Virus record (IMG/VR): IMGVR_UViG_3300044630_004720
Origin: a virus
Lineage: Duplodnaviria; Caudoviricetes
Length of the DNA stretch: 64,000 nucleotides
Strand: one strand, 5' to 3'
Shown here: piece after piece, positions 1 through 64,000 of the stretch
How positions within the stretch are numbered: position 1 is the first letter of the stretch
How the letters are laid out: each line of letters begins with the position of its first letter
Made by a program: the position numbers and the translations under genes
The notes under the pieces: model-generated
What the model saw: the letters and a program-made list of their open reading frames with translations, nothing else
The model's database searches: none
What the model was told of the DNA's origin: nothing

Positions 1-1005
1 TATGGTCAAAATTTAATTTTTGAATCTGAAGACAGATTAAGAACCGAACAATTAATTTCAGAATCTTGGGAATTTGTAAAAAATAAAATTTACGAATCTA
101 ATCCAATAATAATTCAAGAAGAAGGTTTATGGGATGACTTTAAATCAGGAGCGGGAAAACTTTGGGATAAAACAAAAGAAGTTGCGGGTAAGGCTTGGGA
201 TAAAACAAAAGAAGTTGCGGGTAAGGCGTTTCAAGGATTGAAAGATGCTGGTAGTTGGATTTTAAATAAAGGACTACCTTGGTTTTTTGATAAGTTAGAA
301 GCGGTTCTTTTACATCCTGTGGGTATTGCAGTTGACGCCGCTTTAACCGCCATTGGTGTGGGTAAAGTAGCCGGTGCTGTTTTATGGGGAGCGTTACTTA
401 TTTGGAAAGTGTATAAATTAATAAGTGGTAAGTCCGACTCCAAAAGTATTTGGACTTATGTTGATTTACTCGTTTGTGTTATTGGTATAGCATTTTCAGG
501 AGCGGCTAAAGCAACACAAATGGCATTTAAAGCAGCTGGAGGTGCAATCGCTAAGATACCTGTATCAATTATGAAAACAGTAACTAATGTTCTTGGTAAG
601 GGAGCAAGAGGAATTTTTAATTTAATGATAAAACCAATAGAATGGTTAGGGAGTATTTTTGGTGCTGGAGCATCAAAAATGATTCAAGCATTCAAAAGTA
701 GATTCAACGGAATTTTCGACGATATTACCCGTATGTTCACGAAACCATCAACCGCAACAGCAGCAACTGTAAAAAAACCTGGATTAATTAAACAAGTTCA
801 AGCAGGAATTAAATCGGATATAACAAAACCTTGGCAGGCGGCCACAAAAGCACAAAAAATGGCGGCGGCTCGTAAGGGTGCAGTTACAGGTGGTGTTGTT
901 TATGGTTTAACAAAAGGTATTCAGGGGCTCACGGGCTCTAATAATTCAGAACCTGAAAAACTTGATTTGTCGGGTGCAAAATTTGATTTTGAAAATAGTT
1001 TATAA
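1..1005 (+). CDS. 5'-truncated Gly/Ala-rich membrane-helix protein, putative virion-internal/ejected protein
   Basis: Frame 1 is open from base 1 (YGQNLIFESEDRLRTEQLISESWEF...), so the ORF-track start at 238 is internal. Several L/I-x-E motifs, an 11-aa repeat, and hydrophobic hairpins (GIAVDAALTAIGVGKVAGAVLWGALLIW). Confidence 0.6.
   Translation, partial: YGQNLIFESEDRLRTEQLISESWEFVKNKIYESNPIIIQEEGLWDDFKSGAGKLWDKTKEVAGKAWDKTKEVAGKAFQGLKDAGSWILNKGLPWFFDKLEAVLLHPVGIAVDAALTAIGVGKVAGAVLWGALLIWKVYKLISGKSDSKSIWTYVDLLVCVIGIAFSGAAKATQMAFKAAGGAIAKIPVSIMKTVTNVLGKGARGIFNLMIKPIEWLGSIFGAGASKMIQAFKSRFNGIFDDITRMFTKPSTATAATVKKPGLIKQVQAGIKSDITKPWQAATKAQKMAAARKGAVTGGVVYGLTKGIQGLTGSNNSEPEKLDLSGAKFDFENSL
162..227 (+). 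repeat. 33-nt exact tandem repeat x2 encoding WDKTKEVAGKA
   Basis: ttgggataaaacaaaagaagttgcgggtaaggc at 162-194 and 195-227. Confidence 0.95.
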
Positions 1006-1024
1006 ATAAAAAGAAAAATTAATT

Positions 1025-2713
1025 ATGAAAAAGATAACATTAAACGAACAAATAAACAGAGCAAGGCTTCTTATGGGTTATGACTCTGAAAAAACACTTT
1101 TTGAAAATGAAGATATCATTTTTGAGGGTGAGGAAGTGATTGCCGAACAACTTAAAAATTTATTAAGAACATTTAGTGATGACGCTATTAAACTTTTAGG
1201 TGGTGAAGTGAAAGGGATGGCTATGTTTGGTGATGATGCCGTTAAAGCAACAGAATTTTTAAAGAGAGCAAGAGCAGGAAAGGCAGCGGCTGGAGAACTT
1301 GGTACTTTCACTAAAGGAATTTTAAAAGATACAAAAATGGTCAAATCTAATCCTGGCCTTTTTGATGATGCAGTTGCAAACTACACGAAAGAATTAATGG
1401 GTTCAAAAAGTAGTTTAGCAACACAATTCCAAGGAGCATCGAGAGCTGACCGTGCAATGTTATTAAAGAACGCGGGTTATCCTGAAGCAACTATTAATAG
1501 AATATTAAAACAAACTGACAATTTAGGTGCTACAGCAGCTAAATCTGCTGATGATGTTGCAGCAGGTGCCTCTAAAGTACCGGGAAAAACTCCACCTACA
1601 CCGGGAAAAACTCCACCTACACCGGGAAAAACTCCACCTACACCGGGAAAAGTTCAGGCACCTGGTCCTGGCGGACAAAAACTTATAGATAGATGGAACA
1701 AAGCGAAAGAAACAGTTAAAAATTATAAAGATGATGTATTGAAAAAGATTCAAGGATTAAAAGGTAGACTTAGTCCAAAACAATTAGCTTTATATGGATT
1801 GGCCGGATATGGTGCTTACGAATTATTATTTGGTGATAAAGGAGATGAGAAAGGTCAAGACCAAGTACTTGGTGATTGTGTGGCTAATTTACCTGGTGTA
1901 ACATTTGGAATAGGAACCGGTGATGTTGCAATTGCACAAATACCTGATGGAGTTGATGAGAAATCAAAAGGTAAAGGTGGTTTAACTTTCTGGCCGAATG
2001 GTAGAGTAATTTCAGGTGACCTTTCAGTTAGAGGTAACTACTATTGTAAAGGTGGGGCAATTAAATCGGCAGTGGCTGAGAATCAAATTAATGAAGTAGA
2101 TTATAATGGTGTACACATTGATTGGGACGGAGATAAAAAAACTGACCCAGTCCCTAATCCTAAACCTAAACCTAAATATACACCTTGTACAAGTTTCCCA
2201 ATGAAATTTGGTTGTAAGAGTGATAAGATTAGAGAGGTACAGTCTTGTTTAGAAATGCCTCAAGAAAAACAAACAGGTAATTTTGGACCATTGACACAAA
2301 AGGCATTGACAGAAAAAGGATATAGTGGTACTGAACTTTCGGAACCTGATTATTTAAAAATATTAGAGAATTGCGGAAAAACAACGGAACCAGTTAAAAG
2401 AATTAATGCGGAACCTATTAAACTTGCTCCGAGAGATATTAAACCAGCACAAATTAATCTTAGTAATTTAAAATTACCAGATATTAAAGCACCTGAAGTA
2501 AGTGACGATGTATTCTACAACGCACTAAGAAGTAATGGTAATATTATTGGTGAAGATGGTAATAACAGAATAAAATATAAAGGTCCTGATTTGGACGAAT
2601 TACAAATAGGAAAATTAGATAACGTACTAAAAGGTATGAAATATACAAGAATCAAAACACTTGAGGATATTAAAAGATATGGTTCTAAATATGTATGGTT
2701 AAAAACTAAATAA
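1025..2713 (+). CDS. Putative virion-internal protein with one TM segment, Pro-rich linker and C-terminal peptidoglycan-binding (PG_binding_1-like) domain
   Basis: N-terminus MKKITLNEQINRARLLMGY; TM-like LALYGLAGYGAYELLFG; FPMKFGCKSDKIREVQSCL...TGNFGPLTQKAL resembles the PG_binding_1 pattern. Confidence 0.55.
   Translation: MKKITLNEQINRARLLMGYDSEKTLFENEDIIFEGEEVIAEQLKNLLRTFSDDAIKLLGGEVKGMAMFGDDAVKATEFLKRARAGKAAAGELGTFTKGILKDTKMVKSNPGLFDDAVANYTKELMGSKSSLATQFQGASRADRAMLLKNAGYPEATINRILKQTDNLGATAAKSADDVAAGASKVPGKTPPTPGKTPPTPGKTPPTPGKVQAPGPGGQKLIDRWNKAKETVKNYKDDVLKKIQGLKGRLSPKQLALYGLAGYGAYELLFGDKGDEKGQDQVLGDCVANLPGVTFGIGTGDVAIAQIPDGVDEKSKGKGGLTFWPNGRVISGDLSVRGNYYCKGGAIKSAVAENQINEVDYNGVHIDWDGDKKTDPVPNPKPKPKYTPCTSFPMKFGCKSDKIREVQSCLEMPQEKQTGNFGPLTQKALTEKGYSGTELSEPDYLKILENCGKTTEPVKRINAEPIKLAPRDIKPAQINLSNLKLPDIKAPEVSDDVFYNALRSNGNIIGEDGNNRIKYKGPDLDELQIGKLDNVLKGMKYTRIKTLEDIKRYGSKYVWLKTK
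1579..1651 (+). repeat. 21-nt tandem repeat x3.5 encoding PGKTPPT
   Basis: accgggaaaaactccacctac at 1579, 1600 and 1621, partial copy at 1642. Confidence 0.95.
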
Positions 2714-2716
2714 GTA

Positions 2717-3352
2717 ATGAATAACGATATCAATAAATTAATTAGAGAAGAATTAATCAAAAAGAGAAAAAATAATCTTGTTGAATCATTAAGTCCACTT
2801 AATGATATTGATGATAGGGATTTCTTTTTTCATAGTTATATTCAAAAATCCGCCAATCTTCTTGATGAAGGATATTCTATCGAGGAAATCGAGCAAATCG
2901 CCGAAAATATGTTTACCGATAAAATATTACAAGGAGGTGGAGGAGTAGCTAAAGATATTTGGGGAAGTACAAATATTTTAGATGCTCTTTTTGGTGGTGG
3001 TTTAGGTATGATTAAAGAACAAGTAATTAGATGGGTTCTTGTTAATTTAGGTGTTGGTAAAGGTGCTGCGAACTTTTTAGCTGCGTTTTTAGAACAAACT
3101 GACCCAAGAGAACTTTTAAGACTTTTCAAAAGTCCGGAAAGTTGTACATCAGGAATGCCTAAAATATCAGATGGTTTAATGGCCGGTATCGTTAGATATC
3201 TTCAATTTGGTGAAAAGGATGTTAAATTGTTTGACCAAAATAGTGACGTTTTAGGTTTGGGATTAGGTAACGTTTTAGATGAAGTAATAACACAATCCAA
3301 CATCGGAGAAAAAGTCGGTGAAAAACTTTGTGCGGCAATATGGAAAAGATAA
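2717..3352 (+). CDS. Hypothetical Gly-rich helical protein
   Basis: 211-aa ORF in the operon; charged N-terminus with LVES/IAE, then Gly-rich amphipathic helices. Confidence 0.6.
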   Translation: MNNDINKLIREELIKKRKNNLVESLSPLNDIDDRDFFFHSYIQKSANLLDEGYSIEEIEQIAENMFTDKILQGGGGVAKDIWGSTNILDALFGGGLGMIKEQVIRWVLVNLGVGKGAANFLAAFLEQTDPRELLRLFKSPESCTSGMPKISDGLMAGIVRYLQFGEKDVKLFDQNSDVLGLGLGNVLDEVITQSNIGEKVGEKLCAAIWKR

Positions 3353-4272
3353 AAGATAAAAATTATGTAAAATCTGAGATGTTTGAAATTGAACCTCAGG
3401 ATATTAATGAAGGATTTTGGGAAAATGCTTTATTGGTTGCGGGTTTTATACCTGTAATTGGTGAAGTTGCTGACACAATTTTAATTATAAAATATTGGAG
3501 AGAGGGTAGAAAAATCGAGGCCGGATTAATGTTATTAGCATTAATACCAACGGTAGGTGATATTATAGTAAAACCATTCTTAAGATTAGGTAAAGCAGCA
3601 GGAGCATTTAAAACCGCAACTACATTTACTAAATTCATAACCGAAAATCCACAAGCAAGGGCGGCATATGCTAAGATTGGTAAACAAATGGATAATCCTG
3701 CTATTAATAAATTAGTTGCTCAAGTAGGTAAGAAGACACCACAAGGTGCGGAAGCTCTTACAGGTGCTATTGCATATCAAAAAAGTTTATTTTCAAAAGT
3801 AGGAAGTACTGTAAGTGACGCAAGTGCGAAAGTAGGTTCAACATTGGAAAGAGGTCTTGGGAAGACTATGAAACAAACATTTCAAGACAAAGCATTACAA
3901 AAATATTTAATTAAAACCGGTGGAGTTGCTCCAAGTAATTTCTTATCAAGATGGTGGAACGTTGTTTATAAAGGTAGATTAGATAGAAAAAATGCAGTTA
4001 GAAAATTAATTTTTGGAAGTAACTTATTAGGTGCTTTAGGGTTTCCTAATATTGAATCGTTAGAGAGAGCAATGGCCGACCCAAAACAAGCTGACGAGTT
4101 AATGAAAAACCCACAATTTGCACAATTTTATAATCAAGCAACAACACCCGAAGAACAACAATCAATGGCACAACCAGAACCGGAAAAAGAATCTGGTATT
4201 GGTAATTTATTAGGTGGTGCAGGTTCATTCGTTGGATTAAATGTATTAAAAAGTTTAGCTCGTTTTGTTTAA
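3328..4272 (+). CDS. Pre-toxin TG (PT-TG)-like domain protein (start codon uncertain)
   Basis: ALLVAGFIPVIGEVADTILIIKYWREGRKIEAGLMLLALIPTVGD matches the doubled (F/L)IPxxG helical-hairpin signature of PT-TG domains; preceded by DINE|G. Confidence 0.55.
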   Translation: MCGNMEKIKDKNYVKSEMFEIEPQDINEGFWENALLVAGFIPVIGEVADTILIIKYWREGRKIEAGLMLLALIPTVGDIIVKPFLRLGKAAGAFKTATTFTKFITENPQARAAYAKIGKQMDNPAINKLVAQVGKKTPQGAEALTGAIAYQKSLFSKVGSTVSDASAKVGSTLERGLGKTMKQTFQDKALQKYLIKTGGVAPSNFLSRWWNVVYKGRLDRKNAVRKLIFGSNLLGALGFPNIESLERAMADPKQADELMKNPQFAQFYNQATTPEEQQSMAQPEPEKESGIGNLLGGAGSFVGLNVLKSLARFV

Positions 4273-4287
4273 TTATGATATTTATTA

Positions 4288-4390
4288 TTAGAGTTTAATG
4301 GTTTGGTCACCATCAAACGATAATAATTGAAAAAACGAAAGGAGGTATTCAATCTCGGCAAAGGGGTCCTAAAGACCTCTTTGTTCGTTT
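4288..4390 (+). ncRNA. Candidate structured intergenic RNA (element E1)
   Basis: Hairpin gtttaatggt/accatcaaac, then a junction aaacgaa...ttcgttt enclosing gagg/tctc and caaaggggtc/gacctctttg stems. TATTTATT motif at 4279-4286 lies just upstream. Confidence 0.35.
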
Positions 4391-4413
4391 ATACCTATTT
4401 ACTATAAACGGTA

Positions 4414-5358
4414 ATGTTAAATAAGATAAAACTTCACGTATTTGGTGATTCATTCACTCAAACATTTAAATCCCACCAATCAGGAGGCTCTGCTTGGGGT
4501 AAAAAATATATGGAATATATTGGAGAGGTTCCTGATAGTTATACCGAAATAATTGCAAATCATTTTGATTTTGATTTAAAAAATCACGCAATTGGTGGGT
4601 GTTCGAATTATACAATATTTGACACATTTTTAGAAAAAAGAAAAGAAATATCCCAAGGGGACGTTGTGATTTTTGGATGGACCGCAATTAATAGATTTAG
4701 AATTGCAAATCATCAAAATAGATATGTTGATATTTTACCAAATACACCTCATCCAAAACAAAATGATGATGTTGATTTAATTACCACACAAGAAATTGCA
4801 ATTAATAGAGATTCGTATAATGTATATTGGAAAGAATTAGAAAATTTCATTATTGTGATAAATGAATTATTAAAAAGTAATCAAGTATATCATTGGTCTT
4901 GGGTACAACCGTCAACTAATGTTGTGGATGCAATATGGTCAGAAGAAAATCAAAAAGATAAAAATGTTATGATGTCTAAATCTTGGAAAAATTTAGACAT
5001 CGATGTAAAAAATGCAATTGGTAGGAGTTGTGATGTATTGTTAGATATGTCAAAACCATTTGATATTGAGGAAATAAAATCGTTGGTTAGTGATGGTAAG
5101 AGAGTTTTTGGTGTGAACGTAGAATTATGTCCATTAAGTAATTTAGGACCGTTTTATAACACTTTTAATTGTGTTGAATATAACACCACAAATCATAAAA
5201 AAGAGTGTTTCAAATTGTTTATTCCATACTATAGTTATGAAACAATTAAACAGGAGACAAATGGAAATATACCTGATATCCATTATAGTAGGAATGGACA
5301 TAAAGAATTAGCAAATACGTTTATAGATTTAATAGAAACAAAAAAACCCATCAATTGA
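4414..5358 (+). CDS. SGNH/GDSL-like hydrolase
   Basis: Block I HVFGDSFT, block II NHAIGGCSN, C-terminal DIHYSRNGH (DxH). Confidence 0.7.
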   Translation: MLNKIKLHVFGDSFTQTFKSHQSGGSAWGKKYMEYIGEVPDSYTEIIANHFDFDLKNHAIGGCSNYTIFDTFLEKRKEISQGDVVIFGWTAINRFRIANHQNRYVDILPNTPHPKQNDDVDLITTQEIAINRDSYNVYWKELENFIIVINELLKSNQVYHWSWVQPSTNVVDAIWSEENQKDKNVMMSKSWKNLDIDVKNAIGRSCDVLLDMSKPFDIEEIKSLVSDGKRVFGVNVELCPLSNLGPFYNTFNCVEYNTTNHKKECFKLFIPYYSYETIKQETNGNIPDIHYSRNGHKELANTFIDLIETKKPIN

Positions 5359-5365
5359 TGGGTTT
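5344..5365. terminator. Bidirectional intrinsic terminator between the SGNH gene and tmRNA
   Basis: Perfect palindrome aaacccatcaattgatgggttt flanked by A/T runs. Confidence 0.65.
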
Positions 5366-5371
5366 AATTTT

Positions 5372-5769
5372 TGGTGGAGGTGACGGGAGTCGAACCCGTG
5401 TCTTGCTCGTCATACCATAAACGGACTACACGTTTATTCAATTGGTTCTCAACTGACAAATAGAAGGTTAATTTCAGAAAACCTACAACACTGTTCCTAA
5501 CCGGATTTTCAAGAGCCGTCAGGTTTGCTCCAACACTCTAAGGTGGTGTTACACCGTAAGTACTTCTGTTCCTAGGTTATATGTACGTCGACCCGAGGTA
5601 GTACCTAACTTGGTTAGGCTGCTACTTTAGAAGTTGCAAGTAAACCTGCTACTTCCATTTGGTTGTAAACGTTGCCGTTTAAATTGTTTCACCATAGATT
5701 TAAGTCATAGATGAATTCTGACTACGTGCCCATTTACCATATCAACGCCAATCAATACCAAACACCCCC
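5372..5769 (-). ncRNA. ssrA: tmRNA (398 nt), tag (A)GNVYNQMEVAGLLATSKVAA*
   Basis: 5' GGGGGTG pairs with 3' CACCTCC-ACCA including a G3.U pair; T-arm ACACGGGTTCGACTCCCGT; tag ORF at 5676-5614 starts with GGC and ends in AA-stop. Confidence 0.93.
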
Positions 5770-5783
5770 AAATAAACTTAATA

Positions 5784-5815
5784 CAAATGTAGACAAAAAA
5801 GGGTTAAAAAACAAA
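5784..5815 (-). promoter_or_regulatory. Bacteroidetes-type housekeeping promoter for tmRNA
   Basis: TTTG-N20-TACATTTG on the minus strand. Confidence 0.7.
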
Positions 5816-5850
5816 TTTTAACCCATTTTATGTAAATATAAATGTATTAT

Positions 5851-6147
5851 TTATTTTTTTGGTTTTCTACCTCTTCTTGGTTCTGTGGATTTTGTTGCGG
5901 TAACTACTTGTTTTGCTTGTTTACCAACTTCCTTAACGGCTTTAACAACATCACCAGCCTCTTCTTTTACTCTTTTGGCTTTTACCTTAACTTCTTCAAC
6001 AACTTCTTTTACTTCTTCAATTTTGTTGTCAATGACATCAGGAATGTTATTACCGTCTTTGTCCTCAATTTTACCTTGTTTCATAAGAACAAACGTTATA
6101 AGACCGGCTCCGGCTAATACTGCTAAAATTAAAATTAATGTACCCAT
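5851..6147 (-). CDS. Small membrane-anchored protein with amphipathic repeats
   Basis: N-terminal TM helix, DKDGNNIPD, KEVVEEVK-type repeats; TATTTATA upstream (6165-6172). Confidence 0.65.
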   Translation of the reverse strand: MGTLILILAVLAGAGLITFVLMKQGKIEDKDGNNIPDVIDNKIEEVKEVVEEVKVKAKRVKEEAGDVVKAVKEVGKQAKQVVTATKSTEPRRGRKPKK

Positions 6148-6172
6148 AATAGATTGTTTATTTATATAAATA

Positions 6173-7720
6173 TTACCTAAGTTGGTAAAGGTTATTTAAA
6201 ACCTGACTAACCTTATTTGGTTCTAAGTCAGGAATTTCTGTTGGTCCGAATTTATGTTTTTTCTTAAAATGTTCAAACCCGATTCTGTAGTTTTTTTGCC
6301 AAGTTTCGGAACGAGCAATTGTTGAATTTTCGATACTATCGGGAATATCATCAATATATTCCCAAGATTTATTTATGTCAGCAAACCACCAATATGGGGT
6401 AGTAAATCCATTTTTAAACGCTTGTAAAGTATGGTCAACGTGTTCCCAAGCGTTTTTATACGTTGAGTCAAATAAACCTATTTTTTCAATTACCTCACGA
6501 TTATAGTAAGAAAAGGAACCGACTGAATTTGGATATAATGCCACCTCAACACCATCAGGATATGTTACAACCTGTCTTGGGTTTGGTTCAGTTAATCCGT
6601 TTTGTTTTGCTCTATCTTCTAATGTTTGGAAACCTTCAGCTCCTTTCTTATTTGCGGGTCCTTGTAAAGCGTAGTTAAGATGTTTAATACCCGTCAACAC
6701 CGATGTTTTTATGTACTTATCAAATACTTCATCAGATTTAATTAACACATCGTCTTCCATAATAAAAATGTGGTCACATCCCTGTTCCATCAAATATTGA
6801 ATTGCGGTATTTTTTGCTTGTCCAACGGATTTATTTGTTTCGTGCTGAATTATATGTGCACTCTTTGGATATGATTCTTCATTGTAAGGAGTACCGTCAT
6901 TTACAATTACAAAATGTTTAACCCAAGAAGGAACGGTCGGTGCTGATTGTACGATTCTATGTTCGGCGTTATATGTCACAATACCAAGACCAATTTTATC
7001 CTTATCGTAATTTAATTTTTCATCAAAAGTTTTATTATTAGTCATTCTAATTGGTAAAACATCTTTGAATTTTTCTTCAAATTGGATTTTGTTATCTTCC
7101 CATTGTTGGTTTGTTTGTCCAATCGATTTGTGTACAATATCAAATTTTGTGGTTACGCCAATTTTAACTCCTTGGAGATGATTATTTAAACAAAATGGAA
7201 CTTCGTAGAAATGGAATCCTTTAAATTCCTCATCAAAATTTGTTTTGATTCTATCTTTATGAACGGCAAAAAATAACCCATCGACACAAACAACTTCTTT
7301 TGGTTTTTCATTTAATGAGTCGTTCGAATATTTTGATAGCCACCTATTTCCATCTTGTTCGTGGTAAACTCTTCCTACCATAGATTTTTTTAATTCCCAC
7401 CATCTACCATTGATTAGGTCGGTTGTACCGGCAATACCAATTACACCAAATTCAGGATTTTTATCAAAAATTCTACGAATCTTCTCACCAACGGATTTTG
7501 TTTCAATAATTAAATCATCGTGCATAAACACAACGATATCATATTGTGAATCTTTTAATCCATCATTATAAATTTCTGCTAATGATGAAACTCCATCATT
7601 TTCATAAATTAATATTTGTGTTTTCGGATGTGAAAACATTTTCTCAACGTGTTTTAAATAATCATCGTTGATTTTTCTTGTTGAAATTACAACACTTACA
7701 GGTAAATTACTCTTCGACAT
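6173..7720 (-). CDS. Tandem two-domain GT-A (GT2-like) glycosyltransferase
   Basis: Two GT2-like halves: VVFMHDD and FIMEDD motifs, GIVTYN, IVNDGT. Probable start MSKSN at 7720. Confidence 0.8.
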   Translation of the reverse strand: MSKSNLPVSVVISTRKINDDYLKHVEKMFSHPKTQILIYENDGVSSLAEIYNDGLKDSQYDIVVFMHDDLIIETKSVGEKIRRIFDKNPEFGVIGIAGTTDLINGRWWELKKSMVGRVYHEQDGNRWLSKYSNDSLNEKPKEVVCVDGLFFAVHKDRIKTNFDEEFKGFHFYEVPFCLNNHLQGVKIGVTTKFDIVHKSIGQTNQQWEDNKIQFEEKFKDVLPIRMTNNKTFDEKLNYDKDKIGLGIVTYNAEHRIVQSAPTVPSWVKHFVIVNDGTPYNEESYPKSAHIIQHETNKSVGQAKNTAIQYLMEQGCDHIFIMEDDVLIKSDEVFDKYIKTSVLTGIKHLNYALQGPANKKGAEGFQTLEDRAKQNGLTEPNPRQVVTYPDGVEVALYPNSVGSFSYYNREVIEKIGLFDSTYKNAWEHVDHTLQAFKNGFTTPYWWFADINKSWEYIDDIPDSIENSTIARSETWQKNYRIGFEHFKKKHKFGPTEIPDLEPNKVSQVLNNLYQLR

Positions 7721-8462
7721 ATAATGCTTCAATATTTCCGTCATATTCTTTTAAATCTATGACGATTGGTTTATTTGATGGTGTGTATTGTTCGGTACAA
7801 ATGGCTGCGTTTACGTATAGAGTGTCTTTTATGTATACACCGCCATATCCACTATGGATGTGTCCGAATACGTGTAGTAAAGGTTTAACCTCTTCGACAC
7901 GAGCTCTCAATAATTCACAACCTACACTCACACTACCTTGCCTCCAATTACTAACAAAATCTCTCGCTTCGTGAGGTGGACTATGAGTTACGAGTACATC
8001 GGTGTCGTCGGGAATCATATCCCAATATCTTTTTAAATCATCACCAAGCCTTGGTAGATTAAATGCCCAATTATAAAACTCGGGTTGCCAAGGACTACCC
8101 CAAAATTTTACAGGTCTTTTAAATTCAGGAGACTCAATTGTAAATCCACTATCTTCAAGATAGACAACATCAGATTGTGATAGATTCTCTTCATTCATTA
8201 AATGATGAAACCAATCGTAATCACCTTTATGATGTGGGTATCTGTGATTTTCAAAAGCCCAATCGTGATTACCCGCAACAAAGATTTTTGTATTGAATTG
8301 TTTTAAGTTCATATACCAATGAACAAATTCTTCAACATCACGTTGCGTTCCCATATTTGTACAATCGCCGGCGTGAATTAGCACATCACCTTCAGGTAAT
8401 GGTCCATATTTCTCCATTTTTGCGTGGAGACTATGTGTGTCGGAAATACAAACAATTCTCAT
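7707..8462 (-). CDS. Metallophosphoesterase (calcineurin-like)
   Basis: ISDTH, HAGD, AGNHD, THSPP and FGHIH motifs. Probable start MRIV at 8462. Confidence 0.9.
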   Translation of the reverse strand: MRIVCISDTHSLHAKMEKYGPLPEGDVLIHAGDCTNMGTQRDVEEFVHWYMNLKQFNTKIFVAGNHDWAFENHRYPHHKGDYDWFHHLMNEENLSQSDVVYLEDSGFTIESPEFKRPVKFWGSPWQPEFYNWAFNLPRLGDDLKRYWDMIPDDTDVLVTHSPPHEARDFVSNWRQGSVSVGCELLRARVEEVKPLLHVFGHIHSGYGGVYIKDTLYVNAAICTEQYTPSNKPIVIDLKEYDGNIEALYVEE

Positions 8463-8494
8463 AATTAAAATATACAAAATATTTTCATAAAAGC

Positions 8495-8522
8495 AAAAAA
8501 AAAGTCAGAATTTCTTCTGACT
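8495..8522 (-). terminator. Intrinsic terminator ending the large ncRNA
   Basis: agtcagaa-4 nt-ttctgact stem followed by a long T run on the minus strand. Confidence 0.8.
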
Positions 8523-9434
8523 GAATTTGGGGCCGCACGGTCAATGTTTTTGTGAGGTCTCTTCCACCATTCAGTTTTACTAAACTGAAAAAAATAAAAA
8601 CTCTGAGATTACAAGTTTTAATAGTTGACTTTAGAAAGATTATTGTTTCCTTCCATATCCACGACCTTTTGAGTCGTACCAACCAGTGACGGTCAATTAG
8701 ATTAACCAATCCTTGAGTCATTAGATACTCTCACCATACTCATTACTCTTCGAGGTTGCCACCCCAACTCATCCTTGCGGGACTAGAGAACTTTCTCGTA
8801 ATTCACATCGGGTTTGGGACCCTTTGTGGCCGTGAACCCCTCACGACTATGTAGTCACCTGTCTCCAATGACTGACGGACACTTTTCCTTGTTTCTGTTA
8901 AGTTTGTTAAACCTTAATTAACAAAGTTTTTAGTTACCGATTTGGAAGGTAGCGGTCCGTCAACCAGCTTCTTCACCTTTTGAGCGAAGAAATACTAAAC
9001 TACCCTCTGAGACATCCCTGCCTCCACACTTTTGGACCCCTTCGAGATAAGAACCTTGGTAGATTCAAATCAAGGATTGTAACAGCACCACCTGTACACA
9101 ACCATACCTTTCGGTTTTAAGATTCCCATTGTATTGAATTCCGCAATAATATGATTGGAGGTCATATTTCTCACAACAATTCTACGAGTTATTCTTATTG
9201 GTGTTCCCACCTCAACCAAACGACCGGTATCGCTTGGTCATCAAATCACTTTCCCTACAGTGTTACCCTCAGTACTTAAGATTCAACGATATCCCGCTTG
9301 CCTACTCGAGTTCCCTTTCGGAAACCGCAAACCTAAACAACTAATTTAGATTCACTTTATACCGCTTTCACGGTTTATTTTAATCGACCATAGGCGGCCA
9401 ATATTTTTATTCAAAGAACTTTTCGTTTCCGATT
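8523..9434 (-). ncRNA. Large ornate ncRNA, probably GOLLD-like (~900 nt)
   Basis: No credible ORF; GC-richer than its flanks; many GNRA/GCAA-capped hairpins (ccgtgaaagcgg, ttccgaaagggaa, tcccgcaagga); own host-type promoter and terminator; next to a tRNA cluster. Family assignment rests on recalled resemblance, not on a covariance search. Confidence 0.6.
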
Positions 9435-9440
9435 GTTTTA

Positions 9441-9472
9441 CAAATGTACAATCAAAAATTTAAAAAAACAAA
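9441..9472 (-). promoter_or_regulatory. Bacteroidetes-type promoter for the large ncRNA
   Basis: TTTG-N20-TACATTTG on the minus strand. Confidence 0.7.
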
Positions 9473-9473
9473 A

Positions 9474-9713
9474 TTATTTTGAAAAATTTTTAGATTTTTT
9501 TTTCTTGTCCACTTTTACCTCATAAGAACCCCCCATATCGTGAGCAACTTTAGGTGTTTCTACTTGTTTACCCTTGGATAGTTTCCATTCGGATTTTGGA
9601 ACGAATTTCCAATATCCTGTGTCCACTTTTTGTTGAGCTTCTTTATCCTCAAGTCGTTTAATTTCACCGACTTGTGTGTTTTTTGTTTCTCTAATTGATT
9701 GAATACACTTCAT
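9474..9713 (-). CDS. Hypothetical basic protein
   Basis: 79-aa ORF with phage-like codon usage, same strand as neighbours. Confidence 0.6.
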   Translation of the reverse strand: MKCIQSIRETKNTQVGEIKRLEDKEAQQKVDTGYWKFVPKSEWKLSKGKQVETPKVAHDMGGSYEVKVDKKKKSKNFSK

Positions 9714-9763
9714 ACTTAAAACGTTATAATAAAGTATAACACATTAAACTGATAAAATCAAAT

Positions 9764-10069
9764 TTATTTTTTAATTTTTCTTTTATTTAAAAACTCGTAA
9801 AACTTATTTTCATAGTTTACGAAATGTGTCATTGCCCACCACTTACCAAAAACACTACCCGCAATGTAAACAATAATAACCACCCAATCACTTGCGAATA
9901 ATCTTTCTAACGAAAAATAAACTGAACCCAAGGCTACTAAATTAATCCATATAGAATTAATAACAAGTTGTTTTACTTTATTTTCATACGTGTATTTTAT
10001 TTCCATTGTTTTAAAAACATTAAACAACACTTGGAATAAAAACACTAAAACATATAACCACATAAACAT
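9764..10069 (-). CDS. Small multi-TM membrane protein (UPF0316/DUF5698-like)
   Basis: Three hydrophobic helices; FQVLFNVFKTMEIK... pattern. Confidence 0.5.
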   Translation of the reverse strand: MFMWLYVLVFLFQVLFNVFKTMEIKYTYENKVKQLVINSIWINLVALGSVYFSLERLFASDWVVIIVYIAGSVFGKWWAMTHFVNYENKFYEFLNKRKIKK

Positions 10070-10082
10070 ATTTTTTTACTTG

Positions 10083-10156
10083 TGGACCAGCCTGGATTCG
10101 AACCAGGGACCTACTGATTATGAGTCAGGTGCTCTAACCTACTGAGCTACAAGTCC
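10083..10156 (-). tRNA. tRNA-Ile2(CAT) (or elongator Met)
   Basis: GGACTTGTAGCTCAGTAGGTTAGAGC...CT-CAT-AA...GGTTCGAATCC; the body resembles lysidine-type Ile2 tRNAs; no encoded CCA. Confidence 0.85.
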
Positions 10157-10179
10157 ATATCGTGCGATTACACGATGTG

Positions 10180-10668
10180 TTATTTCCAAAATACTGAAAC
10201 TAAAAGAATCACTAATGCCAATGTTAATTGAACTAAAGTTTTCATCGTGAACGGTTGTCCAAAATGATATGGATATAACATTGCAGCGACGAAAATTCCT
10301 GTAACAAAAAACAGGAATCGGTTACTCCACATTTCACCATTAAATGCTTTAACTCCATAATGTGAACCAACAATCCATAAAAAAGTAATTGCAGGTGCAA
10401 TCAAATATGGCCAAGGAGTCTTAACCCAATTCGGCATTTTAAATTGCCAATACATAATATACCAATGACCAAATGAACCTAAAAAGAAAAGTCCAAATGA
10501 GTATATTAAATAAATTATTTGTTGTTTTCCCATAAATTTTTTTTGTTGTTGTAGTCTAACTCCTTTGTACTCGATATTTGAATTTGAGTTAAACTCATCT
10601 AAAGATTGTATATATGTTTTACCATCTTCAGTTGGGAATGTTTTTATTAAATGTTCTTCTCTATTCAT
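10180..10668 (-). CDS. Multi-TM membrane protein
   Basis: Four hydrophobic segments in the C-terminal 110 aa. Confidence 0.6.
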   Translation of the reverse strand: MNREEHLIKTFPTEDGKTYIQSLDEFNSNSNIEYKGVRLQQQKKFMGKQQIIYLIYSFGLFFLGSFGHWYIMYWQFKMPNWVKTPWPYLIAPAITFLWIVGSHYGVKAFNGEMWSNRFLFFVTGIFVAAMLYPYHFGQPFTMKTLVQLTLALVILLVSVFWK

Positions 10669-10678
10669 AACATTTCCG

Positions 10679-10752
10679 TGATTCCGATTGGATTCGAACC
10701 AATGACCTACTCTTTAGAAGAGAGTTGCTCTATCCAACTGAGCTACGAAACC
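10679..10752 (-). tRNA. tRNA-Arg(TCT)
   Basis: Cloverleaf with anticodon arm ACTCT-CT-TCT-AA-AGAGT. Confidence 0.93.
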
Positions 10753-10790
10753 AAATAACACTACCGTCTTTGAAAGTTTTTATTTAATTG

Positions 10791-11039
10791 TTATGCCTTA
10801 CGGCTAGTTATTAATTTACTTTCAAGTTTATCTAAACGTGAATCTAATGCCCTATAAACATCATTAATTGCATTTTCACGTTCTCTGTTTTGAATTTCAA
10901 TTTCTCTTCCGAGACATTGTTGCACTTCTTCAATTTCTTTGTTATGTTTTTTCACCTTAACAAAGGCCATTACAGCAACTACCGCAACTGCGATAACCAC
11001 CACAACGGACATTCCTAAAATAAATGATAATATATCCAT
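10791..11039 (-). CDS. N-terminal TM + coiled-coil protein
   Basis: Probable start MDILSF at 11039, preceded by AAAGGAG 9 nt upstream; TM helix then heptads. Confidence 0.65.
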   Translation of the reverse strand: MDILSFILGMSVVVVIAVAVVAVMAFVKVKKHNKEIEEVQQCLGREIEIQNRERENAINDVYRALDSRLDKLESKLITSRKA

Positions 11040-11079
11040 ATTATGTTTCTCCTTTATTTTCAAAGAACGATAGTGTTTG

Positions 11080-11165
11080 TACCTGGGGCGGGAATCGAAC
11101 CCGCACGGACCTTACGGTCCAACAGATTTTAAGTCTGTCTTGTCTACCTATTCCAACACCCAGGC
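11080..11165 (-). tRNA. tRNA-Leu(TAA)
   Basis: Anticodon arm ACAGA-CT-TAA-AA-TCTGT; long variable arm. Confidence 0.93.
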
Positions 11166-11255
11166 AGTTTATTTAAAACGTCAAAGAACCCTAATTAAAG
11201 TATAAGGAAAATTTTTAATAAAAAAAAACCCGAACAAAAAATTTTCGGGAGTCAG

Positions 11256-11327
11256 TACTCGGTACGGGATTCGAACCCGTGCTACGTCCGTGAAAGGGAC
11301 GCGACCTAACCACTAGTCGAACCGAGC
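11256..11327 (-). tRNA. tRNA-Glu(TTC)
   Basis: Anticodon arm CGTCC-CT-TTC-AC-GGACG. Confidence 0.93.
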
Positions 11328-11422
11328 AAATAAGAACTAACATTGCTATCAGGGTTTAAATGGTTCACAGATAAATCCGAATCACCACCTACCGATTTTA
11401 CGGTATCTTAGTTAATTCTTTG

Positions 11423-11509
11423 CGGAGGCTCAGGGATTCGAACCCCAGATACCGTTTCCAGTATGACGGTTTTCAAGACCGTTCCATTCAACCACTCTGG
11501 CAAGCCTCC
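11423..11509 (-). tRNA. tRNA-Ser(TGA)
   Basis: Anticodon arm ACGGT-CT-TGA-AA-ACCGT; long variable arm; G73. Confidence 0.93.
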
Positions 11510-11678
11510 AATCGTTGTTTCAACTTGCAAGTTTACTCTTAACATCTCTTTCTCTACAACGACTGAACTTAATCACATTTGTAGTCCGAATGTGGCGTTG
11601 GGTAATTACTCCGTGCCTCTATGTAACTCTATGTACCTTGCTTTGTTACTAAGCGTGTTAAGTGTATGAAACAACTTG

Positions 11679-11750
11679 CGGTCCCACCGGGAATCGAACC
11701 CGGCACTTTGCCGTGACAGGGCAATATTATAGCCGATTAACTATAGGACC
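11679..11750 (-). tRNA. tRNA-Asp(GTC)
   Basis: Anticodon arm TTGCC-CT-GTC-AC-GGCAA; G73. Confidence 0.93.
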
Positions 11751-11833
11751 GTTTTGATTCTAACTCATCTTAAGTTGCACCACCCAAGTCATAGCTCTGG
11801 TTGACAAAGTCCTCGTTGAGTTAGTCTCAATTG

Positions 11834-11905
11834 TTGCGAGAGGGGGAATCGAACCCCCGACCTCAAGGTTATGAGCCTTGCGAGCTACCGCTGCTCTATC
11901 TCACG
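11834..11905 (-). tRNA. Initiator tRNA-fMet(CAT)
   Basis: C1:A72 mismatch, D-arm AGAGCAGCGGTAGCTC, anticodon arm CAAGG-CT-CAT-AA-CCTTG. Confidence 0.88.
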
Positions 11906-11917
11906 ATGTTCATTTTA

Positions 11918-11948
11918 CAAAGATAATAAATATATACGAATATACAAA
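11918..11948 (-). promoter_or_regulatory. Bacteroidetes-type promoter for the tRNA cluster
   Basis: TTTG-N19-TATCTTTG on the minus strand. Confidence 0.65.
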
Positions 11949-12087
11949 ATTATTTTTGTTCATTTTTTTTATCTGTTCACGGTCCGTAAACATTAGATAA
12001 TTGTGAACATTGAAAAATTGGCAGTTTTTGCCAAGTTAAATTATAAAAAATAATATACCAATAGTGACTTCTGTCATATTTATTGGT

Positions 12088-12621
12088 ATGACAAATAGAC
12101 TAAACGTATCGTTCTTACCGATACTGTATGTCCTTTTTATAGGCTTACTGGTAAGGATTTTCCAACCAATTGAGGACCCAAAATCCGTCTACGTAGATAA
12201 AGTAGAGAACAAAGTTGTTATTGGTAAACTTGCTAATAATAGAAATTTAGCATTTGGTGCCAAAAACATATTCCAAGAAATTTTACAGGATAAAGATTAT
12301 GTTATAGTCGAAGATATAACTAAAGCTGATTTGGTTTTTAGTGCTGAAATCTTATTTTTTGACGTTAATAAAACCAAGACTAATATCTCAGTATTTCATT
12401 CAGATAAAGAAGAGACTTTAGTGGTAATGAGAGGTAAGTTAACAACTAAAGAAGGTAAGAAAATCAAAGAGGCAGTTGCTGAAGAATCAAGTTCAGAAAT
12501 TTCAACATCAACATTAATAACCGATGAAGGTAGTGATAAAATAAATCAACAAGCTCTTTCATCTGCGATTAAAAAGACGTGTGAATCTTTAATAAATAAA
12601 GTGTTTTCAATTAAAAAGTAA
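12088..12621 (+). CDS. CsgG/HfaB-like fold protein with N-terminal hydrophobic anchor
   Basis: YVDKVENK...LAFGAKNIFQEIL...ADLVFSAEI...ALSSAIKKTCESLI follows the beta-alpha-beta-hairpin-alpha layout of CsgG/TolB_N-like proteins; probable start 12088 after TATTTATT (12077-12084). Confidence 0.45.
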   Translation: MTNRLNVSFLPILYVLFIGLLVRIFQPIEDPKSVYVDKVENKVVIGKLANNRNLAFGAKNIFQEILQDKDYVIVEDITKADLVFSAEILFFDVNKTKTNISVFHSDKEETLVVMRGKLTTKEGKKIKEAVAEESSSEISTSTLITDEGSDKINQQALSSAIKKTCESLINKVFSIKK

Positions 12622-12623
12622 AA

Positions 12624-14273
12624 ATGAAAAAACTATTAATTATCGGTGTGTTTTTATTATCCACCATTTCAACATTTGCTCAACTAACAGTCAATCAAAC
12701 TATAACCCCAACAACGGGATTAAAGGTTGGTGACACATTAACGGTTAAGTACACCGTAACTAGAGGGACAACGACACCAAGATATTTTTGGTTAAGATAT
12801 TCTTTTAACAATAAAGCGTTATCTATGGTACCGAACAGTACTGTGTTCTCACAAGGTAGTTCAACTCAAACGTTTTTCACCGGTTGGGATAACTATAAGT
12901 TTACACCGGCACCGAATGTTGCTGATACACAATTATATACACAATACACCACAACTCCTTGGGGATATGCTGCAAATAACGATTGGAATGTTGGTCAAAT
13001 CACAGTTCAGAGAACTGATGCTGCAATCAACGGGGATATTGCAACTCAAAAATTTGTATTGAAGGACCAAAACACATATAATGATATTCATAAATTAGAT
13101 TTATCATATGCAATTAATGACGCATCTGCTAATATATCGCCAATTACAAGAAGCTCAACAAATATTTCATTAAGTGGTGTTGTTGGTAATACTTCACAAT
13201 TTAAAGTGAAAGTTTTATTCCCACAAGGATATACAATTACTGACCATAATGTTCAATTAATGAAATTAAAAACAGATGGTAGTGGTACTATTGATTGGTC
13301 ACAACAACCAATTGCTCAATTACCTTTAGATGCAACGGGTGAGGCATTATTTACAACACAAGTTAAAGTTGGTGATAGTTTAGGTGTGTTTGTTAGTCCT
13401 GCATCACAAAAGGCTTGGATGAATAACGTTATTACAGTTTCAGACGCATACAAAGCGTTTTTAGGACATTCACAAACAGATATATCAGGAACTGCGAACT
13501 TCTTTACTTATCCAAATTTAGAGAAGAAGATTGGTAACATCACTAAAAATGATAGTGTATTTAATGAATCAGATTCATATTACTCATTTGCTTATGTTAT
13601 GGGTCAAGACGTTTCAACAAATGCGTTCATTCCAACACAAGCGGCAACTTCTTGGAGATGGCATAGTGGTTTATTAAATCAAGATTGGTTAAATGGTAAT
13701 ATTAAAAATAAAGTTACAATTGATACTCCTGTTAAAGAAGTGTATGCAGTGTACGCGTGGGGTGGTGACTTAAACTGGTCACATTCATCAGACCCAGCAG
13801 TAATTGCTAGTAGAATAAGTGCCGGACAATACACAAACTCAGTAAATTCAATTAATACTAAGACATCGATGTCAACACAATCAATGTCATATAAAGCTGA
13901 AGCGGTAGAAACTGCTAAGTTGAGTGTAACATCAACATTGGAAAACGGTAAAGTTGTATTAACAACAAATTTAACAAAAGAAGGATTGGCAGGATTGGAA
14001 GTTATTATGAACTATGACGAATCAAAATTAACATTGGATAATGTGATATTTGACGCGGGTTCAACAATAACAAACTTTTCAACACATAAAGACGGTAGAT
14101 TAACTTTCGGTTCTATTGACCAATTGAAAACTGCAAGAATTAAGACAGGAACTCCGTATAAGTTGATATTCACACCAAAAACAACTTTAACAAATACCGC
14201 CGGTTTATTCTACTTTGTTTTATCTGATGCTGTTGATGCGAAAGGAAATAAAGTTGATTTAATCGTCGAGTAA
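12624..14273 (+). CDS. Secreted protein with cohesin-like, dockerin-like and cohesin-like domains
   Basis: Sec signal STFA|Q; GDTLTVKYTV...LRYSFNNKAL; ITVSDAY...GNITKNDSVFNESDSY; GLEVIMNYDESKLTL...SDAVDAKG. Confidence 0.6.
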   Translation: MKKLLIIGVFLLSTISTFAQLTVNQTITPTTGLKVGDTLTVKYTVTRGTTTPRYFWLRYSFNNKALSMVPNSTVFSQGSSTQTFFTGWDNYKFTPAPNVADTQLYTQYTTTPWGYAANNDWNVGQITVQRTDAAINGDIATQKFVLKDQNTYNDIHKLDLSYAINDASANISPITRSSTNISLSGVVGNTSQFKVKVLFPQGYTITDHNVQLMKLKTDGSGTIDWSQQPIAQLPLDATGEALFTTQVKVGDSLGVFVSPASQKAWMNNVITVSDAYKAFLGHSQTDISGTANFFTYPNLEKKIGNITKNDSVFNESDSYYSFAYVMGQDVSTNAFIPTQAATSWRWHSGLLNQDWLNGNIKNKVTIDTPVKEVYAVYAWGGDLNWSHSSDPAVIASRISAGQYTNSVNSINTKTSMSTQSMSYKAEAVETAKLSVTSTLENGKVVLTTNLTKEGLAGLEVIMNYDESKLTLDNVIFDAGSTITNFSTHKDGRLTFGSIDQLKTARIKTGTPYKLIFTPKTTLTNTAGLFYFVLSDAVDAKGNKVDLIVE

Positions 14274-14274
14274 T

Positions 14275-16566
14275 ATGAAGAAACTATTAGTAATATGTTT
14301 TTTACTAATTTCATTTTTAGGGTTCGGACAGAGTGTATCTGCTCCGGACTCTAAATCATTTTTACCATCTACTAATGGACAAGATGCTAGTGGATTTGTC
14401 TTAAACGGATTTAGTTCCACTGCAACATTATTAGCATCAATCAGTTTAGTTAATCCACCATCAGGAACGACATTTGTATTAAACACAACAACAGGTTTAA
14501 CCGCTGCAAGTGGATTCACTTTAGCGGGTAATAAGACTCGTTTAGTGGTAACAGGTACAATGGCTAATATCAATACCGCATTATCATCTCTTAAAGTAAA
14601 CACAGGTTCAGTAAGAGGTAATGTTGTATTATCAGTGGCAGCAACCGTAAATCCAACCGGATATTTCTATAACGGAACAAATGGACACTTTTATAGACCT
14701 ATAACAACCGGAACAACTTATACAAATGCTAGAACACTTGCATCACAACAAACATTCAAAGGACAGCAAGGATATTTGGTAACAATAACTTCAGCAGATG
14801 AAGATGCTTTCATTTTTAATAATGTTCCACAAAATCAAATATGGTTTGCATTAACCGATGAAGTGGTGGAAGGACAATGGAGAATTGACGCTGGGCCTGA
14901 ATCTGGTACTTTAATCAAAACATCAAATGGACAAACTGCAGGAAATATACAAGGACAATATAATAACTGGGCGGGTGGTGAACCAAATAATAGTGGTAAC
15001 GAAGATTATGCGGTAACAAAATGGAATGGTTCTCAATGGAATGATTTACCAAATGGGTTTAATAATCCGTATGTGATTGAATTTGGAACTTGGACTAATC
15101 CTGATGATGCAACATTTACAGAGTTTTATACTAATTCAGTAACACATTCAAACGGAGAAGTCTTAACCGCAAGATTTAATTTTGATTTTGGTGGTAATGT
15201 TGATGAAACAAAATTTACCGCAAAATCAAATACGTTTGTAAACAATGTGTGGGGAACAACAACTAACACATCAAGAACAATAAGTGGATTAGGTAAAGTT
15301 GATTTAACAAATGATTTGGATACCACAAAAATAAATGGTGGTGGTGTTAGAGCAACAACATCAGGTGGACAAGTAGAATGGTGTGTAGTATATGATTACG
15401 AACCACAAAATCAAAGATACCAAATTTTAATTGATAAAAGAGAATTCCCACAAGGTACTTCAGCAAGTAGTGTTACTACTTTACAATTATTTGATTTATG
15501 GAATGGACCTGTAACTTATCAATGGGATGATGGAACTTGGGCAGCATATTGGATTTATACACCAACAGAATTTAATTTCTCTGGTTCATCATTTACATCT
15601 AATATAAGACGAGCGGGATTTTTTTGGGGGTTAAGTGCGGAATTTACATTCACACCAAATATGGTATTTAAACAACACGGGATTGATTTATCATATACCA
15701 ACCAAACCGAATTAAACACTTTATATAATAGTGTTGTAACCGTATCAGACGTTTTTATTGCCTTTAAAGAATTGTCAAATGGTGGAATATTTGGGAATGA
15801 AAGTGGAAACGAATTCACATCAGGTATTCAATTTATGAATGCAGATGTTGATGGTAATGGTATTTTTAATGAATCGGACACTTACAAATTATTACAACAT
15901 TTAACAGGGGTTGTACCACTAACACAATATTCTACTTTAACTTATTTGATGAAATTATATAGTAAAACCGAATATGATGCAATAACCAAATCAAATTGGA
16001 GCTCACAATTTAATTCAACAAGAAGTTTATATCCATTTAATTTGAATAGTGGTACGTTGAATAATACCTACAATGTTAATGTAACTTGGGTGGGTGATGT
16101 GAACTTGTCTCATTCGGCACTACAAACCACAAGTGGTGTTGTAAGTAATTCAATTAGAACTATGAGTTCATCAACTATGAGTTCATCAGTTCCTAATCAA
16201 ATCAATGCAACTCTTATGGGTGAAAACATCGGTGGTAAAGTTGTAATAACAATTTCGGTAGACCCTCTACAACAAGAATTAGTAGGAACTCAATTCCAAG
16301 TAAATTATGATAATACCTCATTAGAATTTCAAAAGGTAGATTTTACAACAAAGGGTAATCCTACAAATTTTGGAACAGACAGAGGTACGTATGTCACATT
16401 AGGTTCGTTAATTACAGATGGTTCAAATACATTGGATAAAATGACGGAGTATAAGATAACATTTATACCAAAAGTCGGCATTCAAGGAATATTGGGGTTA
16501 ACATCAATATCCGCCACGGATGCGGTTAATAAGAATGGAACATCTTTAAAAATAAAAATAAATTAA
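14275..16566 (+). CDS. Secreted adhesin-like protein: Ig-like + C-type lectin + dockerin-like + cohesin-like
   Basis: Signal FLGFG|Q; VVTGTMANINTALSSL; GYLVTITSADED..WFALTD..EGQW..YNNWAGGEPNN..WNDLP..YVIEF; NADVDGNGIFNESDTY; GTQFQVNYDNTSLEF. Confidence 0.7.
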   Translation: MKKLLVICFLLISFLGFGQSVSAPDSKSFLPSTNGQDASGFVLNGFSSTATLLASISLVNPPSGTTFVLNTTTGLTAASGFTLAGNKTRLVVTGTMANINTALSSLKVNTGSVRGNVVLSVAATVNPTGYFYNGTNGHFYRPITTGTTYTNARTLASQQTFKGQQGYLVTITSADEDAFIFNNVPQNQIWFALTDEVVEGQWRIDAGPESGTLIKTSNGQTAGNIQGQYNNWAGGEPNNSGNEDYAVTKWNGSQWNDLPNGFNNPYVIEFGTWTNPDDATFTEFYTNSVTHSNGEVLTARFNFDFGGNVDETKFTAKSNTFVNNVWGTTTNTSRTISGLGKVDLTNDLDTTKINGGGVRATTSGGQVEWCVVYDYEPQNQRYQILIDKREFPQGTSASSVTTLQLFDLWNGPVTYQWDDGTWAAYWIYTPTEFNFSGSSFTSNIRRAGFFWGLSAEFTFTPNMVFKQHGIDLSYTNQTELNTLYNSVVTVSDVFIAFKELSNGGIFGNESGNEFTSGIQFMNADVDGNGIFNESDTYKLLQHLTGVVPLTQYSTLTYLMKLYSKTEYDAITKSNWSSQFNSTRSLYPFNLNSGTLNNTYNVNVTWVGDVNLSHSALQTTSGVVSNSIRTMSSSTMSSSVPNQINATLMGENIGGKVVITISVDPLQQELVGTQFQVNYDNTSLEFQKVDFTTKGNPTNFGTDRGTYVTLGSLITDGSNTLDKMTEYKITFIPKVGIQGILGLTSISATDAVNKNGTSLKIKIN

Positions 16567-16571
16567 AAATT

Positions 16572-16868
16572 ATGAATATATCATTTGACTATAATGAGAT
16601 GAAGAATTTTATCTCTCACACGGGTAAATATAAAATTGTAAATGTTAAGTGTTTTATTCAAGTTCCTAGTAGTTGGTATAATCAATTTAGAAGAGAAGAA
16701 GAAGAAGTAGATATGGAAGTGGCTTACCTAATAGATGATATTGAGACTGAAAAATGGATATTTGACGAAAGATATAGAAAAAGAAAAGACGAACTTATGA
16801 GATGGAGTATCGAATCAGTTTTTTACAGAGAATTCAAAAGTAAAATATTAGATTTATTATATAAATGA
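16572..16868 (+). CDS. Hypothetical protein
   Basis: 98-aa ORF tightly packed in the operon; no signal peptide. Confidence 0.55.
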   Translation: MNISFDYNEMKNFISHTGKYKIVNVKCFIQVPSSWYNQFRREEEEVDMEVAYLIDDIETEKWIFDERYRKRKDELMRWSIESVFYREFKSKILDLLYK

Positions 16869-17752
16869 AAAAACTATTATTAATCATATCGTTAGTTTTA
16901 ATTGGGTTTGTTGCAAACGCACAAACACCCGATACATTACAACTATCTCCAAAAGAACTATTCGGAGAAAGTGATGATTGGAACGATGTGGGTATATTAC
17001 AATCCTATGTTAATTTTTCAAAAGATGTACTTTCATCATCAAATCTTTCAATAGGTGTAATTGGAAAACAAGTATCTACTACTCTTAATTTAGGGTACCA
17101 TAAATCGTCTTTAAATGGTCAATGGGGACATTCATTTGCTGCATCAATAAATCCTATATGGAACTATTATGGTGTGGGTTATGGTCTTAGTAAAAACACA
17201 GAAAAAAGAACAACTACAATACAAACATTCTATTCGACCGATTTTGATTTCCAAAAAGATGTTACATTATCATTTATTGATGTATTCAGAACTAAAAAGT
17301 TTGGAACATTTGGATATAGTTTAACAGCATCAAAATCATTTTGGGGAACTTATCAAGGTGAATGGGAAGGGAAATACACGGTAGATGAAAATGGTGATTT
17401 TAAAGATTTAATATATCCACAAATACCGGCATCATCCGAACTTACTTATAGAGGTATGGTGATGTACACTTACACATTGAAAACAAAGAGGGTAGATATT
17501 TCACCACAAGTATTTGCAATGAGTGATGTATATAAAGTATTCAAAGATGGAACTGAATCGGATTTATCATATGTAGATGATTTTAATTTGGACTTATATT
17601 ATGGTACATCTATTGATTGGAAAATAACTAAAAGATTTGTGTTGAATACCAATATCAGATATAATACAACTTGGGATAAATTAAGTGAATCAGTAGGTTA
17701 TAAAAAAAGTAACCCAATAATGTTTATGATAGGAACAAACTTTCAATTTTAA
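16865..17752 (+). CDS. Outer-membrane beta-barrel candidate
   Basis: Signal FVANA|Q; alternating amphipathic strands; C-terminal MIGTNFQF (aromatic BAM-type end). Confidence 0.7.
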   Translation: MKKLLLIISLVLIGFVANAQTPDTLQLSPKELFGESDDWNDVGILQSYVNFSKDVLSSSNLSIGVIGKQVSTTLNLGYHKSSLNGQWGHSFAASINPIWNYYGVGYGLSKNTEKRTTTIQTFYSTDFDFQKDVTLSFIDVFRTKKFGTFGYSLTASKSFWGTYQGEWEGKYTVDENGDFKDLIYPQIPASSELTYRGMVMYTYTLKTKRVDISPQVFAMSDVYKVFKDGTESDLSYVDDFNLDLYYGTSIDWKITKRFVLNTNIRYNTTWDKLSESVGYKKSNPIMFMIGTNFQF

Positions 17753-17755
17753 CAT

Positions 17756-18097
17756 ATGAAAAAAATACTATTCATATTTGTGATTTTACTATGGGGTTGT
17801 ACAAAAATGGAAATAGAACCTACCCCACCTCCTGTTGAGAAGATATTTACAGTGGGTGAGAGTACCGTTACTAATGGACAATCCATATATTTTGACCTAC
17901 CGTCCTCGGGAATATATACCCTAACATTTGTTGACGTTCAGACAGGACAAGTTATTAGTCGGGAAAAATTTACAGGTCAATCCGGCGAAAATGTGAAAAA
18001 AATATATACCAAATCCATAATGTCGAAGTATTTATATTTGATACTTGCTTCGGAAGACAAAACCCAAATAAGTAAGACAAAACTAACACTAAACTAA
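17756..18097 (+). CDS. Lipoprotein with T9SS-CTD/FlgD-like Ig domain
   Basis: Lipobox LWGC; IYFDLPSSGIYTLTFVDVQTGQVI...GENVKKIYTK. Confidence 0.55.
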   Translation: MKKILFIFVILLWGCTKMEIEPTPPPVEKIFTVGESTVTNGQSIYFDLPSSGIYTLTFVDVQTGQVISREKFTGQSGENVKKIYTKSIMSKYLYLILASEDKTQISKTKLTLN

Positions 18098-18098
18098 A

Positions 18099-18476
18099 AT
18101 GAAAAAACTAATCTTAACGGTATTTGTACTATTTGCCCTTACGGGGTGTTATAAAGATGATTTACTTCTTCCTGATATTAAACAGGATTTAAAACCTGAA
18201 TTACAAATTGCCAATAGCGTTGGTATTAAGTTAGAATCGGCTTTTGTAACCAAAGAAGTGTCAATGAATGTAAAACTTGAGAAGTCAGGTACAGTAACTT
18301 TAAAAATATTCGATATTGGAAATAAAGTAGTTTCAAAAGAAACTATAAATGTGAAAGAGGGTGATAATGTGTTAAAAATATACACATCAGCATTACCTTC
18401 TTCAGCATATAGAATTGGGTTATTTGATAACTCGGGGACTATGTTGGGTATCACAGATTTTAATAAAATAAACTAA
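18099..18476 (+). CDS. Lipoprotein with T9SS-CTD/FlgD-like Ig domain
   Basis: Lipobox LTGC; SGTVTLKIFDIGNKVV...EGDNVLKIYTSALPSSAYRI resembles the Por secretion C-terminal domain pattern. Confidence 0.6.
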   Translation: MKKLILTVFVLFALTGCYKDDLLLPDIKQDLKPELQIANSVGIKLESAFVTKEVSMNVKLEKSGTVTLKIFDIGNKVVSKETINVKEGDNVLKIYTSALPSSAYRIGLFDNSGTMLGITDFNKIN

Positions 18477-18496
18477 AAATTTTAAAACAAACAAAT

Positions 18497-18817
18497 ATGT
18501 CAGAAGAAGTAGAAAGCTCAAACGATGGTACTTGGTCAGGTCTTAAAAAGACCATTATTGGTGTTGCAACAACTGCGGTAATGGGTCTAGGGACTTGGGG
18601 AGTAACACAAATAACAGGTGGTGGAGATGAACCCGCACCTGTACAACAAGCAGCACCTGTAATTAACATTACAAACTCAAACCAACAAGCTCAACAGGCT
18701 TCAGGTGGTGGAGGTAAAACTGTTATTATTAAAGAAAAAGAAACCGTTAAAGAACCTGCAAAACCGGTTAAGAAAAAAGAAGGTGATGAATTTAAAGAGG
18801 AAGCTCCAAAATGGTAA
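18497..18817 (+). CDS. Single-TM protein
   Basis: IIGVATTAVMGLGTWGV helix followed by a low-complexity tail. Confidence 0.65.
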   Translation: MSEEVESSNDGTWSGLKKTIIGVATTAVMGLGTWGVTQITGGGDEPAPVQQAAPVINITNSNQQAQQASGGGGKTVIIKEKETVKEPAKPVKKKEGDEFKEEAPKW

Positions 18818-18823
18818 TTTAAT

Positions 18824-19426
18824 ATGAAAGAAGAACAATCAGGTGGATTTAAAGAATTATTGAGTAATATGATGAAACGTAGGTGGTTTATCACCGCTAT
18901 CGTTTTAGGCGGATTTATGGTAATCATTATGGGGATATTTGGAGCGATTCTAAATAAATCCGCAATAGAAGGTGAGTGGAAAGAACTTTTACTTTTATTA
19001 TTGGGAGCCTTCATTGGTTCTTATGGTAAAATCATTGACTATTGGTTTAGTGATACCGATAAGGATAAGATGTTGGTTCAAAAAATGGACGAGGAAGATG
19101 GTACATCATTAAGTAATACTGCCGATATGCCAAACAATCCAATTGTACCAATGTCAACTGCGCCATTAGTATTATCAGAATCAACCTCACAAGAAACAGT
19201 ACAAGTGGTTGAAGCACCAAAAGAAGAAAAGAAAGGTGTTGAAATCGATGAAGATGGTGATGGTGTAATGGATGGTTTAGATTTCGATGGCGATGGTAAA
19301 ATTGACGAATACTTTACACACAGACAATGCGAACACGTTTGGGGCGACTCAGATGGTGACGGAGATTTAGAATGTCTTAAATGTGGTAAAATAAAAGACC
19401 CCGAACTTGAAGAAATGGAAGGGTAA
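18824..19426 (+). CDS. Two-TM protein with DxDxDG Ca-binding-like repeats and Cys/His metal site
   Basis: Two TM helices; DEDGDG, DFDGDG, DSDGDG; CEH...CLKC. Confidence 0.65.
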   Translation: MKEEQSGGFKELLSNMMKRRWFITAIVLGGFMVIIMGIFGAILNKSAIEGEWKELLLLLLGAFIGSYGKIIDYWFSDTDKDKMLVQKMDEEDGTSLSNTADMPNNPIVPMSTAPLVLSESTSQETVQVVEAPKEEKKGVEIDEDGDGVMDGLDFDGDGKIDEYFTHRQCEHVWGDSDGDGDLECLKCGKIKDPELEEMEG

Positions 19427-19452
19427 TAAACAAAGACAAAAAAACAAAAACT

Positions 19453-19716
19453 ATGGGATTTTTAAAAGAACTTTTTAACGACAATAATACAATCAATGAA
19501 AAATCAGTTGTTGGTTTTGCATCATTTGTATGTATGGTAATTGCTTTAGTGGTTGACTTGGTAACAGGTTGGTTGGGTAAAGAATTACTAATTAACGAAT
19601 TTATATTCGACGGTTTCTTAGTAATAACGTTAGGTGCATTTGGTATTGCGTCAGTTGATAAATATATCAATAACAAACACAACAAAAAAGAAGAAACTGA
19701 AGAATCAGAGGGATAA
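19453..19716 (+). CDS. Small two-TM membrane protein (holin-sized)
   Basis: Two hydrophobic helices and a charged C-terminus. Confidence 0.6.
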   Translation: MGFLKELFNDNNTINEKSVVGFASFVCMVIALVVDLVTGWLGKELLINEFIFDGFLVITLGAFGIASVDKYINNKHNKKEETEESEG

Positions 19717-19744
19717 TAAGATTGACAAAAAAACTAATTAAATA

Positions 19745-19978
19745 ATGGTAAAATTAATTGACAAAATAACAGAAAATCTTTTCTCAGCATTTTTAATGTC
19801 TGCGTTAGCATTTGTCATATCGGCATTCTGCGTACAAATGTTTTTTGTGTGTTTACAATTTTCAGGTAATGAAGAATATCAAAGAAGATTAGTCAACAAA
19901 CTTGAAATTAAGTTTGATGGTAGATTTAAGAATAATCCAGAAAACATTATGTACGAAGGACCAATAGCTAAGAAATAA
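19745..19978 (+). CDS. Small TM protein
   Basis: Hydrophobic N-terminal half. Confidence 0.55.
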   Translation: MVKLIDKITENLFSAFLMSALAFVISAFCVQMFFVCLQFSGNEEYQRRLVNKLEIKFDGRFKNNPENIMYEGPIAKK

Positions 19979-19986
19979 AAAATATA

Positions 19987-20706
19987 ATGAAAAAAATAAT
20001 TTTATTTTTGGGTGTCATACTTTTTAGTGTAAACTCATTTGGACAAACAATTGGAAAAACAAAAACTGAAGAATTTAAAGCTGAATTTGAAAAGAAAAAA
20101 GACATTTCGGCTTTTATGGATTATGACGGACCTCAAATACCCATACAAATTCTAAAAGCAGGTATCTCTGATGAGGTATATGAAATGTATCCTGAATTAA
20201 AAGAAAAAAGAGTTGGTTTAGGTGTTGCAAATATATCTATGGAATATTTGGAAAATCTTAATCGATTCATTTTTACAGAGGATAAAACTGAAATCAAGAA
20301 TAGAATGGTTAAACAATTCCAAGCGTCCCAAGCCGGTATATCTGAAGATAAATTAGATGGTCGCGGTAAAATTAGGTTAGCCAAATATTTTGTCACAGTT
20401 GAGTGTTATGACTATTCAATATCTGAAGACGAGACAATTAACTTAAAGGATGGTATTAAAGATAATATGGTCACCCGAATTGGTTTACAGGTTAGATTTA
20501 CCGATGCGGAAACGGGTGCTATGTTTGGGGCTTCAGGTTTAGGTGAAGCCAAAACAAGTCGTGAGTTAACATTATTATCAGACGCAACTATAGACCCAAT
20601 TAAATTTAATCAATCAACAATTTCAATTGCAACAAAAAAAGCACTTGACATTGCTTGTGCTAATATTTTAGACAGAATGATTAAAAAGGGGATTTTTACA
20701 AAATAA
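19987..20706 (+). CDS. CsgG/HfaB-family secretion/assembly protein
   Basis: Signal NSFG|Q; GLGVANISMEYLENLNRFIFTE...AKYFVTVECYDY...RIGLQVRFTDAETG...GLGEA...KKALDIAC matches the CsgG layout (RFxVxER, LRxxDxxTG). Confidence 0.7.
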   Translation: MKKIILFLGVILFSVNSFGQTIGKTKTEEFKAEFEKKKDISAFMDYDGPQIPIQILKAGISDEVYEMYPELKEKRVGLGVANISMEYLENLNRFIFTEDKTEIKNRMVKQFQASQAGISEDKLDGRGKIRLAKYFVTVECYDYSISEDETINLKDGIKDNMVTRIGLQVRFTDAETGAMFGASGLGEAKTSRELTLLSDATIDPIKFNQSTISIATKKALDIACANILDRMIKKGIFTK

Positions 20707-20730
20707 ATCGTTTAACATAGTATGATTAAT

Positions 20731-20760
20731 AAAAAAGGAGGCCTAAAGACCTCCTTTTTT
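20731..20760 (+). terminator. Intrinsic terminator
   Basis: aaaaaaggagg-cctaaaga-cctcctttttt. Confidence 0.8.
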
Positions 20761-20789
20761 GATATTTATAAGATATAAAATTTATTGCT

Positions 20790-21620
20790 ATGAAAAAATT
20801 ATTATTAGTATTGACACTTATCCCAATACTATCTTTTTCACAAGTTAGTAATTGGAGAAGTAACCCAACAACACCACAAAGAAGTACACCATCCGTACAA
20901 CAATCAATTCCACAAAGAAACGATGTTAGTAATTGGAGAAGTCAACCACCATCAAGAGGGTATGATAGACCTATAAGAACAAGACCAGGTTCTAATATCA
21001 TTGTAAGAGACCCGTGGTTTGGTGGATTAGGATGGGGATGGAATAGATGGGATATGTGGGGAGCTCCTGGCTTTGGTTGGAACTTTTGGCAACCGTCTTG
21101 GTATTGGAATGATTGGGGATATAGACAACCACAAAGAATTTATGTTTACGAAGATGGTAAGAGAGATACAATTAGAGGTAAAAAGCCGGTAATTAGTTTT
21201 GGTATTCAGAGAACAACCGATAAACAATTGGGTGGGTTCTTTACCATCGGTAATAAGGGATATTTTATAATGGAATATAATTCAAGTGTAGAGAGAGATA
21301 ATTCAACATTCTTTCCATATGGTAATATAACCCAAGTAGACTTTCCAATGGTCAGTGATTTAGTTCAAAGAAATAGTTTCTATATCGGAGCAGGTAAAAG
21401 AATAAAGAGAACCGGTGTTCACTTTATGATTGGTACTGTTTCCGAAGATGTAAAATGGAGAGGTAGAGATGATTTGGGATATATTACTTTCCCAAAGTAT
21501 TTGGATAGATTCACCACGATAAAAGTGGGTGCATTACACGATTTCAAAAACTTAACAATAAAGTTTGATTACGACCCTGTAATCAATAATAAAACCTTTG
21601 GATTAGGTGTAAATTTTTAA
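20790..21620 (+). CDS. Exported protein: disordered R/P/W/G-rich N-terminus + small beta-barrel
   Basis: Signal LSFS|Q; repeated SNWRS; GWGW-rich segment; C-terminal FGLGVNF. Confidence 0.65.
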   Translation: MKKLLLVLTLIPILSFSQVSNWRSNPTTPQRSTPSVQQSIPQRNDVSNWRSQPPSRGYDRPIRTRPGSNIIVRDPWFGGLGWGWNRWDMWGAPGFGWNFWQPSWYWNDWGYRQPQRIYVYEDGKRDTIRGKKPVISFGIQRTTDKQLGGFFTIGNKGYFIMEYNSSVERDNSTFFPYGNITQVDFPMVSDLVQRNSFYIGAGKRIKRTGVHFMIGTVSEDVKWRGRDDLGYITFPKYLDRFTTIKVGALHDFKNLTIKFDYDPVINNKTFGLGVNF

Positions 21621-21623
21621 AAT

Positions 21624-22352
21624 ATGATTGATTTCGATTATAAGATTTACAAAATGTATGATGTTTTAAGTAAGGAAGAATATGATAAAGTTTCTGAATT
21701 AGTTAATAATTTCAATATTGATTTAAAAAATGTAACTTCTCCATTAGGTTTTTTGCAATGGTCCAATAAAATACAAAACGCATTTAAATTAAAACATCCT
21801 GACAGATATAATAGGATGGTTAATAATAATAGTTACAACTACAAAGATTATCAATGTTTAGCCGAACTTAATAAAGAAATAGGAGTAGATGAACACGATT
21901 ATTTTAATTTTTTAATGACATATAGGACGGAGGATTTAATGAATAGTAGAATCGTAAAATTATACGACACTGCCTTTAGAAATATTTTAAAAGATGTATT
22001 CAAAAAGGAAGTCATATATGACAAAGTGCTTTTTGGACATTTTAATATCTACCCGAAAAATTCATTTATTGTAAATCATACCGATGGACCAATGGCCGAT
22101 GATAGATATTTTACTTCTTTATTTTTTTTGAATTGTGGAAGAAAATATGAAGACGGTTCATTATTAAAAATATACACTAAAAATGGGGTTGTTGATGTGA
22201 TACCTGATTTTAACGATATTGTACTATTAGACCATATGAATTATAACTGCCGTCACGAAGTGACAGAAAATTTAATTGATGGTATTAGATATTCTCTTTA
22301 CACACCGTTTAAATTAGATGATTACAATAATAAATTAAAACAAGACATTTAA
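21624..22352 (+). CDS. 2OG-Fe(II) oxygenase superfamily protein
   Basis: NHTD (HxD), distal RHEV and RYS (RxS) motifs. Confidence 0.75.
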   Translation: MIDFDYKIYKMYDVLSKEEYDKVSELVNNFNIDLKNVTSPLGFLQWSNKIQNAFKLKHPDRYNRMVNNNSYNYKDYQCLAELNKEIGVDEHDYFNFLMTYRTEDLMNSRIVKLYDTAFRNILKDVFKKEVIYDKVLFGHFNIYPKNSFIVNHTDGPMADDRYFTSLFFLNCGRKYEDGSLLKIYTKNGVVDVIPDFNDIVLLDHMNYNCRHEVTENLIDGIRYSLYTPFKLDDYNNKLKQDI

Positions 22353-22356
22353 TTTT

Positions 22357-23757
22357 TTGAAAAATATAATAAAACCATTTTTAATATTATTTTTTATTTT
22401 CATTTCAAACGAGGTGATTGGTCAAACATACACTCAAACATTTATTGATAAGTGTACGGGTGAAAAGAAAATTGCAACGACTACTATGATAAATGGATAC
22501 GCGACAGTATCTTTTTATAATCAAGTAAGGACATTTACACCATTGGAAGTTCAAACGGGTGTTGTACAAACTTGGTTAATCACAACAAAATCAACATACG
22601 AGTCACTTACTTGTCCTGTAATTAATAATCCGGTGGTTCAACAAGCGGTTGCGAATGCTGCAACACAAGCGGCAGCGTCGGCTGCTAGTTCAGCCGCAGC
22701 ATCTGCCGCAAGTTCTGCGGCTTCATCATCCGCCAGCTCAGCAGCAAGTAGTAGTGCAAGTTCAGCCGCAGCAAGTTCAGCTGCGTCAACACCTCCACCT
22801 ACAACACCTCCACCGGCAAGTAGTGGTTCAACACCTCCACCGGCAAGTGGAGGAAGTTCATCTTCATCAAGTAGTGGTTCATCTTCTGAAAGTAAAACAG
22901 AAACAAAGACTGAAACTAAATCCGAAACTAAATCGGAAAGTAAGAGCGAATCAAAATCCGAAAGTAAGAGTGAGGAGAAAAAAGAAGAAACCAAATCGGA
23001 ATCTAAAGAAGAAAAGAAAGAAGAGTCTAAATCTGAAGAAAAGAAAGAAGAGAAGAAGGAAGAAAAAAAAGAGGAAAAGAAAAAAGAAAAAGCAGCATCA
23101 ACAAATCCGATGTTGTTATCTTCGGATTTATCAACAATAGAATCTCCTGACGGTAGATGGTTACAATCTGCAACGATTGGTGTATCTAAATCTTCGTTGA
23201 TGGGAGATAAGAGTTATTCCGCAAATGCGGTTATTATGAGTGATTTAAAAACATTTATAGTAAGTGCCGGATTTACTAAAATGGATTTTTCGAATGGTAA
23301 ATTAAATGCCATTCATTCGTATTCATCAGCATTCGCCTACTTGAATGGTAACTATATGAACCTATTAGGATATACCTACATAAAACCAACATTAAAAAAG
23401 GGAGTATTTGGTTACAATGTCGGTCTAATTAACCTATTACTTAATAATAGTGAAAAAGGAGGATATGACCATAATATGTCAACATCTGTAGTTGCCTTTT
23501 GGACTAAACCATATCAGTACAGTAAAAAATTAACTATCTCACCACAGATATTCACAATGTTTGCACCAATATCGTATAACAGCGAAGCTAAGACCACAAC
23601 AGTTAATAGACATATGGGATTCTTATTGGGGTCTTCGTTTGATTATAAAATAAGTAAACGATTTGGACTTAGTTTGAATTATAAATTGAGTGGTAATACC
23701 GCACCCGGTTCTCCATTCTTGAATAATATTTTGATTGGTAGTAGAATGATACTATAA
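22357..23757 (+). CDS. Exported protein: small Cys domain, long low-complexity stalk, C-terminal beta-barrel
   Basis: Signal EVIG|Q; Ala/Ser, Pro, Ser, K(S/T)E and EEKK tracts; amphipathic strands GSSFDYKISKRFGLSLNYK. Confidence 0.7.
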   Translation: MKNIIKPFLILFFIFISNEVIGQTYTQTFIDKCTGEKKIATTTMINGYATVSFYNQVRTFTPLEVQTGVVQTWLITTKSTYESLTCPVINNPVVQQAVANAATQAAASAASSAAASAASSAASSSASSAASSSASSAAASSAASTPPPTTPPPASSGSTPPPASGGSSSSSSSGSSSESKTETKTETKSETKSESKSESKSESKSEEKKEETKSESKEEKKEESKSEEKKEEKKEEKKEEKKKEKAASTNPMLLSSDLSTIESPDGRWLQSATIGVSKSSLMGDKSYSANAVIMSDLKTFIVSAGFTKMDFSNGKLNAIHSYSSAFAYLNGNYMNLLGYTYIKPTLKKGVFGYNVGLINLLLNNSEKGGYDHNMSTSVVAFWTKPYQYSKKLTISPQIFTMFAPISYNSEAKTTTVNRHMGFLLGSSFDYKISKRFGLSLNYKLSGNTAPGSPFLNNILIGSRMIL

Positions 23758-23760
23758 ATA

Positions 23761-23791
23761 AAAAATCCCCAATGTAGAAACATCGGGGATT
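23761..23791. terminator. Terminator closing the exported-protein cluster
   Basis: aatcccc..atg-tagaaa-cat..ggggatt stem. Confidence 0.6.
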
Positions 23792-23851
23792 GATTGACAA
23801 AAAAACTAAACGTATCTCTTAACGATACATTTAAAATTTATACTATTAATT

Positions 23852-24202
23852 TTACAAAGTCAAGTTTTTATGTAATTTAATTATTTCTGAACAAGTTTCA
23901 TAATCTTCGTTTTGTTCGAAAAAGGGCATCACATCTCTGATTAAAGATTTCGCATCTTTTTTAGAAAACGTAAAATCAGTATCCCATTCCAATCCTCTAA
24001 TTTTTGCTGTTACCATAAGAGTAAGACTGAATTTATCTGTGGATGTTAGTTCTTTAAAAAGATTCAAAATTGACCTATAAATGGTTTCCTTGTTTTTACC
24101 ATAGAAGTCGGTAAAGTCTTTGTAGGTCCCATCAAGATTTAATACGAAATCAGGTTCTTTTCTTTTTTTCTTTGTTCCGGTGCTTTGGGTTGGTTTAGAC
24201 AT
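23852..24202 (-). CDS. Hypothetical protein with C-terminal UVR-like motif
   Basis: FFEQNEDYETCSEIIKL resembles the UvrB/C (EDYExAAxxRD) motif. Confidence 0.5.
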   Translation of the reverse strand: MSKPTQSTGTKKKRKEPDFVLNLDGTYKDFTDFYGKNKETIYRSILNLFKELTSTDKFSLTLMVTAKIRGLEWDTDFTFSKKDAKSLIRDVMPFFEQNEDYETCSEIIKLHKNLTL

Positions 24203-24271
24203 AAAAATTGTGTGTTTGGTTGAGTATGGAACAAAATAAGTAAAAATTTGTTACGTGACAAAATTTTTCGC

Positions 24272-24421
24272 CTATTTGTTGAAAACTTTGTGTTCAAGGA
24301 CAGTTATCCTGTTTTTTAGATATGACACTTCATTCCTGTAATGTTCAACAATGAAAAATATTGTTATTAACATCCCCAAGTTTATGAGAAAAAGGACAGT
24401 GTCTTTTGTTTTTTGTTTCAT
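24272..24421 (-). CDS. 49-aa TM + coiled-coil protein (not in the ORF track)
   Basis: MKQKTKDTVLFLINLGMLITIFFIVEHYRNEVSYLKNRITVLEHKVFNK* translated from the sequence. Confidence 0.55.
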   Translation of the reverse strand: MKQKTKDTVLFLINLGMLITIFFIVEHYRNEVSYLKNRITVLEHKVFNK

Positions 24422-24483
24422 ATAATGATGGTTTTTGTTAAATTTAAATGATGGGGATGGTTAAACCCCATCCCCTCATAAAT

Positions 24484-24666
24484 TTACTGTACCTCAACAG
24501 CTTTCGCTGTTGTATCAGTCGTGACTGCGGTTGAATCTGTAGCTACTGCGGCAGAATCAACTTGAACTGCAGTTGAGTCAGTTGTTTCATTTGTGGTTGA
24601 CCCTGAACCACAGGCAGATAATGTCAATGCGACAATAACTGCGAGTAATAAAGTATATTTTTTCAT
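24484..24666 (-). CDS. Small lipoprotein with T/D/A-rich tail
   Basis: MKKYTLLLAVIVALTLSA|CGSG lipobox. Confidence 0.7.
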   Translation of the reverse strand: MKKYTLLLAVIVALTLSACGSGSTTNETTDSTAVQVDSAAVATDSTAVTTDTTAKAVEVQ

Positions 24667-24711
24667 ACTAAAGTAAATATACATAAAAAATTTGGATATT
24701 CAAAATAAGCA

Positions 24712-24819
24712 ATAAAAAACCCCAACAAGGATGTCGGGGTTTTAAGGTCTTTCAGTGGATTCAACTCCACTTACTTTTGAAAAAAACGAAAGGTAATCGA
24801 CAAAGAGAACCTCTGAGAA
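24712..24819. ncRNA. Candidate structured intergenic RNA (element E2), related to E1
   Basis: Minus-strand TATTTATA at 24820-24827 and terminator at 24715-24743 bracket an ORF-less ~100 nt; shares TTGA(A)nCGAAAGG..CAAAG..ACCTCT with E1. Confidence 0.3.
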
Positions 24820-24855
24820 TATAAATATATATGATATATTAAAAAAGTCAACTAT

Positions 24856-26874
24856 TTACAAAATTTTTTTTGACAAAATTAAAGTTTCGTCCTTAAATTT
24901 TATCGATGTAGTTGAATTTTCTTTAATATTACCTTTTAATATCTCCTCACTTAAAAAATCTTCACATAAATTTTGTATGATTCTCTTGATAGGTCTAGCA
25001 CCATATTCTTCTTCCGAATTCAATTCAAATATTCTATTGACAACTGTCTTGTCAAAGGAAATTTTGTAATTTTTCTCCGATAACCTATTGACTAGTTTGT
25101 TCAATTCAATGTCAATAATAACTTTTATCGTATCAGAATCCAATGGATTGAACATAATGATGTCATCAATCCTATTTAGGAACTCAGGGTTAAATTGTTG
25201 CTTTAATGATTTTTGAATTATCGATTTTTTTACTTCTGATTTTTGATTTTCCTTGCTTGAGGTTGAGAATCCCATACCATCACCAAACTCAGACACTTTT
25301 TTTGCACCGACGTTTGATGTCATAATGATTAGTGTGTTTGTGAAATTAACCTTTCTACCAAATGAGTCGGTTAAATGACCTTCATCAAGAATTTGAAGTA
25401 GGATATTGAACACATCTTTGTGTGCTTTCTCAATCTCATCAAATAATATAACGGAAAATGGATTATTTTTTACTTTCTCTGTTAATTGACCACCTTCATC
25501 GTAACCTACGTACCCTGGAGGCGAACCAATTAATCTCGATACGTTGTGCTTTTCCATAAATTCACTCATATCGACACGAATTATTTTATTTGGGTCTCCG
25601 AATATCGTTTCTGCAAGAGATTTTGCTAAATAAGTTTTACCTACACCTGTTGAGCCGAGGAAAATAAAAGAACCAATCGGTTTATTATTGTCTTTAATAC
25701 CAACTCTGTTTCTTCTAATTGATTTTGATATCGTTTTAATTGCATCATCTTGTCCAATCACTTTTGACGATAGGATATTCTCTAATGTCAATAATTTTTC
25801 GGTTTCTTTCGAGTCTAATTTACTAATAGGGACACCTGTCATATCAGAAACCATATTATACACATCTTCAACACTTACAGGTGTTTTATTTTCTTTTTGA
25901 CTGACAGCCCATTTGTCTTTTTCATCCTCCAATTTTTTGAAAATTTTTCTTTCTTCATCTCTAAGCTTAGCAGCTTTTTCATAATCTTGATTTTTTACAA
26001 CCAAGATTTTTTTCTCCTTAACCTCATCAATTTTTTTCTTTAAATCCTCAATAATTTCAGGAATTTTCTTGGAAATCTTTTTATTCGAGCCAAGTTCGTC
26101 CATAATATCGATTGCCTTATCAGGAAATTGTCTATCTGTGATAAATCTCGATGATAACATTACAATTGTTTCAATTACATTGTCATCAAACGACACTTTG
26201 TGAAAATCCTCATAAGATGATTTTAAATTTTGTAATATTTCAATTGTTTCTGTTTGAGTCGGTTCTTTTAAGATGATTTTTTGAAATCTTCTCACGAGTG
26301 CACCATCTTTTTCAATGTGTTTTTTAAATTCATCAAAAGTTGTTGCTCCAATACATTGAATTTCACCTCTCGCTAAGGCCGGTTTTAAGATATTAGCTGC
26401 ATCCATAGCTCCACTCGCATTTCCTGCACCAACCATCGTGTGTAATTCATCAATGAACACAATAACATTTGTATTTTCTTGTAATTCATTTAGAATCGCT
26501 TTAATTCTTTCTTCAAATTGACCTCTATACTTCGTACCCGCAACCAAAGATGTTAAATCTAATGAAACCAATCTTTTATCTAAAAGATTGCTCGGACAAT
26601 TGCCTTTATAAATTTGTAGAGCTAATTTTTCAACCAATGCCGATTTACCAACCCCCGCGTCACCGACAATTACCACGTTGTTCTTCTTTTTCCTTGACAA
26701 TATCTGTGAAATTCTTTTAACTTCAACGTCTCTACCCACGACTGGGTCTATTTTACCTTCTTCAGCTAAACGAATCAAGTCTCTTGAAAAATTATCAAGA
26801 ATTGGTGTTGATGAATTTGGTCTTTTACTTTTTTGATTTGGTTTTGCACCGTCTTCGAAGAAATCTACCGCCAT
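24856..26874 (-). CDS. clpC: ClpC-type Hsp100 AAA+ ATPase lacking the N-terminal Clp repeat domain
   Basis: [12 protein letters not shown] (D1), UVR linker [25 protein letters not shown] (D2), ClpP-docking-like loop GMGF. Confidence 0.9.
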
Positions 26875-26904
26875 ATGTGTTTAATTTATCTTTTTATCTT
26901 TCAA

Positions 26905-26936
26905 CAAACATAACAATTTTTGATTAAAAAATCAAA
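26905..26936 (-). promoter_or_regulatory. Bacteroidetes-type promoter for clpC
   Basis: TTTG-N20-TATGTTTG. Confidence 0.65.
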
Positions 26937-26940
26937 TTCG

Positions 26941-26995
26941 GGACAAAATGTCTAAAAAAATGTCTAACGAATGTCTAAATGTCAGTTTTAGACAT
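26941..26995. repeat. Operator-like array of AATGTC(T/A) repeats
   Basis: AATGTCTAA x3, AATGTCA and an inverted TAGACAT, directly upstream of the clpC -33 element. Confidence 0.55.
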
Positions 26996-27004
26996 AATAA
27001 TGTA

Positions 27005-27029
27005 AAACCCTGAAATTTCGGGGTTTTTT
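27005..27029. terminator. Hairpin terminator-like element
   Basis: aaaaccctgaaatttcggggtttttt. Confidence 0.6.
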
Positions 27030-27100
27030 ATTTGATATTTATATAGTGATTGATTTATAATCTAAAATTTCGTATATTATAGTAATCAAATTAATATATT

Positions 27101-27346
27101 ATGGCAATACTAAGTGAGAAAATCGAAGGAAAAGAAATTATGGTTGAAATCAACTCAAGTAATCTAAAGAAGGCTTCTTATAACACGGAAAGTAAACTTC
27201 TTACTGTTACATTTAATAATGGCTCTATTTATGAATATTATGAGTTCCCTTGGGACAAGTTCACAAAATTTAGAATGAGTGAATCTCAAGGTAAATTTCT
27301 TAACACAAACATAAACGGAAAATACAATTATAAAAAGGTAGTATGA
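27101..27346 (+). CDS. KTSC domain protein
   Basis: INSSNLKKASYN...LTVTFNNGSIYEY...S(E)SQGKFLN matches KTSC. Confidence 0.85.
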   Translation: MAILSEKIEGKEIMVEINSSNLKKASYNTESKLLTVTFNNGSIYEYYEFPWDKFTKFRMSESQGKFLNTNINGKYNYKKVV

Positions 27347-28110
27347 TGAATAAATCTTTGGTCGATGAGTTATTAGAAGATAGTGAGTTAGACCAAAAGA
27401 TAGTTAAATCTTTTTATTCAAAAGATACGTTGTCCTCGGATATATTTGAGGATACGGATGGTTCATATAAAATGCATAAAGGTATTAGGGATAAGTTATT
27501 AGAAATCTCTGATGCCTTTATTGATTTTATTGGGGTTGATTTTTTTATTGAGGATGTACATTTAACAGGTTCTCTGTCAAATTATAACTGGTCTGAATAT
27601 TCTGATGTCGATTTACACATATTGACAAATTTTGAAGACTTTGACAATCAAAAAATAATTAAAGAGTTTTTTGACGCCAAGAAAAACAACTGGAATCAAA
27701 ATCACGATATTAAAATTAAAGGTTACGATGTTGAGCTTTATGTTCAAGATAGTAATGAATCTCACCTATCATCAGGAGTTTATTCTTTGTTAAATGATAA
27801 ATGGATAGTTGAACCAAAAATCGGTAAACAACACATTGATGAGGACCTGATTCTTAAAAAGGGTGAGGAGTACGCTAAGATAATCGAGGACTTAGTGAAG
27901 AAATCTGAACAGGGTAAAGATGTGTCAAACGAGGTTGATGATGTTAAATCGAAGATAAAGCAATTTAGACAATCGGGTCTTGAAAGCGGTGGGGAATATT
28001 CGTATGAGAATCTAACATTCAAATTACTTCGCAGAAACGGATACATTCAAAAACTTTTAGATATCAAAAAAGGGATTACAAATAAGAAATTATCCGTGAG
28101 TGAATCGTAA
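27343..28110 (+). CDS. Pol-beta superfamily nucleotidyltransferase
   Basis: LTGSLSNYNWSEYSDVDLH (GS...DxD) and a third acidic site in YDVELYVQD. Confidence 0.8.
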   Translation: MMNKSLVDELLEDSELDQKIVKSFYSKDTLSSDIFEDTDGSYKMHKGIRDKLLEISDAFIDFIGVDFFIEDVHLTGSLSNYNWSEYSDVDLHILTNFEDFDNQKIIKEFFDAKKNNWNQNHDIKIKGYDVELYVQDSNESHLSSGVYSLLNDKWIVEPKIGKQHIDEDLILKKGEEYAKIIEDLVKKSEQGKDVSNEVDDVKSKIKQFRQSGLESGGEYSYENLTFKLLRRNGYIQKLLDIKKGITNKKLSVSES

Positions 28111-28136
28111 TCCATATATTTTTTGATATATCTATG

Positions 28137-28144
28137 TATTTATA
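28137..28144 (+). promoter_or_regulatory. Putative late promoter TATTTATA
   Basis: Recurrent motif upstream of structural genes. Confidence 0.55.
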
Positions 28145-28178
28145 GGATAAGAATAACTTCATTTAATAATATTAAAAA

Positions 28179-29534
28179 ATGGGAGATTTAAAACCGCTCG
28201 GTAGTGAGAAATTAAACGGGGATGAAAAATTAAAAAGAATCCTTGAACTCACCTACTACAAAAATGGCTCAAATAATACACAAACAACCAAAGCTGATTA
28301 TATTTCTGAATCAACAACAGGTATCTATGGTATTGTAAAAGAAAAAGACGGATACTACGTTAAGAAAGGACTCAATGAAAGTTCTTTGGATTATATCGGT
28401 GGTATGTTTATGAAAAATAAAAACAGATTTTCTTCATATGCAGAAGCTCTAAAGAGACTTTCTTTATTGAAGGGTCAGGAGGAGATATTGAATGAAGAAA
28501 CAAAATATGTTTTGAAGGTCAACAAACCTGCTTCAAGTAATGAAGCTTCGGTTCCTGCACCGGCTCCTGAAGCCGTTCCTGCACCTGCACCTGAAGCGGC
28601 ACCAGCACCTGAAGCGGCTCCGATGGACGCAATGCCACCGATGGATGCATCAGCACCTGAAATGCCAGCTGACGCGGCTGCGGAAATGCCGTTAGCATTA
28701 CTACCATCTGATGATGCTGAAATGGGTGATGAATCGGGAGATGCTCCTGAATCAGGTGAAGACAAATTAAAGTCTGTTCAAAAGTTAACTGGAAAATTAG
28801 GTCAAAAATTAAGAGATATCCAAGATGATATGGAAAGTGATGATATCAAATATATCATCAATTCAGTATTATCTGCTGTTAATTTAGATAAACTAGATTT
28901 AGAAGACAAAGAAGAAATCTTAGGTAAATTCGAAGATGAAGAAGATTTCGCAGGAGAAGATGGTTTAGATGATGAAATGGGTGGTGAAATGGGTGATGAA
29001 GAAATACCTGCAGAAGAACCACAACCAGACGCTGAATTAGGTGAGGTTGATGGTATCGATGCTTTGGAGAATTTAGTTAATATGGAATTCGAAGAAGATG
29101 ATGATATAATGATGTCTAGTCCCGAAAAAGAAATGGACACTGACTTACCTCCAATGGAATTAGAAAAAGAAAAAACAAGAAAAAACAAATTTCACGTTGA
29201 GCCAGGCGGTGAGGAAGATTTATATTACAGACAAGCGTCTTTTGATTCCGATTTTGGTGACGATGACGATGAAGATTTGTTCGGTGATAGCGGTTATGGG
29301 GACACATTCCACTTTGATTTAAAAGAAGTTGGTGATTTAGAAGATATGTACTCAGATGAAATTGACGATATTAATAGTAAAATAAAAGACCCTGAATTTT
29401 ATATGGATGATGAAGAGTCATCAGTTGAGGGTGAGAAGTCAGGTGATTCAATGGCAAAAGAAATTGATATTAATGAATTAACCGACATTATCAACAATAG
29501 TGTAAAAGAAACATTAAGAAAACACTTTGAATAA
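28179..29534 (+). CDS. Acidic putative head-associated protein
   Basis: Very acidic, PAPEA repeats, ILNEE/ISES motifs; in the head module. Confidence 0.6.
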   Translation: MGDLKPLGSEKLNGDEKLKRILELTYYKNGSNNTQTTKADYISESTTGIYGIVKEKDGYYVKKGLNESSLDYIGGMFMKNKNRFSSYAEALKRLSLLKGQEEILNEETKYVLKVNKPASSNEASVPAPAPEAVPAPAPEAAPAPEAAPMDAMPPMDASAPEMPADAAAEMPLALLPSDDAEMGDESGDAPESGEDKLKSVQKLTGKLGQKLRDIQDDMESDDIKYIINSVLSAVNLDKLDLEDKEEILGKFEDEEDFAGEDGLDDEMGGEMGDEEIPAEEPQPDAELGEVDGIDALENLVNMEFEEDDDIMMSSPEKEMDTDLPPMELEKEKTRKNKFHVEPGGEEDLYYRQASFDSDFGDDDDEDLFGDSGYGDTFHFDLKEVGDLEDMYSDEIDDINSKIKDPEFYMDDEESSVEGEKSGDSMAKEIDINELTDIINNSVKETLRKHFE

Positions 29535-29536
29535 GA

Positions 29537-29938
29537 ATGTATCTATTATATATCAATGAACTCGGAAAAGACTATAAAGGTCAGCAACAATACGAATTTA
29601 TATTCGGCGAGAATGTTGATGTATTAATGGATGAATGGTTTATAATTCCATCTTCAGGCAGAGCAATTCCACCTGAATTAGAATTTGTCGATTTAGTAGG
29701 GGTTTTAAAAAACTCAGATTTAAAATTAGATTTAGTTCAAAATTCAGATTATTTCGGAATGATTGATGCTGTAGATGGAATTATTGCTTTAGGGTGGGAA
29801 CCTTTTGATATACACGCAGAAGAAAGACCTATAAGGGTTTCTTTTCATTTCGGTGAAAACATTGAAAGTGTAACAAAAAAATTAAGAGGAAAAGAACTTC
29901 AATTAATAAATGAAGAAATTAAATTAAATTTAGAATGA
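29537..29938 (+). CDS. Hypothetical protein
   Basis: 133-aa ORF in the operon. Confidence 0.65.
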   Translation: MYLLYINELGKDYKGQQQYEFIFGENVDVLMDEWFIIPSSGRAIPPELEFVDLVGVLKNSDLKLDLVQNSDYFGMIDAVDGIIALGWEPFDIHAEERPIRVSFHFGENIESVTKKLRGKELQLINEEIKLNLE

Positions 29939-30696
29939 AACGTAACGAAATTGTTCAAAGATTAATCAAAGAAGGATTTAATCAAAATACCTTGGTTAAT
30001 ATGAGTGATAAACAAATATCAATGCTCTCCGAAAGAGTTTTAGGAGAAGCACCTAAACCTTCTATTACAGTTGGTCCTAAAAATATGGCGGCTGCTGTTG
30101 AATTAGCTAAACAAGGTGTAGATGTTAAAGTATCTGATAAAGAAGTTGTTGAGGGTAGTGGTGTTGGTCCTAAAGTAACTAAAGGACACAATGGTATTCC
30201 TGAGTTTATGGATTCAAAAAAATTAAAGAAAGATAAAGAAGACCCAAAAAAGAAAAAAACTGAAAAAAAATCTTTAAATTTGAAGAAATTAGAAGATTTG
30301 GACAAAAAAGAAATCAAGGAATGGGTTGAAACTTTGATAGAAAATAATTATCATCCATTAACAACAAAAGATGAAATTATGGAATTAGTAAAACAAAAAT
30401 TAAATGAGGGTCCCGGTCCATTAGTGGCAGACCCTGATGTTGATGTAGAACCAGATATTGATGTTGAACCAGATGTTGATTCACCTTCAGTAAATCCTGA
30501 TACGGACCCGTATGTAGACCCTTGGGATAATCCCGGAGTAGGTCCCGACCCAGACCCAAAGTTTCAATCAGATAAGGGAATGCCTGAATTTTTTAAATTC
30601 AAACAAATATTACAATCAATTAACGAAAAAAAAGATTTTAATTCTCTTTCCGAGTCGATTATGAGAAAAATTAAAAAAGTACTTAATAATGGCTAA
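29935..30696 (+). CDS. Putative head-associated protein
   Basis: LSE/LNE motifs; PDxD repeats. Confidence 0.6.
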   Translation: MKRNEIVQRLIKEGFNQNTLVNMSDKQISMLSERVLGEAPKPSITVGPKNMAAAVELAKQGVDVKVSDKEVVEGSGVGPKVTKGHNGIPEFMDSKKLKKDKEDPKKKKTEKKSLNLKKLEDLDKKEIKEWVETLIENNYHPLTTKDEIMELVKQKLNEGPGPLVADPDVDVEPDIDVEPDVDSPSVNPDTDPYVDPWDNPGVGPDPDPKFQSDKGMPEFFKFKQILQSINEKKDFNSLSESIMRKIKKVLNNG

Positions 30697-31945
30697 AAAA
30701 GAATTTAAAGAGGCGATGAATTTCGCCGATAATAGTAGACCCGACCCAAGTGTACAAAATAAACTTTCAGATAGAAAGACCCCATTTAAAAAAGTGGAGT
30801 TTCCTAAATCTGATAATGATGGTGTATATAGTAACTACGAAGAATTATTAGCGAGCGAAGAATATGAAATGGCATTAGGTAGGCTTAATGCATTCACAGG
30901 TGTTAGAGATATCGGAACGGGTATTCAAGGTAGATATTATCAATTATCAATGCAAGCCGCGCGAATTTTAGGTGAAATTAAAAACGCAGAATCTCAAAAA
31001 GAAGCAGAATTGGAACAATTGTGTGAGAGATTGGTTAGAGAACATTTTAAAATTCCTGAAAATAAATTACAATTTGATTTAAAATTAGAATCAGAAAAAA
31101 TTCAAGTTAATCAGGACCCTGAACCTACTCAAGTACAACAACAAGAAGAAGAATTGGTGGATGAATTACTTGATATGGAGAGAGCGAAAAGAAGATTGCT
31201 CAATGCGATGACTCAAGGAGCTGCAGTTGATTCTACTTGGATTTTTAGAAAAGTAATACCTGAAATACAAGCAATAACGGGTGTTAGAGATTTGGCGGAC
31301 AAATATTCTGTGTTCATTTCAACTATGATGTTAGGGTATTGGCAATTTCCTGAAGAATTATTGGAAATGTCAGTAAAAGGAAATGGACAATTAAATGAAG
31401 CGGCGGGTGCCGGTAAAACTTATATTGATACAACAACAAAACCACCAACGGTATTTGCAAGAGCCGTTATATTTCCTTTTTTAATTCACGAAGCAATTAA
31501 GGGTGTTATGGAATTTCTTTCAAAACAAAGAAACCCTGAAAATCCTGAATTAGTACAAAAAGCAATGGATTTAGAAGATAAAGTATTATATGAAATTTGG
31601 GACATTAGATTAGGTCCTGCGATTTGGAGAAGACTTTATGATTTATATCCTGAAGCGATTAAAAACGAAGAGGACAAAAGAAAATTACAAGCGTACATTT
31701 ATTCAAATGTTGCAAATTTACCAGTGAGAGATTTTTTAGTTTTAATGAAAGAGGTTATTGGTAAATCTGAAAATGGTAAAACGTTAATCGGAGCAATGTA
31801 CTATGATTTAACAAGAAAAGTAGATAGTGAAGAAGTAACAAAATCCACATCAGAATTTAAAAGAGTAATGGACGAAATATCACCCCAAGTAAGTAATGAT
31901 GAAATACGAGACTTATTGGCAGGATTGAATATCTCACTACAATAA
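30689..31945 (+). CDS. Hypothetical helical protein upstream of terminase
   Basis: 418-aa ORF overlapping the previous stop codon. Confidence 0.7.
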   Translation: MAKKEFKEAMNFADNSRPDPSVQNKLSDRKTPFKKVEFPKSDNDGVYSNYEELLASEEYEMALGRLNAFTGVRDIGTGIQGRYYQLSMQAARILGEIKNAESQKEAELEQLCERLVREHFKIPENKLQFDLKLESEKIQVNQDPEPTQVQQQEEELVDELLDMERAKRRLLNAMTQGAAVDSTWIFRKVIPEIQAITGVRDLADKYSVFISTMMLGYWQFPEELLEMSVKGNGQLNEAAGAGKTYIDTTTKPPTVFARAVIFPFLIHEAIKGVMEFLSKQRNPENPELVQKAMDLEDKVLYEIWDIRLGPAIWRRLYDLYPEAIKNEEDKRKLQAYIYSNVANLPVRDFLVLMKEVIGKSENGKTLIGAMYYDLTRKVDSEEVTKSTSEFKRVMDEISPQVSNDEIRDLLAGLNISLQ

Positions 31946-31949
31946 AGTT

Positions 31950-31977
31950 AAAGTGGTCAAGTTTGACCACTTTTTTT
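31950..31977 (+). terminator. Intrinsic terminator
   Basis: aaagtggtcaa/ttgaccacttt stem followed by a T run. Confidence 0.75.
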
Positions 31978-31989
31978 GTATTTATATAT

Positions 31990-33750
31990 ATGAGTGCTAA
32001 AATTGAACAATTAAAAGAATATGCAAGAATTATTAAAGATACACCATACGCTTTAAGAACTTATTTGCAAACGTATGATAATACTCAAAAAAAATACGTC
32101 CCTATGGACTTGTTTCCTGACCAATTACAATTGATTCAGGATTATGAAGATTACAACGAAAACATCACAAAAAAATATCGTCAAGCAGGGGTTACAACAG
32201 TAACTGCGGCTTGGTTATCTAAAAAATTACAATTAGCAAAACCAGAGAATCCCGAAAGAGTCCTAATCATTGCAAACAAAAGAGATACCGCAATTGAGAT
32301 GGCTAACAAAGTTCGTAACTTTTTAGAACAATGGCCCGAATGGTTAAATGTTGGTTTCTCACCTGATAAAAACTCTGAAAGTAGATTTAGATTAAATAAC
32401 GGATGTGAGGTAAAAGCCGTAGCAACATCTGCGGATGCGTTACGTGGTTATACACCGACGGTTCTTGTATTTGACGAAGCTGCGTATATCGAAGCAGGTG
32501 AGGACTTTTGGGCGGCTTCAATGGCATCACTATCTACGGGTGGTAAGATTATTCTTATCTCAACTCCAAATGGATATGACCCAATATATTATGGTGTTTA
32601 TGACCAATCATTACGTGGACTGAACGACTTCCATATAACCGATTTAAGATGGTTTAAAGACCCTCGTTATACAAAGGACTTAGTATGGGTAAAATGTAAT
32701 GACATATGTCATTATATGTTGAATAGGGAACAATACAATGATGATGAGGTAGTACTTCGTGAATTCGATATGAGTAACTACCGAAAAATAGAAGAGGAAG
32801 GTTATAAACCATTTTCATCTTGGTTTGAATCTATGTCTAAAAAATTCAAATACGATAGACGTAAGATTGCACAGGAATTGGAGTGTGACTTCTTAGGTTC
32901 AGGAGATGGTGTAATTCCTGGTGACATTCAAGAGAATATTGCCAAAAATATGATTAGAGTTCCATTTGAGAAGTATATGCAAGGAACTTTTTGGCATTGG
33001 AAGGAACCAGTACAAGACCATCGTTACATTATGGGTGTGGACGTGAGTAGAGGAGATAGTGAGGATTTCTCGTCCATCAATATTATTGATTTTGATGAAA
33101 GAGAGCAAGTTGCAGAATACATTGGTAAAATACCGCCAGATGATTTAGCTGCGATTGCATATAAATGGGGAGTCTTGTATAACGCATTTATAGTTGTTGA
33201 TATTACCGGTGGTATGGGGGTTGCAACATCAAGAAAATTACAGGAATTAAACTATAAAAATCTATACATTGATGGTATTAATACTCAAAACATTTGGGAG
33301 TATAATAAGAAAGCAATGGATAAAATACCCGGTTTAAATTTCAATAATAAAAGAACACAAATTGTCGCAGCTTTCGAGGAACAATTAAGGAAAGGATTTA
33401 TAGTAAGGTCATCAAGACTACTAAACGAACTTAATACTTTCGTTTATATGAATGGTAGACCTGACCATATGAAAGGTGCTCACGATGATGCGATTATGAG
33501 TATGTCTATGGCGTTATATGCTGGTGATATATGTTTCAATCAATTACAAAGAACTGATGCACAAAACAAGGCAATGTTAGATTCTTGGGTATTATCTGAA
33601 AGGACATATGAAGCAAATAAGTCGTTTTATTCATATGGAACTACTTTTGACCCGGTAGGTTCAATGTCGTTCGGTGGTAGTTCACAACAGAACACACCAA
33701 GTAAAAATTCATACAATGAATACAGTTGGTTATTCGGTAAACGTAAGTAA
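31990..33750 (+). CDS. terL: Terminase large subunit (T4 gp17-like)
   Basis: KYRQAGVT (Walker A), VLVFDEAA (Walker B), LISTPNG, nuclease GVDVSRG...HDD; probable start MSAKIE at 31990 after TATTTATA (31979-31986). Confidence 0.93.
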   Translation: MSAKIEQLKEYARIIKDTPYALRTYLQTYDNTQKKYVPMDLFPDQLQLIQDYEDYNENITKKYRQAGVTTVTAAWLSKKLQLAKPENPERVLIIANKRDTAIEMANKVRNFLEQWPEWLNVGFSPDKNSESRFRLNNGCEVKAVATSADALRGYTPTVLVFDEAAYIEAGEDFWAASMASLSTGGKIILISTPNGYDPIYYGVYDQSLRGLNDFHITDLRWFKDPRYTKDLVWVKCNDICHYMLNREQYNDDEVVLREFDMSNYRKIEEEGYKPFSSWFESMSKKFKYDRRKIAQELECDFLGSGDGVIPGDIQENIAKNMIRVPFEKYMQGTFWHWKEPVQDHRYIMGVDVSRGDSEDFSSINIIDFDEREQVAEYIGKIPPDDLAAIAYKWGVLYNAFIVVDITGGMGVATSRKLQELNYKNLYIDGINTQNIWEYNKKAMDKIPGLNFNNKRTQIVAAFEEQLRKGFIVRSSRLLNELNTFVYMNGRPDHMKGAHDDAIMSMSMALYAGDICFNQLQRTDAQNKAMLDSWVLSERTYEANKSFYSYGTTFDPVGSMSFGGSSQQNTPSKNSYNEYSWLFGKRK

Positions 33751-33795
33751 CCTCTTTATTTTTCCAATAATTAAGTGTAGATTAAATAGAAATAG

Positions 33796-33803
33796 TATTT
33801 ATA
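33796..33803 (+). promoter_or_regulatory. Putative late promoter TATTTATA
   Basis: Ends 3 nt before the portal ATG. Confidence 0.55.
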
Positions 33804-33806
33804 GAT

Positions 33807-35645
33807 ATGGCCGAGAATAATTTAACAATATTTCAAAAACTTACTAAAGTATTTGGTTTTCAGGGTAAAACAAAAGAAGAACCACCTTCCTTTACGTTTT
33901 CAAAAGATGAATTACTAAGAACTGATAGTAAAGAAGAGTACGAAAAGGCGTTGTTGCAGGCTCAACAATCGACCTACATTGCAGATAAATGGACTAAACT
34001 TGACCAATCATTATATCAACAGTCTGTTTATTATGAACCTAATAGGTTGTCAGCATATTATGATTATGAATCAATGGAGTTTACTCCTGAAATATCTGCG
34101 GCTTTAGACATTTATGCTGAAGAGTCTACAACAATGTCAGAAAAGGGTGAGATACTTACCGTATATTCTGAATCAAAAAGAATCAAAGCAATTTTAGAGG
34201 ATTTATTTAAAGAAAAATTAGACATAAATACCAACCTACAAATGTGGGCAAGAGGTATGTGTAAGTATGGTGATGATTTTGTTTATCTAAAAGTAGACCC
34301 TGAAAAAGGAGTCGTTGGGTGTCAACAATTACCGAACATCGAAATTGACAGAATTGAAGGTTCAAGTGCTTCTGGTAAAAATTTAGCACCTGTTCCCCAA
34401 GATAGTAAATTACCAACAAGAGAGTTAAGATTTAGTTGGAAGAACAAGGATATGGAATTCCAAGCTTGGGAAATAGCTCATTTTAGAATTTTAGGTGATG
34501 ATAGAAAGTTACCGTATGGTACTTCTATGTTAGATAAGATTAGAAGAATTTGGAAACAACTTTTACTTGCTGAAGACGCGATGTTAATTTATAGAACATC
34601 AAGAGCACCTGAAAGACGTGTATTTAAAGTGTTCGTTGGTAATATGGACGATAAGGATATTGAACCATACGTACAACGTGTGGCAAATAAATTTAAAAGG
34701 GACACTGTGGTTGACCAAAAAAATGGTCAAGTGGATATGAGATATAATCAAATGGCGGTAGACCAAGATTATTTCATACCTGTTCGTGACCCCGCTCAAA
34801 CTAACCCAATTGAAACATTAGCAGGTGCTGCCAATTTAGGTGAAATCGCCGATATTGAGTATATCCAAAAAAAGATGTTAGCGGCACTTCGTATTCCAAA
34901 AGCGTTTTTAGGATTTGAAGAGGTTGTTGGTGATGGTAAGAATTTAGCGTTAATGGATATTCGTTTTGCAAGAACCATTAATAGAATACAGAAATCATTA
35001 ATCCAAGAATTAAATAAAATAGCATTAATTCATTTATATCTTTTAGGTTTAGAGGACGAATTACATAATTTCAGTTTATCACTAACTAACCCATCATCTC
35101 AGTCTGATTTACTTAAGATTGAACAATGGAAAGAAAAGATTACCCTTTATAAAGACGCAACATCTGACCAATCACAACTTGGTATCTTACCTGTTTCACA
35201 TACTTGGGCTAAGAAGAATATTCTCGGATTTAGTGATAATGAAGTTATACTTGATTTACAACAACAAAGACTTGAAAGAGCTATTGGTGGTGAATTGGCG
35301 GCAACTGCAACAATCATTAAACGTTCAGGTGTATTTGATGAGGTGGATGCTAAGTATGGTATTCCTGAAGAAGAAAGAGAGAAATTGGAAGCTGCTGGTG
35401 CTGCAGGTGGAGCCGAAGCGGGAGCTGCTCCGGGAATGGATATGGGTGGTGGAGGAGCAGCCCTTGGAGCTGAAGCGGCACCTCCGGGTGGTGAAGCCGC
35501 ACCATTGAGTGAATCAAGAAAAGAGAAGATATTATCTATGTTGAGTGATAAAGATGAAAAATTGGAGGACCTATTTGACATTAATAAAGCACAACAGAAT
35601 ATTTATGAAATAGAAAATAAATTAAACAACTTACTAAACGACTAA
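33807..35645 (+). CDS. Portal protein (T4 gp20-like)
   Basis: EDAMLIYRTSRAPERRVFKVFVGNM, DYFIP, IETLAG, YIQKKMLAALRIP. Confidence 0.93.
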   Translation: MAENNLTIFQKLTKVFGFQGKTKEEPPSFTFSKDELLRTDSKEEYEKALLQAQQSTYIADKWTKLDQSLYQQSVYYEPNRLSAYYDYESMEFTPEISAALDIYAEESTTMSEKGEILTVYSESKRIKAILEDLFKEKLDINTNLQMWARGMCKYGDDFVYLKVDPEKGVVGCQQLPNIEIDRIEGSSASGKNLAPVPQDSKLPTRELRFSWKNKDMEFQAWEIAHFRILGDDRKLPYGTSMLDKIRRIWKQLLLAEDAMLIYRTSRAPERRVFKVFVGNMDDKDIEPYVQRVANKFKRDTVVDQKNGQVDMRYNQMAVDQDYFIPVRDPAQTNPIETLAGAANLGEIADIEYIQKKMLAALRIPKAFLGFEEVVGDGKNLALMDIRFARTINRIQKSLIQELNKIALIHLYLLGLEDELHNFSLSLTNPSSQSDLLKIEQWKEKITLYKDATSDQSQLGILPVSHTWAKKNILGFSDNEVILDLQQQRLERAIGGELAATATIIKRSGVFDEVDAKYGIPEEEREKLEAAGAAGGAEAGAAPGMDMGGGGAALGAEAAPPGGEAAPLSESRKEKILSMLSDKDEKLEDLFDINKAQQNIYEIENKLNNLLND

Positions 35646-35647
35646 CA

Positions 35648-36385
35648 ATGAGTAAATTTGGGGTTTTAAAAACTAAGATATTAAAGAAACTCACAGAATC
35701 ATATTCAAATCAGAATAAAACTGAGATGAAGGAAATCCTTAAAATGATTAAAGAGAATAAGGATTTTAAAGAGTTATATCTTTTTTACGAAGAAATCGAA
35801 AACAAATATTTTGAAGATAAGGACACTGCAAAATTATATGTGGAAGAATTGAATACAATTCTAAAGAACAAATCAAAAAATATATCTGATTTTTGTAATA
35901 AATTGAATACGAAATTAAATGACATTGAGATAAACGAAAATGAAGTTTACTCAAGTCTTGATACGTTATTAGAAGAAGATAACTTATCGAATATTGATAA
36001 GAAGGTTCTCTCTAAGAAAAAATTAGTCGGTCATTTAACGACTTCTAAACAAACAAACGAAGACTTATCGTCTGATGTTGTTGTAAATGAATCTTTACTG
36101 CACGCAGTATTAGTTAATAATTTTAACGTTTTATATTCAAACAACCTAAACGAAGAACAAAAAGAAGAATTAAAAAATATTCTTTCAATGAATCAAGAAG
36201 ATTTAGATAAGAATATGTCAGAATTAAAAGAAAATGTTTTAGACCAAGTATCAAAGATTTTAACTGAAAATTCAGACCAAGACCTTTCAAAGAAGTTAAC
36301 ACAAGTTCAAGACGAGGTTAACAAAATGACATTTAGTAAAATTAATTATTTCAAACTTAAAGAATTAAAAAATGGTCTTAATTAA
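35648..36385 (+). CDS. Hypothetical head-module protein
   Basis: 245-aa helical ORF with LTES, LNEE and LTE motifs. Confidence 0.65.
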   Translation: MSKFGVLKTKILKKLTESYSNQNKTEMKEILKMIKENKDFKELYLFYEEIENKYFEDKDTAKLYVEELNTILKNKSKNISDFCNKLNTKLNDIEINENEVYSSLDTLLEEDNLSNIDKKVLSKKKLVGHLTTSKQTNEDLSSDVVVNESLLHAVLVNNFNVLYSNNLNEEQKEELKNILSMNQEDLDKNMSELKENVLDQVSKILTENSDQDLSKKLTQVQDEVNKMTFSKINYFKLKELKNGLN

Positions 36386-36396
36386 GACCATTTTTT
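36367..36396. terminator. 30-nt perfect palindrome, bidirectional terminator over two convergent stop codons
   Basis: aaaaaatggtcttaa|ttaagaccatttttt. Confidence 0.75.
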
Positions 36397-36569
36397 ATTT
36401 TCTCTGAATAGATTGCTTTGAGTTTTTCTTTACGTTTTTTAACGGAGGGTTTTACAAACTCTTCCCTTTCTCTTAATTTTTGGATTTGCTTAATTTTTTG
36501 AACTTTTTGTTTGTACGTTCTTAACGCAAACTCAATTCCTCGCTCTCCCTTTACTTCGATTATAATCAT
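36378..36569 (-). CDS. rpsU: Ribosomal protein bS21
   Basis: MIIIEVKGERGIEFALRTYKQK...LREREEFVKPSVKKR matches bS21; TATTTATA upstream (36590-36597). Confidence 0.85.
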   Translation of the reverse strand: MIIIEVKGERGIEFALRTYKQKVQKIKQIQKLREREEFVKPSVKKRKEKLKAIYSEKIKNGLN

Positions 36570-36669
36570 TTGTTTTTAATTTATATTTTATAAATATATT
36601 TTGGATTTACCAGAATTTTTCATTATATTTTAAATATAACCATAAGATATTATAATATGAACAAAATTA

Positions 36670-37095
36670 ATGAAAACCGGAAAATTTATACCACTGGGAC
36701 ACTATGGTAATGTAAAAATCGGATATGGAACTGTAGATTACAAAAACTTAAAAACCATATATATAAAATTAAATTCTTGGCTTTTACCTGAAACCGATAC
36801 TAAAGACTTCGATGTCATAATTTCAAAATCACGTAGAGAAATTAAAAACTATATCTATTGTTTGGATAACGACTTATTTAGAAAAGAAAATATAGTCGAT
36901 TTAGACATTAGAACTAAAGGAATCAAACTCGAAAAGAAGTCATTTATGAATTTAGAGATAACATTATTTGTTAAAAATCATTTTGATATTCGCGATAAAA
37001 AAGTAAAGAGTAGAATTAAAGAACTATCCGAACACATCGTTGATACTAATCTAAAAGACAAAAATCTGTTTAATTTCTATAAGAACAAGAAATAA
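36670..37095 (+). CDS. Hypothetical protein
   Basis: 141-aa ORF. Confidence 0.65.
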   Translation: MKTGKFIPLGHYGNVKIGYGTVDYKNLKTIYIKLNSWLLPETDTKDFDVIISKSRREIKNYIYCLDNDLFRKENIVDLDIRTKGIKLEKKSFMNLEITLFVKNHFDIRDKKVKSRIKELSEHIVDTNLKDKNLFNFYKNKK

Positions 37096-37110
37096 GTTGG
37101 GTTATTGATG

Positions 37111-37118
37111 TATTTATA
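37111..37118 (+). promoter_or_regulatory. Putative late promoter TATTTATA
   Basis: Upstream of the prohead protease. Confidence 0.55.
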
Positions 37119-37133
37119 GTATAAAAACTGTAA

Positions 37134-37820
37134 ATGAAAATTTTAGGTCCTCACGAAACGGGTAAAGGAATCTTAATAGAGTACGACGCCGGACATATAT
37201 CACCTGAAGAAAACAAGCAAATCATTAAGGAAATGAGAGAACTTGATTTTTCTCAGGACATAGTTTTATACGCTGTTTTACAAAAATACGACACTCCAAA
37301 TAAGAACGGAAGGATTTATCCTGAAATGTTACTGAAAAGAGAAAACGAAAAATACCAAACGCTAATTAAAAAGGGTGGTGCATTAAACGAATTAAATCAC
37401 CCATCATCTTCACTTATCGATTTAGATAGGGTTTCCCATTCAATTCTTGAAACTTTTTGGGATGGTAAGATGCTTATGGGTAAAATTAAACTTTTCACTT
37501 CGCCGGGTTGGAGAAAGATGGGAATTGTTTCCACAAAAGGGGACCAAGCAGCAATGTTAATTATGAACGGAGCTACTTTAGGTATCTCTTCAAGAGGTGT
37601 CGGTTCATTAAAGAATGTTAAGGGTCAAAACATAGTACAAGAAGATTTTGAACTTGTTTGTTTTGATTTGGTGTCATCTCCATCTACACCAGGTGCATAT
37701 GTGTTCCCTGATTTATCTGACAGGGACAAATATCAAGAATCTATTGATGAAAAATCTGATGAAGGTATGAACAAGATGAAGTCATTAATGGGTAAACTAG
37801 ATAGTTTTTTATCTAAATAA
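37134..37820 (+). CDS. Prohead core protease (T4 gp21-like)
   Basis: NKNGRIYP, ELNHP, LGISSRGVGS, FDLVSSPS. Confidence 0.92.
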   Translation: MKILGPHETGKGILIEYDAGHISPEENKQIIKEMRELDFSQDIVLYAVLQKYDTPNKNGRIYPEMLLKRENEKYQTLIKKGGALNELNHPSSSLIDLDRVSHSILETFWDGKMLMGKIKLFTSPGWRKMGIVSTKGDQAAMLIMNGATLGISSRGVGSLKNVKGQNIVQEDFELVCFDLVSSPSTPGAYVFPDLSDRDKYQESIDEKSDEGMNKMKSLMGKLDSFLSK

Positions 37821-37873
37821 TAATTTTTATCCGTTTTGAGGTATAAGAAAAGTAATTTTTTCTAAAATCAATG

Positions 37874-37881
37874 TATTTATA
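37874..37881 (+). promoter_or_regulatory. Putative late promoter TATTTATA
   Basis: Upstream of the scaffold/capsid genes. Confidence 0.55.
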
Positions 37882-37907
37882 GGATAATAAAACATTTAAA
37901 AAATACG

Positions 37908-39140
37908 ATGAGTCAAAAATCTATTTTAGAACAAGCTTTACTTCAAGTACAAACTCTTGAAGAAGCAGTTAAGCAAAATGCAAAGGGTATACTTGCTTCT
38001 ACAATGAAACAAGAACTAAATGATTTGCTTAAAGAATCAGAAGACGAGGGGAATATTGAATCTCCTGAAGTTGAAGAACAAGATGTACCAGAAATTGGTG
38101 ATGAAGAAACTCCAACAGATGACGAAGAATCAGACGAAATTGCAGATGAACCTGAATCTGACGAAGAAGGTGAAGATGAAATGGGTGCTGATGATGAAGA
38201 AGAAATACCTGCGGATGACGAGGAAATGCCTGCTGATGACGAAATGGGCGTTGAAGACGAAATGGGTGCTGATGATGAAGAGGGAGAAGATGTTCTTGAT
38301 ATGACATCGGCTTCTGACGCTGAAGTACTTAAAGTTTTCAGAGCTATGAAGCCTGATGATGGTATTGTCGTTAAAAAAGAAGGTGATAAAATTTCTTTGA
38401 ATGTTGATGATGAGGAGTACATTATTAAGCTCGGTGACGAAGGAATGGGTCTTAATGAAGGATGGGATGAATCTGAAGGACAATATGATGAGTCTGATGT
38501 AGACACATCTATGTTGGAAGATGATGATATCGAACCTTCTGATGAAGACGGAACCGTTTTTGAAATCGAACTTGACGAAGAGGAAAAAGATGTTATTGAG
38601 CCTGTTGAAGGTGAAGTTAAAAAGGTTGAAGCAACCGAAGCGTTACGTACAAAATCAAACCGTCACGGAGATAAAAACGGCCAAAATCGTACTGGTTTAC
38701 CGGCTAAAAATGTTTACAAAGCGGGTACAGTAACTAATGAGGAAGTATCAACACTTAAAAAACAAGTTCAAGTTCTTAGAGAAAAGAATGAAGAGTACAA
38801 AAAAGCTCTTGTGCTTTTCAAAGAAAAATTGAACGAAGTCGCTACTTTCAACGCAAATTTAGCATTCGCAACCAAATTGTTTACAGAACATTCAACAACT
38901 AAACAGGAGAAAATGAATATATTAAAAAGATTTGATTCAGTTTCTACTATAAAAGAGTCCAAAAATCTTTATTCTACAATTAACTCTGAATTAGACAATA
39001 AAAAACCAATGACAGAGGCTATTGTAGATAAAATTACATCTAATCCAACAACTTCTTCTACCGAGGTTCTTTCAGAGTCAAAAGCTTATGAAAATCCACA
39101 ATTCAGAAGAATGAAAGATTTGATGAATAAAATAAAATAA
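37908..39140 (+). CDS. Prohead scaffold/core protein (gp22-like)
   Basis: Highly acidic, C-terminal coiled coil, located between protease and capsid genes. Confidence 0.8.
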   Translation: MSQKSILEQALLQVQTLEEAVKQNAKGILASTMKQELNDLLKESEDEGNIESPEVEEQDVPEIGDEETPTDDEESDEIADEPESDEEGEDEMGADDEEEIPADDEEMPADDEMGVEDEMGADDEEGEDVLDMTSASDAEVLKVFRAMKPDDGIVVKKEGDKISLNVDDEEYIIKLGDEGMGLNEGWDESEGQYDESDVDTSMLEDDDIEPSDEDGTVFEIELDEEEKDVIEPVEGEVKKVEATEALRTKSNRHGDKNGQNRTGLPAKNVYKAGTVTNEEVSTLKKQVQVLREKNEEYKKALVLFKEKLNEVATFNANLAFATKLFTEHSTTKQEKMNILKRFDSVSTIKESKNLYSTINSELDNKKPMTEAIVDKITSNPTTSSTEVLSESKAYENPQFRRMKDLMNKIK

Positions 39141-39171
39141 TAAAAATTTAAAAAAATAAAATCCAAAAAAA

Positions 39172-40905
39172 ATGGGAGCATTATTAGAATCAGGTATGGT
39201 TGGTAACATCGGTCTTAAGCACCTTCGTGTTATCAAAGAAGATACCATCAAAAAATGGGACGAGTTGGGATTCCTTGAGGGTCTTGGCGGTCACCAAAAA
39301 GATAACATCGCACAATTATACGAAAACCAAGCATCTTACTTAATCAACGAAGCAGCAGTATCTGACGCTTCAGGTTCATTTGAGACAGTGGTTTTCCCAA
39401 TCATTCGTCGTGTTTTCTCTAAATTATTAGCAAACGATATCGTTTCTGTACAAGCAATGAACTTACCAATCGGTAAATTATTCTACTTTGTACCTAAAAT
39501 CCAAAACAGACAAAGTAACTCACTTAATGAGCACTACGCACCTTACAAGATGCCAAGTAACACTGACGCTCAAGACGCTGGTTATACTTCTGGTTTAAAC
39601 CTTTATGACCGTTTCTACGAGTCAGGTGATGGTAACAGCCCTGATACAGGATTGTTCGATTACTCTAAAGGTTCTTATTCAGGTGTAACTTTAGCAGGTG
39701 CTGCAGTTGTAGCATTCTCTAACGGTGTTGTATCTGATGTAACAAGAGCATCATTAACTGGTACTACTAAAGATTCATTAGTTGTTAAATTCTCAGGTTT
39801 CACTAAAGATGGTCAAGGTAAACTTATCGGACCTAACGGTTCTGTAATGGATACTGAAGAATTCTTAGCAGGAGCTGAAATTTTCGTTAGTGGAGCTTCT
39901 AAAAACTTCAACATCGTAACTCAGAAATACGGTAAAGGTATTATCGAGTACGGTTCAAAAGCAACTTCAGCATTCCCTGGTGGTAGATTCCAAGATGTTT
40001 GTGATGAGGAAGGTGTAATTTACATCAATGTAGATTTACAAAACTACAACGGTGCAACTACAGGTTTTACCGCATCTCAATTATCTAACACATTCCAAGC
40101 TTCAGACGTTACTTTGACTTTCAGAGTATACAATGACTTAGAATTTGAAGATGAAATCGGTGAAGTATCTTTCGATTTAGAATCTGTTACAGTTTCTGTA
40201 GTAGAAAGAAAATTAAGAGCTAGCTGGTCTCCAGAATTAGCACAAGACGTAAGTGCATTCCACAACATCGACGCTGAAGCTGAGTTAACTGCATTGTTAT
40301 CTGAGCAAATCGCGGCTGAGGTTGACCGTGAAATCTTACGTGACTTACGTAAAGGTGCCGCTTGGACAGCTAAGTGGGATTACAACGAATGGAAATACGG
40401 AAACGGTGGTTCTTCATTCGCAGGTTACACTCAAAAAGACTGGAACCAAACATTAATCACTAAGATTAATCAGATTTCAGCTCAAATCCATAAAACTACT
40501 TTGAGAGGTGGTGCTAACTGGATTATCGTATCTTCAGAAGTATCTGCAGTATTCGATGATTTAGAATATTTCCACGTATCAAACGCTCATCCTGAGCAAG
40601 ACCAATACAATATGGGTATTGAGAAAGTAGGTACATTAGCAGGTCGTTACCAAGTATATCGTGACCCTTACTTCCCAGCAAACAAAATTTTGATTGGACA
40701 CAAAGGTAAGTCATTGTTAGACGCTGGTTATGTATACGCACCATATGTTCCACTTCAATTAACTCCAACAATGTATAATCCTTTCAATATGACCCCAATT
40801 AAGGGTATTATGACTCGTTACGCTAAGAAAATGGTTAACAACCGTTACTTCGGTGTAATCACAGTGAGAGGTGTACAAACGTTCGATATGAACACATTAA
40901 GATAA
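39172..40905 (+). CDS. Major capsid protein (T4 gp23-like)
   Basis: VQAMNLPIG, RKLRASWSPELAQD, EQIAAEVDRE, YAPYVPL, KGIMTRY; LINE|A candidate maturation site. Confidence 0.95.
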   Translation: MGALLESGMVGNIGLKHLRVIKEDTIKKWDELGFLEGLGGHQKDNIAQLYENQASYLINEAAVSDASGSFETVVFPIIRRVFSKLLANDIVSVQAMNLPIGKLFYFVPKIQNRQSNSLNEHYAPYKMPSNTDAQDAGYTSGLNLYDRFYESGDGNSPDTGLFDYSKGSYSGVTLAGAAVVAFSNGVVSDVTRASLTGTTKDSLVVKFSGFTKDGQGKLIGPNGSVMDTEEFLAGAEIFVSGASKNFNIVTQKYGKGIIEYGSKATSAFPGGRFQDVCDEEGVIYINVDLQNYNGATTGFTASQLSNTFQASDVTLTFRVYNDLEFEDEIGEVSFDLESVTVSVVERKLRASWSPELAQDVSAFHNIDAEAELTALLSEQIAAEVDREILRDLRKGAAWTAKWDYNEWKYGNGGSSFAGYTQKDWNQTLITKINQISAQIHKTTLRGGANWIIVSSEVSAVFDDLEYFHVSNAHPEQDQYNMGIEKVGTLAGRYQVYRDPYFPANKILIGHKGKSLLDAGYVYAPYVPLQLTPTMYNPFNMTPIKGIMTRYAKKMVNNRYFGVITVRGVQTFDMNTLR

Positions 40906-40925
40906 TATTTTTTATCTTATTTTAT

Positions 40926-40954
40926 AAAAACCCCCGACTATTCGGGGGTTTTTT
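40926..40954 (+). terminator. Intrinsic terminator after the capsid gene
   Basis: aaaaacccccga-ctat-tcgggggtttttt. Confidence 0.85.
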
Positions 40955-41005
40955 ATTATGTAACAGATATTTATATATTATAAAATAAAAAAAAACATTT
41001 ATAAG

Positions 41006-41932
41006 ATGAAAAGAAGAGTAATTCAACTAAAAGAATCTGAACTCAAACAATTGATTTCAAGAATTATAGAAGAACAAACAGCGGCTTCGGCATTTACACA
41101 AGGTCAACAAGCTGGTCAGGTGGCGGGACAACAAGCTCGTCAGGTAGTTAATAAAGCAGCAAATCAAGCAGTGACTGCGGTTAAACAAGGCGCAAACACC
41201 GTAATTAAAGGGGTTACTGAGACAATAGTTACTTTCGCTAAAGTAACATTTAAAATTGTTGTTTATGGTGCTGCAGTTGTATTCGTAATTGGTCAATCAA
41301 TTTTTAAAGTTGGTGCGGCTATTGGAAATGCAATTATAAAATTTATAGCGTCGACAGGTCAGGCAGTTATTAAAAGTGGCCAAGCGATAGCACAAGACAC
41401 TGCGGCGGCATTTAGAAAAGCAGGTATTGCACTTGAAAAAGGAGCTCAATGGGTTGGTCAACAACTATCGGCATTAAAAGACTCAACACTTGCAGTTGGT
41501 AAATATCTCATCGACCACGCAAGGTCATTGGGAACAGCAGCATACGCTAAATTCTTAGTGGCGATGGCAGGAATAAAAGAACTTGGGACTACTTTTGGTA
41601 ACTACTTGAAAAATGGTTGGGCTAGTATCCAAAATAGTATAGGTGTGGCTTGGGAAAATGCATCTAGTTGGGCTTCAGGAATGTACAATAAAGCTAAACA
41701 AGGTCTTTCAGATGTGGGTACTGCAATAGGTAATAAAGCAAGGCAAGTGGGTACTGCAATAGGTGATAAAGCAAACCAAATAGCTCAAGGAGTGTCAAAT
41801 TTAGCCGGTAAAGCCTGGGGTGGTATTCAAGGTTTCTTACAAGAAATGTATGAAAGATATCTTTCTTTTTCTGACAATAGCAAATCAATACTTAATGAGG
41901 CCGTACACTATAACGGTAAAGTTATTTTATAA
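41006..41932 (+). CDS. Gly/Ala-rich amphipathic protein, putative virion-internal
   Basis: N-terminus ending IIEE|Q; 11-aa repeat VGTAIGNKARQ/VGTAIGDKANQ (41714-41779); TATTTATA at 40968-40975. Confidence 0.65.
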   Translation: MKRRVIQLKESELKQLISRIIEEQTAASAFTQGQQAGQVAGQQARQVVNKAANQAVTAVKQGANTVIKGVTETIVTFAKVTFKIVVYGAAVVFVIGQSIFKVGAAIGNAIIKFIASTGQAVIKSGQAIAQDTAAAFRKAGIALEKGAQWVGQQLSALKDSTLAVGKYLIDHARSLGTAAYAKFLVAMAGIKELGTTFGNYLKNGWASIQNSIGVAWENASSWASGMYNKAKQGLSDVGTAIGNKARQVGTAIGDKANQIAQGVSNLAGKAWGGIQGFLQEMYERYLSFSDNSKSILNEAVHYNGKVIL

Positions 41933-41951
41933 TTTTTTCATAATACTTTTT

Positions 41952-41979
41952 AAAACCCTCGAGAAATCGGGGGTTTTTT
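41952..41979 (+). terminator. Intrinsic terminator
   Basis: aaaaccctcga-gaaa-tcgggggtttttt. Confidence 0.8.
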
Positions 41980-41983
41980 GTTT

Positions 41984-42014
41984 TTTGTATATTCTGAAAA
42001 ATACACTATATTTG
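41984..42014 (+). promoter_or_regulatory. Bacteroidetes-type promoter
   Basis: TTTG-N19-TATATTTG. Confidence 0.65.
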
Positions 42015-42018
42015 TGCT

Positions 42019-42333
42019 ATGGGTGAAACAGATTATAGTAAATTAAGAACTGATGTCCTTGAAAAACTCATTTACGAGAGAAGTATTGAGTGCAAAATGA
42101 AAAAGGACGAAATGGTAAAAATGTTGAGGTTGTACGATGAGGGGAAGTATGTAGAACCAATGAAAGAAACTTCATACGTAAAAGACGGAGATGGTTTTAT
42201 GGTGGGTGTTGATATGAAGAATAAGGAACACTTACAACAAATAAGTAAATTAATAGAAAAAAAAGAGGGTAAATCCTTAAACAGATATTCGGACGATAGA
42301 GTATGGTATTGGATTCCTAACAAATTAATATGA
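42019..42333 (+). CDS. Hypothetical protein with SAP/HeH-like N-terminus
   Basis: YSKLRTDVLEKLIYERSI...KKDEMVKML. Confidence 0.55.
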   Translation: MGETDYSKLRTDVLEKLIYERSIECKMKKDEMVKMLRLYDEGKYVEPMKETSYVKDGDGFMVGVDMKNKEHLQQISKLIEKKEGKSLNRYSDDRVWYWIPNKLI

Positions 42334-42770
42334 ATTGGATAGAATATTTTTTGGGTTTAGCTGAACAGGTTAAGTTAAAATCTAAAGACCAATCCACACA
42401 GATTGGTGCAGTTATCGTTGGTGAGGACAATGAGGTCCTTTCTACGGGTTATAATTCATTTCCGAGAGGAATGGATGATTCGAAAGAAGAACGTCAGGAA
42501 AGACCTGAAAAGTACTTCTGGTTCGAACACGCAGAACGTAATGCAATATACAACGCTGCTCGGGTTGGGACTCCATTAAAAGGTTCTACCATATATCTGA
42601 CATCAGGATTACCGTGTATGGACTGTGCCAGAGGTATAGTAAATAGCGGTATAAAAACTGTTTACTGTAAAGAGGTGTGTACTACAAAAAATAAGGAGAA
42701 GTGGGATGAATCTCAAAAGAAATCACTCCAACTCCTCCTTGAATGTGGGATTGTTGTAAACTATTATTAA
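42330..42770 (+). CDS. dCMP deaminase
   Basis: STGYN, HAERNAI, PCMDC. Confidence 0.92.
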   Translation: MNWIEYFLGLAEQVKLKSKDQSTQIGAVIVGEDNEVLSTGYNSFPRGMDDSKEERQERPEKYFWFEHAERNAIYNAARVGTPLKGSTIYLTSGLPCMDCARGIVNSGIKTVYCKEVCTTKNKEKWDESQKKSLQLLLECGIVVNYY

Positions 42771-43676
42771 TTACCAAGTTCTACAAGCCCAATATCTCGC
42801 TTTCCATCTTGGTCCTGGGTTGTCACAATTGTGTCTAGCTCTAAATGATTTTCTTCTTTCGGGGTTATTTTTCTTAATCTTCATAACCTTACCTTTTGCT
42901 GATTTACCACCAAAACCAAAGTTTACTTTTACAACCTTTCCACTTGCATTTTTAACATAAACTTTGAATTTCTTTACGTCTCCTTGCATAATTTTTCCTA
43001 ATTGTACTTTACGTCCTTGGTATTCAGCCTCATTTAATAAATCGGTTACTTCATAATCAGTTTGTTCGATTGGTCCGTATTCATTTTCATATATGAATGT
43101 TAAATCGTCGTCAGATAAATCTAATTCACCACTTAAATATAGTTCTTTAGATTCTTCTAATAACTCATAGAAACCATCAGTACCTAACTTATAAACACTT
43201 TCTATTAGTGGTTTTTTTGCTAATACGTGGTATGTTAATGCTGCGGATGTTTCTATATTTTCATTAACCAATGTTGGGTATAGTGTAACATTGTTTGGTA
43301 TTGAAAAATCAACCTTTATTTTGTTTTCCATTCCTTCATCAAATTTTGTCATTGTTGGTTTATTACCCTTACCAATTTTAGGGTCTTTCTTTTCAGCTCT
43401 TCTCTTTTGAGAAGTCATTGCTTTCTTTTCTTTCTTACTATAAGAACCTGCAGTTTTAGGGGTTTCTTTTGATACTTTTTTCGATGGTCTACATTTTGGA
43501 TATGATTTACCATCTGCGTCTTTTCTACCGCAAGGTGGGTGTTTACCATCTACCTTACGACTGACATCTACCCACTTTTCTTTAAACCAACGTCTAAGGT
43601 CTTCCACCAAAACATCACCATTTTCGATTGATTCTTGAATGTATTTAAAATCTTCTTTACTTACAAGTACCTTCAT
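42771..43676 (-). CDS. Modular protein with two basic Cys/Trp mini-domains, putative head-internal
   Basis: LVE|DLRRWFKEKW...PPCGR...YPKCRP; LNE|AEYQGRKV...RARHNC...ARYWACRTW. Confidence 0.65.
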   Translation of the reverse strand: MKVLVSKEDFKYIQESIENGDVLVEDLRRWFKEKWVDVSRKVDGKHPPCGRKDADGKSYPKCRPSKKVSKETPKTAGSYSKKEKKAMTSQKRRAEKKDPKIGKGNKPTMTKFDEGMENKIKVDFSIPNNVTLYPTLVNENIETSAALTYHVLAKKPLIESVYKLGTDGFYELLEESKELYLSGELDLSDDDLTFIYENEYGPIEQTDYEVTDLLNEAEYQGRKVQLGKIMQGDVKKFKVYVKNASGKVVKVNFGFGGKSAKGKVMKIKKNNPERRKSFRARHNCDNPGPRWKARYWACRTW

Positions 43677-43681
43677 ATCAA

Positions 43682-44134
43682 TTATTTTTTACATTTTTTC
43701 CAACCACCACCTTTTTTCTTATAGTTTTTCGCCGCCCAACCATTTGCATATGCACTTGGGTAAACATCGAATTTTGATTTAGCAGCCGCTTTAGATGCTG
43801 CCCATTTACCTGGGTCGGTAGGACAATTTCTACTCTCGTCTATTTGGTATTCTTCACTTAATAAACTCTCATCCATTTCAGTATCTTGACCCTTTGTTTG
43901 ATTCATCATAAAATCAAAAACTTGGTCCAAATTTTCTTTGGCTACCGTTATGTGGTCATCAGCCCAATCGTGTCCGTTATCGAGTATTTCGTTAACCTTA
44001 TTTTCGTCTATTTCTAATAACAATTCACATTGTCTTTTGATTTGTTCTAAATTACTAAAAAACATATAGTTACCCGTTTTTTGTTCTACGAGTTTTGATA
44101 TGTGTTTTTTAATAACATTTTCTAAATTTTTCAT
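43682..44134 (-). CDS. Protein with basic C-terminal mini-domain, putative head-internal
   Basis: IDE|SRNCPTDPGKW...FDVYPSAYANGW...YKKKGGGW. Confidence 0.65.
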   Translation of the reverse strand: MKNLENVIKKHISKLVEQKTGNYMFFSNLEQIKRQCELLLEIDENKVNEILDNGHDWADDHITVAKENLDQVFDFMMNQTKGQDTEMDESLLSEEYQIDESRNCPTDPGKWAASKAAAKSKFDVYPSAYANGWAAKNYKKKGGGWKKCKK

Positions 44135-44148
44135 ATTATTAAATAGTT

Positions 44149-45528
44149 TTATTTTTCTGATATAATTTCAAATTTCAATTCTTCTCTATAGAATATCTCT
44201 TCGGTATGTGTTTTAGCTTTTATTTCAACCCAATACTCTCTTGGTATCATATAACTTGTATCTAAAATAAACGAATTTTCATTTGTTCTGTCTAATTTAG
44301 TCCAATCAAACACATTTACTTGGGTAAGTCCTTCTTTCACATATACCCTATAATAAACCTCGTCAAATAAAACCGATTTAGGTTGATTAATTGACCTTAG
44401 AGTGACAACTACTTTTCTAAACTCTCCACGTTTAATTTTTTCGTTTAATTTAATACCAAAAAATTGAATAACGTATCTTTCTAATTCTGTTTGATTCTCA
44501 CCAATAGTGAATAGACTTGTATGTGGTTTAGGGATAAATTTTTGTTTAACGTCACTAAATGAAATACCACCTATTTCAATACCTTTCCATTTATCATAAA
44601 AGAATCTTTTACCGTCACAAAGAACACCACTAATACCAAATGTAACCTTATAAACTCCTTTACGAACTTTAGTAGTGGTGAGGTTAGATAATCCCGCAAT
44701 TGGGTTGTTTGTACTGTCTAATATATCAACTGTTGGTAAAACGTCTAAGTCGTAGAAATTAGTACCTTTTGTGACATATAAATATAGATTTCTATTGATG
44801 TCGGCAATAAAGTTTTCCCTATTGTCATCTATTTGGTCATCGAATACCGTTTCAACAAATGGTTCAAAAAATGTTTGGGTATACATTGTAAAAAATGATA
44901 CCGATTGGTCAACCTCGTTTGTAATATTTTGATATTCGGGGGCAAATGCGATACCTAATCCATAGTTAATACTTGTACCTGTTAATATGCTATTTACGTA
45001 ACTTGTAATATCTGCTTTAAAGTTTTCATTTCCATTATCAAAATGAACTTCAGCAATTGTGGTACCTGTCGGTGGGGCCGTAGAATAAACTCCCTCTTCT
45101 GTCCACTGGTCTAATGTAGTTCTATTAAACCAGTTCGACGGTCTTTGGTCAAAGGTTTCATTACCTGAAGTATAATCATAGGCTTGTTCATAATCAAACC
45201 CAACTCCCTCATCCCAAAATTCAGATACTTTGAATACGATAAGGTCAAAAGAGGTTGTTCTTTCTCTACCTGTGCCTCTTTTTACTCCTTTAAGTGACTC
45301 ATCACCAAATATGGTATTAGTTAGATTTAGGTAATGTCTTGTGTTTGAATTTAAAACAAATTCACCACTATCAACTTTCGATTTTAAATCATCTAAATTG
45401 ATTCTGAAGATATACTTAGAGAATCCCGAACCATAAAAAATCTCAGTATTTGGATTTTTTGCGGTGTTAACCTGTGAATCCTTAATTAAGGTGTTGTTTT
45501 TATTGAAATATGAACGGAAATATGACAT
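44149..45528 (-). CDS. Putative virion structural (tail/baseplate) protein
   Basis: 459-aa beta-rich ORF beside the spike-like gene. Confidence 0.5.
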   Translation of the reverse strand: MSYFRSYFNKNNTLIKDSQVNTAKNPNTEIFYGSGFSKYIFRINLDDLKSKVDSGEFVLNSNTRHYLNLTNTIFGDESLKGVKRGTGRERTTSFDLIVFKVSEFWDEGVGFDYEQAYDYTSGNETFDQRPSNWFNRTTLDQWTEEGVYSTAPPTGTTIAEVHFDNGNENFKADITSYVNSILTGTSINYGLGIAFAPEYQNITNEVDQSVSFFTMYTQTFFEPFVETVFDDQIDDNRENFIADINRNLYLYVTKGTNFYDLDVLPTVDILDSTNNPIAGLSNLTTTKVRKGVYKVTFGISGVLCDGKRFFYDKWKGIEIGGISFSDVKQKFIPKPHTSLFTIGENQTELERYVIQFFGIKLNEKIKRGEFRKVVVTLRSINQPKSVLFDEVYYRVYVKEGLTQVNVFDWTKLDRTNENSFILDTSYMIPREYWVEIKAKTHTEEIFYREELKFEIISEK

Positions 45529-45550
45529 CTTTTTATTTAATAAATATCAA

Positions 45551-47062
45551 TTAGTTAATTCTAATTGAGTGGTTTATTAAATCATTCTCCATAGAATCAA
45601 TAAGATTTTCTAAAACATACATATCTTCGGTTGTCATATGTCCTGGTTCGGCCCAGTTATGTACGTGACCAACCAAAAATTTATACATCTTTTTTATTAT
45701 TTGAATTAAAACTTCCCCCCTAACAGTTGCGTAGGTTGAGGGTTCAATTTCCATAAGATAGTCTTCCTGAGTGAATTCGTAATTGTCTATTTTTGTGAAA
45801 TCTACACTTTTTTTAGGTCCTTTGTTTGTACTTGTAGATACAAAATACATTTTATCGGATATTAAATTTGAAAATGTTTGCTCACCTTTATTGTCCTCAG
45901 GTCTAAGAACTTTTATCGTTTTTGTTTTAATTGAAGGGAGTGGATTTGCAAATTCTTTCGAGAAAATCAATCCGTGACCTCTACCAACTCCTCTGACCTG
46001 AATATTATCTATGAACGATTTACGATTCGATTTTTGTGAATCTGATATTGTTGTTCTTGTTAATAGTTCGTTTGTTGGTCTGAAATAGAATGGGTGTACA
46101 TCATCTTTACTATAAAGAGTACTAATTTTTTGTAAACTATCTGTGTGAATTATATGTAAGATTTCTCGTAATTCTATATAACCAGTTTTAAACGTGTCAA
46201 TTGATATTGTTGCAGTTGCTCCTGTTAGTGAATTATCTGAATTAATTAGTTTTACCTTTTTTGTATCATTTAAATCTATTTGAGTTCCACTACTAAAATA
46301 GTTTGTGTCGAAAATGGGTCCATATGTGTCCAATATTTTATAAACAAATACATCAACCTTTGTTGGGGTTGTTAAATCATCAATGGTATATTCAACAAGG
46401 TGTTTTATTTTATTTACTGCGATTTTGGAGATGGTAATTTTTTCGTCTTTAATCGACATAGTTCTTGGAAACTTTTTAAGATTAAGTTTTGACATCTTTT
46501 CCGACATCAAAGGAACCTCACTTAACCTTTTTCTAAATTTAGGATTTGGGATTTCTTTGTTTATGAGTTTACCACCTCTTAACATCATACCATTCTTTGT
46601 AAAAACTATATCAGAACCATAGTTTCCATTTAATGCGGTATCATCCAAAGTAGCCATTGTACCATATGATTTCCTATCAATATAGTTTCCTGCTTTATCT
46701 CTTAAATCGGGAAGTCTTTCTGCAATAACACCACCATATGTTGTATCTTGGTGTTGTGGGGTAAATGTTTGAGATTCAAAGTCGTGTGGAGATGTATATG
46801 GTCCCGGTACATATTCCACGTTTTGATTATCTTTATCAGTATCGTATTTAATTAACTTTACTGACTGACCATCTTTGGGTATAATATTGATGTGTCCCGG
46901 TAGAAACGGAATTGCTATTAATGGGTCCTTTTCGTCCCATTCATCATAATTTTGTCCTGCGGCAATTTCACTTAGAAATTGACCATACGGTCGATATCTA
47001 ATTCTACCAATTCCTTTTGGGTCTCTATTGTTAGTACAGACGGCGACATCAATTATTTTCAT
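45551..47062 (-). CDS. Baseplate central spike/hub (gp5/VgrG-like)
   Basis: N-terminal OB-fold pattern VCTNNRDPKGIGRIR...PFLPG; C-terminal GHVH (HxH) tip-like motif. Confidence 0.6.
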   Translation of the reverse strand: MKIIDVAVCTNNRDPKGIGRIRYRPYGQFLSEIAAGQNYDEWDEKDPLIAIPFLPGHINIIPKDGQSVKLIKYDTDKDNQNVEYVPGPYTSPHDFESQTFTPQHQDTTYGGVIAERLPDLRDKAGNYIDRKSYGTMATLDDTALNGNYGSDIVFTKNGMMLRGGKLINKEIPNPKFRKRLSEVPLMSEKMSKLNLKKFPRTMSIKDEKITISKIAVNKIKHLVEYTIDDLTTPTKVDVFVYKILDTYGPIFDTNYFSSGTQIDLNDTKKVKLINSDNSLTGATATISIDTFKTGYIELREILHIIHTDSLQKISTLYSKDDVHPFYFRPTNELLTRTTISDSQKSNRKSFIDNIQVRGVGRGHGLIFSKEFANPLPSIKTKTIKVLRPEDNKGEQTFSNLISDKMYFVSTSTNKGPKKSVDFTKIDNYEFTQEDYLMEIEPSTYATVRGEVLIQIIKKMYKFLVGHVHNWAEPGHMTTEDMYVLENLIDSMENDLINHSIRIN

Positions 47063-47259
47063 AAAGCGGTTCTATTTCCTATTTCTTTGTTTATCTCTTC
47101 GTAATATTCTTGTACGGTATCTAAATGCCTTGTTAAATCAATAATAAGCTGTTTTGTTTTTTCGTGTTCCTCAATTAAAAAATCTCTAGCCTCAAATAAT
47201 GTTTTATTTGATTTATCTTTTGCGTTTGAATAGATTTCAGTTAATGTTTTATTATCCAT
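47059..47259 (-). CDS. Small coiled-coil hypothetical protein
   Basis: Probable start MDNK at 47259. Confidence 0.6.
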   Translation of the reverse strand: MDNKTLTEIYSNAKDKSNKTLFEARDFLIEEHEKTKQLIIDLTRHLDTVQEYYEEINKEIGNRTAL

Positions 47260-47260
47260 T

Positions 47261-49147
47261 TTAGAATATTTTACCTGCACCAACAATCATTGGTGAAATA
47301 ATTGCACCACCCGGACCAGAAGGTATTACTGCTGGTTTTAAACCAATTTTTACAAATGATTTTTCATCCATTGTTTGGCTATAAGCCTCCATCGTTGATT
47401 TAATTGCGGTGTTCCATTTATTTTCTCTATCAAAAAGTGGTCCTGTTTGAAGTCCACTTCTCGTCATCTTTTCAATTGCTAACATATAAGCTTCATCCAC
47501 ACTAAAACCCGGTAATTTATCTGCTAACATTAAGAGAATACCCGGTATTGGTATTTTTATTGATTGGCTTAAAGCACCATTTATTGTTGATAGTATGGTG
47601 CTGAATATAGCCTCACAACTATCTAATTTAGTTGTTAAGATTTTCATTAATAATGTAATCAAAGCCAAAAGAATACCTTTCCATCTTTTGAACTTTCTTA
47701 ATATAATTTTTGCAGCTATTCTTTTTATAAAATTTAATAAATCTCTTTTAATAAATCTCCAAAAAGTTTCAATAAATCTCCAAAATAACTTTTTTACAAT
47801 ATCGAAAAATAACTTAGCTAATCTTTTTAGTATTTCGGCAGCACTGAATACCGCTCCTTTGATTAATTTGTAAACTACAACAATCGGTAAAAATAACTTA
47901 GGAGATAAAATAGATTGTATTAATGCTTTTGGTAAATTAAGAATAAACAAACCAGTGATATTTGCTTGTAAATTTCCTAAATCAACTGAGAGTCCTGATT
48001 TTTCGTGACTCTCTGATGCAACTTTACTCAATGTATTATCCACAACTGAATCAATATCAGGACCATTTTTATCTGAAAAATGTAAGAAATCTTCTAAATG
48101 GTTTTTATTTACCGGAACCTCAAAATTATTACAATCTGTAAATCTTAATACTCTTCTTAATCTTGCATTCTCATCATCTAAATCAATACCTTCAACATCA
48201 TCAAAATCAAAATAATTTTCCTCATCATCTTCATTGTCTAATTGGTCGATGGGATTTTGATTTAGTGGTTTAGTTTTTTGTTTTTTATTACAAATGGCAA
48301 ATAGTTTTTGTAATATTCTATTCAAATTATTTGTTGATGCGGTGAATGATTGTGGAGCGTCATCGGCCCCCTGTATTGTCATCATCATTGCTTGCTTCAC
48401 AATATTCGAAATGTCGGGATATTCGATATTAGAATAGTAGTCGGTTAGAAAGTTTTCAACTGTTGTAGTTCCTGATACGCCTTGTAAACCACCGAGGTTA
48501 TATGCTTGTGCACCGTTATTCCAATCCATAGTAAAGATTGTCTTATAATCCTTATTATTAAAGAAATATGAAGAACCGGCATCAAATTGGTCATAGAGTT
48601 GTTTATTCATTTTTACAAATCCTGTAGTTGTTGAGGATTCATACATAATGTTACCCGTGCTACTATCAGGAGTAACTTTAAGCATATTTAAAAAATCAAT
48701 TTCCTTTGGGGAAATGTCTACACTATTTGCCGGCATTAGTGTATTTGCACCACAAACACCACCACTAAAGAACGCAGTTTTAACAGAATCCATAACAATG
48801 TTTTTGGATTCTCTACCTGTAATACGTGCAGATTCCTTTGCGTATTTTTTTAATTTGTTTTTAATTACTGGTTTACTTGTTGATGCATTTGGATTTGTTG
48901 ATTGTTCTGAACCTAAAAACCCTTCGAATGTTTTTATAAGTTCACCAAAAATATCTTTCTTTTGAGTTTGTTTTGCTTTCCTACTATTCTTAAAATCGTC
49001 TATTTTCCTTTTGACAAGACCATCAATATCAGGTAATTCATCTTTAACCCTATCAAATAGGTCGTCTACTACCTTGTCATTTTCGTCTGCCAATTTTTTA
49101 ATAGCATCAAGTTTGGCTCTTATTAATGCTCTTTGTGTATTAGCCAT
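47261..49147 (-). CDS. Large hypothetical structural protein
   Basis: 628-aa ORF with a hydrophobic/basic helical C-terminal part. Confidence 0.65.
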   Translation of the reverse strand: MANTQRALIRAKLDAIKKLADENDKVVDDLFDRVKDELPDIDGLVKRKIDDFKNSRKAKQTQKKDIFGELIKTFEGFLGSEQSTNPNASTSKPVIKNKLKKYAKESARITGRESKNIVMDSVKTAFFSGGVCGANTLMPANSVDISPKEIDFLNMLKVTPDSSTGNIMYESSTTTGFVKMNKQLYDQFDAGSSYFFNNKDYKTIFTMDWNNGAQAYNLGGLQGVSGTTTVENFLTDYYSNIEYPDISNIVKQAMMMTIQGADDAPQSFTASTNNLNRILQKLFAICNKKQKTKPLNQNPIDQLDNEDDEENYFDFDDVEGIDLDDENARLRRVLRFTDCNNFEVPVNKNHLEDFLHFSDKNGPDIDSVVDNTLSKVASESHEKSGLSVDLGNLQANITGLFILNLPKALIQSILSPKLFLPIVVVYKLIKGAVFSAAEILKRLAKLFFDIVKKLFWRFIETFWRFIKRDLLNFIKRIAAKIILRKFKRWKGILLALITLLMKILTTKLDSCEAIFSTILSTINGALSQSIKIPIPGILLMLADKLPGFSVDEAYMLAIEKMTRSGLQTGPLFDRENKWNTAIKSTMEAYSQTMDEKSFVKIGLKPAVIPSGPGGAIISPMIVGAGKIF

Positions 49148-49530
49148 TAACTATCGTAATTTGCGGTTTTAACGTTATTATCGTCACCTTCATTGACTAA
49201 TTTTTCCAATAATTCCCTATCTTCTTCAGAAAGAGTCATTTTTGAAAATCCTTCTTTTCCACCACCTGAAGATTGTTTTAACAATGCTCCTTGAAGTTTA
49301 ACTAAAGATATTTTCTTTTCGGTACAGTCATTTAGGATTTTTTGCTGTTCTTTGATGACAGGACCAATAGTACTCATATCTTCAGCATCTTTCATAAATG
49401 ACAACATTTTTTTCATTATGAGAGATGCTGTATTTCTATTTTCTACGATATCATTGTAAATCTCCTGCATTAATGCTAATGCGGATTCCGTATCCAACGA
49501 TATGTTTCTTTTTCTGTCTTTCATATACAT
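49147..49530 (-). CDS. Coiled-coil hypothetical protein
   Basis: 127-aa helical ORF. Confidence 0.65.
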   Translation of the reverse strand: MYMKDRKRNISLDTESALALMQEIYNDIVENRNTASLIMKKMLSFMKDAEDMSTIGPVIKEQQKILNDCTEKKISLVKLQGALLKQSSGGGKEGFSKMTLSEEDRELLEKLVNEGDDNNVKTANYDS

Positions 49531-49541
49531 AAATAGATATT

Positions 49542-50243
49542 TTATGAATTTAGAAAACCAAAAATAACACCATCGTACATTTTTCGATATTTTTTAAGAG
49601 CAACCCTTATTTCTTTAGTGTTCAGGGAGGTCATTTCTCTTAACGATAGTAATATTAAGTTTTTATTGAATTTATTACCATCACCAACTTGGAATATTCT
49701 ATCGAAGTTGCTAAAAATTTCAAGTAGGGCAAACCCTAATTTTTGTTCGTTTTCACTGAGTTCTTCAGTGTTTATAAAATCCTCTAATTGAACTGTCATC
49801 TTTATGATAACATCTTTGTAGTCTAATACCGATTCATCTATTGTATATGAATACTCGGGATTATCCTCCATATCACTAGATATGTCATCATAAGACACTG
49901 TTCTATTGTTGTCTTTGGTATCTTTCTGTATTGCGCCCATAAGGTAATTCTTACAGATGGTACCAAAATAAGAATACGCCTTATGATTCTTGGTGTGGTC
50001 GAACTTACTAATCTTAGTCATTAAAAATGACATAGTATCTGTATGTAAGTCTTCGAATTCGTAATCTTTTCTATATAATTTATAACGTCGAATAATTGAT
50101 TCGACCATTATAATCAGGGGTTCTCGTAAATATTCGTTGAATATCTTGTTTCTTTCTGCCTCATCAACACTTTCAAGGTATTTGACTACTGCCTTCTCTT
50201 GGTCCTCCCCAAAATAAATTTTTTGGGTCCTTTTTCTTGGCAT
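49542..50243 (-). CDS. Phage sigma factor (gp55-like late sigma)
   Basis: Region-2-like DLHTDTMSFLMTKISKFD..KAYSYFGTICKNYL. Confidence 0.7.
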   Translation of the reverse strand: MPRKRTQKIYFGEDQEKAVVKYLESVDEAERNKIFNEYLREPLIIMVESIIRRYKLYRKDYEFEDLHTDTMSFLMTKISKFDHTKNHKAYSYFGTICKNYLMGAIQKDTKDNNRTVSYDDISSDMEDNPEYSYTIDESVLDYKDVIIKMTVQLEDFINTEELSENEQKLGFALLEIFSNFDRIFQVGDGNKFNKNLILLSLREMTSLNTKEIRVALKKYRKMYDGVIFGFLNS

Positions 50244-51031
50244 TAGCTTTCTACATAATTGACATCTCTTTTATTTTTAAAGAAAAATTCTTTCTTAGCA
50301 GTTTCAATCCAAAATTTAACTTCGTTTTCGTTTAGTTGTCCGTCTTCTCCATTTTTGTATGACCAAAAAAGTGAATCTTCTCTAAAGTTAACGTGTTGGT
50401 ATCCTGCTCTTGGAACAACCATAATTTTAACACCATTGTGTGTTAATCTTAAAAGAAATTCATATGTGAAAGTCAATTTGATATTATTTTTAAGTTTACC
50501 GTTTTCCTTAACGACTTCTGTTTTAAATAAACCACCACTAGTTTGGTAGTTTTGATATTCCATTAAAACTTCATTGTCAATAAAACCTTGGTTGTCGGTA
50601 AATCCATACGCCCAAGCAGATTCATTCGTAAAAGAAATAAATTCACCGTTTCCATTAATGTCCTTAACGATAGGTAAGAAAACATCAACTTCAGGATTAT
50701 TATGAATATATTCACCCATTGAATTAATCCAGATTGTCTTATACTCATCATCGATTTCCAAAATAGAAAACCATTCAGTATCACAATCATCGATGCCTAA
50801 GTTTATTTGACTTACAAAATCGGTTTCATTTGTTTTATTTTCTAATAATTTAACCTCCAATTTTTGACCGAAATCAAAATCTTCAAGTTTCTTTTTTACA
50901 CTTGTTGGGGAAATTACTGTTAACTTAATATCATTGTGAAAATCTTCAATTGATTCCAAAGCATTCGCTAACATCACAGACTCATCTTCCCCAATTTTAT
51001 GTATTGGTAATAAAATTGTTATTTTTTTCAT
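50243..51031 (-). CDS. GT-A (GT2-like) glycosyltransferase
   Basis: ITILLPIH, QINLGIDDCDTEWFSILEIDD. Confidence 0.7.
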   Translation of the reverse strand: MKKITILLPIHKIGEDESVMLANALESIEDFHNDIKLTVISPTSVKKKLEDFDFGQKLEVKLLENKTNETDFVSQINLGIDDCDTEWFSILEIDDEYKTIWINSMGEYIHNNPEVDVFLPIVKDINGNGEFISFTNESAWAYGFTDNQGFIDNEVLMEYQNYQTSGGLFKTEVVKENGKLKNNIKLTFTYEFLLRLTHNGVKIMVVPRAGYQHVNFREDSLFWSYKNGEDGQLNENEVKFWIETAKKEFFFKNKRDVNYVES

Positions 51032-52083
51032 ACAGTTTCTTCTACTTTAAGTTTTTCAATAGCACTTTTAATTGACTCTTGTCTGATTGATATCAGTGAG
51101 TTAAAAATTGCTAAGGTGTTATTGTTGTGTGTTTCTTTGTTATATGGTAAAACAGTTTGTTTCATTTTATCTTTTACTTCTTCAGTGATTTCAACACCTT
51201 CTAACCAAGCCAAAACAAATGTACCTAATATCTCAACGATTTTATTTGAATCGTAAGTCCATAGACCATTTTCACTTAACCAATCAGGTTCAGTATTTGG
51301 TATTTTACCAATAACCGGTACACCACATTTCATAGACTCTAATGGGAATGTACCGAATGTTGATTCATCATCAACCCAAACCGATACCATACACTCTTTG
51401 AGGTTATCCGCAAATTCATCATATGACATTTGTACCATATCTCTAAAAGTTACCCATCTTAATTGTGGGTATTTAATATAAAATTCAGAAATAATTCGTC
51501 TGTGTACCAATCTGTCTCTGCAGCTGATTGCCACATATGGTTTTAATGGTTTATCCGATGGTTTAAAATTATCACCAATGAATGGTGGAATTAGATGTGA
51601 TAATGTTTCAGGAAAATATTCTTTGATATATTTTTTTGTTGATTCGGTTGTTGTGATACACTTATCGAATCCATAATCACCCCATCTACTACCAATAGGT
51701 AATGTTTCAAACATATAATCCTTTTGTTGTACCAACATCACTTTAACTGATTTAATATTGGTTAATTGTGGTAATACGTTTGAATAATGTTCAGGTACTA
51801 CTATAACATCTTCTACTTTAATTTCAACTTTATCGTCTTTAATTGAAACAACTTCGAGAGTATTATATTCTTCACCTAACCAAGACTCTACACCACCGTA
51901 GGTCTTATCCTCTACTAATATTTTAGCATTGTAACCATTTTCTTTTAAGGTTAATGCCATATCATAGATATTCTTAACTGCAGCCCTTGCGTTGTTCTTT
52001 GTGTCGTAAGTTAAAAAATATATGACGTTTTCTTTATTTTCAATCCTACCTAAAGAGGATTCTAATTTTTCAATGTTACTCAT
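51028..52083 (-). CDS. GT-B (GT4-like) glycosyltransferase
   Basis: VIVVPE; ESTFGTFPLESMKCGVPVI (Ex7E-like motif). Confidence 0.75.
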   Translation of the reverse strand: MSNIEKLESSLGRIENKENVIYFLTYDTKNNARAAVKNIYDMALTLKENGYNAKILVEDKTYGGVESWLGEEYNTLEVVSIKDDKVEIKVEDVIVVPEHYSNVLPQLTNIKSVKVMLVQQKDYMFETLPIGSRWGDYGFDKCITTTESTKKYIKEYFPETLSHLIPPFIGDNFKPSDKPLKPYVAISCRDRLVHRRIISEFYIKYPQLRWVTFRDMVQMSYDEFADNLKECMVSVWVDDESTFGTFPLESMKCGVPVIGKIPNTEPDWLSENGLWTYDSNKIVEILGTFVLAWLEGVEITEEVKDKMKQTVLPYNKETHNNNTLAIFNSLISIRQESIKSAIEKLKVEETV

Positions 52084-52360
52084 TTTCTTCTTCTATTAAG
52101 ATGTTATTTTTTACTAATGTGTTAAATGCTAATCTGAACGATATGGTGGTATCTTTTTGTGCGAAAAGACCCATCTCTTCATCTGATTCATCGAATTCGT
52201 TAAGAACTCTTTCAAGACACATTTTTATTATTTCGTATTTAAAAATGTTTATTTCGAGCGATTCGCCCCCATCGTCATCTTTAATCGTGTTACCTGTTCT
52301 ACAAACTTCTGTAACCGTATCAAGGTCGATGTAATAATATTTTCCGAAGACTTCAACCAT
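52076..52360 (-). CDS. Hypothetical protein
   Basis: 94-aa ORF in the operon. Confidence 0.6.
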   Translation of the reverse strand: MVEVFGKYYYIDLDTVTEVCRTGNTIKDDDGGESLEINIFKYEIIKMCLERVLNEFDESDEEMGLFAQKDTTISFRLAFNTLVKNNILIEEENE

Positions 52361-52941
52361 AATTTATCAATTTCTATTAATTTATCAATTTCTATTCCAT
52401 TAGTAAAGTATTCGTTATACTGTGTTTTAAACTTTACTGCCGTTTTATTTTTAGGACACTTGTCTATAATATTTTTATTATCGGTAATCCATAAATCACA
52501 TTCCTTCCAAAGATTATCTATTTCAGTATCTCTTGAAAATTTTATGTTATTTGACATACACCCATTTCTTGAGAGAAAGAAAAGAGTAGCTGCTTTCGCT
52601 TTACCCAATTCATTAATACCAACTAATGTTATGTTGTGTTCTTTGTGTTCATAAATGAATTCATTAAGGTGAATGAAAGCATTTTGATAACTTTGTGTAG
52701 CGTGTCCAAAAATTTCGATTGGATAATCGATATATAAAAAATTATCATATTCTTCTTTAGATTGGAATTTATAATAATTTAAAAGATTATCATTTTGGAT
52801 TATGCTTTCTTTCCCATACTCAAAAGACTCTTGTTCATTTCCCTCTTCAATTTCAGAGTTGATGAAATAATCGTGGTAATGGTAATCGAATTTTTGAATT
52901 GTGTTTCTTAAAACCCCATCAATACTAATGTATATTTCCAT
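52249..52941 (-). CDS. HAD-superfamily 5'-nucleotidase-like protein with atypical motif I
   Basis: IYISIDGVLRN (S at the position of the first D), CDLWITDN. Confidence 0.6.
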   Translation of the reverse strand: MEIYISIDGVLRNTIQKFDYHYHDYFINSEIEEGNEQESFEYGKESIIQNDNLLNYYKFQSKEEYDNFLYIDYPIEIFGHATQSYQNAFIHLNEFIYEHKEHNITLVGINELGKAKAATLFFLSRNGCMSNNIKFSRDTEIDNLWKECDLWITDNKNIIDKCPKNKTAVKFKTQYNEYFTNGIEIDKLIEIDKLWLKSSENIITSTLIRLQKFVEQVTRLKMTMGANRSK

Positions 52942-53055
52942 AATGAAAATATAACATAGATAGATTTATAAGTAAACAATAAACCCACATTTGAAAACTA
53001 ACAAATGTGGGTTATACTAACAAATGATATGTTAGTGTGCAAAATTATGTTATCG

Positions 53056-53766
53056 TTAATCGTATCTTTCTAAGATTTCAGAAATAATTGGATTTCTAAC
53101 AATGTCTTCGGTTCCGAATTCGAACACACCAATACCTCTCACTCCTTCTAATCTTTTTTTGGCGTCGTATAATCCTGACTTTGTTTTGTCTTTAAATTTA
53201 TCTGATTGTTCTAAATCTCCTGATAAGAAAAACTTAGAATTAAAACCAATCCGTGTAAGTAATAATTTTATTTGTGCTGGCGTTGCGTTTTGTGCCTCTT
53301 CAAATACTAGAATTGTATTATCTACGTTCCAACCCCTCATATACGCTAGTGCGGCAACTTCGATAAAACCTTCATCTTTTAACCTTTCTCTCGATTCTTT
53401 ACCTATAATCTTATTTAGTAGGTAATATGAAGGGTATATGTATGGGTCTAATTTTTCTTCTAATCCACCGGGTAACGAACCGAGTTTTTCCTCAGCTTCA
53501 ACCGCGGGTCTTACAATTATAATTTTTTCATACTTATTATCTTCCTGCCATAAGAGGTCAACCGCTCTTTTCATTGCTATGTAGGATTTACCAACACCTG
53601 CGGGACCAAAACACAAGGTGATTTGATTATCACCTAATATTTTCCAGTATTCTTCTTGATTTTTTGTTAGGAATTTTTCTTTTGGTCTTTTAACTAGTTC
53701 TCTGATTCTCTCTTTATGAGTTGTTTTTTTGTCTTCTACAACTGATTTAAATTTTGGTTTCAACAA
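53056..53766 (-). CDS. phoH: PhoH-like ATPase
   Basis: GPAGVGKS, RPAVEAEEKLGSLPG, YMRG, EEAQN, GDLEQSD. Confidence 0.92.
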   Translation of the reverse strand: MLKPKFKSVVEDKKTTHKERIRELVKRPKEKFLTKNQEEYWKILGDNQITLCFGPAGVGKSYIAMKRAVDLLWQEDNKYEKIIIVRPAVEAEEKLGSLPGGLEEKLDPYIYPSYYLLNKIIGKESRERLKDEGFIEVAALAYMRGWNVDNTILVFEEAQNATPAQIKLLLTRIGFNSKFFLSGDLEQSDKFKDKTKSGLYDAKKRLEGVRGIGVFEFGTEDIVRNPIISEILERYD

Positions 53767-53812
53767 GGTCTTTTTAATTTAATATAAACTATTATTTTAT
53801 GATAAATATCAT

Positions 53813-54463
53813 CTAATTACCCGTAGAACCAAATCCACCTTCACCTCTTTCGGTATTTGACAATTCATTAGACTCAACCATCCTTATCTGTGGGTAAGGT
53901 AAAATAACGATTTGAGCTCCTCTTTCACCCACGTTATATGATATACTATCCAAACCCTGTGTTTTTTTGAAAGTGGCTTGTAATTCACCTCTATAACCAC
54001 TATCAATTACTCCAACACAATTAGATAATATTAAATCTTGGTTTCTAACCGATGAACGAGGGAAAACTAATCCAACATAACCTTTAGGGATTTCCATTGC
54101 AATACCAAAACCATATGAAATACTGAAAGTGGTATTTTCTTTAATATTTGTAATTGTTAAATCCATACCCGCATCTCCGTCTTTTGAGTATGTAGGAATC
54201 ACAGCATTTGGGTCTAATTTTTTGACTTTAACGGGTACGGTGAATATTGATGAAGGGGATACTTGTTGGGGTGTTTCCATTACCCCCTTCATCATCTCTT
54301 GCTCAACATCTTTATTCAATGACGTTAAAACATTGTTCAGAGTCTGAATGAAATTATCGTTTAACATTTCATCATCCTCTAAAGACTCATCATCGACATC
54401 TTCAATTTTACTATTCAGTTCCATTAATTTACTAATGTACTCCTGAACCTTATCTTTTTCCAT
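53813..54463 (-). CDS. dut: Trimeric dUTPase with acidic N-terminal extension
   Basis: DAGMDL, PRSS, GVIDSGYRGE, RGEGGFGSTG. Confidence 0.93.
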   Translation of the reverse strand: MEKDKVQEYISKLMELNSKIEDVDDESLEDDEMLNDNFIQTLNNVLTSLNKDVEQEMMKGVMETPQQVSPSSIFTVPVKVKKLDPNAVIPTYSKDGDAGMDLTITNIKENTTFSISYGFGIAMEIPKGYVGLVFPRSSVRNQDLILSNCVGVIDSGYRGELQATFKKTQGLDSISYNVGERGAQIVILPYPQIRMVESNELSNTERGEGGFGSTGN

Positions 54464-54464
54464 A

Positions 54465-54683
54465 CTATTGGGTTACTCTTTTTTCTGAAATCCACTTATC
54501 TAATGCCTTAATTCTTTTTTTAAGGTCTTCATCTTGAGGTCTCAAACAAATCTCAACGAATAAATCGGTGATTCTTACTAATTCCTCTAATGTAACTGAT
54601 ACACCTACAGATTGAACGTACTCCAAAGCCATTTTGCTTTGTGATTGACGCATAATTTGTATTTCACGACTGTAGAATTCCAT
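54465..54683 (-). CDS. Hypothetical protein
   Basis: 72-aa ORF in the operon. Confidence 0.6.
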   Translation of the reverse strand: MEFYSREIQIMRQSQSKMALEYVQSVGVSVTLEELVRITDLFVEICLRPQDEDLKKRIKALDKWISEKRVTQ

Positions 54684-54694
54684 TTTTTTTATGT

Positions 54695-54928
54695 TTATGA
54701 TTTATAATATTCTGGTGTGTTTTTTTCGTCGATTACACATTCAATCGGCATTTTAACTACACTCAAACTTTCACTACCGCGGATATCACCTGCTCGGTAT
54801 TTTCCTGCAACAAGAGTTGCTTCTTCAACTGATTCTGCTTGAAGGACGTATTTTACTTTTTTAATACGTGGGTTACCTTCTCTGTCCATTTGTTCGGTTT
54901 CATAACCGATAGTTACTAAATAATACAT
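54695..54928 (-). CDS. DUF4494-like small protein
   Basis: YLVTIGYE...IKKVKYVLQAESVEEA resembles the Bacteroidetes DUF4494 N-terminus. Confidence 0.5.
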   Translation of the reverse strand: MYYLVTIGYETEQMDREGNPRIKKVKYVLQAESVEEATLVAGKYRAGDIRGSESLSVVKMPIECVIDEKNTPEYYKS

Positions 54929-54939
54929 AATTGTTGTTT

Positions 54940-56166
54940 TTATTTGTTAATAATTGATTTGAAAAATTCTGCTCGTGTGTTATTGACAACTCTTAATGAA
55001 TATCTGTCTTTAACTGTTTCATATAGTCGATTACCCAAGTCTTCAATCATATTTGGATTTTCGATTAATCTTTTCATATGTTTAGCCCAATCTTTGTGAT
55101 TTCTTCTTGTGTTAACGAGTAAGGCATTTCCTTTACTATTGAACTTACCTTCATCAACCGCATTTACTAAATCAATAAGATAAGGATTACATTCACTTGC
55201 AATTAATGCTTTTTTATGAAATCCTGCTTCAATTGCTTTTAATTGTGATTTATTTGAATTAAACTCACTGTCAACAAGTGGAGCTATCGAAACATCAAAT
55301 GTATTATAATTTAATGCATATTTTGAAATTTCTTTAGTCCATCTTCTTCTGTATGGTTTATTAGTATCATCGTATTGTTCGTCTTTGAATGTTAGAAGAA
55401 AATTTTTATAATCTTCGTCTAATGATTTATAATCATCAGTAAACATTCTTTCGTATTGATACCAAACAGTTTCTGTCGGTGTTATGGGTCTTTCAGTAAC
55501 TTTACCTTGAGCGTCCATTTGTTTTACTGTACCTCTTAAATCGAAACCACATAAAACAAATTGTGTTGAATCTTTATAAGCAGCAAGTGTAGATGAAATT
55601 CCGCTCTTAGCCAATTCCAAATCGTGAAAGTGGGATGAACCACCTAACCAACCAAAACGAATTTTATCTGATTTTTCAACATTCGATTTGTATTGGCTTT
55701 CATTTTCATCTATTGCGTTTGGAAAAACAACAATGTTTTTTAATCCGATTTTTTTTGCTATTGTATCTCTGAAAACACTTGTTGTTGTTGAAACATAGTC
55801 GGCAGCTCTTAGTAGTTGTACCTTCTTTTTATTTGTTTCCGTTTTTATAATTGACTGATACATAGGGTGTCTATGGTCAGGAGTCCAAAAATCATCAATG
55901 TCCACAATTACCTTAACTCCCTTGTTTTTTAACCATTCGATTCTCGATAAGTTTTTTTCAAAGGGAACTTTGTTGTGTATAAAACTATGTAAAACAACTA
56001 CATCATAGCCATCAAACTCAGAATCATTATCTTCAACATTGTATTTGATATCAATATGGAAATCATTAGGGTAAGTTTCTTGTAAGTGGGTGTATGGACC
56101 CATAACCCTGAATTTACCAACACCATATTGGTCTGAGGGAATAGCTAATATTTTAATTTTTGACAT
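54940..56166 (-). CDS. GT-B (GT4-like) glycosyltransferase
   Basis: VDIDDFW, FPNAID, FGWLGGSSH, APL..FN..KSQLKAIEAG. Confidence 0.85.
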   Translation of the reverse strand: MSKIKILAIPSDQYGVGKFRVMGPYTHLQETYPNDFHIDIKYNVEDNDSEFDGYDVVVLHSFIHNKVPFEKNLSRIEWLKNKGVKVIVDIDDFWTPDHRHPMYQSIIKTETNKKKVQLLRAADYVSTTTSVFRDTIAKKIGLKNIVVFPNAIDENESQYKSNVEKSDKIRFGWLGGSSHFHDLELAKSGISSTLAAYKDSTQFVLCGFDLRGTVKQMDAQGKVTERPITPTETVWYQYERMFTDDYKSLDEDYKNFLLTFKDEQYDDTNKPYRRRWTKEISKYALNYNTFDVSIAPLVDSEFNSNKSQLKAIEAGFHKKALIASECNPYLIDLVNAVDEGKFNSKGNALLVNTRRNHKDWAKHMKRLIENPNMIEDLGNRLYETVKDRYSLRVVNNTRAEFFKSIINK

Positions 56167-56218
56167 AATTTACTTCACTTATATCAAAAATATAAATAAA
56201 AAAATTTGAAAAACAAAA

Positions 56219-56794
56219 TTACTTTGCTTTATTTACTCCTGTAATTTTACCTTTGAATATTGAATCCCCAACCTTTAAAACAAGGTTTTCATTAATACTT
56301 GAGGTTTGTTGTGCAGTTAATATTTGATTTAATTTTTCGTCTAATACTTTTCTAACTGTGTTTTCAATTAAAACCGCAATTGCATTCATATCAACATTAG
56401 AAGAGCCTGTGGTAGATGGTCTCTGTGTCGGTTTTTGGGATTTTGAACTAACTCCCTCTTGTTCCATTAATCTTTTTGCACCCTTCACAAAATCCATATC
56501 TAAACTGTCGTTTAATGAAATTTGAGGTATAGGGTTTTCTCTCATCGCCTTTTTAATGGCGTCAGGTAATTTAGAATTTTCTATTCTATCAACAGAAGGC
56601 ATTCCAACCGGTTTTGTGTTTTGTCTAACTTGTGGTTGTGACATTTCCATCGTTGACTCATTACTTTCAACATAAAGTTTTGATTCGTCTATTTGACCTC
56701 TTTCGAAGTTTCCCGAATCTACTTTATTCATTACTTTTTTTGCTTGTACTAATTTGTACATTAAATCATTTTCTGATATTGCTCCGTTTCCCAT
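56219..56794 (-). CDS. Hypothetical protein
   Basis: 191-aa ORF. Confidence 0.65.
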   Translation of the reverse strand: MGNGAISENDLMYKLVQAKKVMNKVDSGNFERGQIDESKLYVESNESTMEMSQPQVRQNTKPVGMPSVDRIENSKLPDAIKKAMRENPIPQISLNDSLDMDFVKGAKRLMEQEGVSSKSQKPTQRPSTTGSSNVDMNAIAVLIENTVRKVLDEKLNQILTAQQTSSINENLVLKVGDSIFKGKITGVNKAK

Positions 56795-56809
56795 ATTACT
56801 AAATATAAT

Positions 56810-57703
56810 TTATACTAACGAATTTATCAATGTTTTAATCCTTTTTATAGTTTCAGATAAATTTTCAGGTTGATTTTCGTCTTGTACCTTTATGTTGTCT
56901 TTATTTAATAAAGTATCTAATTCTGTTCTTGATTCCTTATCAAATCTTGCTCTTGTCCCTTCTCCCGGTCTATCATTACCTGCAACTTGTCTTTGGTAAT
57001 TTTTCCAATCTCCCTCTTTTCTATTATATAAATCTTTGACCGCAGTTTCGTAATCTTGTTTGTTTACTACTTTTTGCCCTTCAATATCTTTTACTTTGCC
57101 CCTCAAATTATTTAAAACTTCAGGACCATAATTCTTTTGTGGTTCGGATGTTGGAATATCTTGTGGTTCAACTTTTTCTGGTTCAGGCGTTGGTTTTGGT
57201 TGAGGTTGTGGTGATGGTTGTGCCGGTGTAGGTGCGGTCGTTTTTGGTTTTGGTGGTGCTGGTTGTGTCGGTTGGTCCTTTTTAAATCTGGCGTCATCTT
57301 CAAACCAATAAGGTGAAAATATCTCAACCTTACTAAGTGACTTCATTGCGTTTGGTGCTTTACCTTTTTGGTATCCTGGTAAATCAGTTAATTTAAATGG
57401 ATTTAAACCTGGTTTTGTTTTAATTTGATTTACCCTATCTACTCTAAACATTTTCCAACCCGGTAATCCTTTCTTTGATGTTCCTTTAAACACATAAGCC
57501 CAAAAAACTAAATTACCTGATTTGGCGTGCGTTCCTAATACAACAGGTTCAATGTCATATCGTACACCATTTAATACTTCATCATCTTCACTTCTATAAT
57601 CAATAGTAATAGGCGTTCTTTCACTGATTGCATTCCTCAATAAAAGAAGTTTTGCATCTTGTTCAAGTAAAAGTTCCTCAAATATGTTTAATATTTCAGA
57701 CAT
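56810..57703 (-). CDS. WYL-domain protein with Pro-rich linker
   Basis: ITIDY...RYDIEPVVLG...VFWAY...WKMFRVDRV. Confidence 0.75.
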   Translation of the reverse strand: MSEILNIFEELLLEQDAKLLLLRNAISERTPITIDYRSEDDEVLNGVRYDIEPVVLGTHAKSGNLVFWAYVFKGTSKKGLPGWKMFRVDRVNQIKTKPGLNPFKLTDLPGYQKGKAPNAMKSLSKVEIFSPYWFEDDARFKKDQPTQPAPPKPKTTAPTPAQPSPQPQPKPTPEPEKVEPQDIPTSEPQKNYGPEVLNNLRGKVKDIEGQKVVNKQDYETAVKDLYNRKEGDWKNYQRQVAGNDRPGEGTRARFDKESRTELDTLLNKDNIKVQDENQPENLSETIKRIKTLINSLV

Positions 57704-58362
57704 TAAAAATCAGGATAGTTTTTGTTACCGTTATATTTGTTAAAAGCTACGGATTTTGTTCTATTGTTTATATCAGATAATGAACCAACAACTCCATTGT
57801 TATCTCCTTTTCCTTTTTCGTCACTATCTGAAATTGCGTTAGGGTGTGTCACACCGTATTCGTTTTTATTGGTGTACGTATTTTTAACTACGTTTTGTTT
57901 TCTTAAATTAATATCAGTGATTGAGCCGATTTTACCATCGTTTTCTCCTTTGCCTTTTTCATCACCATCTGACATTGCATTAGGGTTATTCACACTATAT
58001 CCAAAACCGTCGTTATAAATGTTTTTACCTAACAAATTAATTCGAGTATTAATATCAACAGAAGACCCTATGTTACCATTGTTTTCACCTTTACCCTTTT
58101 CGTCACCATCAGACAATGCATTTGGATTACTATCTGAGTATCCATTTGATGGGTTATATGGGTTTCTTGCTAAACTATCAATTCTGGCGTTGATATCTAT
58201 AGAAGAACCTATTTTACCGTTGTTATCTCCCTTACCCTTTTCATCTCCACTTGATAACGCATTTTCGTGATTAGAATTATATTCTGTTTTGAAATTGTAA
58301 GAATTTCTTGTTATGTGTTCTTGTCTATATTTTTCAGCAAGTTGTTCTAATTGTGTTGCCAT
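57703..58362 (-). CDS. 47-aa tandem-repeat protein (x4 plus partial)
   Basis: Y..N.NA(L/M/I)S(D)GDEKGKG.N.G.IGS..DIN.R repeated. Confidence 0.8.
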   Translation of the reverse strand: MATQLEQLAEKYRQEHITRNSYNFKTEYNSNHENALSSGDEKGKGDNNGKIGSSIDINARIDSLARNPYNPSNGYSDSNPNALSDGDEKGKGENNGNIGSSVDINTRINLLGKNIYNDGFGYSVNNPNAMSDGDEKGKGENDGKIGSITDINLRKQNVVKNTYTNKNEYGVTHPNAISDSDEKGKGDNNGVVGSLSDINNRTKSVAFNKYNGNKNYPDF

Positions 58363-58363
58363 A

Positions 58364-58843
58364 TTACATCAAATTTTTTATTCTTTCTATCTCTTCAAAT
58401 AACCCAAGTGAAGTAATTGGAGATTTGAATGAGTTATTTTTTACAAAATTAAGATTTGGTAGGAAATCGGGCTTTTTTGAGTGTTTCTTTAAAAAACTAT
58501 TTTTTCTTTCTCCTGAAATTCCACCCATTTCGTCCGCCTTCTTTCTCCCTTCTTTTCTATTTGTTATTTGGTCTCTGTCCTGTCCTAATACTGACCATCC
58601 CCATTTTTCCATTAAGTCACCACCATATAGATTATGTCTTTGTGGTTCACTTAATTTATCAACATTTTTTAAATCGTGAAGAATTCTTTTAAGTTGACCA
58701 TAATTTACTTTACCTGATTGTATTAATTCTTTTGCACGATTAGTACCAACAGTATCGGTTGAACTAATCTGTAGTTGTGAATTAAGATGTTTTATTATAT
58801 CAGGAGGTAAATTATATTCTCTACCCTTTAATTCTTTATTCAT
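58364..58843 (-). CDS. Putative head-associated protein
   Basis: GTNRAKEL...LKRI...YGGD..EKW; C-terminus LFEEIERIKNLM. Confidence 0.6.
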   Translation of the reverse strand: MNKELKGREYNLPPDIIKHLNSQLQISSTDTVGTNRAKELIQSGKVNYGQLKRILHDLKNVDKLSEPQRHNLYGGDLMEKWGWSVLGQDRDQITNRKEGRKKADEMGGISGERKNSFLKKHSKKPDFLPNLNFVKNNSFKSPITSLGLFEEIERIKNLM

Positions 58844-59630
58844 TATCTTCCATTTGTTTTAAAATAACTTTTGGTGAAATACCATTGTCCTTTAACGTTT
58901 GAAGTAACACTTTAATCTGTCTTTTAATTATTGGGTTTAAATCTTCTTGATTTTCTTTTTCTAAAACATCGTTTTCATTTGATTTTTTAGCAATAATACT
59001 TTCCAAATATTCTTCAATAAATTTTTTAGGGTTTTCAATTAATCTAACTTTATCGGTGTTAGCTAATTTTTCATCATAACCCATTTTTTCTAATCTTTCT
59101 TCAGCCTCATCGTCAGATAACCCTAATTCATTGGTAAAATGATTTTCTGCGGTATCAAAATCCACATCATTACCCATAGTATCTTCATAACCCAACGATT
59201 TATTCATTGCGATTTCTAATAAATCCTCTTTTGATAATTCGTATCCTTCAGCCCAATATTTCAAACTTGCTATGTTTTTACTTGCCGGTCCAAATGCGCC
59301 AAAAGTACCGATTGTATTCATATATGACTGAACATAATCATCTGTGGTGTCTTTTACGGTTATACCTTTAGTTGCGATATTTGATGGTTTTTCACTTCTT
59401 GCTATGTTTCCATCAACGTCAACTATTTCATCAACTTCTTTTTCCACTTTATCAGGTATCTTATCAAAATCGGTTTTATCAGAATACTCTTTAGCCCACT
59501 TTGACCATTTATTACCTTTTTTTCCTTTCTTTCCCTCTTTTTTTTCTTTTGCTGCGTTAGCAAAGAATAGCCTTTGTTGTGCTTTTGAGGCAAATTTCTC
59601 TTCAATTACTTGTTTTATAAACTGATTCAT
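58836..59630 (-). CDS. Putative head-internal protein
   Basis: VIEE|KFASKAQQRLFF...KWAKEYSDKTDFDKIPDKV; TATTTATA upstream (59645-59652). Confidence 0.6.
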   Translation of the reverse strand: MNQFIKQVIEEKFASKAQQRLFFANAAKEKKEGKKGKKGNKWSKWAKEYSDKTDFDKIPDKVEKEVDEIVDVDGNIARSEKPSNIATKGITVKDTTDDYVQSYMNTIGTFGAFGPASKNIASLKYWAEGYELSKEDLLEIAMNKSLGYEDTMGNDVDFDTAENHFTNELGLSDDEAEERLEKMGYDEKLANTDKVRLIENPKKFIEEYLESIIAKKSNENDVLEKENQEDLNPIIKRQIKVLLQTLKDNGISPKVILKQMEDNE

Positions 59631-59682
59631 TAAAAATCTTTTTATATAAATATCAAACAGAGGGAAAGATATTTATAGAAGT

Positions 59683-61128
59683 ATGAATACCCAAAATATT
59701 TTAAAGTTTTACGGTTCGAAGTTAGATATCAGGTTAGATAGCTCTGAATTTTATGATTATGAGGTTACAAAAACAGAAAATGACTATAATTCAGACGTTT
59801 TAGACCTGTCAACATCCATAACATATACCGCATTAACCATAAATGAGTCGTTAAATGGTTTTGGGTGTTCAAGAAACACTATCAAATTAACTGAATACGA
59901 TAATAGGACTAATGACCCGTCTTATATATATTCGGGGTTGTCAGCGACGGTTACATATTCTTCCTTCGTCAATCATATATCCTCAACATATCAACATACT
60001 ATATTAAATGATGATGTGTATGAATATGAGGGATTAACAGGAGAGACCCACTACTTTACTATAACGGCTTTTAATCAAGCTTTAAGTATTCATACAGGAT
60101 TTACCGCCACAAATGAAACAGATTTAATTTTAGGATTTGTTTCGGGAACTACATCAATTGAAAAATGTGAAGGTAGATTAGATTCTCCGTCGTATTGTTG
60201 TCCGTTTCCGCCAAAATTAAGTAATAAACCTTGGGCTTATCAATTTATTGACCCCATTGTTAATAGTTGTAGTCCATTTATCAAAAGGAGAACAGAAAAG
60301 GGTTGGACTCTTGACTTTATTTTTAATAGGGAAAGTTTACCTTGGTCATCTGGTGGAGTTTTTTATTACTTTGGAACCCGTGGCTCTTCCAATATAGATG
60401 ATTACGCAGATAATAATTTATCTTTTGGGTTTACTTCAGACAGAAGAATAAGGTGGACGGCTATCAGATATTCGGGAGAATGTGTTAACAACGCCTATAC
60501 CGAAAGTTATTATGTTGATTCAGACCAAACAGTTCCATTATGTACAACAGGAACCACCAAAGACTTCAACGTTACTATTGTATTCGACAGATACAAAAGA
60601 TATACTGAATGTAATTTGGAAAACGATGGCGGATGGAATGATTTATTAGGTTGGAGAATTGATGAGTATAGTGAAAGTGGGACCACATCCACTCAGTTGG
60701 TAACATATGACGCAGAAAACGAAGAATTAAATAAAAAATGGGCAGACGAGAGAGAACGAAGATTGGGTGTTTTAAAAATATACCTTAATGGTCGACCAAT
60801 TTACAAAAAAGAGAATTGGGAAGAGGTTGTTCCTTCAAAAAGAGGAGTACAACCATTTATACAATCTTGGGGTGGTGGTACAGGTTTAATGACTCATCAC
60901 GACGGTGTTTGTTGTTTTAATATGAAAACAATCAAGTATTATGAAGAACCGTTAGATTTTGTCCACGTTAGACATAATTTTTTAACGAGATTAAATCAAT
61001 ATGATTTCTTTATTTGTGGATTAAATTGTGAAGATGATGTTTACACCATTGAGGGTGGTCATATTATAAATCAAAATGGTGAAATCATAACAAGTAGCGA
61101 TGGTACACACATACTATATAGAACATAA
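59683..61128 (+). CDS. Putative tail protein with LamG/ConA-like beta-sandwich
   Basis: Cys-containing beta-rich sequence; FNVTIVFDR...LKIYLNG...KTIKYYEEPL. Confidence 0.5.
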   Translation: MNTQNILKFYGSKLDIRLDSSEFYDYEVTKTENDYNSDVLDLSTSITYTALTINESLNGFGCSRNTIKLTEYDNRTNDPSYIYSGLSATVTYSSFVNHISSTYQHTILNDDVYEYEGLTGETHYFTITAFNQALSIHTGFTATNETDLILGFVSGTTSIEKCEGRLDSPSYCCPFPPKLSNKPWAYQFIDPIVNSCSPFIKRRTEKGWTLDFIFNRESLPWSSGGVFYYFGTRGSSNIDDYADNNLSFGFTSDRRIRWTAIRYSGECVNNAYTESYYVDSDQTVPLCTTGTTKDFNVTIVFDRYKRYTECNLENDGGWNDLLGWRIDEYSESGTTSTQLVTYDAENEELNKKWADERERRLGVLKIYLNGRPIYKKENWEEVVPSKRGVQPFIQSWGGGTGLMTHHDGVCCFNMKTIKYYEEPLDFVHVRHNFLTRLNQYDFFICGLNCEDDVYTIEGGHIINQNGEIITSSDGTHILYRT

Positions 61129-61146
61129 AAACTAATATTTATAGAA

Positions 61147-62232
61147 ATGGCAGAAAATAAACTAATATCAGAACTATCAGGAATAACAAACCCAAGTCTT
61201 ACGGGGTATACCGTTTATGATGACGGAATAACCACCTACAGAATGGCTTTAGGTGAATTAGTGGCATACGTAACAGCCGAGGAAGGTGATTTTGCAACTA
61301 CGGGAAGTAACACATTTAACGGAAATCAAATAATTAGTGGTAGTTTAACAATTACAGGTTCCGTAACTGCCAATTCGTTTGTAGGTAATGGTAGTGGATT
61401 GACAAATTTACCGTTATCACATTTAACAACAACATCATCGTTTAACACATTTACGGGTAATACAATGTCAATGTTTAGTAGTTTGACCCCTGTTTTAAAT
61501 GATATACAAACATCAACAAGTTCTTTAAATTCATTTACCAGTAGTATTAATACTAAAACAGGTTCATTTGCAACCACTGGCTCAAATACATTTTTAGGTA
61601 GCCAAACCATAAAAGACGCCGTTATTATCGGTCCGAGTGGTAGTAGACACACCAATAATCCTGAAATGTTACACGTCCAAAATAGTGGAAGTTTTAATAT
61701 TGCACATCTTCAAGGTAATGTTGACAATTATTTTCAACTTAATATAAAGAATGAAAGTTCTGCCGCGGGAGCAAGTACTGACTTTGTTGCAACTGCTGAT
61801 AATGGTACTGAAAATTTACATTATGTTAATATGGGTATCAACTCAAGTGGTTTTCTTACACCGTTTTCAGTTGGTTATCAAAATGATGCGTACCTAATTA
61901 ACAGAGGTAGAGATTTATATATTGGTTCTTTGGATGGTCCGGATTATGACCATACTCACGTTCATTTATTTTCTTCTAATAGTTGGCAGAATCCACAGAT
62001 TAGTATTATAAGTGAAGGAAAGATAGGATTTAACACAGGTTCTGTAACAACAGGATACACATATGAATTTAGTGGTAGTGTTAAATTAAATAATAATTTA
62101 AAAACGGATGGATTTACAATATTAACAAATGTAACCTCAAGTTTTACAAATGACGCGGCGGCCGCGGCTGGTGGTGTACCATTACAAGGACTATATAGAA
62201 GTGGTAGTTACGTTTTAATTAGATTAACATAA
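61147..62232 (+). CDS. Tail fibre-like protein
   Basis: Repeated FATTGSNTF(N/L)G(N/S)Q; T/S/G-rich; C-terminal AAAAGGVPLQGLYRSG. Confidence 0.65.
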   Translation: MAENKLISELSGITNPSLTGYTVYDDGITTYRMALGELVAYVTAEEGDFATTGSNTFNGNQIISGSLTITGSVTANSFVGNGSGLTNLPLSHLTTTSSFNTFTGNTMSMFSSLTPVLNDIQTSTSSLNSFTSSINTKTGSFATTGSNTFLGSQTIKDAVIIGPSGSRHTNNPEMLHVQNSGSFNIAHLQGNVDNYFQLNIKNESSAAGASTDFVATADNGTENLHYVNMGINSSGFLTPFSVGYQNDAYLINRGRDLYIGSLDGPDYDHTHVHLFSSNSWQNPQISIISEGKIGFNTGSVTTGYTYEFSGSVKLNNNLKTDGFTILTNVTSSFTNDAAAAAGGVPLQGLYRSGSYVLIRLT

Positions 62233-62233
62233 T

Positions 62234-62602
62234 ATGGAATTTTTTATCAGACAGGGCGCAAGTGACCCAATATTGAAAATGAAATTGATTGATGACGGTA
62301 AAAACGACAAGTCGTCCTTTAATGATATGCTAGAAAATTCAGACATCACATTTGAAATGTTTGATGTTAAAACAGAAGAATATCATATCTTAAACGGTCC
62401 TTGTCTATTAACGACAAGAACCAAAAAGTATGACCAAACAACTGACGAATACTACATTACCTATCGTTTTTCAGAAGAAGGTACGTCAGTTAAAGGTAGA
62501 TACGAAGGAATTGTAACGGTTCAATTTTTAGATACAAACTCAAACCCAACAACAAAACTTATCCTTCCAATCAAAGAAAAATTATACATTAACGTAGTGT
62601 AA
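62234..62602 (+). CDS. BppU-N-like structural protein
   Basis: MEFFIRQG..P.L...L...YEG...F..KLILP pattern. Confidence 0.45.
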   Translation: MEFFIRQGASDPILKMKLIDDGKNDKSSFNDMLENSDITFEMFDVKTEEYHILNGPCLLTTRTKKYDQTTDEYYITYRFSEEGTSVKGRYEGIVTVQFLDTNSNPTTKLILPIKEKLYINVV

Positions 62603-62698
62603 TTTGTTTTTCACCGTTTAATTTTTTATATTTATTAAGTAACAAGGCAAACTGTGATTTAGGTCACAAGCTAATACGTCACTTTAAAAAAATATAAA

Positions 62699-64000
62699 AT
62701 GAAAGAGGTAATATCTCAGGAAGTTATTGAAAGCTTCCTTAACGGTGGTGACCCCGAAGAGTTCATCGTGGGTGTTGAATATGACTACCCAACCAACAAA
62801 ATCTACAAAATTATTCAGGACCCTATTCAGGGTAAAATCATCAAAGAAGATACGTTTACTCCATTTATGTGGGTAGGTGATTTATCAGGATTAAATTTCT
62901 ATGGTAATTCCAAATCCATTCAAAAGAAAAGGATGGGTGAATTCGGTATTCTTATTGAAAAATTAGAAACCGGTGGAAATGAAAGACTTGAAGCAGGTAT
63001 GAAATTTTTAGTAAAAAGTATTAAAAGTTATACTGACTTAATTTCATTTTTCAGAATGGGGGGATTAAATCCTTGGGATGAAAAATATAGACAATTTTTT
63101 ACAATACTATCACCCGTAGAACAATATCTAATTCAAAAAAGAAAAAGATTATTCAAAGGAATTGATGACTATGGTGGTGTACATCGATTTGTATTCGATA
63201 TTGAGACCACAGGTTTAGACCCTGAAACTTGTAATATCATTTTGATTGGAGTTAAGGATAACCGTGGTTTAAATGAAACAATTCCCGCATTTGGTGAAGA
63301 TGGTGAAAAGACTTGTATAGAAAGGTTTTTTTATCATATTAGAAATTTGAAACCAACAATTATTGGCGGTTATAACTCCGCATTCTTTGATTGGCCGTTT
63401 ATATTAAAACGTGCACAAATACTTGGTGTTGATATTGAAGGTTTGACACAAATCTTTACATCACAAGGTATGAAAGAAAAAGAGGGGATGTTAAAACTTG
63501 CAAATGAAATTGAACCTTATACACAACACGTTATATGGGGTTTTAATATTATCGATATTGCACATTCTGTTCGTAGAGCTCAGGCAATTAACTCAGAGAT
63601 TAAGTCTTGGGGTTTGAAATATATTACACAATATTTGGAAAAAGAAAAACCTAATCGTGTTTACGTTGATGGTGGTAAAATCTCAAAAATATATCTTGAT
63701 AATGAAAGTTATTATGTTAATCCTAAAACAGGTAACTATAAACAAATTGGTGACCCCGGTACTGAAGGATTAATGGAAAAATATCCCGGCAAGTTTGAGA
63801 TATGGCCAGGTAGAAAAATTGTAGAACAGTATCTTGATGATGACTTGTATGAAACTATGATTGTGGATGATTCGTTTTCACAATCAACGTTTCTACTTTC
63901 TAAATTGGTACCTACAACATATGAAAGAATTGCAACAATGGGTACTGCAACATTATGGAAGATAATAATGTTAGCTTGGTCATATGAAAACAATTTGGCG
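62699..64000 (+). CDS. polB: Family B DNA polymerase, 3'-truncated by the window (N-terminal + 3'-5' exonuclease)
   Basis: Open frame from ATG 62699 to the window end; ExoI VFDIETTG, ExoII GYNSAFFD, ExoIII YLDDD. Confidence 0.88.
   Translation, partial: MKEVISQEVIESFLNGGDPEEFIVGVEYDYPTNKIYKIIQDPIQGKIIKEDTFTPFMWVGDLSGLNFYGNSKSIQKKRMGEFGILIEKLETGGNERLEAGMKFLVKSIKSYTDLISFFRMGGLNPWDEKYRQFFTILSPVEQYLIQKRKRLFKGIDDYGGVHRFVFDIETTGLDPETCNIILIGVKDNRGLNETIPAFGEDGEKTCIERFFYHIRNLKPTIIGGYNSAFFDWPFILKRAQILGVDIEGLTQIFTSQGMKEKEGMLKLANEIEPYTQHVIWGFNIIDIAHSVRRAQAINSEIKSWGLKYITQYLEKEKPNRVYVDGGKISKIYLDNESYYVNPKTGNYKQIGDPGTEGLMEKYPGKFEIWPGRKIVEQYLDDDLYETMIVDDSFSQSTFLLSKLVPTTYERIATMGTATLWKIIMLAWSYENNLA

What the first reader, a model, noticed from the sequence alone, without database searches (positions are those of the whole stretch)
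12077..23757. Phage-encoded outer-membrane export/adhesin module (CsgG-like pores, beta-barrels, cohesin-dockerin-lectin cargo, lipoproteins)
Seen: about 11.7 kb of same-strand, tightly packed genes, nearly all with Sec or lipoprotein signals or TM helices. They include two CsgG/HfaB-like proteins, two large cohesin/dockerin-like proteins (one with a C-type lectin domain), three beta-barrel candidates, two CTD-like lipoproteins and four small inner-membrane proteins. Late-type TATTTAT motifs at 12077 and 20763 precede the sub-operons. Known: CsgG forms the curli (type VIII) secretion pore and HfaB anchors holdfast; CsgG-like genes have been noted in large phages. Inference: a self-contained system that builds a glycan-binding, self-assembling layer on the infected cell. 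Possible roles are aggregation onto new hosts or particles, receptor masking/superinfection exclusion, or grazing protection. I know of no description of this gene combination in a phage.
Basis: partly seen in the sequence, partly recalled or inferred. Interest (0 to 1): 0.88.

Follow-up and report, generated by a model that had tools for sequence, protein, structure and literature searches.

The report
Phage-encoded cell-envelope display module
A large Flavobacterium-type phage carries a conserved 15-gene block of exported proteins, which most likely puts a sugar-binding, self-docking protein assembly on the surface of the infected cell; no such phage module turned up in the literature I searched.

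Summary
Window 12064-23757 holds 15 same-strand ORFs. Thirteen have signal peptides, lipoboxes or TM helices (crude test: 11/15 inside versus 4/58 outside, p=4e-7).

- o12 is a diverged CsgG-family protein by profile, fold and oligomer model.
- o1 is a shortened paralog of o12.
- o2 and o3 are paralogs with a C-terminal cohesin and a sub-threshold dockerin-like module. o3 also has a C-type lectin that keeps the EPN...WND motif.
- o15 is a 12-stranded OM barrel with a tethered N-domain, and o5 is its paralog. o13 is unverified.
- o6 and o7 are paralogous lipoproteins. o7 carries the Bacteroidota surface-export signal. Their likeness to a T9SS CTD stays weak.

The block is syntenic in all 31 full-flank loci among 80 kept IMG/VR loci (497 o12 relatives). 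A 7-gene version sits in cultured Flavobacterium phage immuto. The trio o12/o15/o1 recurs in marine viral contigs, and bacterial MAGs show the same architecture.

"Self-contained" fails because the cohesin protein of relatives carries a bona fide T9SS sorting domain. o12 lacks a lipobox and its hairpin is short and charged, so an outer-membrane pore is unproven. Surface display is inferred, not shown. I rate it a new variant of known kinds, with high interest.

The parts
12077..12083 (+). TATTTAT start-associated motif before o1 (first transcription unit)
   Evidence: present upstream of o1 orthologs in 19/35 loci.
12088..12621 (+). o1: 177-aa exported or membrane-anchored, shortened CsgG-family paralog (no lipobox; the ORF lists from GTG 12064, ATG 12088 is the likely start)
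   Evidence: hhalign of o1 plus marine orthologs against the o12 family: 97.5%, E 7e-12. The direct o1-versus-o12-family comparison is weak (74% over 30 columns). Atlas leads: LptE, Lipoprotein_16, DUF4410. Fused to an o11-like TM module in some relatives.
12624..14273 (+). o2: 549-aa secreted protein with a degenerate dockerin-like segment and a C-terminal cohesin
   Evidence: Paralog of o3. Cohesin profile hits.
14275..16566 (+). o3: 763-aa secreted protein with a C-type lectin (162-267, EPN...WND), a dockerin-like module (486-543) and a C-terminal cohesin (about 630-763)
   Evidence: Lectin_C 29.9 bits, above GA 22.6. EPN/WND kept in 26/34 orthologs. Dockerin_1 sub-GA in 11/11 orthologs. 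Cohesin 23.9 bits against GA 24.1, and 22/25 family members hit.
16572..16868 (+). o4: 98-aa acidic protein without an export signal; accessory
   Evidence: Found in 11 of 80 loci. No family hit.
16865..17752 (+). o5: 295-aa OM beta-barrel, paralog of the o15 barrel; signal peptide, C-terminal ...NFQF
   Evidence: hhalign against o15 93.9% over 187 columns. Atlas: autotransporter, OmpG and OMP_b-brl clusters at 0.93-0.94.
17756..18097 (+). o6: 113-aa lipoprotein (LLWGC), probably a small beta-sandwich
   Evidence: Lipobox. Paralog of o7, 98.8%.
18099..18476 (+). o7: 125-aa lipoprotein (ALTGC) followed by YKDD, which matches the Bacteroidota lipoprotein export signal K-(D/E)2
   Evidence: LES definition from PMC5080379. 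Por_Secre_tail and DUF3244 only sub-threshold.
18497..18817 (+). o8: 106-aa inner-membrane-anchored protein with a P/K/E-rich periplasmic tail; conserved partner just upstream of o12-type genes
   Evidence: Ortholog is immuto gp016, E 1e-18, overlapping the start of gp017. Found in 66/80 loci.
18824..19426 (+). o9: 200-aa membrane protein with an Asp-rich DxDGDG C-terminal region
   Evidence: Found in 64/80 loci.
19453..19716 (+). o10: 87-aa protein with two TM segments
19745..19978 (+). o11: 77-aa TM protein; the same module is fused to o1 in some relatives
19987..20706 (+). o12: 239-aa secreted CsgG-family protein (SPI signal, no lipobox), predicted to form a ring or chain oligomer
   Evidence: 17/33 relatives hit Pfam CsgG. 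Profile hits E. coli CsgG in the PDB at E 6e-4. AF2 pLDDT 86. Foldseek top hits are CsgG at E 2e-7. Four-copy model ipSAE 0.69 against best control 0.00. 82-95% identical across the 80 kept loci of 497 relatives.
20730..20761 (+). terminator-like hairpin after o12
20763..20769 (+). TATTTAT motif before o13 (second transcription unit)
   Evidence: present before o13 orthologs in 32/54 loci.
20790..21620 (+). o13: 276-aa secreted protein with a W/G/N/R-rich N-terminal region and a C-terminal part ending ...GLGVNF; candidate small barrel, unverified
   Evidence: Sequence features only. Unrelated to o5/o15. Lineage-specific.
21624..22352 (+). o14: 2OG-Fe(II) oxygenase without an export signal; accessory insert
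   Evidence: Pfam 2OG-FeII_Oxy_3, 28.6 bits. Found in 7/80 loci.
22357..23757 (+). o15: 466-aa protein with a signal peptide, a two-Cys N-domain (24-86), a Ser/Ala/Pro/Lys/Glu-rich linker of about 165 aa, and a 12-stranded OM barrel (252-464)
   Evidence: AF2 barrel pLDDT 72-85. Foldseek: NanC, FapF, TamA and autotransporter beta-domains. Orthologs sit next to o12-like genes in marine contigs and in immuto.

Best explanation
This is a conserved envelope cassette of a roughly 330-kb T4-like phage of Flavobacterium-type hosts. It has a fixed core and a variable set of exported proteins.

Shown:
- The core consists of an inner-membrane-anchored protein (o8), two CsgG-family paralogs (o12 and the shortened o1) and a 12-stranded outer-membrane barrel with a tethered N-terminal domain (o15; barrel-only paralog o5).
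- The core recurs in three phage lineages. Bacterial three-gene clusters show the same architecture: two CsgG-like proteins plus an autotransporter-type barrel.
- The variable part consists of secreted proteins built from cohesin, dockerin-like and Ca-dependent C-type lectin modules (o2, o3), plus lipoproteins (o6, o7). o7 carries the Bacteroidota surface-export signal.

Inferred:
- After Sec export, o12 and o1 form a ring at the periplasmic face of, or in, the outer membrane. Together with the o15 and o5 barrels the ring forms an export or anchoring station, tethered to the inner membrane by o8-o11.
- The lectin/cohesin/dockerin proteins are placed on the cell surface. There cohesin-dockerin contacts link them into an assembly that binds mannose-type glycans.
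- In relatives the cohesin unit travels through the host T9SS. In this lineage that tag is absent, and lipoprotein or barrel anchoring may replace it.

The purpose (adhesion or aggregation of infected cells, or masking of receptors) is not resolved.
For: Co-conservation:
- There are 497 o12 relatives in IMG/VR.
- The order o1-o2-o3-(o4)-(o5)-o6-o7-o8-o9-(o10, o11)-o12-(o13)-(o14)-o15 is kept in the 31 full-flank loci.
- The trio o12/o15/o1 is contiguous in marine viral contigs.
- Phage immuto has a 7-gene version, gp013-gp019.

CsgG family:
- 17/33 relatives hit Pfam CsgG, best E 1.9e-17.
- The family profile hits PDB CsgG at E 6e-4, aligning the family's YPEL with the CsgG constriction loop.
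- AF2 pLDDT 86 and Foldseek CsgG hits at E 2e-7; AFDB clusters agree.
- o1 against the o12 family scores 97.5%.
- A four-copy model of o12 scores ipSAE 0.69 against a best control of 0.00. That mark was reached by 20/30 solved homo-pairs and 1/23 single chains. Runs agree on at least 89% of contacts and pLDDT is at least 74. CsgG rings are solved, so the pass may come from memory.

Barrels.

Bacterial clusters of two CsgG-like genes plus a barrel.

Cargo modules:
- Cohesin, dockerin-like, lectin with EPN/WND.
- In immuto the modules sit on separate proteins: lectin with a DVNNDSRFTVSD loop, an o2-body-like protein, and cohesin plus CTD. This fission/fusion pattern suggests they work together.

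Surface routing: LES on o7 orthologs (PMC5080379) and the T9SS CTD on relatives' cohesin proteins.

Export-signal enrichment: p=4e-7.

Two transcription units share a start-associated motif with head genes.
Against: - No experiment shows export, surface location or binding.
- o12 itself does not reach any Pfam CsgG score, and the Pfam HMM finds nothing in three related genomes.
- o12 and o1 lack the lipobox that targets CsgG to the outer membrane.
- The protruding hairpin (144-162) is short and charged, and the second hairpin is not modelled.
- o2 and o3 have no recognisable OM-export tag.
- The dockerin-like module is below Pfam's cut-off and has only one canonical Ca loop.
- The phage and bacterial barrels share no detectable sequence homology.
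- o13 and o6/o7 have no confirmed fold.
Confidence: 0.5

Rival explanations
1. Pel-like polysaccharide conduit. The CsgG-fold proteins form a periplasmic funnel ring, as PelC does, under a separate barrel (o15, o5 or o13). A glycan is exported, not a protein. The lectin/cohesin proteins then bind or organise that glycan.
For: PelC dodecamers are the second-best group of fold matches for o12. o12 has no lipobox and a polar hairpin. Ring genes and barrel genes always come as separate genes, in phages and in bacteria. The lectin module is functional-looking. A glycosyltransferase lies nearby at 6173-7744 on the minus strand.
Against: CsgG matches are clearly better than PelC matches (TM 0.5-0.55 against 0.28-0.30 by query). 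The conserved YP of the CsgG constriction loop is kept. The block holds no polymerase, flippase or PelB-like TPR-porin.
Confidence: 0.13
2. Superinfection exclusion or receptor masking. The proteins insert in or coat the outer membrane to block receptors such as T9SS or gliding adhesins. No dedicated export machine is involved.
For: Phages commonly encode OM proteins and lipoproteins for exclusion (my own knowledge, not tested here). All parts are envelope-targeted. In relatives the cohesin protein enters the host T9SS.
Against: Known exclusion systems are one or two genes (my own knowledge). Here 7-15 genes are co-conserved with a fixed core. Bacterial genomes carry the same architecture without any phage context. 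Lectin and cohesin-dockerin modules point to binding and assembly rather than blocking.
Confidence: 0.15
3. Lysis or egress device. An inner-membrane protein, an OM lipoprotein or ring and barrels act like spanins or disruptins to breach the outer membrane at the end of infection.
For: Marine relatives place a TM plus coiled-coil protein directly before the o12-like lipoprotein, a spanin-like arrangement. The TATTTAT motif is shared with head genes.
Against: The block has no endolysin or holin family hit. In immuto the annotated endolysin lies about 8 kb away in another gene group. Large lectin and cohesin proteins have no place in lysis.
Confidence: 0.05
4. The block is a collection of unrelated accessory genes (morons) that only happen to be neighbours.
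For: Several members come and go between relatives: o4, o5, o10, o13, o14.
Against: Order and core content are kept across three phage lineages with 20-50% protein identity. There are fusion and fission events between members: o11-o1, and lectin/cohesin modules. Export-signal enrichment is p=4e-7.
Confidence: 0.05

Closest known systems
Curli secretion channel CsgG (type VIII secretion) and HfaB
   Same: o12 belongs to the same sequence superfamily and has the same fold. It keeps the Tyr-Pro of the constriction loop and is predicted to self-associate through two different faces, as a ring protomer would.
   Different: There is no lipobox and no CsgE, CsgF or curlin genes. The hairpin is short and charged, and the second hairpin is not modelled. 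It always comes with a second, shortened paralog and a separate 12-stranded barrel.
PelC-PelB (Pel polysaccharide export) and LptE-LptD
   Same: A CsgG-fold protein works together with a separate outer-membrane barrel. PelC and LptE are among the fold matches of o12.
   Different: The matches are weaker than to CsgG. The block has no polysaccharide or LPS genes. The barrels here are small 12-stranded ones.
FapF (Pseudomonas functional-amyloid exporter) and autotransporter beta-domains
   Same: o15 has an N-terminal domain, a long flexible linker and a 12-stranded barrel. FapF and autotransporter barrels are among its best fold matches, and the atlas top hit for o5 is an autotransporter domain.
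   Different: Foldseek E-values are only 1e-4 to 1e-3. No plug helix or passenger is modelled. There is no sequence homology and there are no Fap genes.
Cellulosome-type cohesin-dockerin assembly
   Same: Cohesin domains are detected by Pfam and by PDB profile search. A dockerin-like Ca loop plus helix is present. Both module types occur in one protein (o2, o3) or on separate proteins (immuto).
   Different: There are no enzymes or scaffoldin repeats. The dockerin-like module is below threshold with one canonical loop. The host is a Bacteroidota cell infected by a phage, and binding is untested.
Phage-encoded T9SS cargo (Cryophage, Bellas et al. 2020, PMC7468147)
   Same: A phage of a Bacteroidota host encodes proteins with a type A T9SS sorting domain. 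This holds here for immuto gp015 and the marine relatives.
   Different: The window's own proteins have no such domain. The cargo here comes with a conserved CsgG-like and barrel apparatus that is not described there.
Uncharacterised bacterial clusters of two CsgG-like genes plus an OMP_b-brl/autotransporter-type barrel (Desulfuromonadaceae, Trichloromonas MAGs)
   Same: The three-part architecture matches phage o1/o12/o15. The o12-like member is clearly homologous, E about 1e-65 to the family profile.
   Different: The bacterial members are lipoproteins. Their barrels show no detectable homology to o15 or o5. No lectin or cohesin genes were noted next to them, though their neighbours were screened only against the module profiles.

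Membership tests
CsgG/HfaB (Pfam PF03783) | Protein itself scores above the Pfam CsgG cut-off | tested here: not met
   No hit at E<=0.1 for o1 or o12. The Pfam HMM finds nothing at E<=1 in three related phage genomes.
CsgG/HfaB (Pfam PF03783) | Homology to the family through relatives or a profile | tested here: met
   17 of 33 phmmer relatives of o12 hit CsgG, best E 1.9e-17. The family profile hits E. coli CsgG chains at E 6e-4. o1 joins through marine orthologs at 97.5%.
CsgG/HfaB (Pfam PF03783) | CsgG fold | tested here: met
   AF2 pLDDT 86. Foldseek PDB top 13 hits are CsgG chains, E 2e-7, TM 0.5-0.55. AFDB clusters named CsgG, FlgT and LpoB. o1 was not folded.
CsgG/HfaB (Pfam PF03783) | N-terminal lipidation (lipobox Cys) | tested here: not met
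   o12 has ...NSFGQ|T and o1 has a signal-anchor or SPI signal. Marine and bacterial relatives do have G/S-C.
CsgG/HfaB (Pfam PF03783) | Two amphipathic transmembrane hairpins per protomer | tested here: inconclusive
   There is one long hairpin, 134-173. Its protruding part SISEDETIN-LKD-GIKDNMV is charged, and the second hairpin is modelled as coil.
CsgG/HfaB (Pfam PF03783) | Ring oligomer (nonamer) | tested here: inconclusive
   The four-copy model passes: ipSAE 0.69 against best control 0.00. Calibration is 20/30 solved homo-pairs against 1/23 single chains. Runs agree at 89% or more and pLDDT is 74 or more. Two distinct faces are used. Copy number is not tested, and the pass may reflect solved CsgG rings.
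CsgG/HfaB (Pfam PF03783) | Curli partners CsgE, CsgF, CsgA, CsgB | tested here: not met
   None of the 15 products hits such a family.
Cohesin (PF00963) | Cohesin domain by profile | tested here: met
   22 of 25 C-terminal domains of o2/o3 orthologs hit, best E 4e-7. o3's own domain scores 23.9 bits against GA 24.1. PDB cohesins are hit, 4ums at E 4e-4. Immuto gp015 scores 36.7 bits.
Dockerin type I (PF00404) | Duplicated Ca-binding loop plus helix above the cut-off | tested here: inconclusive
   11/11 o3 orthologs hit at E 6e-4 to 2e-3, 18.8 bits against GA 22.9. The PDB hits are dockerins. One canonical loop (DVDGNGIFNESD) is present and the first repeat is degenerate. o2's copy is more degenerate.
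C-type lectin (PF00059) | Domain above the cut-off and Ca/sugar motif EPN...WND | tested here: met
   29.9 bits against GA 22.6. The motif is in o3 and in 26/34 orthologs, and in immuto gp013.
T9SS cargo (Por_Secre_tail, PF18962) | C-terminal sorting domain on the window's large secreted proteins | tested here: not met
   None on o2 or o3 or their freshwater orthologs. It is present on immuto gp015 (34.6 bits) and on the marine 950-990-aa proteins (27.4 bits).
T9SS CTD-like fold (o6, o7) | Similarity to the sorting domain | tested here: inconclusive
   o7 E 0.017. Orthologs score 15-17 bits against GA 27 and are the only such hits in whole related genomes. hhalign to real CTDs scores 30% or less. 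No PDB hit.
Bacteroidota surface lipoprotein (LES) | Lipobox Cys followed by K-(D/E)2 | tested here: met
   The commonest pattern in the o7 family is C-x-K-D/E-D, in roughly half of 41 orthologs; some orthologs deviate. o6 matches only partly (C-T-K-x-E/D). Motif definition from PMC5080379. Surface exposure itself was not tested.
Outer-membrane beta-barrel (12-stranded; autotransporter/FapF/NanC class) | Closed barrel model, signal peptide, C-terminal beta-signal | tested here: met
   o15 residues 252-464: about 12-13 strands (read as a 12-stranded barrel), pLDDT 72-85. Foldseek hits NanC, FapF and autotransporter domains at E 7e-5 to 2e-3. o5 qualifies by homology and features. o13 was not tested.
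Phage lysis cassette (holin-endolysin-spanin) | Endolysin or holin family member in or next to the block | tested here: not met
   No such Pfam or PHROG hit. The immuto endolysin is annotated about 8 kb away.

The most novel reading that the evidence does not exclude
The pair of CsgG-family rings (o12 and o1), a 12-stranded barrel and an inner-membrane tether form a previously unrecognised outer-membrane export and display route. The route exists in bacteria as uncharacterised three-gene clusters. Large Flavobacterium phages have captured it to build a lectin/cohesin-dockerin coat on the infected cell. This would be the first phage-encoded secretion-and-display machine.
Probability: 0.3. Interest if true: 0.9.

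Novelty: new variant of a known kind. Interest (0 to 1): 0.78.

Why it matters
Tailed phages are known to carry single outer-membrane or lipoprotein genes, and one report describes T9SS cargo genes. I found no report of a conserved multi-part envelope apparatus with its own cargo.

This block is highly conserved: o12 is 82-95% identical across the 80 kept loci, and 497 o12 relatives were found. It is abundant in freshwater metagenomes, where o5 alone has 892 near-identical database proteins. That points to an important step in how large phages handle Flavobacterium cells, which are key degraders of algal matter.

The work also exposes an uncharacterised bacterial cluster of two CsgG-like genes plus a barrel. 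It identifies a cultured phage-host pair, immuto with Flavobacterium sp. LMO8, in which the hypotheses can be tested directly.

Tried and rejected
- PHROGs and NCBIfam gave nothing useful for the 15 proteins.
- Megablast of the block against GenBank phages found no match. The nearest held record, G001, shares only 33 bases.
- Single-sequence PDB searches for o1 and o12 found nothing.
- The direct o1-versus-o12 comparison was BLASTP-negative, and hhalign gave only 74% over 30 columns. This was resolved through marine orthologs.
- The search for homologous proteins on o5 returned only near-identical unnamed proteins.
- The search for related loci in genome contigs failed twice because the alignments were too diverse. 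It worked with a narrower one.
- Contigs encoding P0019 and P0043 were short.
- o6/o7 against real T9SS CTDs by hhalign scored 30% or less, and the o6/o7 profile against the PDB found nothing.
- Bacterial barrels against phage barrels scored under 30%. The marine 285-aa barrel, TM/coiled-coil and 240-aa TM proteins showed no match to window proteins.
- The literature search for CsgG together with jumbo or huge phages found nothing relevant.
- A virion role was considered and rejected because of the signal peptides, lipoboxes and T9SS tag.

Full report
**Context**

The window is part of a large tailed phage. It encodes a large terminase, a portal, a T4-like major capsid protein and a Lon-like protease, seven tRNAs and a tmRNA. 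Related IMG/VR records reach 323,865 bp (97% complete) and 335,630 bp (100% complete). The nearest cultured capsid relatives are Microcystis phage Mel-JY01 and Flavobacterium phage vB_FspM_immuto.

**Observation**

Between the minus-strand tRNA array and minus-strand genes lie 15 plus-strand ORFs, o1 to o15, at 12064/12088-23757.

- Thirteen have a signal peptide, a lipobox or TM segments. o4 and o14 (a 2OG-Fe(II) oxygenase) have none.
- By a crude N-terminal hydrophobicity test, 11/15 pass inside the block against 4/58 in the rest of the window (p=4e-7).
- TATTTAT occurs at 12077 and 20763. It is not enriched overall (34 found, 41.5 expected).
- However, 16 of the 34 copies lie within 45 nt upstream of a same-strand ATG. 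No other permutation of the same letters exceeds 14%.
- The motif also precedes the portal and neighbouring head genes. In relatives it is kept before o1 (19/35 loci) and o13 (32/54 loci), and never before o2, o3, o5, o7, o8, o9 or o15.
- A terminator-like hairpin at 20730-20761 follows o12. Two transcription units, o1-o12 and o13-o15, are therefore likely.

**Co-conservation**

- o12 has 497 relatives in IMG/VR. The best 80 are 82-95% identical and sit on contigs of up to 335 kb.
- All 31 loci with full flanks keep the same gene order. o4, o5, o10, o13 and o14 are dispensable, and some lineages have a reduced version.

**CsgG-like proteins**

- o12 has no direct Pfam hit.
- phmmer against 1.84 billion representatives found 222 relatives. 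Of 33 full-length ones, 17 hit Pfam CsgG (best E 1.9e-17) and 7 hit LpoB.
- Their profile hits E. coli CsgG in the PDB at E 6e-4. The alignment places the family's conserved YPEL..KRVG on the CsgG constriction loop YPASNFSTAV.
- The AF2 model has pLDDT 86. It matches CsgG best (E 2e-7, TM 0.5-0.55), then PelC, FlgT, HpaA and LptE. AFDB clusters agree, as do language-model features.
- Four copies are predicted to associate through two different faces. The score is ipSAE 0.69 against a best control of 0.00. That mark was reached by 20/30 solved homo-pairs and 1/23 single chains. Runs agree on at least 89% of contacts and pLDDT is at least 74. Because CsgG rings are solved, this pass may come from memory.
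- Against a true pore: there is no lipobox (bacterial and marine relatives have one), the protruding hairpin (144-162) is short and charged, and the second hairpin is not modelled.
- o1 looked unrelated at first. Marine o1 orthologs match marine o12-like proteins by phmmer (E 1e-7). The combined o1 family matches the o12 family at 97.5%, E 7e-12. o1 is thus a shortened paralog.
- In some relatives o1 is fused to an o11-like TM module.

**Cargo-like proteins**

- o2 and o3 are paralogs.
- Their last 135 residues are a cohesin. Pfam hits 22/25 orthologs, and o3's own domain scores 23.9 bits against a cut-off of 24.1. PDB cohesins are also hit.
- o3 residues 486-543 are dockerin-like. All 11 orthologs hit at E 6e-4 to 2e-3, below the cut-off, and the PDB hits are dockerins. 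One Ca loop is canonical.
- o3 has a C-type lectin above the cut-off. Its EPN...WND sugar/Ca motif is kept in 26/34 orthologs.
- Some orthologs carry LCCL instead of the lectin.

**Barrels**

- o15 has a small two-Cys N-domain, a low-complexity linker of about 165 residues, and a 12-stranded barrel (pLDDT 72-85).
- The barrel resembles NanC, FapF, TamA and autotransporter beta-domains.
- o5 is a barrel-only paralog (93.9%) with barrel-type features.
- o13 is unrelated to these, and its barrel nature rests on sequence features only.

**Lipoproteins**

- o6 and o7 are paralogs (98.8%) with conserved lipoboxes.
- In o7 orthologs the commonest pattern after the lipobox is C-x-K-D/E-D, though some deviate. 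This fits the Bacteroidota lipoprotein export signal K-(D/E)2 (PMC5080379).
- Likeness to a T9SS CTD is only sub-threshold and is not supported by hhalign or PDB searches.

**Relatives that explain the block**

- Marine viral contigs reached through a 35%-identical o12 relative hold o12-like, o15-like and o1-like genes side by side.
- These are preceded by a 950-990-aa secreted protein with Cohesin (E 1.3e-5) and a T9SS sorting domain (27.4 bits, at the cut-off of 27), a barrel, and a TM/coiled-coil protein.
- The cultured Flavobacterium phage immuto (160 kb) has a seven-gene version:
  - gp013: lectin with a DVNNDSRFTVSD loop.
  - gp014: o2-body-like.
  - gp015: Cohesin 36.7 bits plus Por_Secre_tail 34.6 bits.
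  - gp016: o8-like.
  - gp017: o12-like, 53.5% identical.
  - gp018: o15-like.
  - gp019: o1-like.
- In immuto the annotated endolysin lies elsewhere.
- In complete relatives of the window's phage, no protein reaches the T9SS-domain cut-off.
- Bacterial MAGs (Desulfuromonadaceae, Trichloromonas) carry clusters of a CsgG-like paralog, an o12-like lipoprotein and a 323-384-aa barrel. Relatives of that barrel hit OMP_b-brl or Autotransporter. The barrels are not detectably homologous to o15.

**Reading**

The fixed core is an inner-membrane tether, two CsgG-family paralogs and a barrel. It behaves as one apparatus that phages share with bacteria. The variable part is a set of lectin, cohesin and dockerin-like modules that are shuffled between proteins. 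This pattern suggests they assemble with one another.

The host is Bacteroidota, most likely Flavobacterium. The evidence is the immuto host, the T9SS tags in relatives, the LES motif and the signal-peptide style.

The most likely function is display of a Ca-dependent, glycan-binding, self-docking assembly on the infected cell. The core would serve as an export or anchoring station. This is inference.

The rivals are a PelBC-like glycan conduit, receptor masking and a lysis device. They are less well supported but not excluded.

**Novelty**

- Phage-encoded T9SS cargo has been reported once (PMC7468147).
- I found no paper linking CsgG-like genes to jumbo or huge phages.
- GenBank annotates the immuto genes only as lectin-domain, cohesin-domain or hypothetical proteins.
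- First-stage notes of this scan had flagged the same stretch. None had been followed up.

Noticed in passing
window-wide, e.g. 28137, 33796, 37111, 37874, 40968, 59670, 61136 (+); 45540, 56192, 59646 (-): TATTTAT is a start-associated element. 16 of 34 copies lie within 45 nt upstream of a same-strand ATG, including the portal and neighbouring head genes. No other permutation of the same letters exceeds 14%. It is a candidate phage promoter or initiation element.
   Followed up: partly
L093:5393-7802, L096:5294-7784, L102:4957-7212: Bacterial MAGs (Desulfuromonadaceae, Trichloromonas) have an uncharacterised three-gene cluster: a CsgG-like paralog, an o12-like lipoprotein and a 323-384-aa barrel of OMP_b-brl/autotransporter type. 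The architecture matches the phage core.
   Followed up: partly
L091:8175-14649 (NC_055915.1 9935-16409): Cultured Flavobacterium phage vB_FspM_immuto carries a 7-gene mini-module, gp013-gp019. It sits directly after a secreted non-specific endonuclease (gp012, Endonuclease_NS E 1e-25 with a signal peptide) and among replication genes.
   Followed up: partly
window 5372-5769 (-) and 10082-11905 (-): A phage-borne tmRNA (tag GNVYNQMEVAGLLATSKVAA) and an array of seven tRNAs lie directly upstream of the block on the opposite strand. A TATTTAT copy at 11926-11932 (-) precedes the array.
   Followed up: no
window 24856-26874 (-): A Lon-like ATP-dependent protease (phrog_4871, E 6e-242) lies just downstream of the block.
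   Followed up: no
window 21624-22352 (+): A 2OG-Fe(II) oxygenase without an export signal is inserted between o13 and o15. Only 7 of 80 related loci have it. It might modify the Pro-rich linkers of its neighbours, but this is untested.
   Followed up: no
window 19200-19426 (+), C-terminal part of o9: There is an Asp-rich repeat, DEDGDGVMDGLDFDGDGKIDEY...GDSDGDGD, followed by CxxC. It looks like Ca-binding loops and could be a further docking motif. The topology (one or two TM segments) is uncertain.
   Followed up: no
L012:2307-4913, L013:2708-5293: Some o3 orthologs (862-869 aa) carry an LCCL domain (E 5e-14). This shows that the binding module of this protein is swapped between related phages.
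   Followed up: no
window 6173-8477 (-): Glycosyltransferase genes (phrog_2456/1579, E 1e-22) lie about 4 kb upstream of the block. They are relevant to the polysaccharide-export rival.
   Followed up: no

Follow-up and report, generated by a model that had tools for sequence, protein, structure and literature searches.

Two adjacent genes in a 64,000-nt stretch of viral DNA, which we refer to as the window, encode proteins (P0001 and P0002) that a preliminary description of the sequence took to carry both cohesin-like and dockerin-like modules, and thus to be a potential self-polymerising scaffold. This raises the questions of what these modules are, whether the two proteins bind each other, and what such a pair would do for a phage. 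The window belongs to the ~250-kb genome of a very large phage from a lake, whose hosts are Flavobacteria-type bacteria. It contains genes for the large terminase, the portal and the major head protein, as well as a tRNA array and a tmRNA. Related viral contigs are up to 334 kb long, and one record of 245 kb, rated complete, has terminal repeats.

The gene pair lies in a cassette with tight gene spacing and a gene order that is conserved across related viral loci, some 8 kb upstream of the genes for packaging and the head. A terminator-like hairpin is found within the cassette at 20730-20761, and the 239-aa product of 19987-20706 is CsgG/HfaB-like with a score of 0.94 from language-model features. 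Orthologues of P0002 are present in 79/79 related viral loci and those of P0001 in 78/79, with the former directly following the latter in 72/79 related viral contigs. In three related phage genomes (238-251 kb), Pfam Cohesin matches are confined to this pair. The features of the locus are as follows.

12064..23757, + strand: cassette around P0001 and P0002, co-oriented genes for exported, lipoprotein and outer-membrane-like proteins (context beyond the pair)
12624..14273, + strand: P0001 (549 aa; ORF and translation), comprising the seven parts down to 14270
12624..12683, + strand: P0001 Sec-type signal peptide, starting with MKKLL, with a hydrophobic core and ending in FAQ (by eye from the sequence)
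12678..13187, + strand: P0001 N-terminal cohesin, residues 19-188 (structure superposition); predicted socket for the P0002 dockerin-like module
13188..13403, + strand: P0001 second, small beta domain, residues 189-260 (strands at 192-258 in the AF2 model)
13407..13613, + strand: P0001 dockerin-like module, residues 262-330 (alignment to the P0002 module; loop analysis)
13614..13823, + strand: P0001 connector ("X" region), residues 331-400, with the invariant motif GDLNWSHS at 13764-13787 (family alignment)
13824..13907, + strand: P0001 Ser/Thr-rich disordered linker, residues 401-428 (pLDDT <50 at 408-424)
13908..14270, + strand: P0001 C-terminal cohesin, residues 429-549 (homology to the P0002 C-terminal cohesin; nine strands in the model)
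14275..16566, + strand: P0002 (763 aa; ORF and translation), with a signal peptide and an N domain ahead of the parts below
14665..15129, + strand: P0002 C-type lectin domain (Pfam Lectin_C match at 162-267)
15130..15708, + strand: P0002 middle domain (stalk), residues 286-478, common to PA14-headed relatives
15724..15918, + strand: P0002 dockerin-like module, residues 484-548 (three helices; weak Dockerin_1 similarity)
15919..16134, + strand: P0002 connector, residues 549-620, with the invariant motif GDVNLSHS at 16093-16116 (model pLDDT 87-95)
16135..16185, + strand: P0002 Ser/Thr-rich disordered linker, residues 621-637 (pLDDT <50 at module residues 152-166)
16186..16563, + strand: P0002 C-terminal cohesin, residues 638-763 (structure superposition; Pfam)

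The two proteins share their C-terminal ~285 residues (BLASTP 25% identity, E 7e-12), in which a dockerin-like helical pair is followed by a connector with a GD(V)(N/D)xSHS motif and, after a disordered Ser/Thr linker, by a cohesin. The paired motif noticed earlier is real: the stretches 13422-13604 (P0001 residues 267-327) and 15724-15909 (P0002 residues 484-545) align with each other as VITVSDAYKAF...VFNESDSY and VVTVSDVFIAF...IFNESDTY, respectively. The homologous C-terminal beta-sandwich proposed to follow it was also found, with NYD...L and DAV...G motifs in both proteins (462-469 and 534-541 in P0001; 676-683 and 748-755 in P0002) and cohesin folds. The similarity is not due to chance, as the module recurs in 196 clusters at 50% identity (146 of them at E<=1e-10) with invariant or near-invariant columns. 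In the family alignment, the connector motif is conserved at G in 65/67 sequences, at D in 67/67, and at S, H and S in 64, 62 and 63. The family is essentially confined to viral contigs. All its full-length representatives open with a P0001-like signal peptide, and the module is always C-terminal, beneath variable heads that include PA14 (19/75), GLEYA (13/75), Lectin_C (5/75) and LCCL (2/75) domains, as well as a cohesin.

The cohesin fold is a nine-stranded jelly roll. In the AF2 model of P0001 (pLDDT 90.0, pTM 0.69), residues 19-188 (pLDDT 90) superimpose on solved cohesins with a VIA-align Z of 13.1 and an rmsd of 2.2-2.3 Å over 131-132 residues. The closest structures are 6kgc_A and 4dh2_C, and the best 17 matches are all cohesins, in agreement with the cohesin-like domain suggested earlier for this end of P0001. 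P0002 residues 638-763 match 4ums_A with a Z of 13.8 and an rmsd of 2.2 Å over 123 residues; here too, the best 17 matches are all cohesins, as are the best 48 Foldseek matches, which are headed by 2jh2_A. Foldseek matches of the C-terminal domain of P0001 are cohesins and cohesin dyads. This domain is the most conserved one of P0001 (entropy 0.59), and among orthologues entropy peaks in the linker (1.8 bits). The superpositions of the two proteins on the cohesin 2xdh from Archaeoglobus fulgidus have Z of 12.1-12.6.

The Pfam check proposed in the preliminary description gave a divided answer, of which the Cohesin half (PF00963) was positive. P0002 itself, at 22.1 bits, is 2 below the cut-off of 24.1, and seven orthologues that are 80-83% identical to it over the module score 25.0-26.3 bits. 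The cohesin copies of P0001 have no Pfam match alone, and their membership is based on homology and fold. Among the diverse module sequences, 37/67 match Cohesin and 5/67 match Dockerin_1 (best E 9.4e-4) at E<=0.01, and the best full-length family member reaches E 3.3e-10 with Cohesin. A search of PDB sequences with the family profile returned cohesins (best E 8e-7), dockerins (E 0.002-0.006) and essentially nothing else; two serine-protease chains matched only within the dockerin-loop stretch. Taken with the models, these results give strong support for a cohesin fold in three domains, namely the two C-terminal ones and the N-terminal one of P0001. Around the small beta domain of P0001, alignments to pilins that extend over several domains have poor rmsd.

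The dockerin half of the Pfam check was negative. The Dockerin_1 (PF00404) cut-off of 22.9 bits was missed by P0002 (14.2-16.2, or about 14-16 bits) and its orthologues (12.7-16.5), and the module of P0001 has no Dockerin_1 match. A dockerin repeat consists of a 12-residue Ca loop with D/N at positions 1, 3, 5 and 9 and D at position 12, followed by a helix. The P0002 model has the three-helix dockerin layout (module residues 21-32, 48-54 and 64-74), in which loop 1 is degenerate and loop 2, DVDGNGIFNESD at 15844-15879, is canonical. The helices of the P0001 module span residues 264-268, 272-283, 297-304 and 315-325 in the AF2 model. Both of its loops are degenerate, loop 2 being ITKNDSVFNESD with changes at positions 1 and 3, and canonical Ca ligands are absent from both. 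In most of the family, loop 2 is canonical (D1 in 48/67, N/D3 in 43/67, D/N5 in 57/67, D/N9 in 59/67 and D12 in 67/67 sequences), and two tandem canonical F-hand repeats are absent, loop 1 lacking acidic residues at positions 1 and 3 family-wide. The solved dockerins matched by the family profile (6kg9, 8ajy_B, 6kge, 6kgc_B, 4fl4_A and 3ul4_B) align to its positions 35-79, and nearly all matches up to E 10 are cohesins or dockerins. Judged by sequence, the similarity to dockerins is weak but specific, and the helical pair is best called only dockerin-like. The earlier assignment of both types of module to each protein stands in this sense, with two cohesin folds in P0001, one in P0002 and a dockerin-like module in either protein. 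In the structure searches, the lists of matches were filled by cohesins.

The lectin assigned to the pair was confirmed in P0002, whose Lectin_C (PF00059) match scores 29.9 bits against a cut-off of 22.6. Its sugar- and Ca-site motifs are EPN at 14980-14988 (residues 236-238) and WND at 15037-15045 (residues 255-257), and the PDB matches are mannose-binding protein, mincle and langerin. Residues 131-285 contain no cysteines, and hence the conserved disulfide cysteines of C-type lectins are absent from the domain. The whole protein has only two, the first within its signal peptide and the second within its middle domain. The middle domain has phmmer matches to many family members of 640-880 aa, and in Pfam it gives just a weak MrkD-like hint (E 0.015).

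The dockerin-like module, connector and C-terminal cohesin of P0002 are predicted to form one rigid hub (pTM 0.87; pLDDT 89-90 for this model and that of P0001). The complete hub can be superposed on models that were predicted separately for other viral clusters (TM 0.72-0.90, 253-285 residues). The position of the N-terminal cohesin varies between models (TM about 0.5-0.6). As the hub is predicted to be rigid and its arrangement recurs in other clusters, the C-terminal cohesin may have a structural role instead of offering an open socket.

Binding in trans was addressed by complex prediction for the P0002 hub with P0001 residues 19-190, one of six possible pairs of a cohesin and a dockerin-like module. 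The score was 0.68, and the best of three controls reached 0.01. In a rough calibration with our own alignments, 58/80 solved complexes and 2/110 mismatched pairs attained this level. At least 90% of the contacts agree between runs, and the partner pLDDT is at least 90. The predicted interface involves hub residues 24-38 and 64-78, corresponding to dockerin helices 1 and 3. On the P0001 side, its residues vary less than the remainder of the domain (entropy of 0.57 vs 1.07 bits, p 4e-4), whereas on the dockerin side conservation is no higher than in the surroundings. Because solved cohesin-dockerin complexes exist, such a prediction may pass by likeness alone. The prediction supports, but does not show, that the N-terminal cohesin of P0001 binds the dockerin helices of P0002.

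Both proteins have signal peptides, as read from the sequence. The T9SS C-terminal sorting domain (PF18962 / TIGR04183) gave no match to either protein or to the last 125-129 residues, nor to 67 and 75 family members, in searches where HMMER filtering discards very weak matches. That the model can pick up the tag in proteins of this kind is seen from gp015 of phage immuto, which scores 34.6 bits with Por_Secre_tail. As neither protein has a detectable tag, P0001 and P0002 could stay periplasmic. Relatives of ~630 aa combine a P0001-like architecture with a Por_Secre_tail domain, which the present clade lacks.

Among the closest known systems are the X-dockerin scaffoldins of cellulosomes, such as CohI9-X-DocII of Clostridium thermocellum CipA with SdbA/ScaA-type cohesins (3kcp, 4fl4, 2b59) and Acetivibrio cellulolyticus ScaA/ScaB (3l8q, 5nrk). 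As in these, a cohesin and a dockerin-like module share one polypeptide, the connector packs on the latter, linkers are Ser/Thr-rich, the cohesin fold is matched with Z 13-14, and the predicted contact uses dockerin helices 1 and 3. Unlike these, the phage pair is virus-encoded, has a Gram-negative Bacteroidota host and a lectin rather than an enzyme as cargo, and lacks a CBM, SLH domain or sortase anchor. Its C-terminal order is dockerin-connector-cohesin, its first Ca loop is degenerate, and its dockerin falls below the Pfam threshold. No enzyme, CBM, SLH domain or sortase signal was found in P0001, P0002 or 75 relatives, the heads being lectin or adhesin domains. The pair works like a scaffoldin system, but it is not a cellulosome. 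Peer et al. (2009) are said to have surveyed non-cellulosomal cohesin and dockerin modules across the three domains of life. Those of the Clostridium perfringens GH84/GH33 toxin complexes (2jh2, 2vo8, 2o4e, 2w1n) and the A. fulgidus cohesin (2xdh) are among the best structural matches, and they likewise serve outside cellulose degradation and have both modules on single proteins. However, they are cellular, whereas the phage family is almost entirely viral, has lectin heads and fuses dockerin, connector and cohesin into a rigid hub.

A split version is encoded by the cultured Flavobacterium phage vB_FspM_immuto (NC_055915). Its gp013 has a lectin and a dockerin-like tail, gp014 a cohesin-like domain and a dockerin-like tail, and gp015 a Pfam Cohesin domain and a Por_Secre_tail T9SS tag; in GenBank they are called "lectin C-type domain-containing protein", "hypothetical protein" and "cohesin domain-containing protein", respectively. 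These genes adjoin homologues of the window's 106-aa, CsgG-like, 466-aa and 185-aa products, and we found no paper on them. A C-type lectin with EPN and WND, the dockerin-like tail and the cohesins are common to both phages. However, immuto spreads the modules over three proteins with a tagged terminal cohesin, whereas P0001 and P0002 are tagless and fuse a cohesin behind each dockerin-like module. The immuto version looks like a hierarchical chain of anchor, adaptor and cargo, not a polymer. A preprint on huge phages that infect Gram-positive hosts proposes protein display on the host surface through sortase B and its substrates (bioRxiv 10.64898/2026.10.24.761521). There too, a large phage has genes for signal-peptide proteins that would be placed on the surface of the infected cell, but the chemistry and the host envelope are different, and the words cohesin, dockerin, lectin, CsgG, adhesin and T9SS do not occur in that text. 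Our literature search found no paper on such a cohesin-dockerin clip-together pair in a virus.

With three cohesins and two dockerin-like modules in the pair, and Pfam Cohesin found nowhere else in the three related genomes, the modules could bind the cohesins of neighbouring molecules head to tail, giving fibres or a branched mesh with the lectin on display. One trans contact is backed by the complex prediction, the hub's own cohesin leaves dockerin helices 1 and 3 uncovered while its binding face may be free, and a flexible linker of 15-28 residues precedes each C-terminal cohesin. Nevertheless, we consider this self-polymerising scaffold rather unlikely: the prediction covered one of the six pairs, the hub is predicted to be a rigid intramolecular unit, the P0001 module lacks canonical Ca ligands, and the immuto system reads as a three-step chain with a T9SS anchor at its end. 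The opposite extreme, in which nothing plugs into anything, the hub is a fixed structural stalk or anchor, and each protein works on its own as a secreted adhesin or lectin, is an unlikely explanation as well. The pTM of the hub and its recurrence in other models, the degenerate Ca loops, and the constant C-terminal position under variable heads, as expected of a common anchor, all fit it. It is at odds with a complex prediction that passes its controls via canonical dockerin helices, with the conserved patch on the N-terminal cohesin of P0001, a "head" with no obvious ligand except a dockerin, and with the placement of the immuto modules on separate proteins.

Two further possibilities concern the destination of the proteins. 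Periplasmic proteins could attach at lysis to virions, debris or other cells and form a sugar-binding coat, as might be surmised from the missing T9SS tag, the proximity of the cassette to the packaging and head genes, and a distant relative that adjoins an amidase gene. This appears very improbable given that every member has a signal peptide, that neighbours with outer-membrane, lipoprotein and CsgG-type appearance point to the envelope, and that no dockerin- or cohesin-bearing virion protein was found in the related genomes. There is also a slight chance that the C-terminal cohesin serves chiefly as a signal for export or attachment, replacing the T9SS tag and read by the phage's own outer-membrane components (CsgG-like protein, beta-barrels) or by host proteins. 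The tag is present on the ~630-aa relatives and absent from this clade, this cohesin is the most conserved domain of P0001, and the cassette genes co-occur; however, no similarity to T9SS tags was detected, and the fold is that of a full cohesin.

The best explanation, to which we give about an even chance, is that P0001 and P0002 are a phage-encoded, exported pair of a cohesin-dockerin adaptor and a lectin cargo, located in the infected cell's envelope or on its surface. The folds, the homology, the conserved pairing of the genes and the confinement to viruses are shown by the data above, the contact between the proteins is predicted, and export, location and purpose are inferred. The pair would be non-cellulosomal, made during infection of a Flavobacteriales-type host and exported by the Sec pathway. 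Both proteins would end in the conserved rigid hub, to which P0001 adds a free, flexibly attached N-terminal cohesin and P0002 an EPN-type (mannose/GlcNAc) C-type lectin head. The N-terminal cohesin of P0001 is predicted to capture helices 1 and 3 of the P0002 dockerin-like module, which would make P0001 an adaptor scaffoldin and P0002 a swappable sugar-binding cargo. With the outer-membrane, lipoprotein and CsgG-like products of the neighbouring genes, the resulting complex may be lodged within the envelope of the infected cell or on its surface.

The preliminary description had noticed a paired motif in the products of two adjoining open reading frames and had proposed that both proteins carry dockerin-like as well as cohesin-like modules. 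The two reading frames are as follows:

12624-14273, + strand: ORF of P0001, a 549-residue candidate adaptor scaffoldin
14275-16566, + strand: ORF of P0002, a 763-residue candidate cargo protein with a C-type lectin domain, adjoining the P0001 ORF

P0001 residues 267-327 and P0002 residues 484-545 do align, and the likeness continues from this motif to the end of both proteins (25% identity over about 285 residues, E 7e-12), as had been claimed for their C-termini. A profile built from both modules was searched against 1.84 billion representatives and matched 196 clusters, 146 with E≤1e-10. The module is C-terminal in most full-length matches, within proteins of 500-880 residues. Judged by eye from the sequence, P0001 and P0002 each have at the N-terminus a Sec signal peptide of Bacteroidota style, in which MKKLL and a hydrophobic core are followed by FAQ or GQ, and the same type is present on every full-length match without a visible truncation at its start. 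The shared module is real and beyond chance.

Residues 470-763 of P0002 were modelled with AlphaFold2 on 67 diverse sequences (pLDDT 89.1, pTM 0.87), and module numbering follows this 294-residue piece. Its last 126 residues resemble solved cohesins, and the best 48 Foldseek matches are all cohesins. Compared with 4ums_A, the C-terminal domain (P0002 residues 638-763) gives a Z of 13.8 and an rmsd of 2.2 Å over 123 residues, and the best 17 matches in this comparison are again all cohesins (VIA-align). In the full-length P0001 model (pLDDT 90.0, pTM 0.69), residues 19-188 form a second cohesin (Z 13.1, rmsd 2.2-2.3 Å over 131-132 residues), so the N-terminal cohesin attributed to this protein in the preliminary description is correct. 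The family profile also matches solved cohesins (best E 8e-7). The Pfam Cohesin score of the P0002 domain, 22.1 bits, is under the cut-off of 24.1, and seven orthologues with 80-83% identity over the module score 25.0-26.3 bits; 37 of the 67 diverse modules are matched at E≤0.01. Scores for Pfam Dockerin_1, 12.7-16.5 bits, are under the threshold of 22.9.

The dockerin claim holds in part. Solved dockerins are matched by the family profile at E 0.002-0.006 over profile positions 35-79. Its PDB matches up to E 10 number 39, made up of 37 cohesins or dockerins and two serine-protease chains aligned at the dockerin-loop stretch only. The expected helices are present in the P0002 model (module residues 21-32, 48-54 and 64-74), and P0002 (DVDGNGIFNESD) and the majority of the family have a canonical Ca loop 2. 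Across the family, Ca loop 1 is missing its position-1 and position-3 ligands, and both loops are degenerate in P0001. We therefore call the module dockerin-like and do not count it as a member of Dockerin_1.

The C-terminal unit common to P0001 and P0002, which we call the hub, consists of the dockerin-like helices, a connector containing GD(V)(N/D)xSHS, a disordered Ser/Thr linker and the cohesin (residues 429-549 in P0001, 638-763 in P0002). No other feature of the family is as conserved as the connector motif, which separates the dockerin-like helices from the linker (D in 67 and G in 65 of 67 sequences; S, H and S in 64, 62 and 63). The motif is found at:

13764-13787: GD(V)(N/D)xSHS motif of P0001
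16093-16116: GD(V)(N/D)xSHS motif of P0002

It could be a metal site, an interface or a processing site. The pTM of 0.87 across all 294 residues points to a fixed arrangement of the predicted hub. The entire hub superposes on independent ESM Atlas models of other clusters, each labelled 100% viral, with TM of 0.72-0.90 over 253-285 residues. For full-length P0001 the TM to other models falls to about 0.5-0.6, which suggests that its N-terminal cohesin is flexibly attached.

The preliminary description had further supposed that such modules bind one another. This was supported by prediction for the one pair run, the free N-terminal cohesin of P0001 and the P0002 hub, which scored 0.68 over three runs (0.66-0.75), against 0.01 for the best of three controls. 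Among solved complexes, 58 of 80 reach the mark used for this score, as do 2 of 110 mismatched pairs, counts that are only approximate here because our own alignments were supplied. At least 90% of the contacts agreed between runs, and the pLDDT of the partner chain was at least 90. In the predicted interface, one face of the N-terminal cohesin contacts the first and third dockerin helices, at hub residues 24-38 and 64-78 (P0002 493-507 and 533-547), together with an edge of the hub cohesin. The score may reflect the likeness to cohesin-dockerin complexes that have already been solved. In a partly independent test across 61 orthologues, those 31 residues of the N-terminal cohesin that are predicted to lie in the interface were more conserved than its other 141 residues (0.57 vs 1.07 bits, one-sided p 4e-4); no higher conservation of the predicted interface relative to its surroundings was found on the dockerin side. 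The prediction supports, but falls short of showing, that the N-terminal cohesin of P0001 binds the P0002 hub.

The window is phage DNA, as indicated by three PHROGs matches:

31963-33750: large terminase
33807-35645: portal
39172-40905: major head protein

Seven tRNA genes, arranged as an array, and a tmRNA are also present in the window, and in the protein database P0001 and P0002 lie on a 249,493-bp contig. No PHROGs family matches either protein, and no further dockerin-connector-cohesin module was found in the other ORFs of the window. One freshwater metatranscriptome contains 16% of the words sampled, which speaks neither for nor against expression or a habitat.

Relatives of P0002 are encoded by 119 stretches in IMG/VR, of which the 80 retained show 51-87% identity; the contigs are up to 334 kb long. 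In 72 of 79 loci a P0001-like gene lies immediately upstream of the P0002-like gene, while in the remainder a contig end or some other interruption intervenes, and the synteny of the surrounding cassette (12064-23757, + strand) is kept in related loci. Three related genomes of 238-251 kb gave no Pfam Cohesin match outside the gene pair. Other weak Dockerin_1 matches in related phage genomes were rejected as partners, being single EF-hand-type loops in proteins that lack signal peptides. A pattern scan with a 9-sequence alignment over 185,579 prokaryote species, one genome per species, confirmed a single relative, JBIPMA010000251.1 (L088; 3368 bp), which is 94% identical to the P0002 module and is binned in a Schleiferiaceae (Flavobacteriales) lake MAG. 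We take this short contig to be either mis-binned phage DNA or a hint at the host, and reject it as a cellular homologue. Searches of GenBank phages with P0001 and with the P0002 hub (tblastn) gave no match.

Heads differ between family members: of 75 full-length relatives, 27 have Cohesin, 19 PA14, 13 GLEYA, 5 Lectin_C and 2 LCCL. The P0002 lectin passes Pfam at 29.9 bits and keeps EPN and WND, with no cysteine in the domain. A distant member, P0335 (770 residues; 2376-4688 of the 5964-bp ENA scaffold L082), has a PA14/GLEYA head instead of the C-type lectin, and two genes upstream of it is an endolysin-like Amidase_2 gene.

A cultured relative, Flavobacterium phage vB_FspM_immuto, was reached only via a CsgG-like neighbour of the pair. 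Its gp013 is a C-type lectin followed by a dockerin-like tail (family profile E 4e-4); gp014 has a cohesin-like N-terminus and a dockerin-like C-terminus (E 3e-6) that ends directly after GDVN; and gp015 combines Pfam Cohesin (36.7 bits) with Por_Secre_tail (34.6 bits), a T9SS tag. Homologues of four further cassette genes of the present window follow downstream. We read gp013, gp014 and gp015 as cargo, adaptor and anchor, respectively. GenBank labels gp013 and gp015 by domain only, and literature searches on phage cohesins and dockerins or on immuto found nothing about gp013-gp015. Atlas and BFVD neighbours of about 630 residues are P0001-like, with cohesin, dockerin and T9SS tag on one protein. 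In contrast to immuto, the present clade has a cohesin fused behind each dockerin-like module and no detectable T9SS tag; none was found on the C-termini of P0001 and P0002 with Pfam and NCBIfam, isolated domains being considered up to E 10.

The CsgG-like neighbour (19987-20706, + strand) is a 239-residue signal-peptide protein without a Pfam match that resembles CsgG/HfaB by language-model features (score 0.94, 173-174 shared). It is kept in 67 of 79 loci, is 53.5% identical to immuto gp017, and is followed directly 3' by a strong terminator-like hairpin with a T-run (20730-20761). Immediately 5' of P0001, a GTG-started ORF (12064-12621, + strand; 75 of 79 loci) encodes 185 residues with a hydrophobic N-terminus, no Pfam family and weak homology to immuto gp019 (E 4.5e-6). 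Two small lipoprotein-like products of 113 and 125 residues (17756-18097 and 18099-18476, + strand) have a Cys after the signal sequence; the latter shows weak similarity to DUF3244 (E 0.001) as well as to Por_Secre_tail (E 0.017), and no product of the window matches the gp015 T9SS tag better, although this match, too, is weak (E 0.006). A 200-residue membrane protein (18824-19426, + strand; 70 of 79 loci) carries in its C-terminal part two CxxC-like pairs and tandem acidic DxDGDG-type loops, which are Ca-loop-like with a spacing unlike that of dockerin. Three signal-peptide proteins (16865-17752, 20790-21620 and 22357-23757, + strand; 36, 23 and 59 of 79 loci) resemble outer-membrane barrels in their C-terminal halves, the last residue being aromatic or Leu; one of them, of 466 residues, contains a long low-complexity stretch of Ser, Ala, Lys and Glu and is a homologue of immuto gp018. 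A 2OG-Fe(II) oxygenase-type ORF without a signal peptide (21624-22352, + strand), located within the cassette, looks like a recent insertion, as only 3 of 79 related loci carry it. Near the cassette are a Lon-like ATP-dependent protease (24856-26874, - strand; phrog_4871, E 8e-242) and the tmRNA (5372-5769, - strand).

The most likely reading, to which we give an even chance, is that in the infected cell's envelope P0001 acts as an adaptor and would hold P0002, the lectin cargo, through a contact of the cohesin-dockerin type. Its extended form is possible but doubtful as a whole: the hubs and the free cohesin of a virus-encoded assembly would self-assemble into a heterodimer or a longer chain, as a lectin layer in or on the Flavobacteriales envelope, without the T9SS tag of related phages and with heads (C-type lectin, PA14/GLEYA, LCCL) swapped between lineages. 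Head-to-tail polymers of P0001 and P0002, as first proposed, seem unlikely. In the predicted complex the hub's own cohesin leaves the dockerin helices uncovered and may therefore be free to accept another plug, but the dockerin-like plug of P0001 is degenerate.

Given the predicted contact and the conserved patch on the N-terminal cohesin, it appears distinctly improbable that the hub is purely structural and that P0001 and P0002 act as independent adhesins. For two proteins with Sec-type signal peptides, a role after lysis or in the virion is given very little weight, and we would hardly expect the C-terminal cohesin to be an export or attachment signal.

In bacterial cellulosomes, cohesin-dockerin pairs are the textbook connectors, and protein engineering uses them as a standard tool. 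Single proteins with both kinds of module, as in P0001 and P0002, are known from cellulosomal scaffoldins and from the non-cellulosomal systems of C. perfringens and A. fulgidus. The modules themselves are thus of known kinds. New are the viral origin, the Bacteroidota host and the lectin cargo and, as modelled, the fused rigid dockerin-connector-cohesin hub, with no T9SS tag in the present clade. Literature searches found no papers on cohesin-dockerin systems in viruses or phages.

If the adaptor-cargo reading is true, the family would provide new small, probably orthogonal plug-and-socket modules, including the compact fused dockerin-connector-cohesin unit. Direct testing is possible thanks to the cultured relative, immuto on Flavobacterium strain LMO8. 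Widespread large aquatic phages would then remodel the surface of infected Bacteroidota with exchangeable lectins, which would bear on the sticking of infected cells to particles, algae and other cells, and on superinfection and aggregation.
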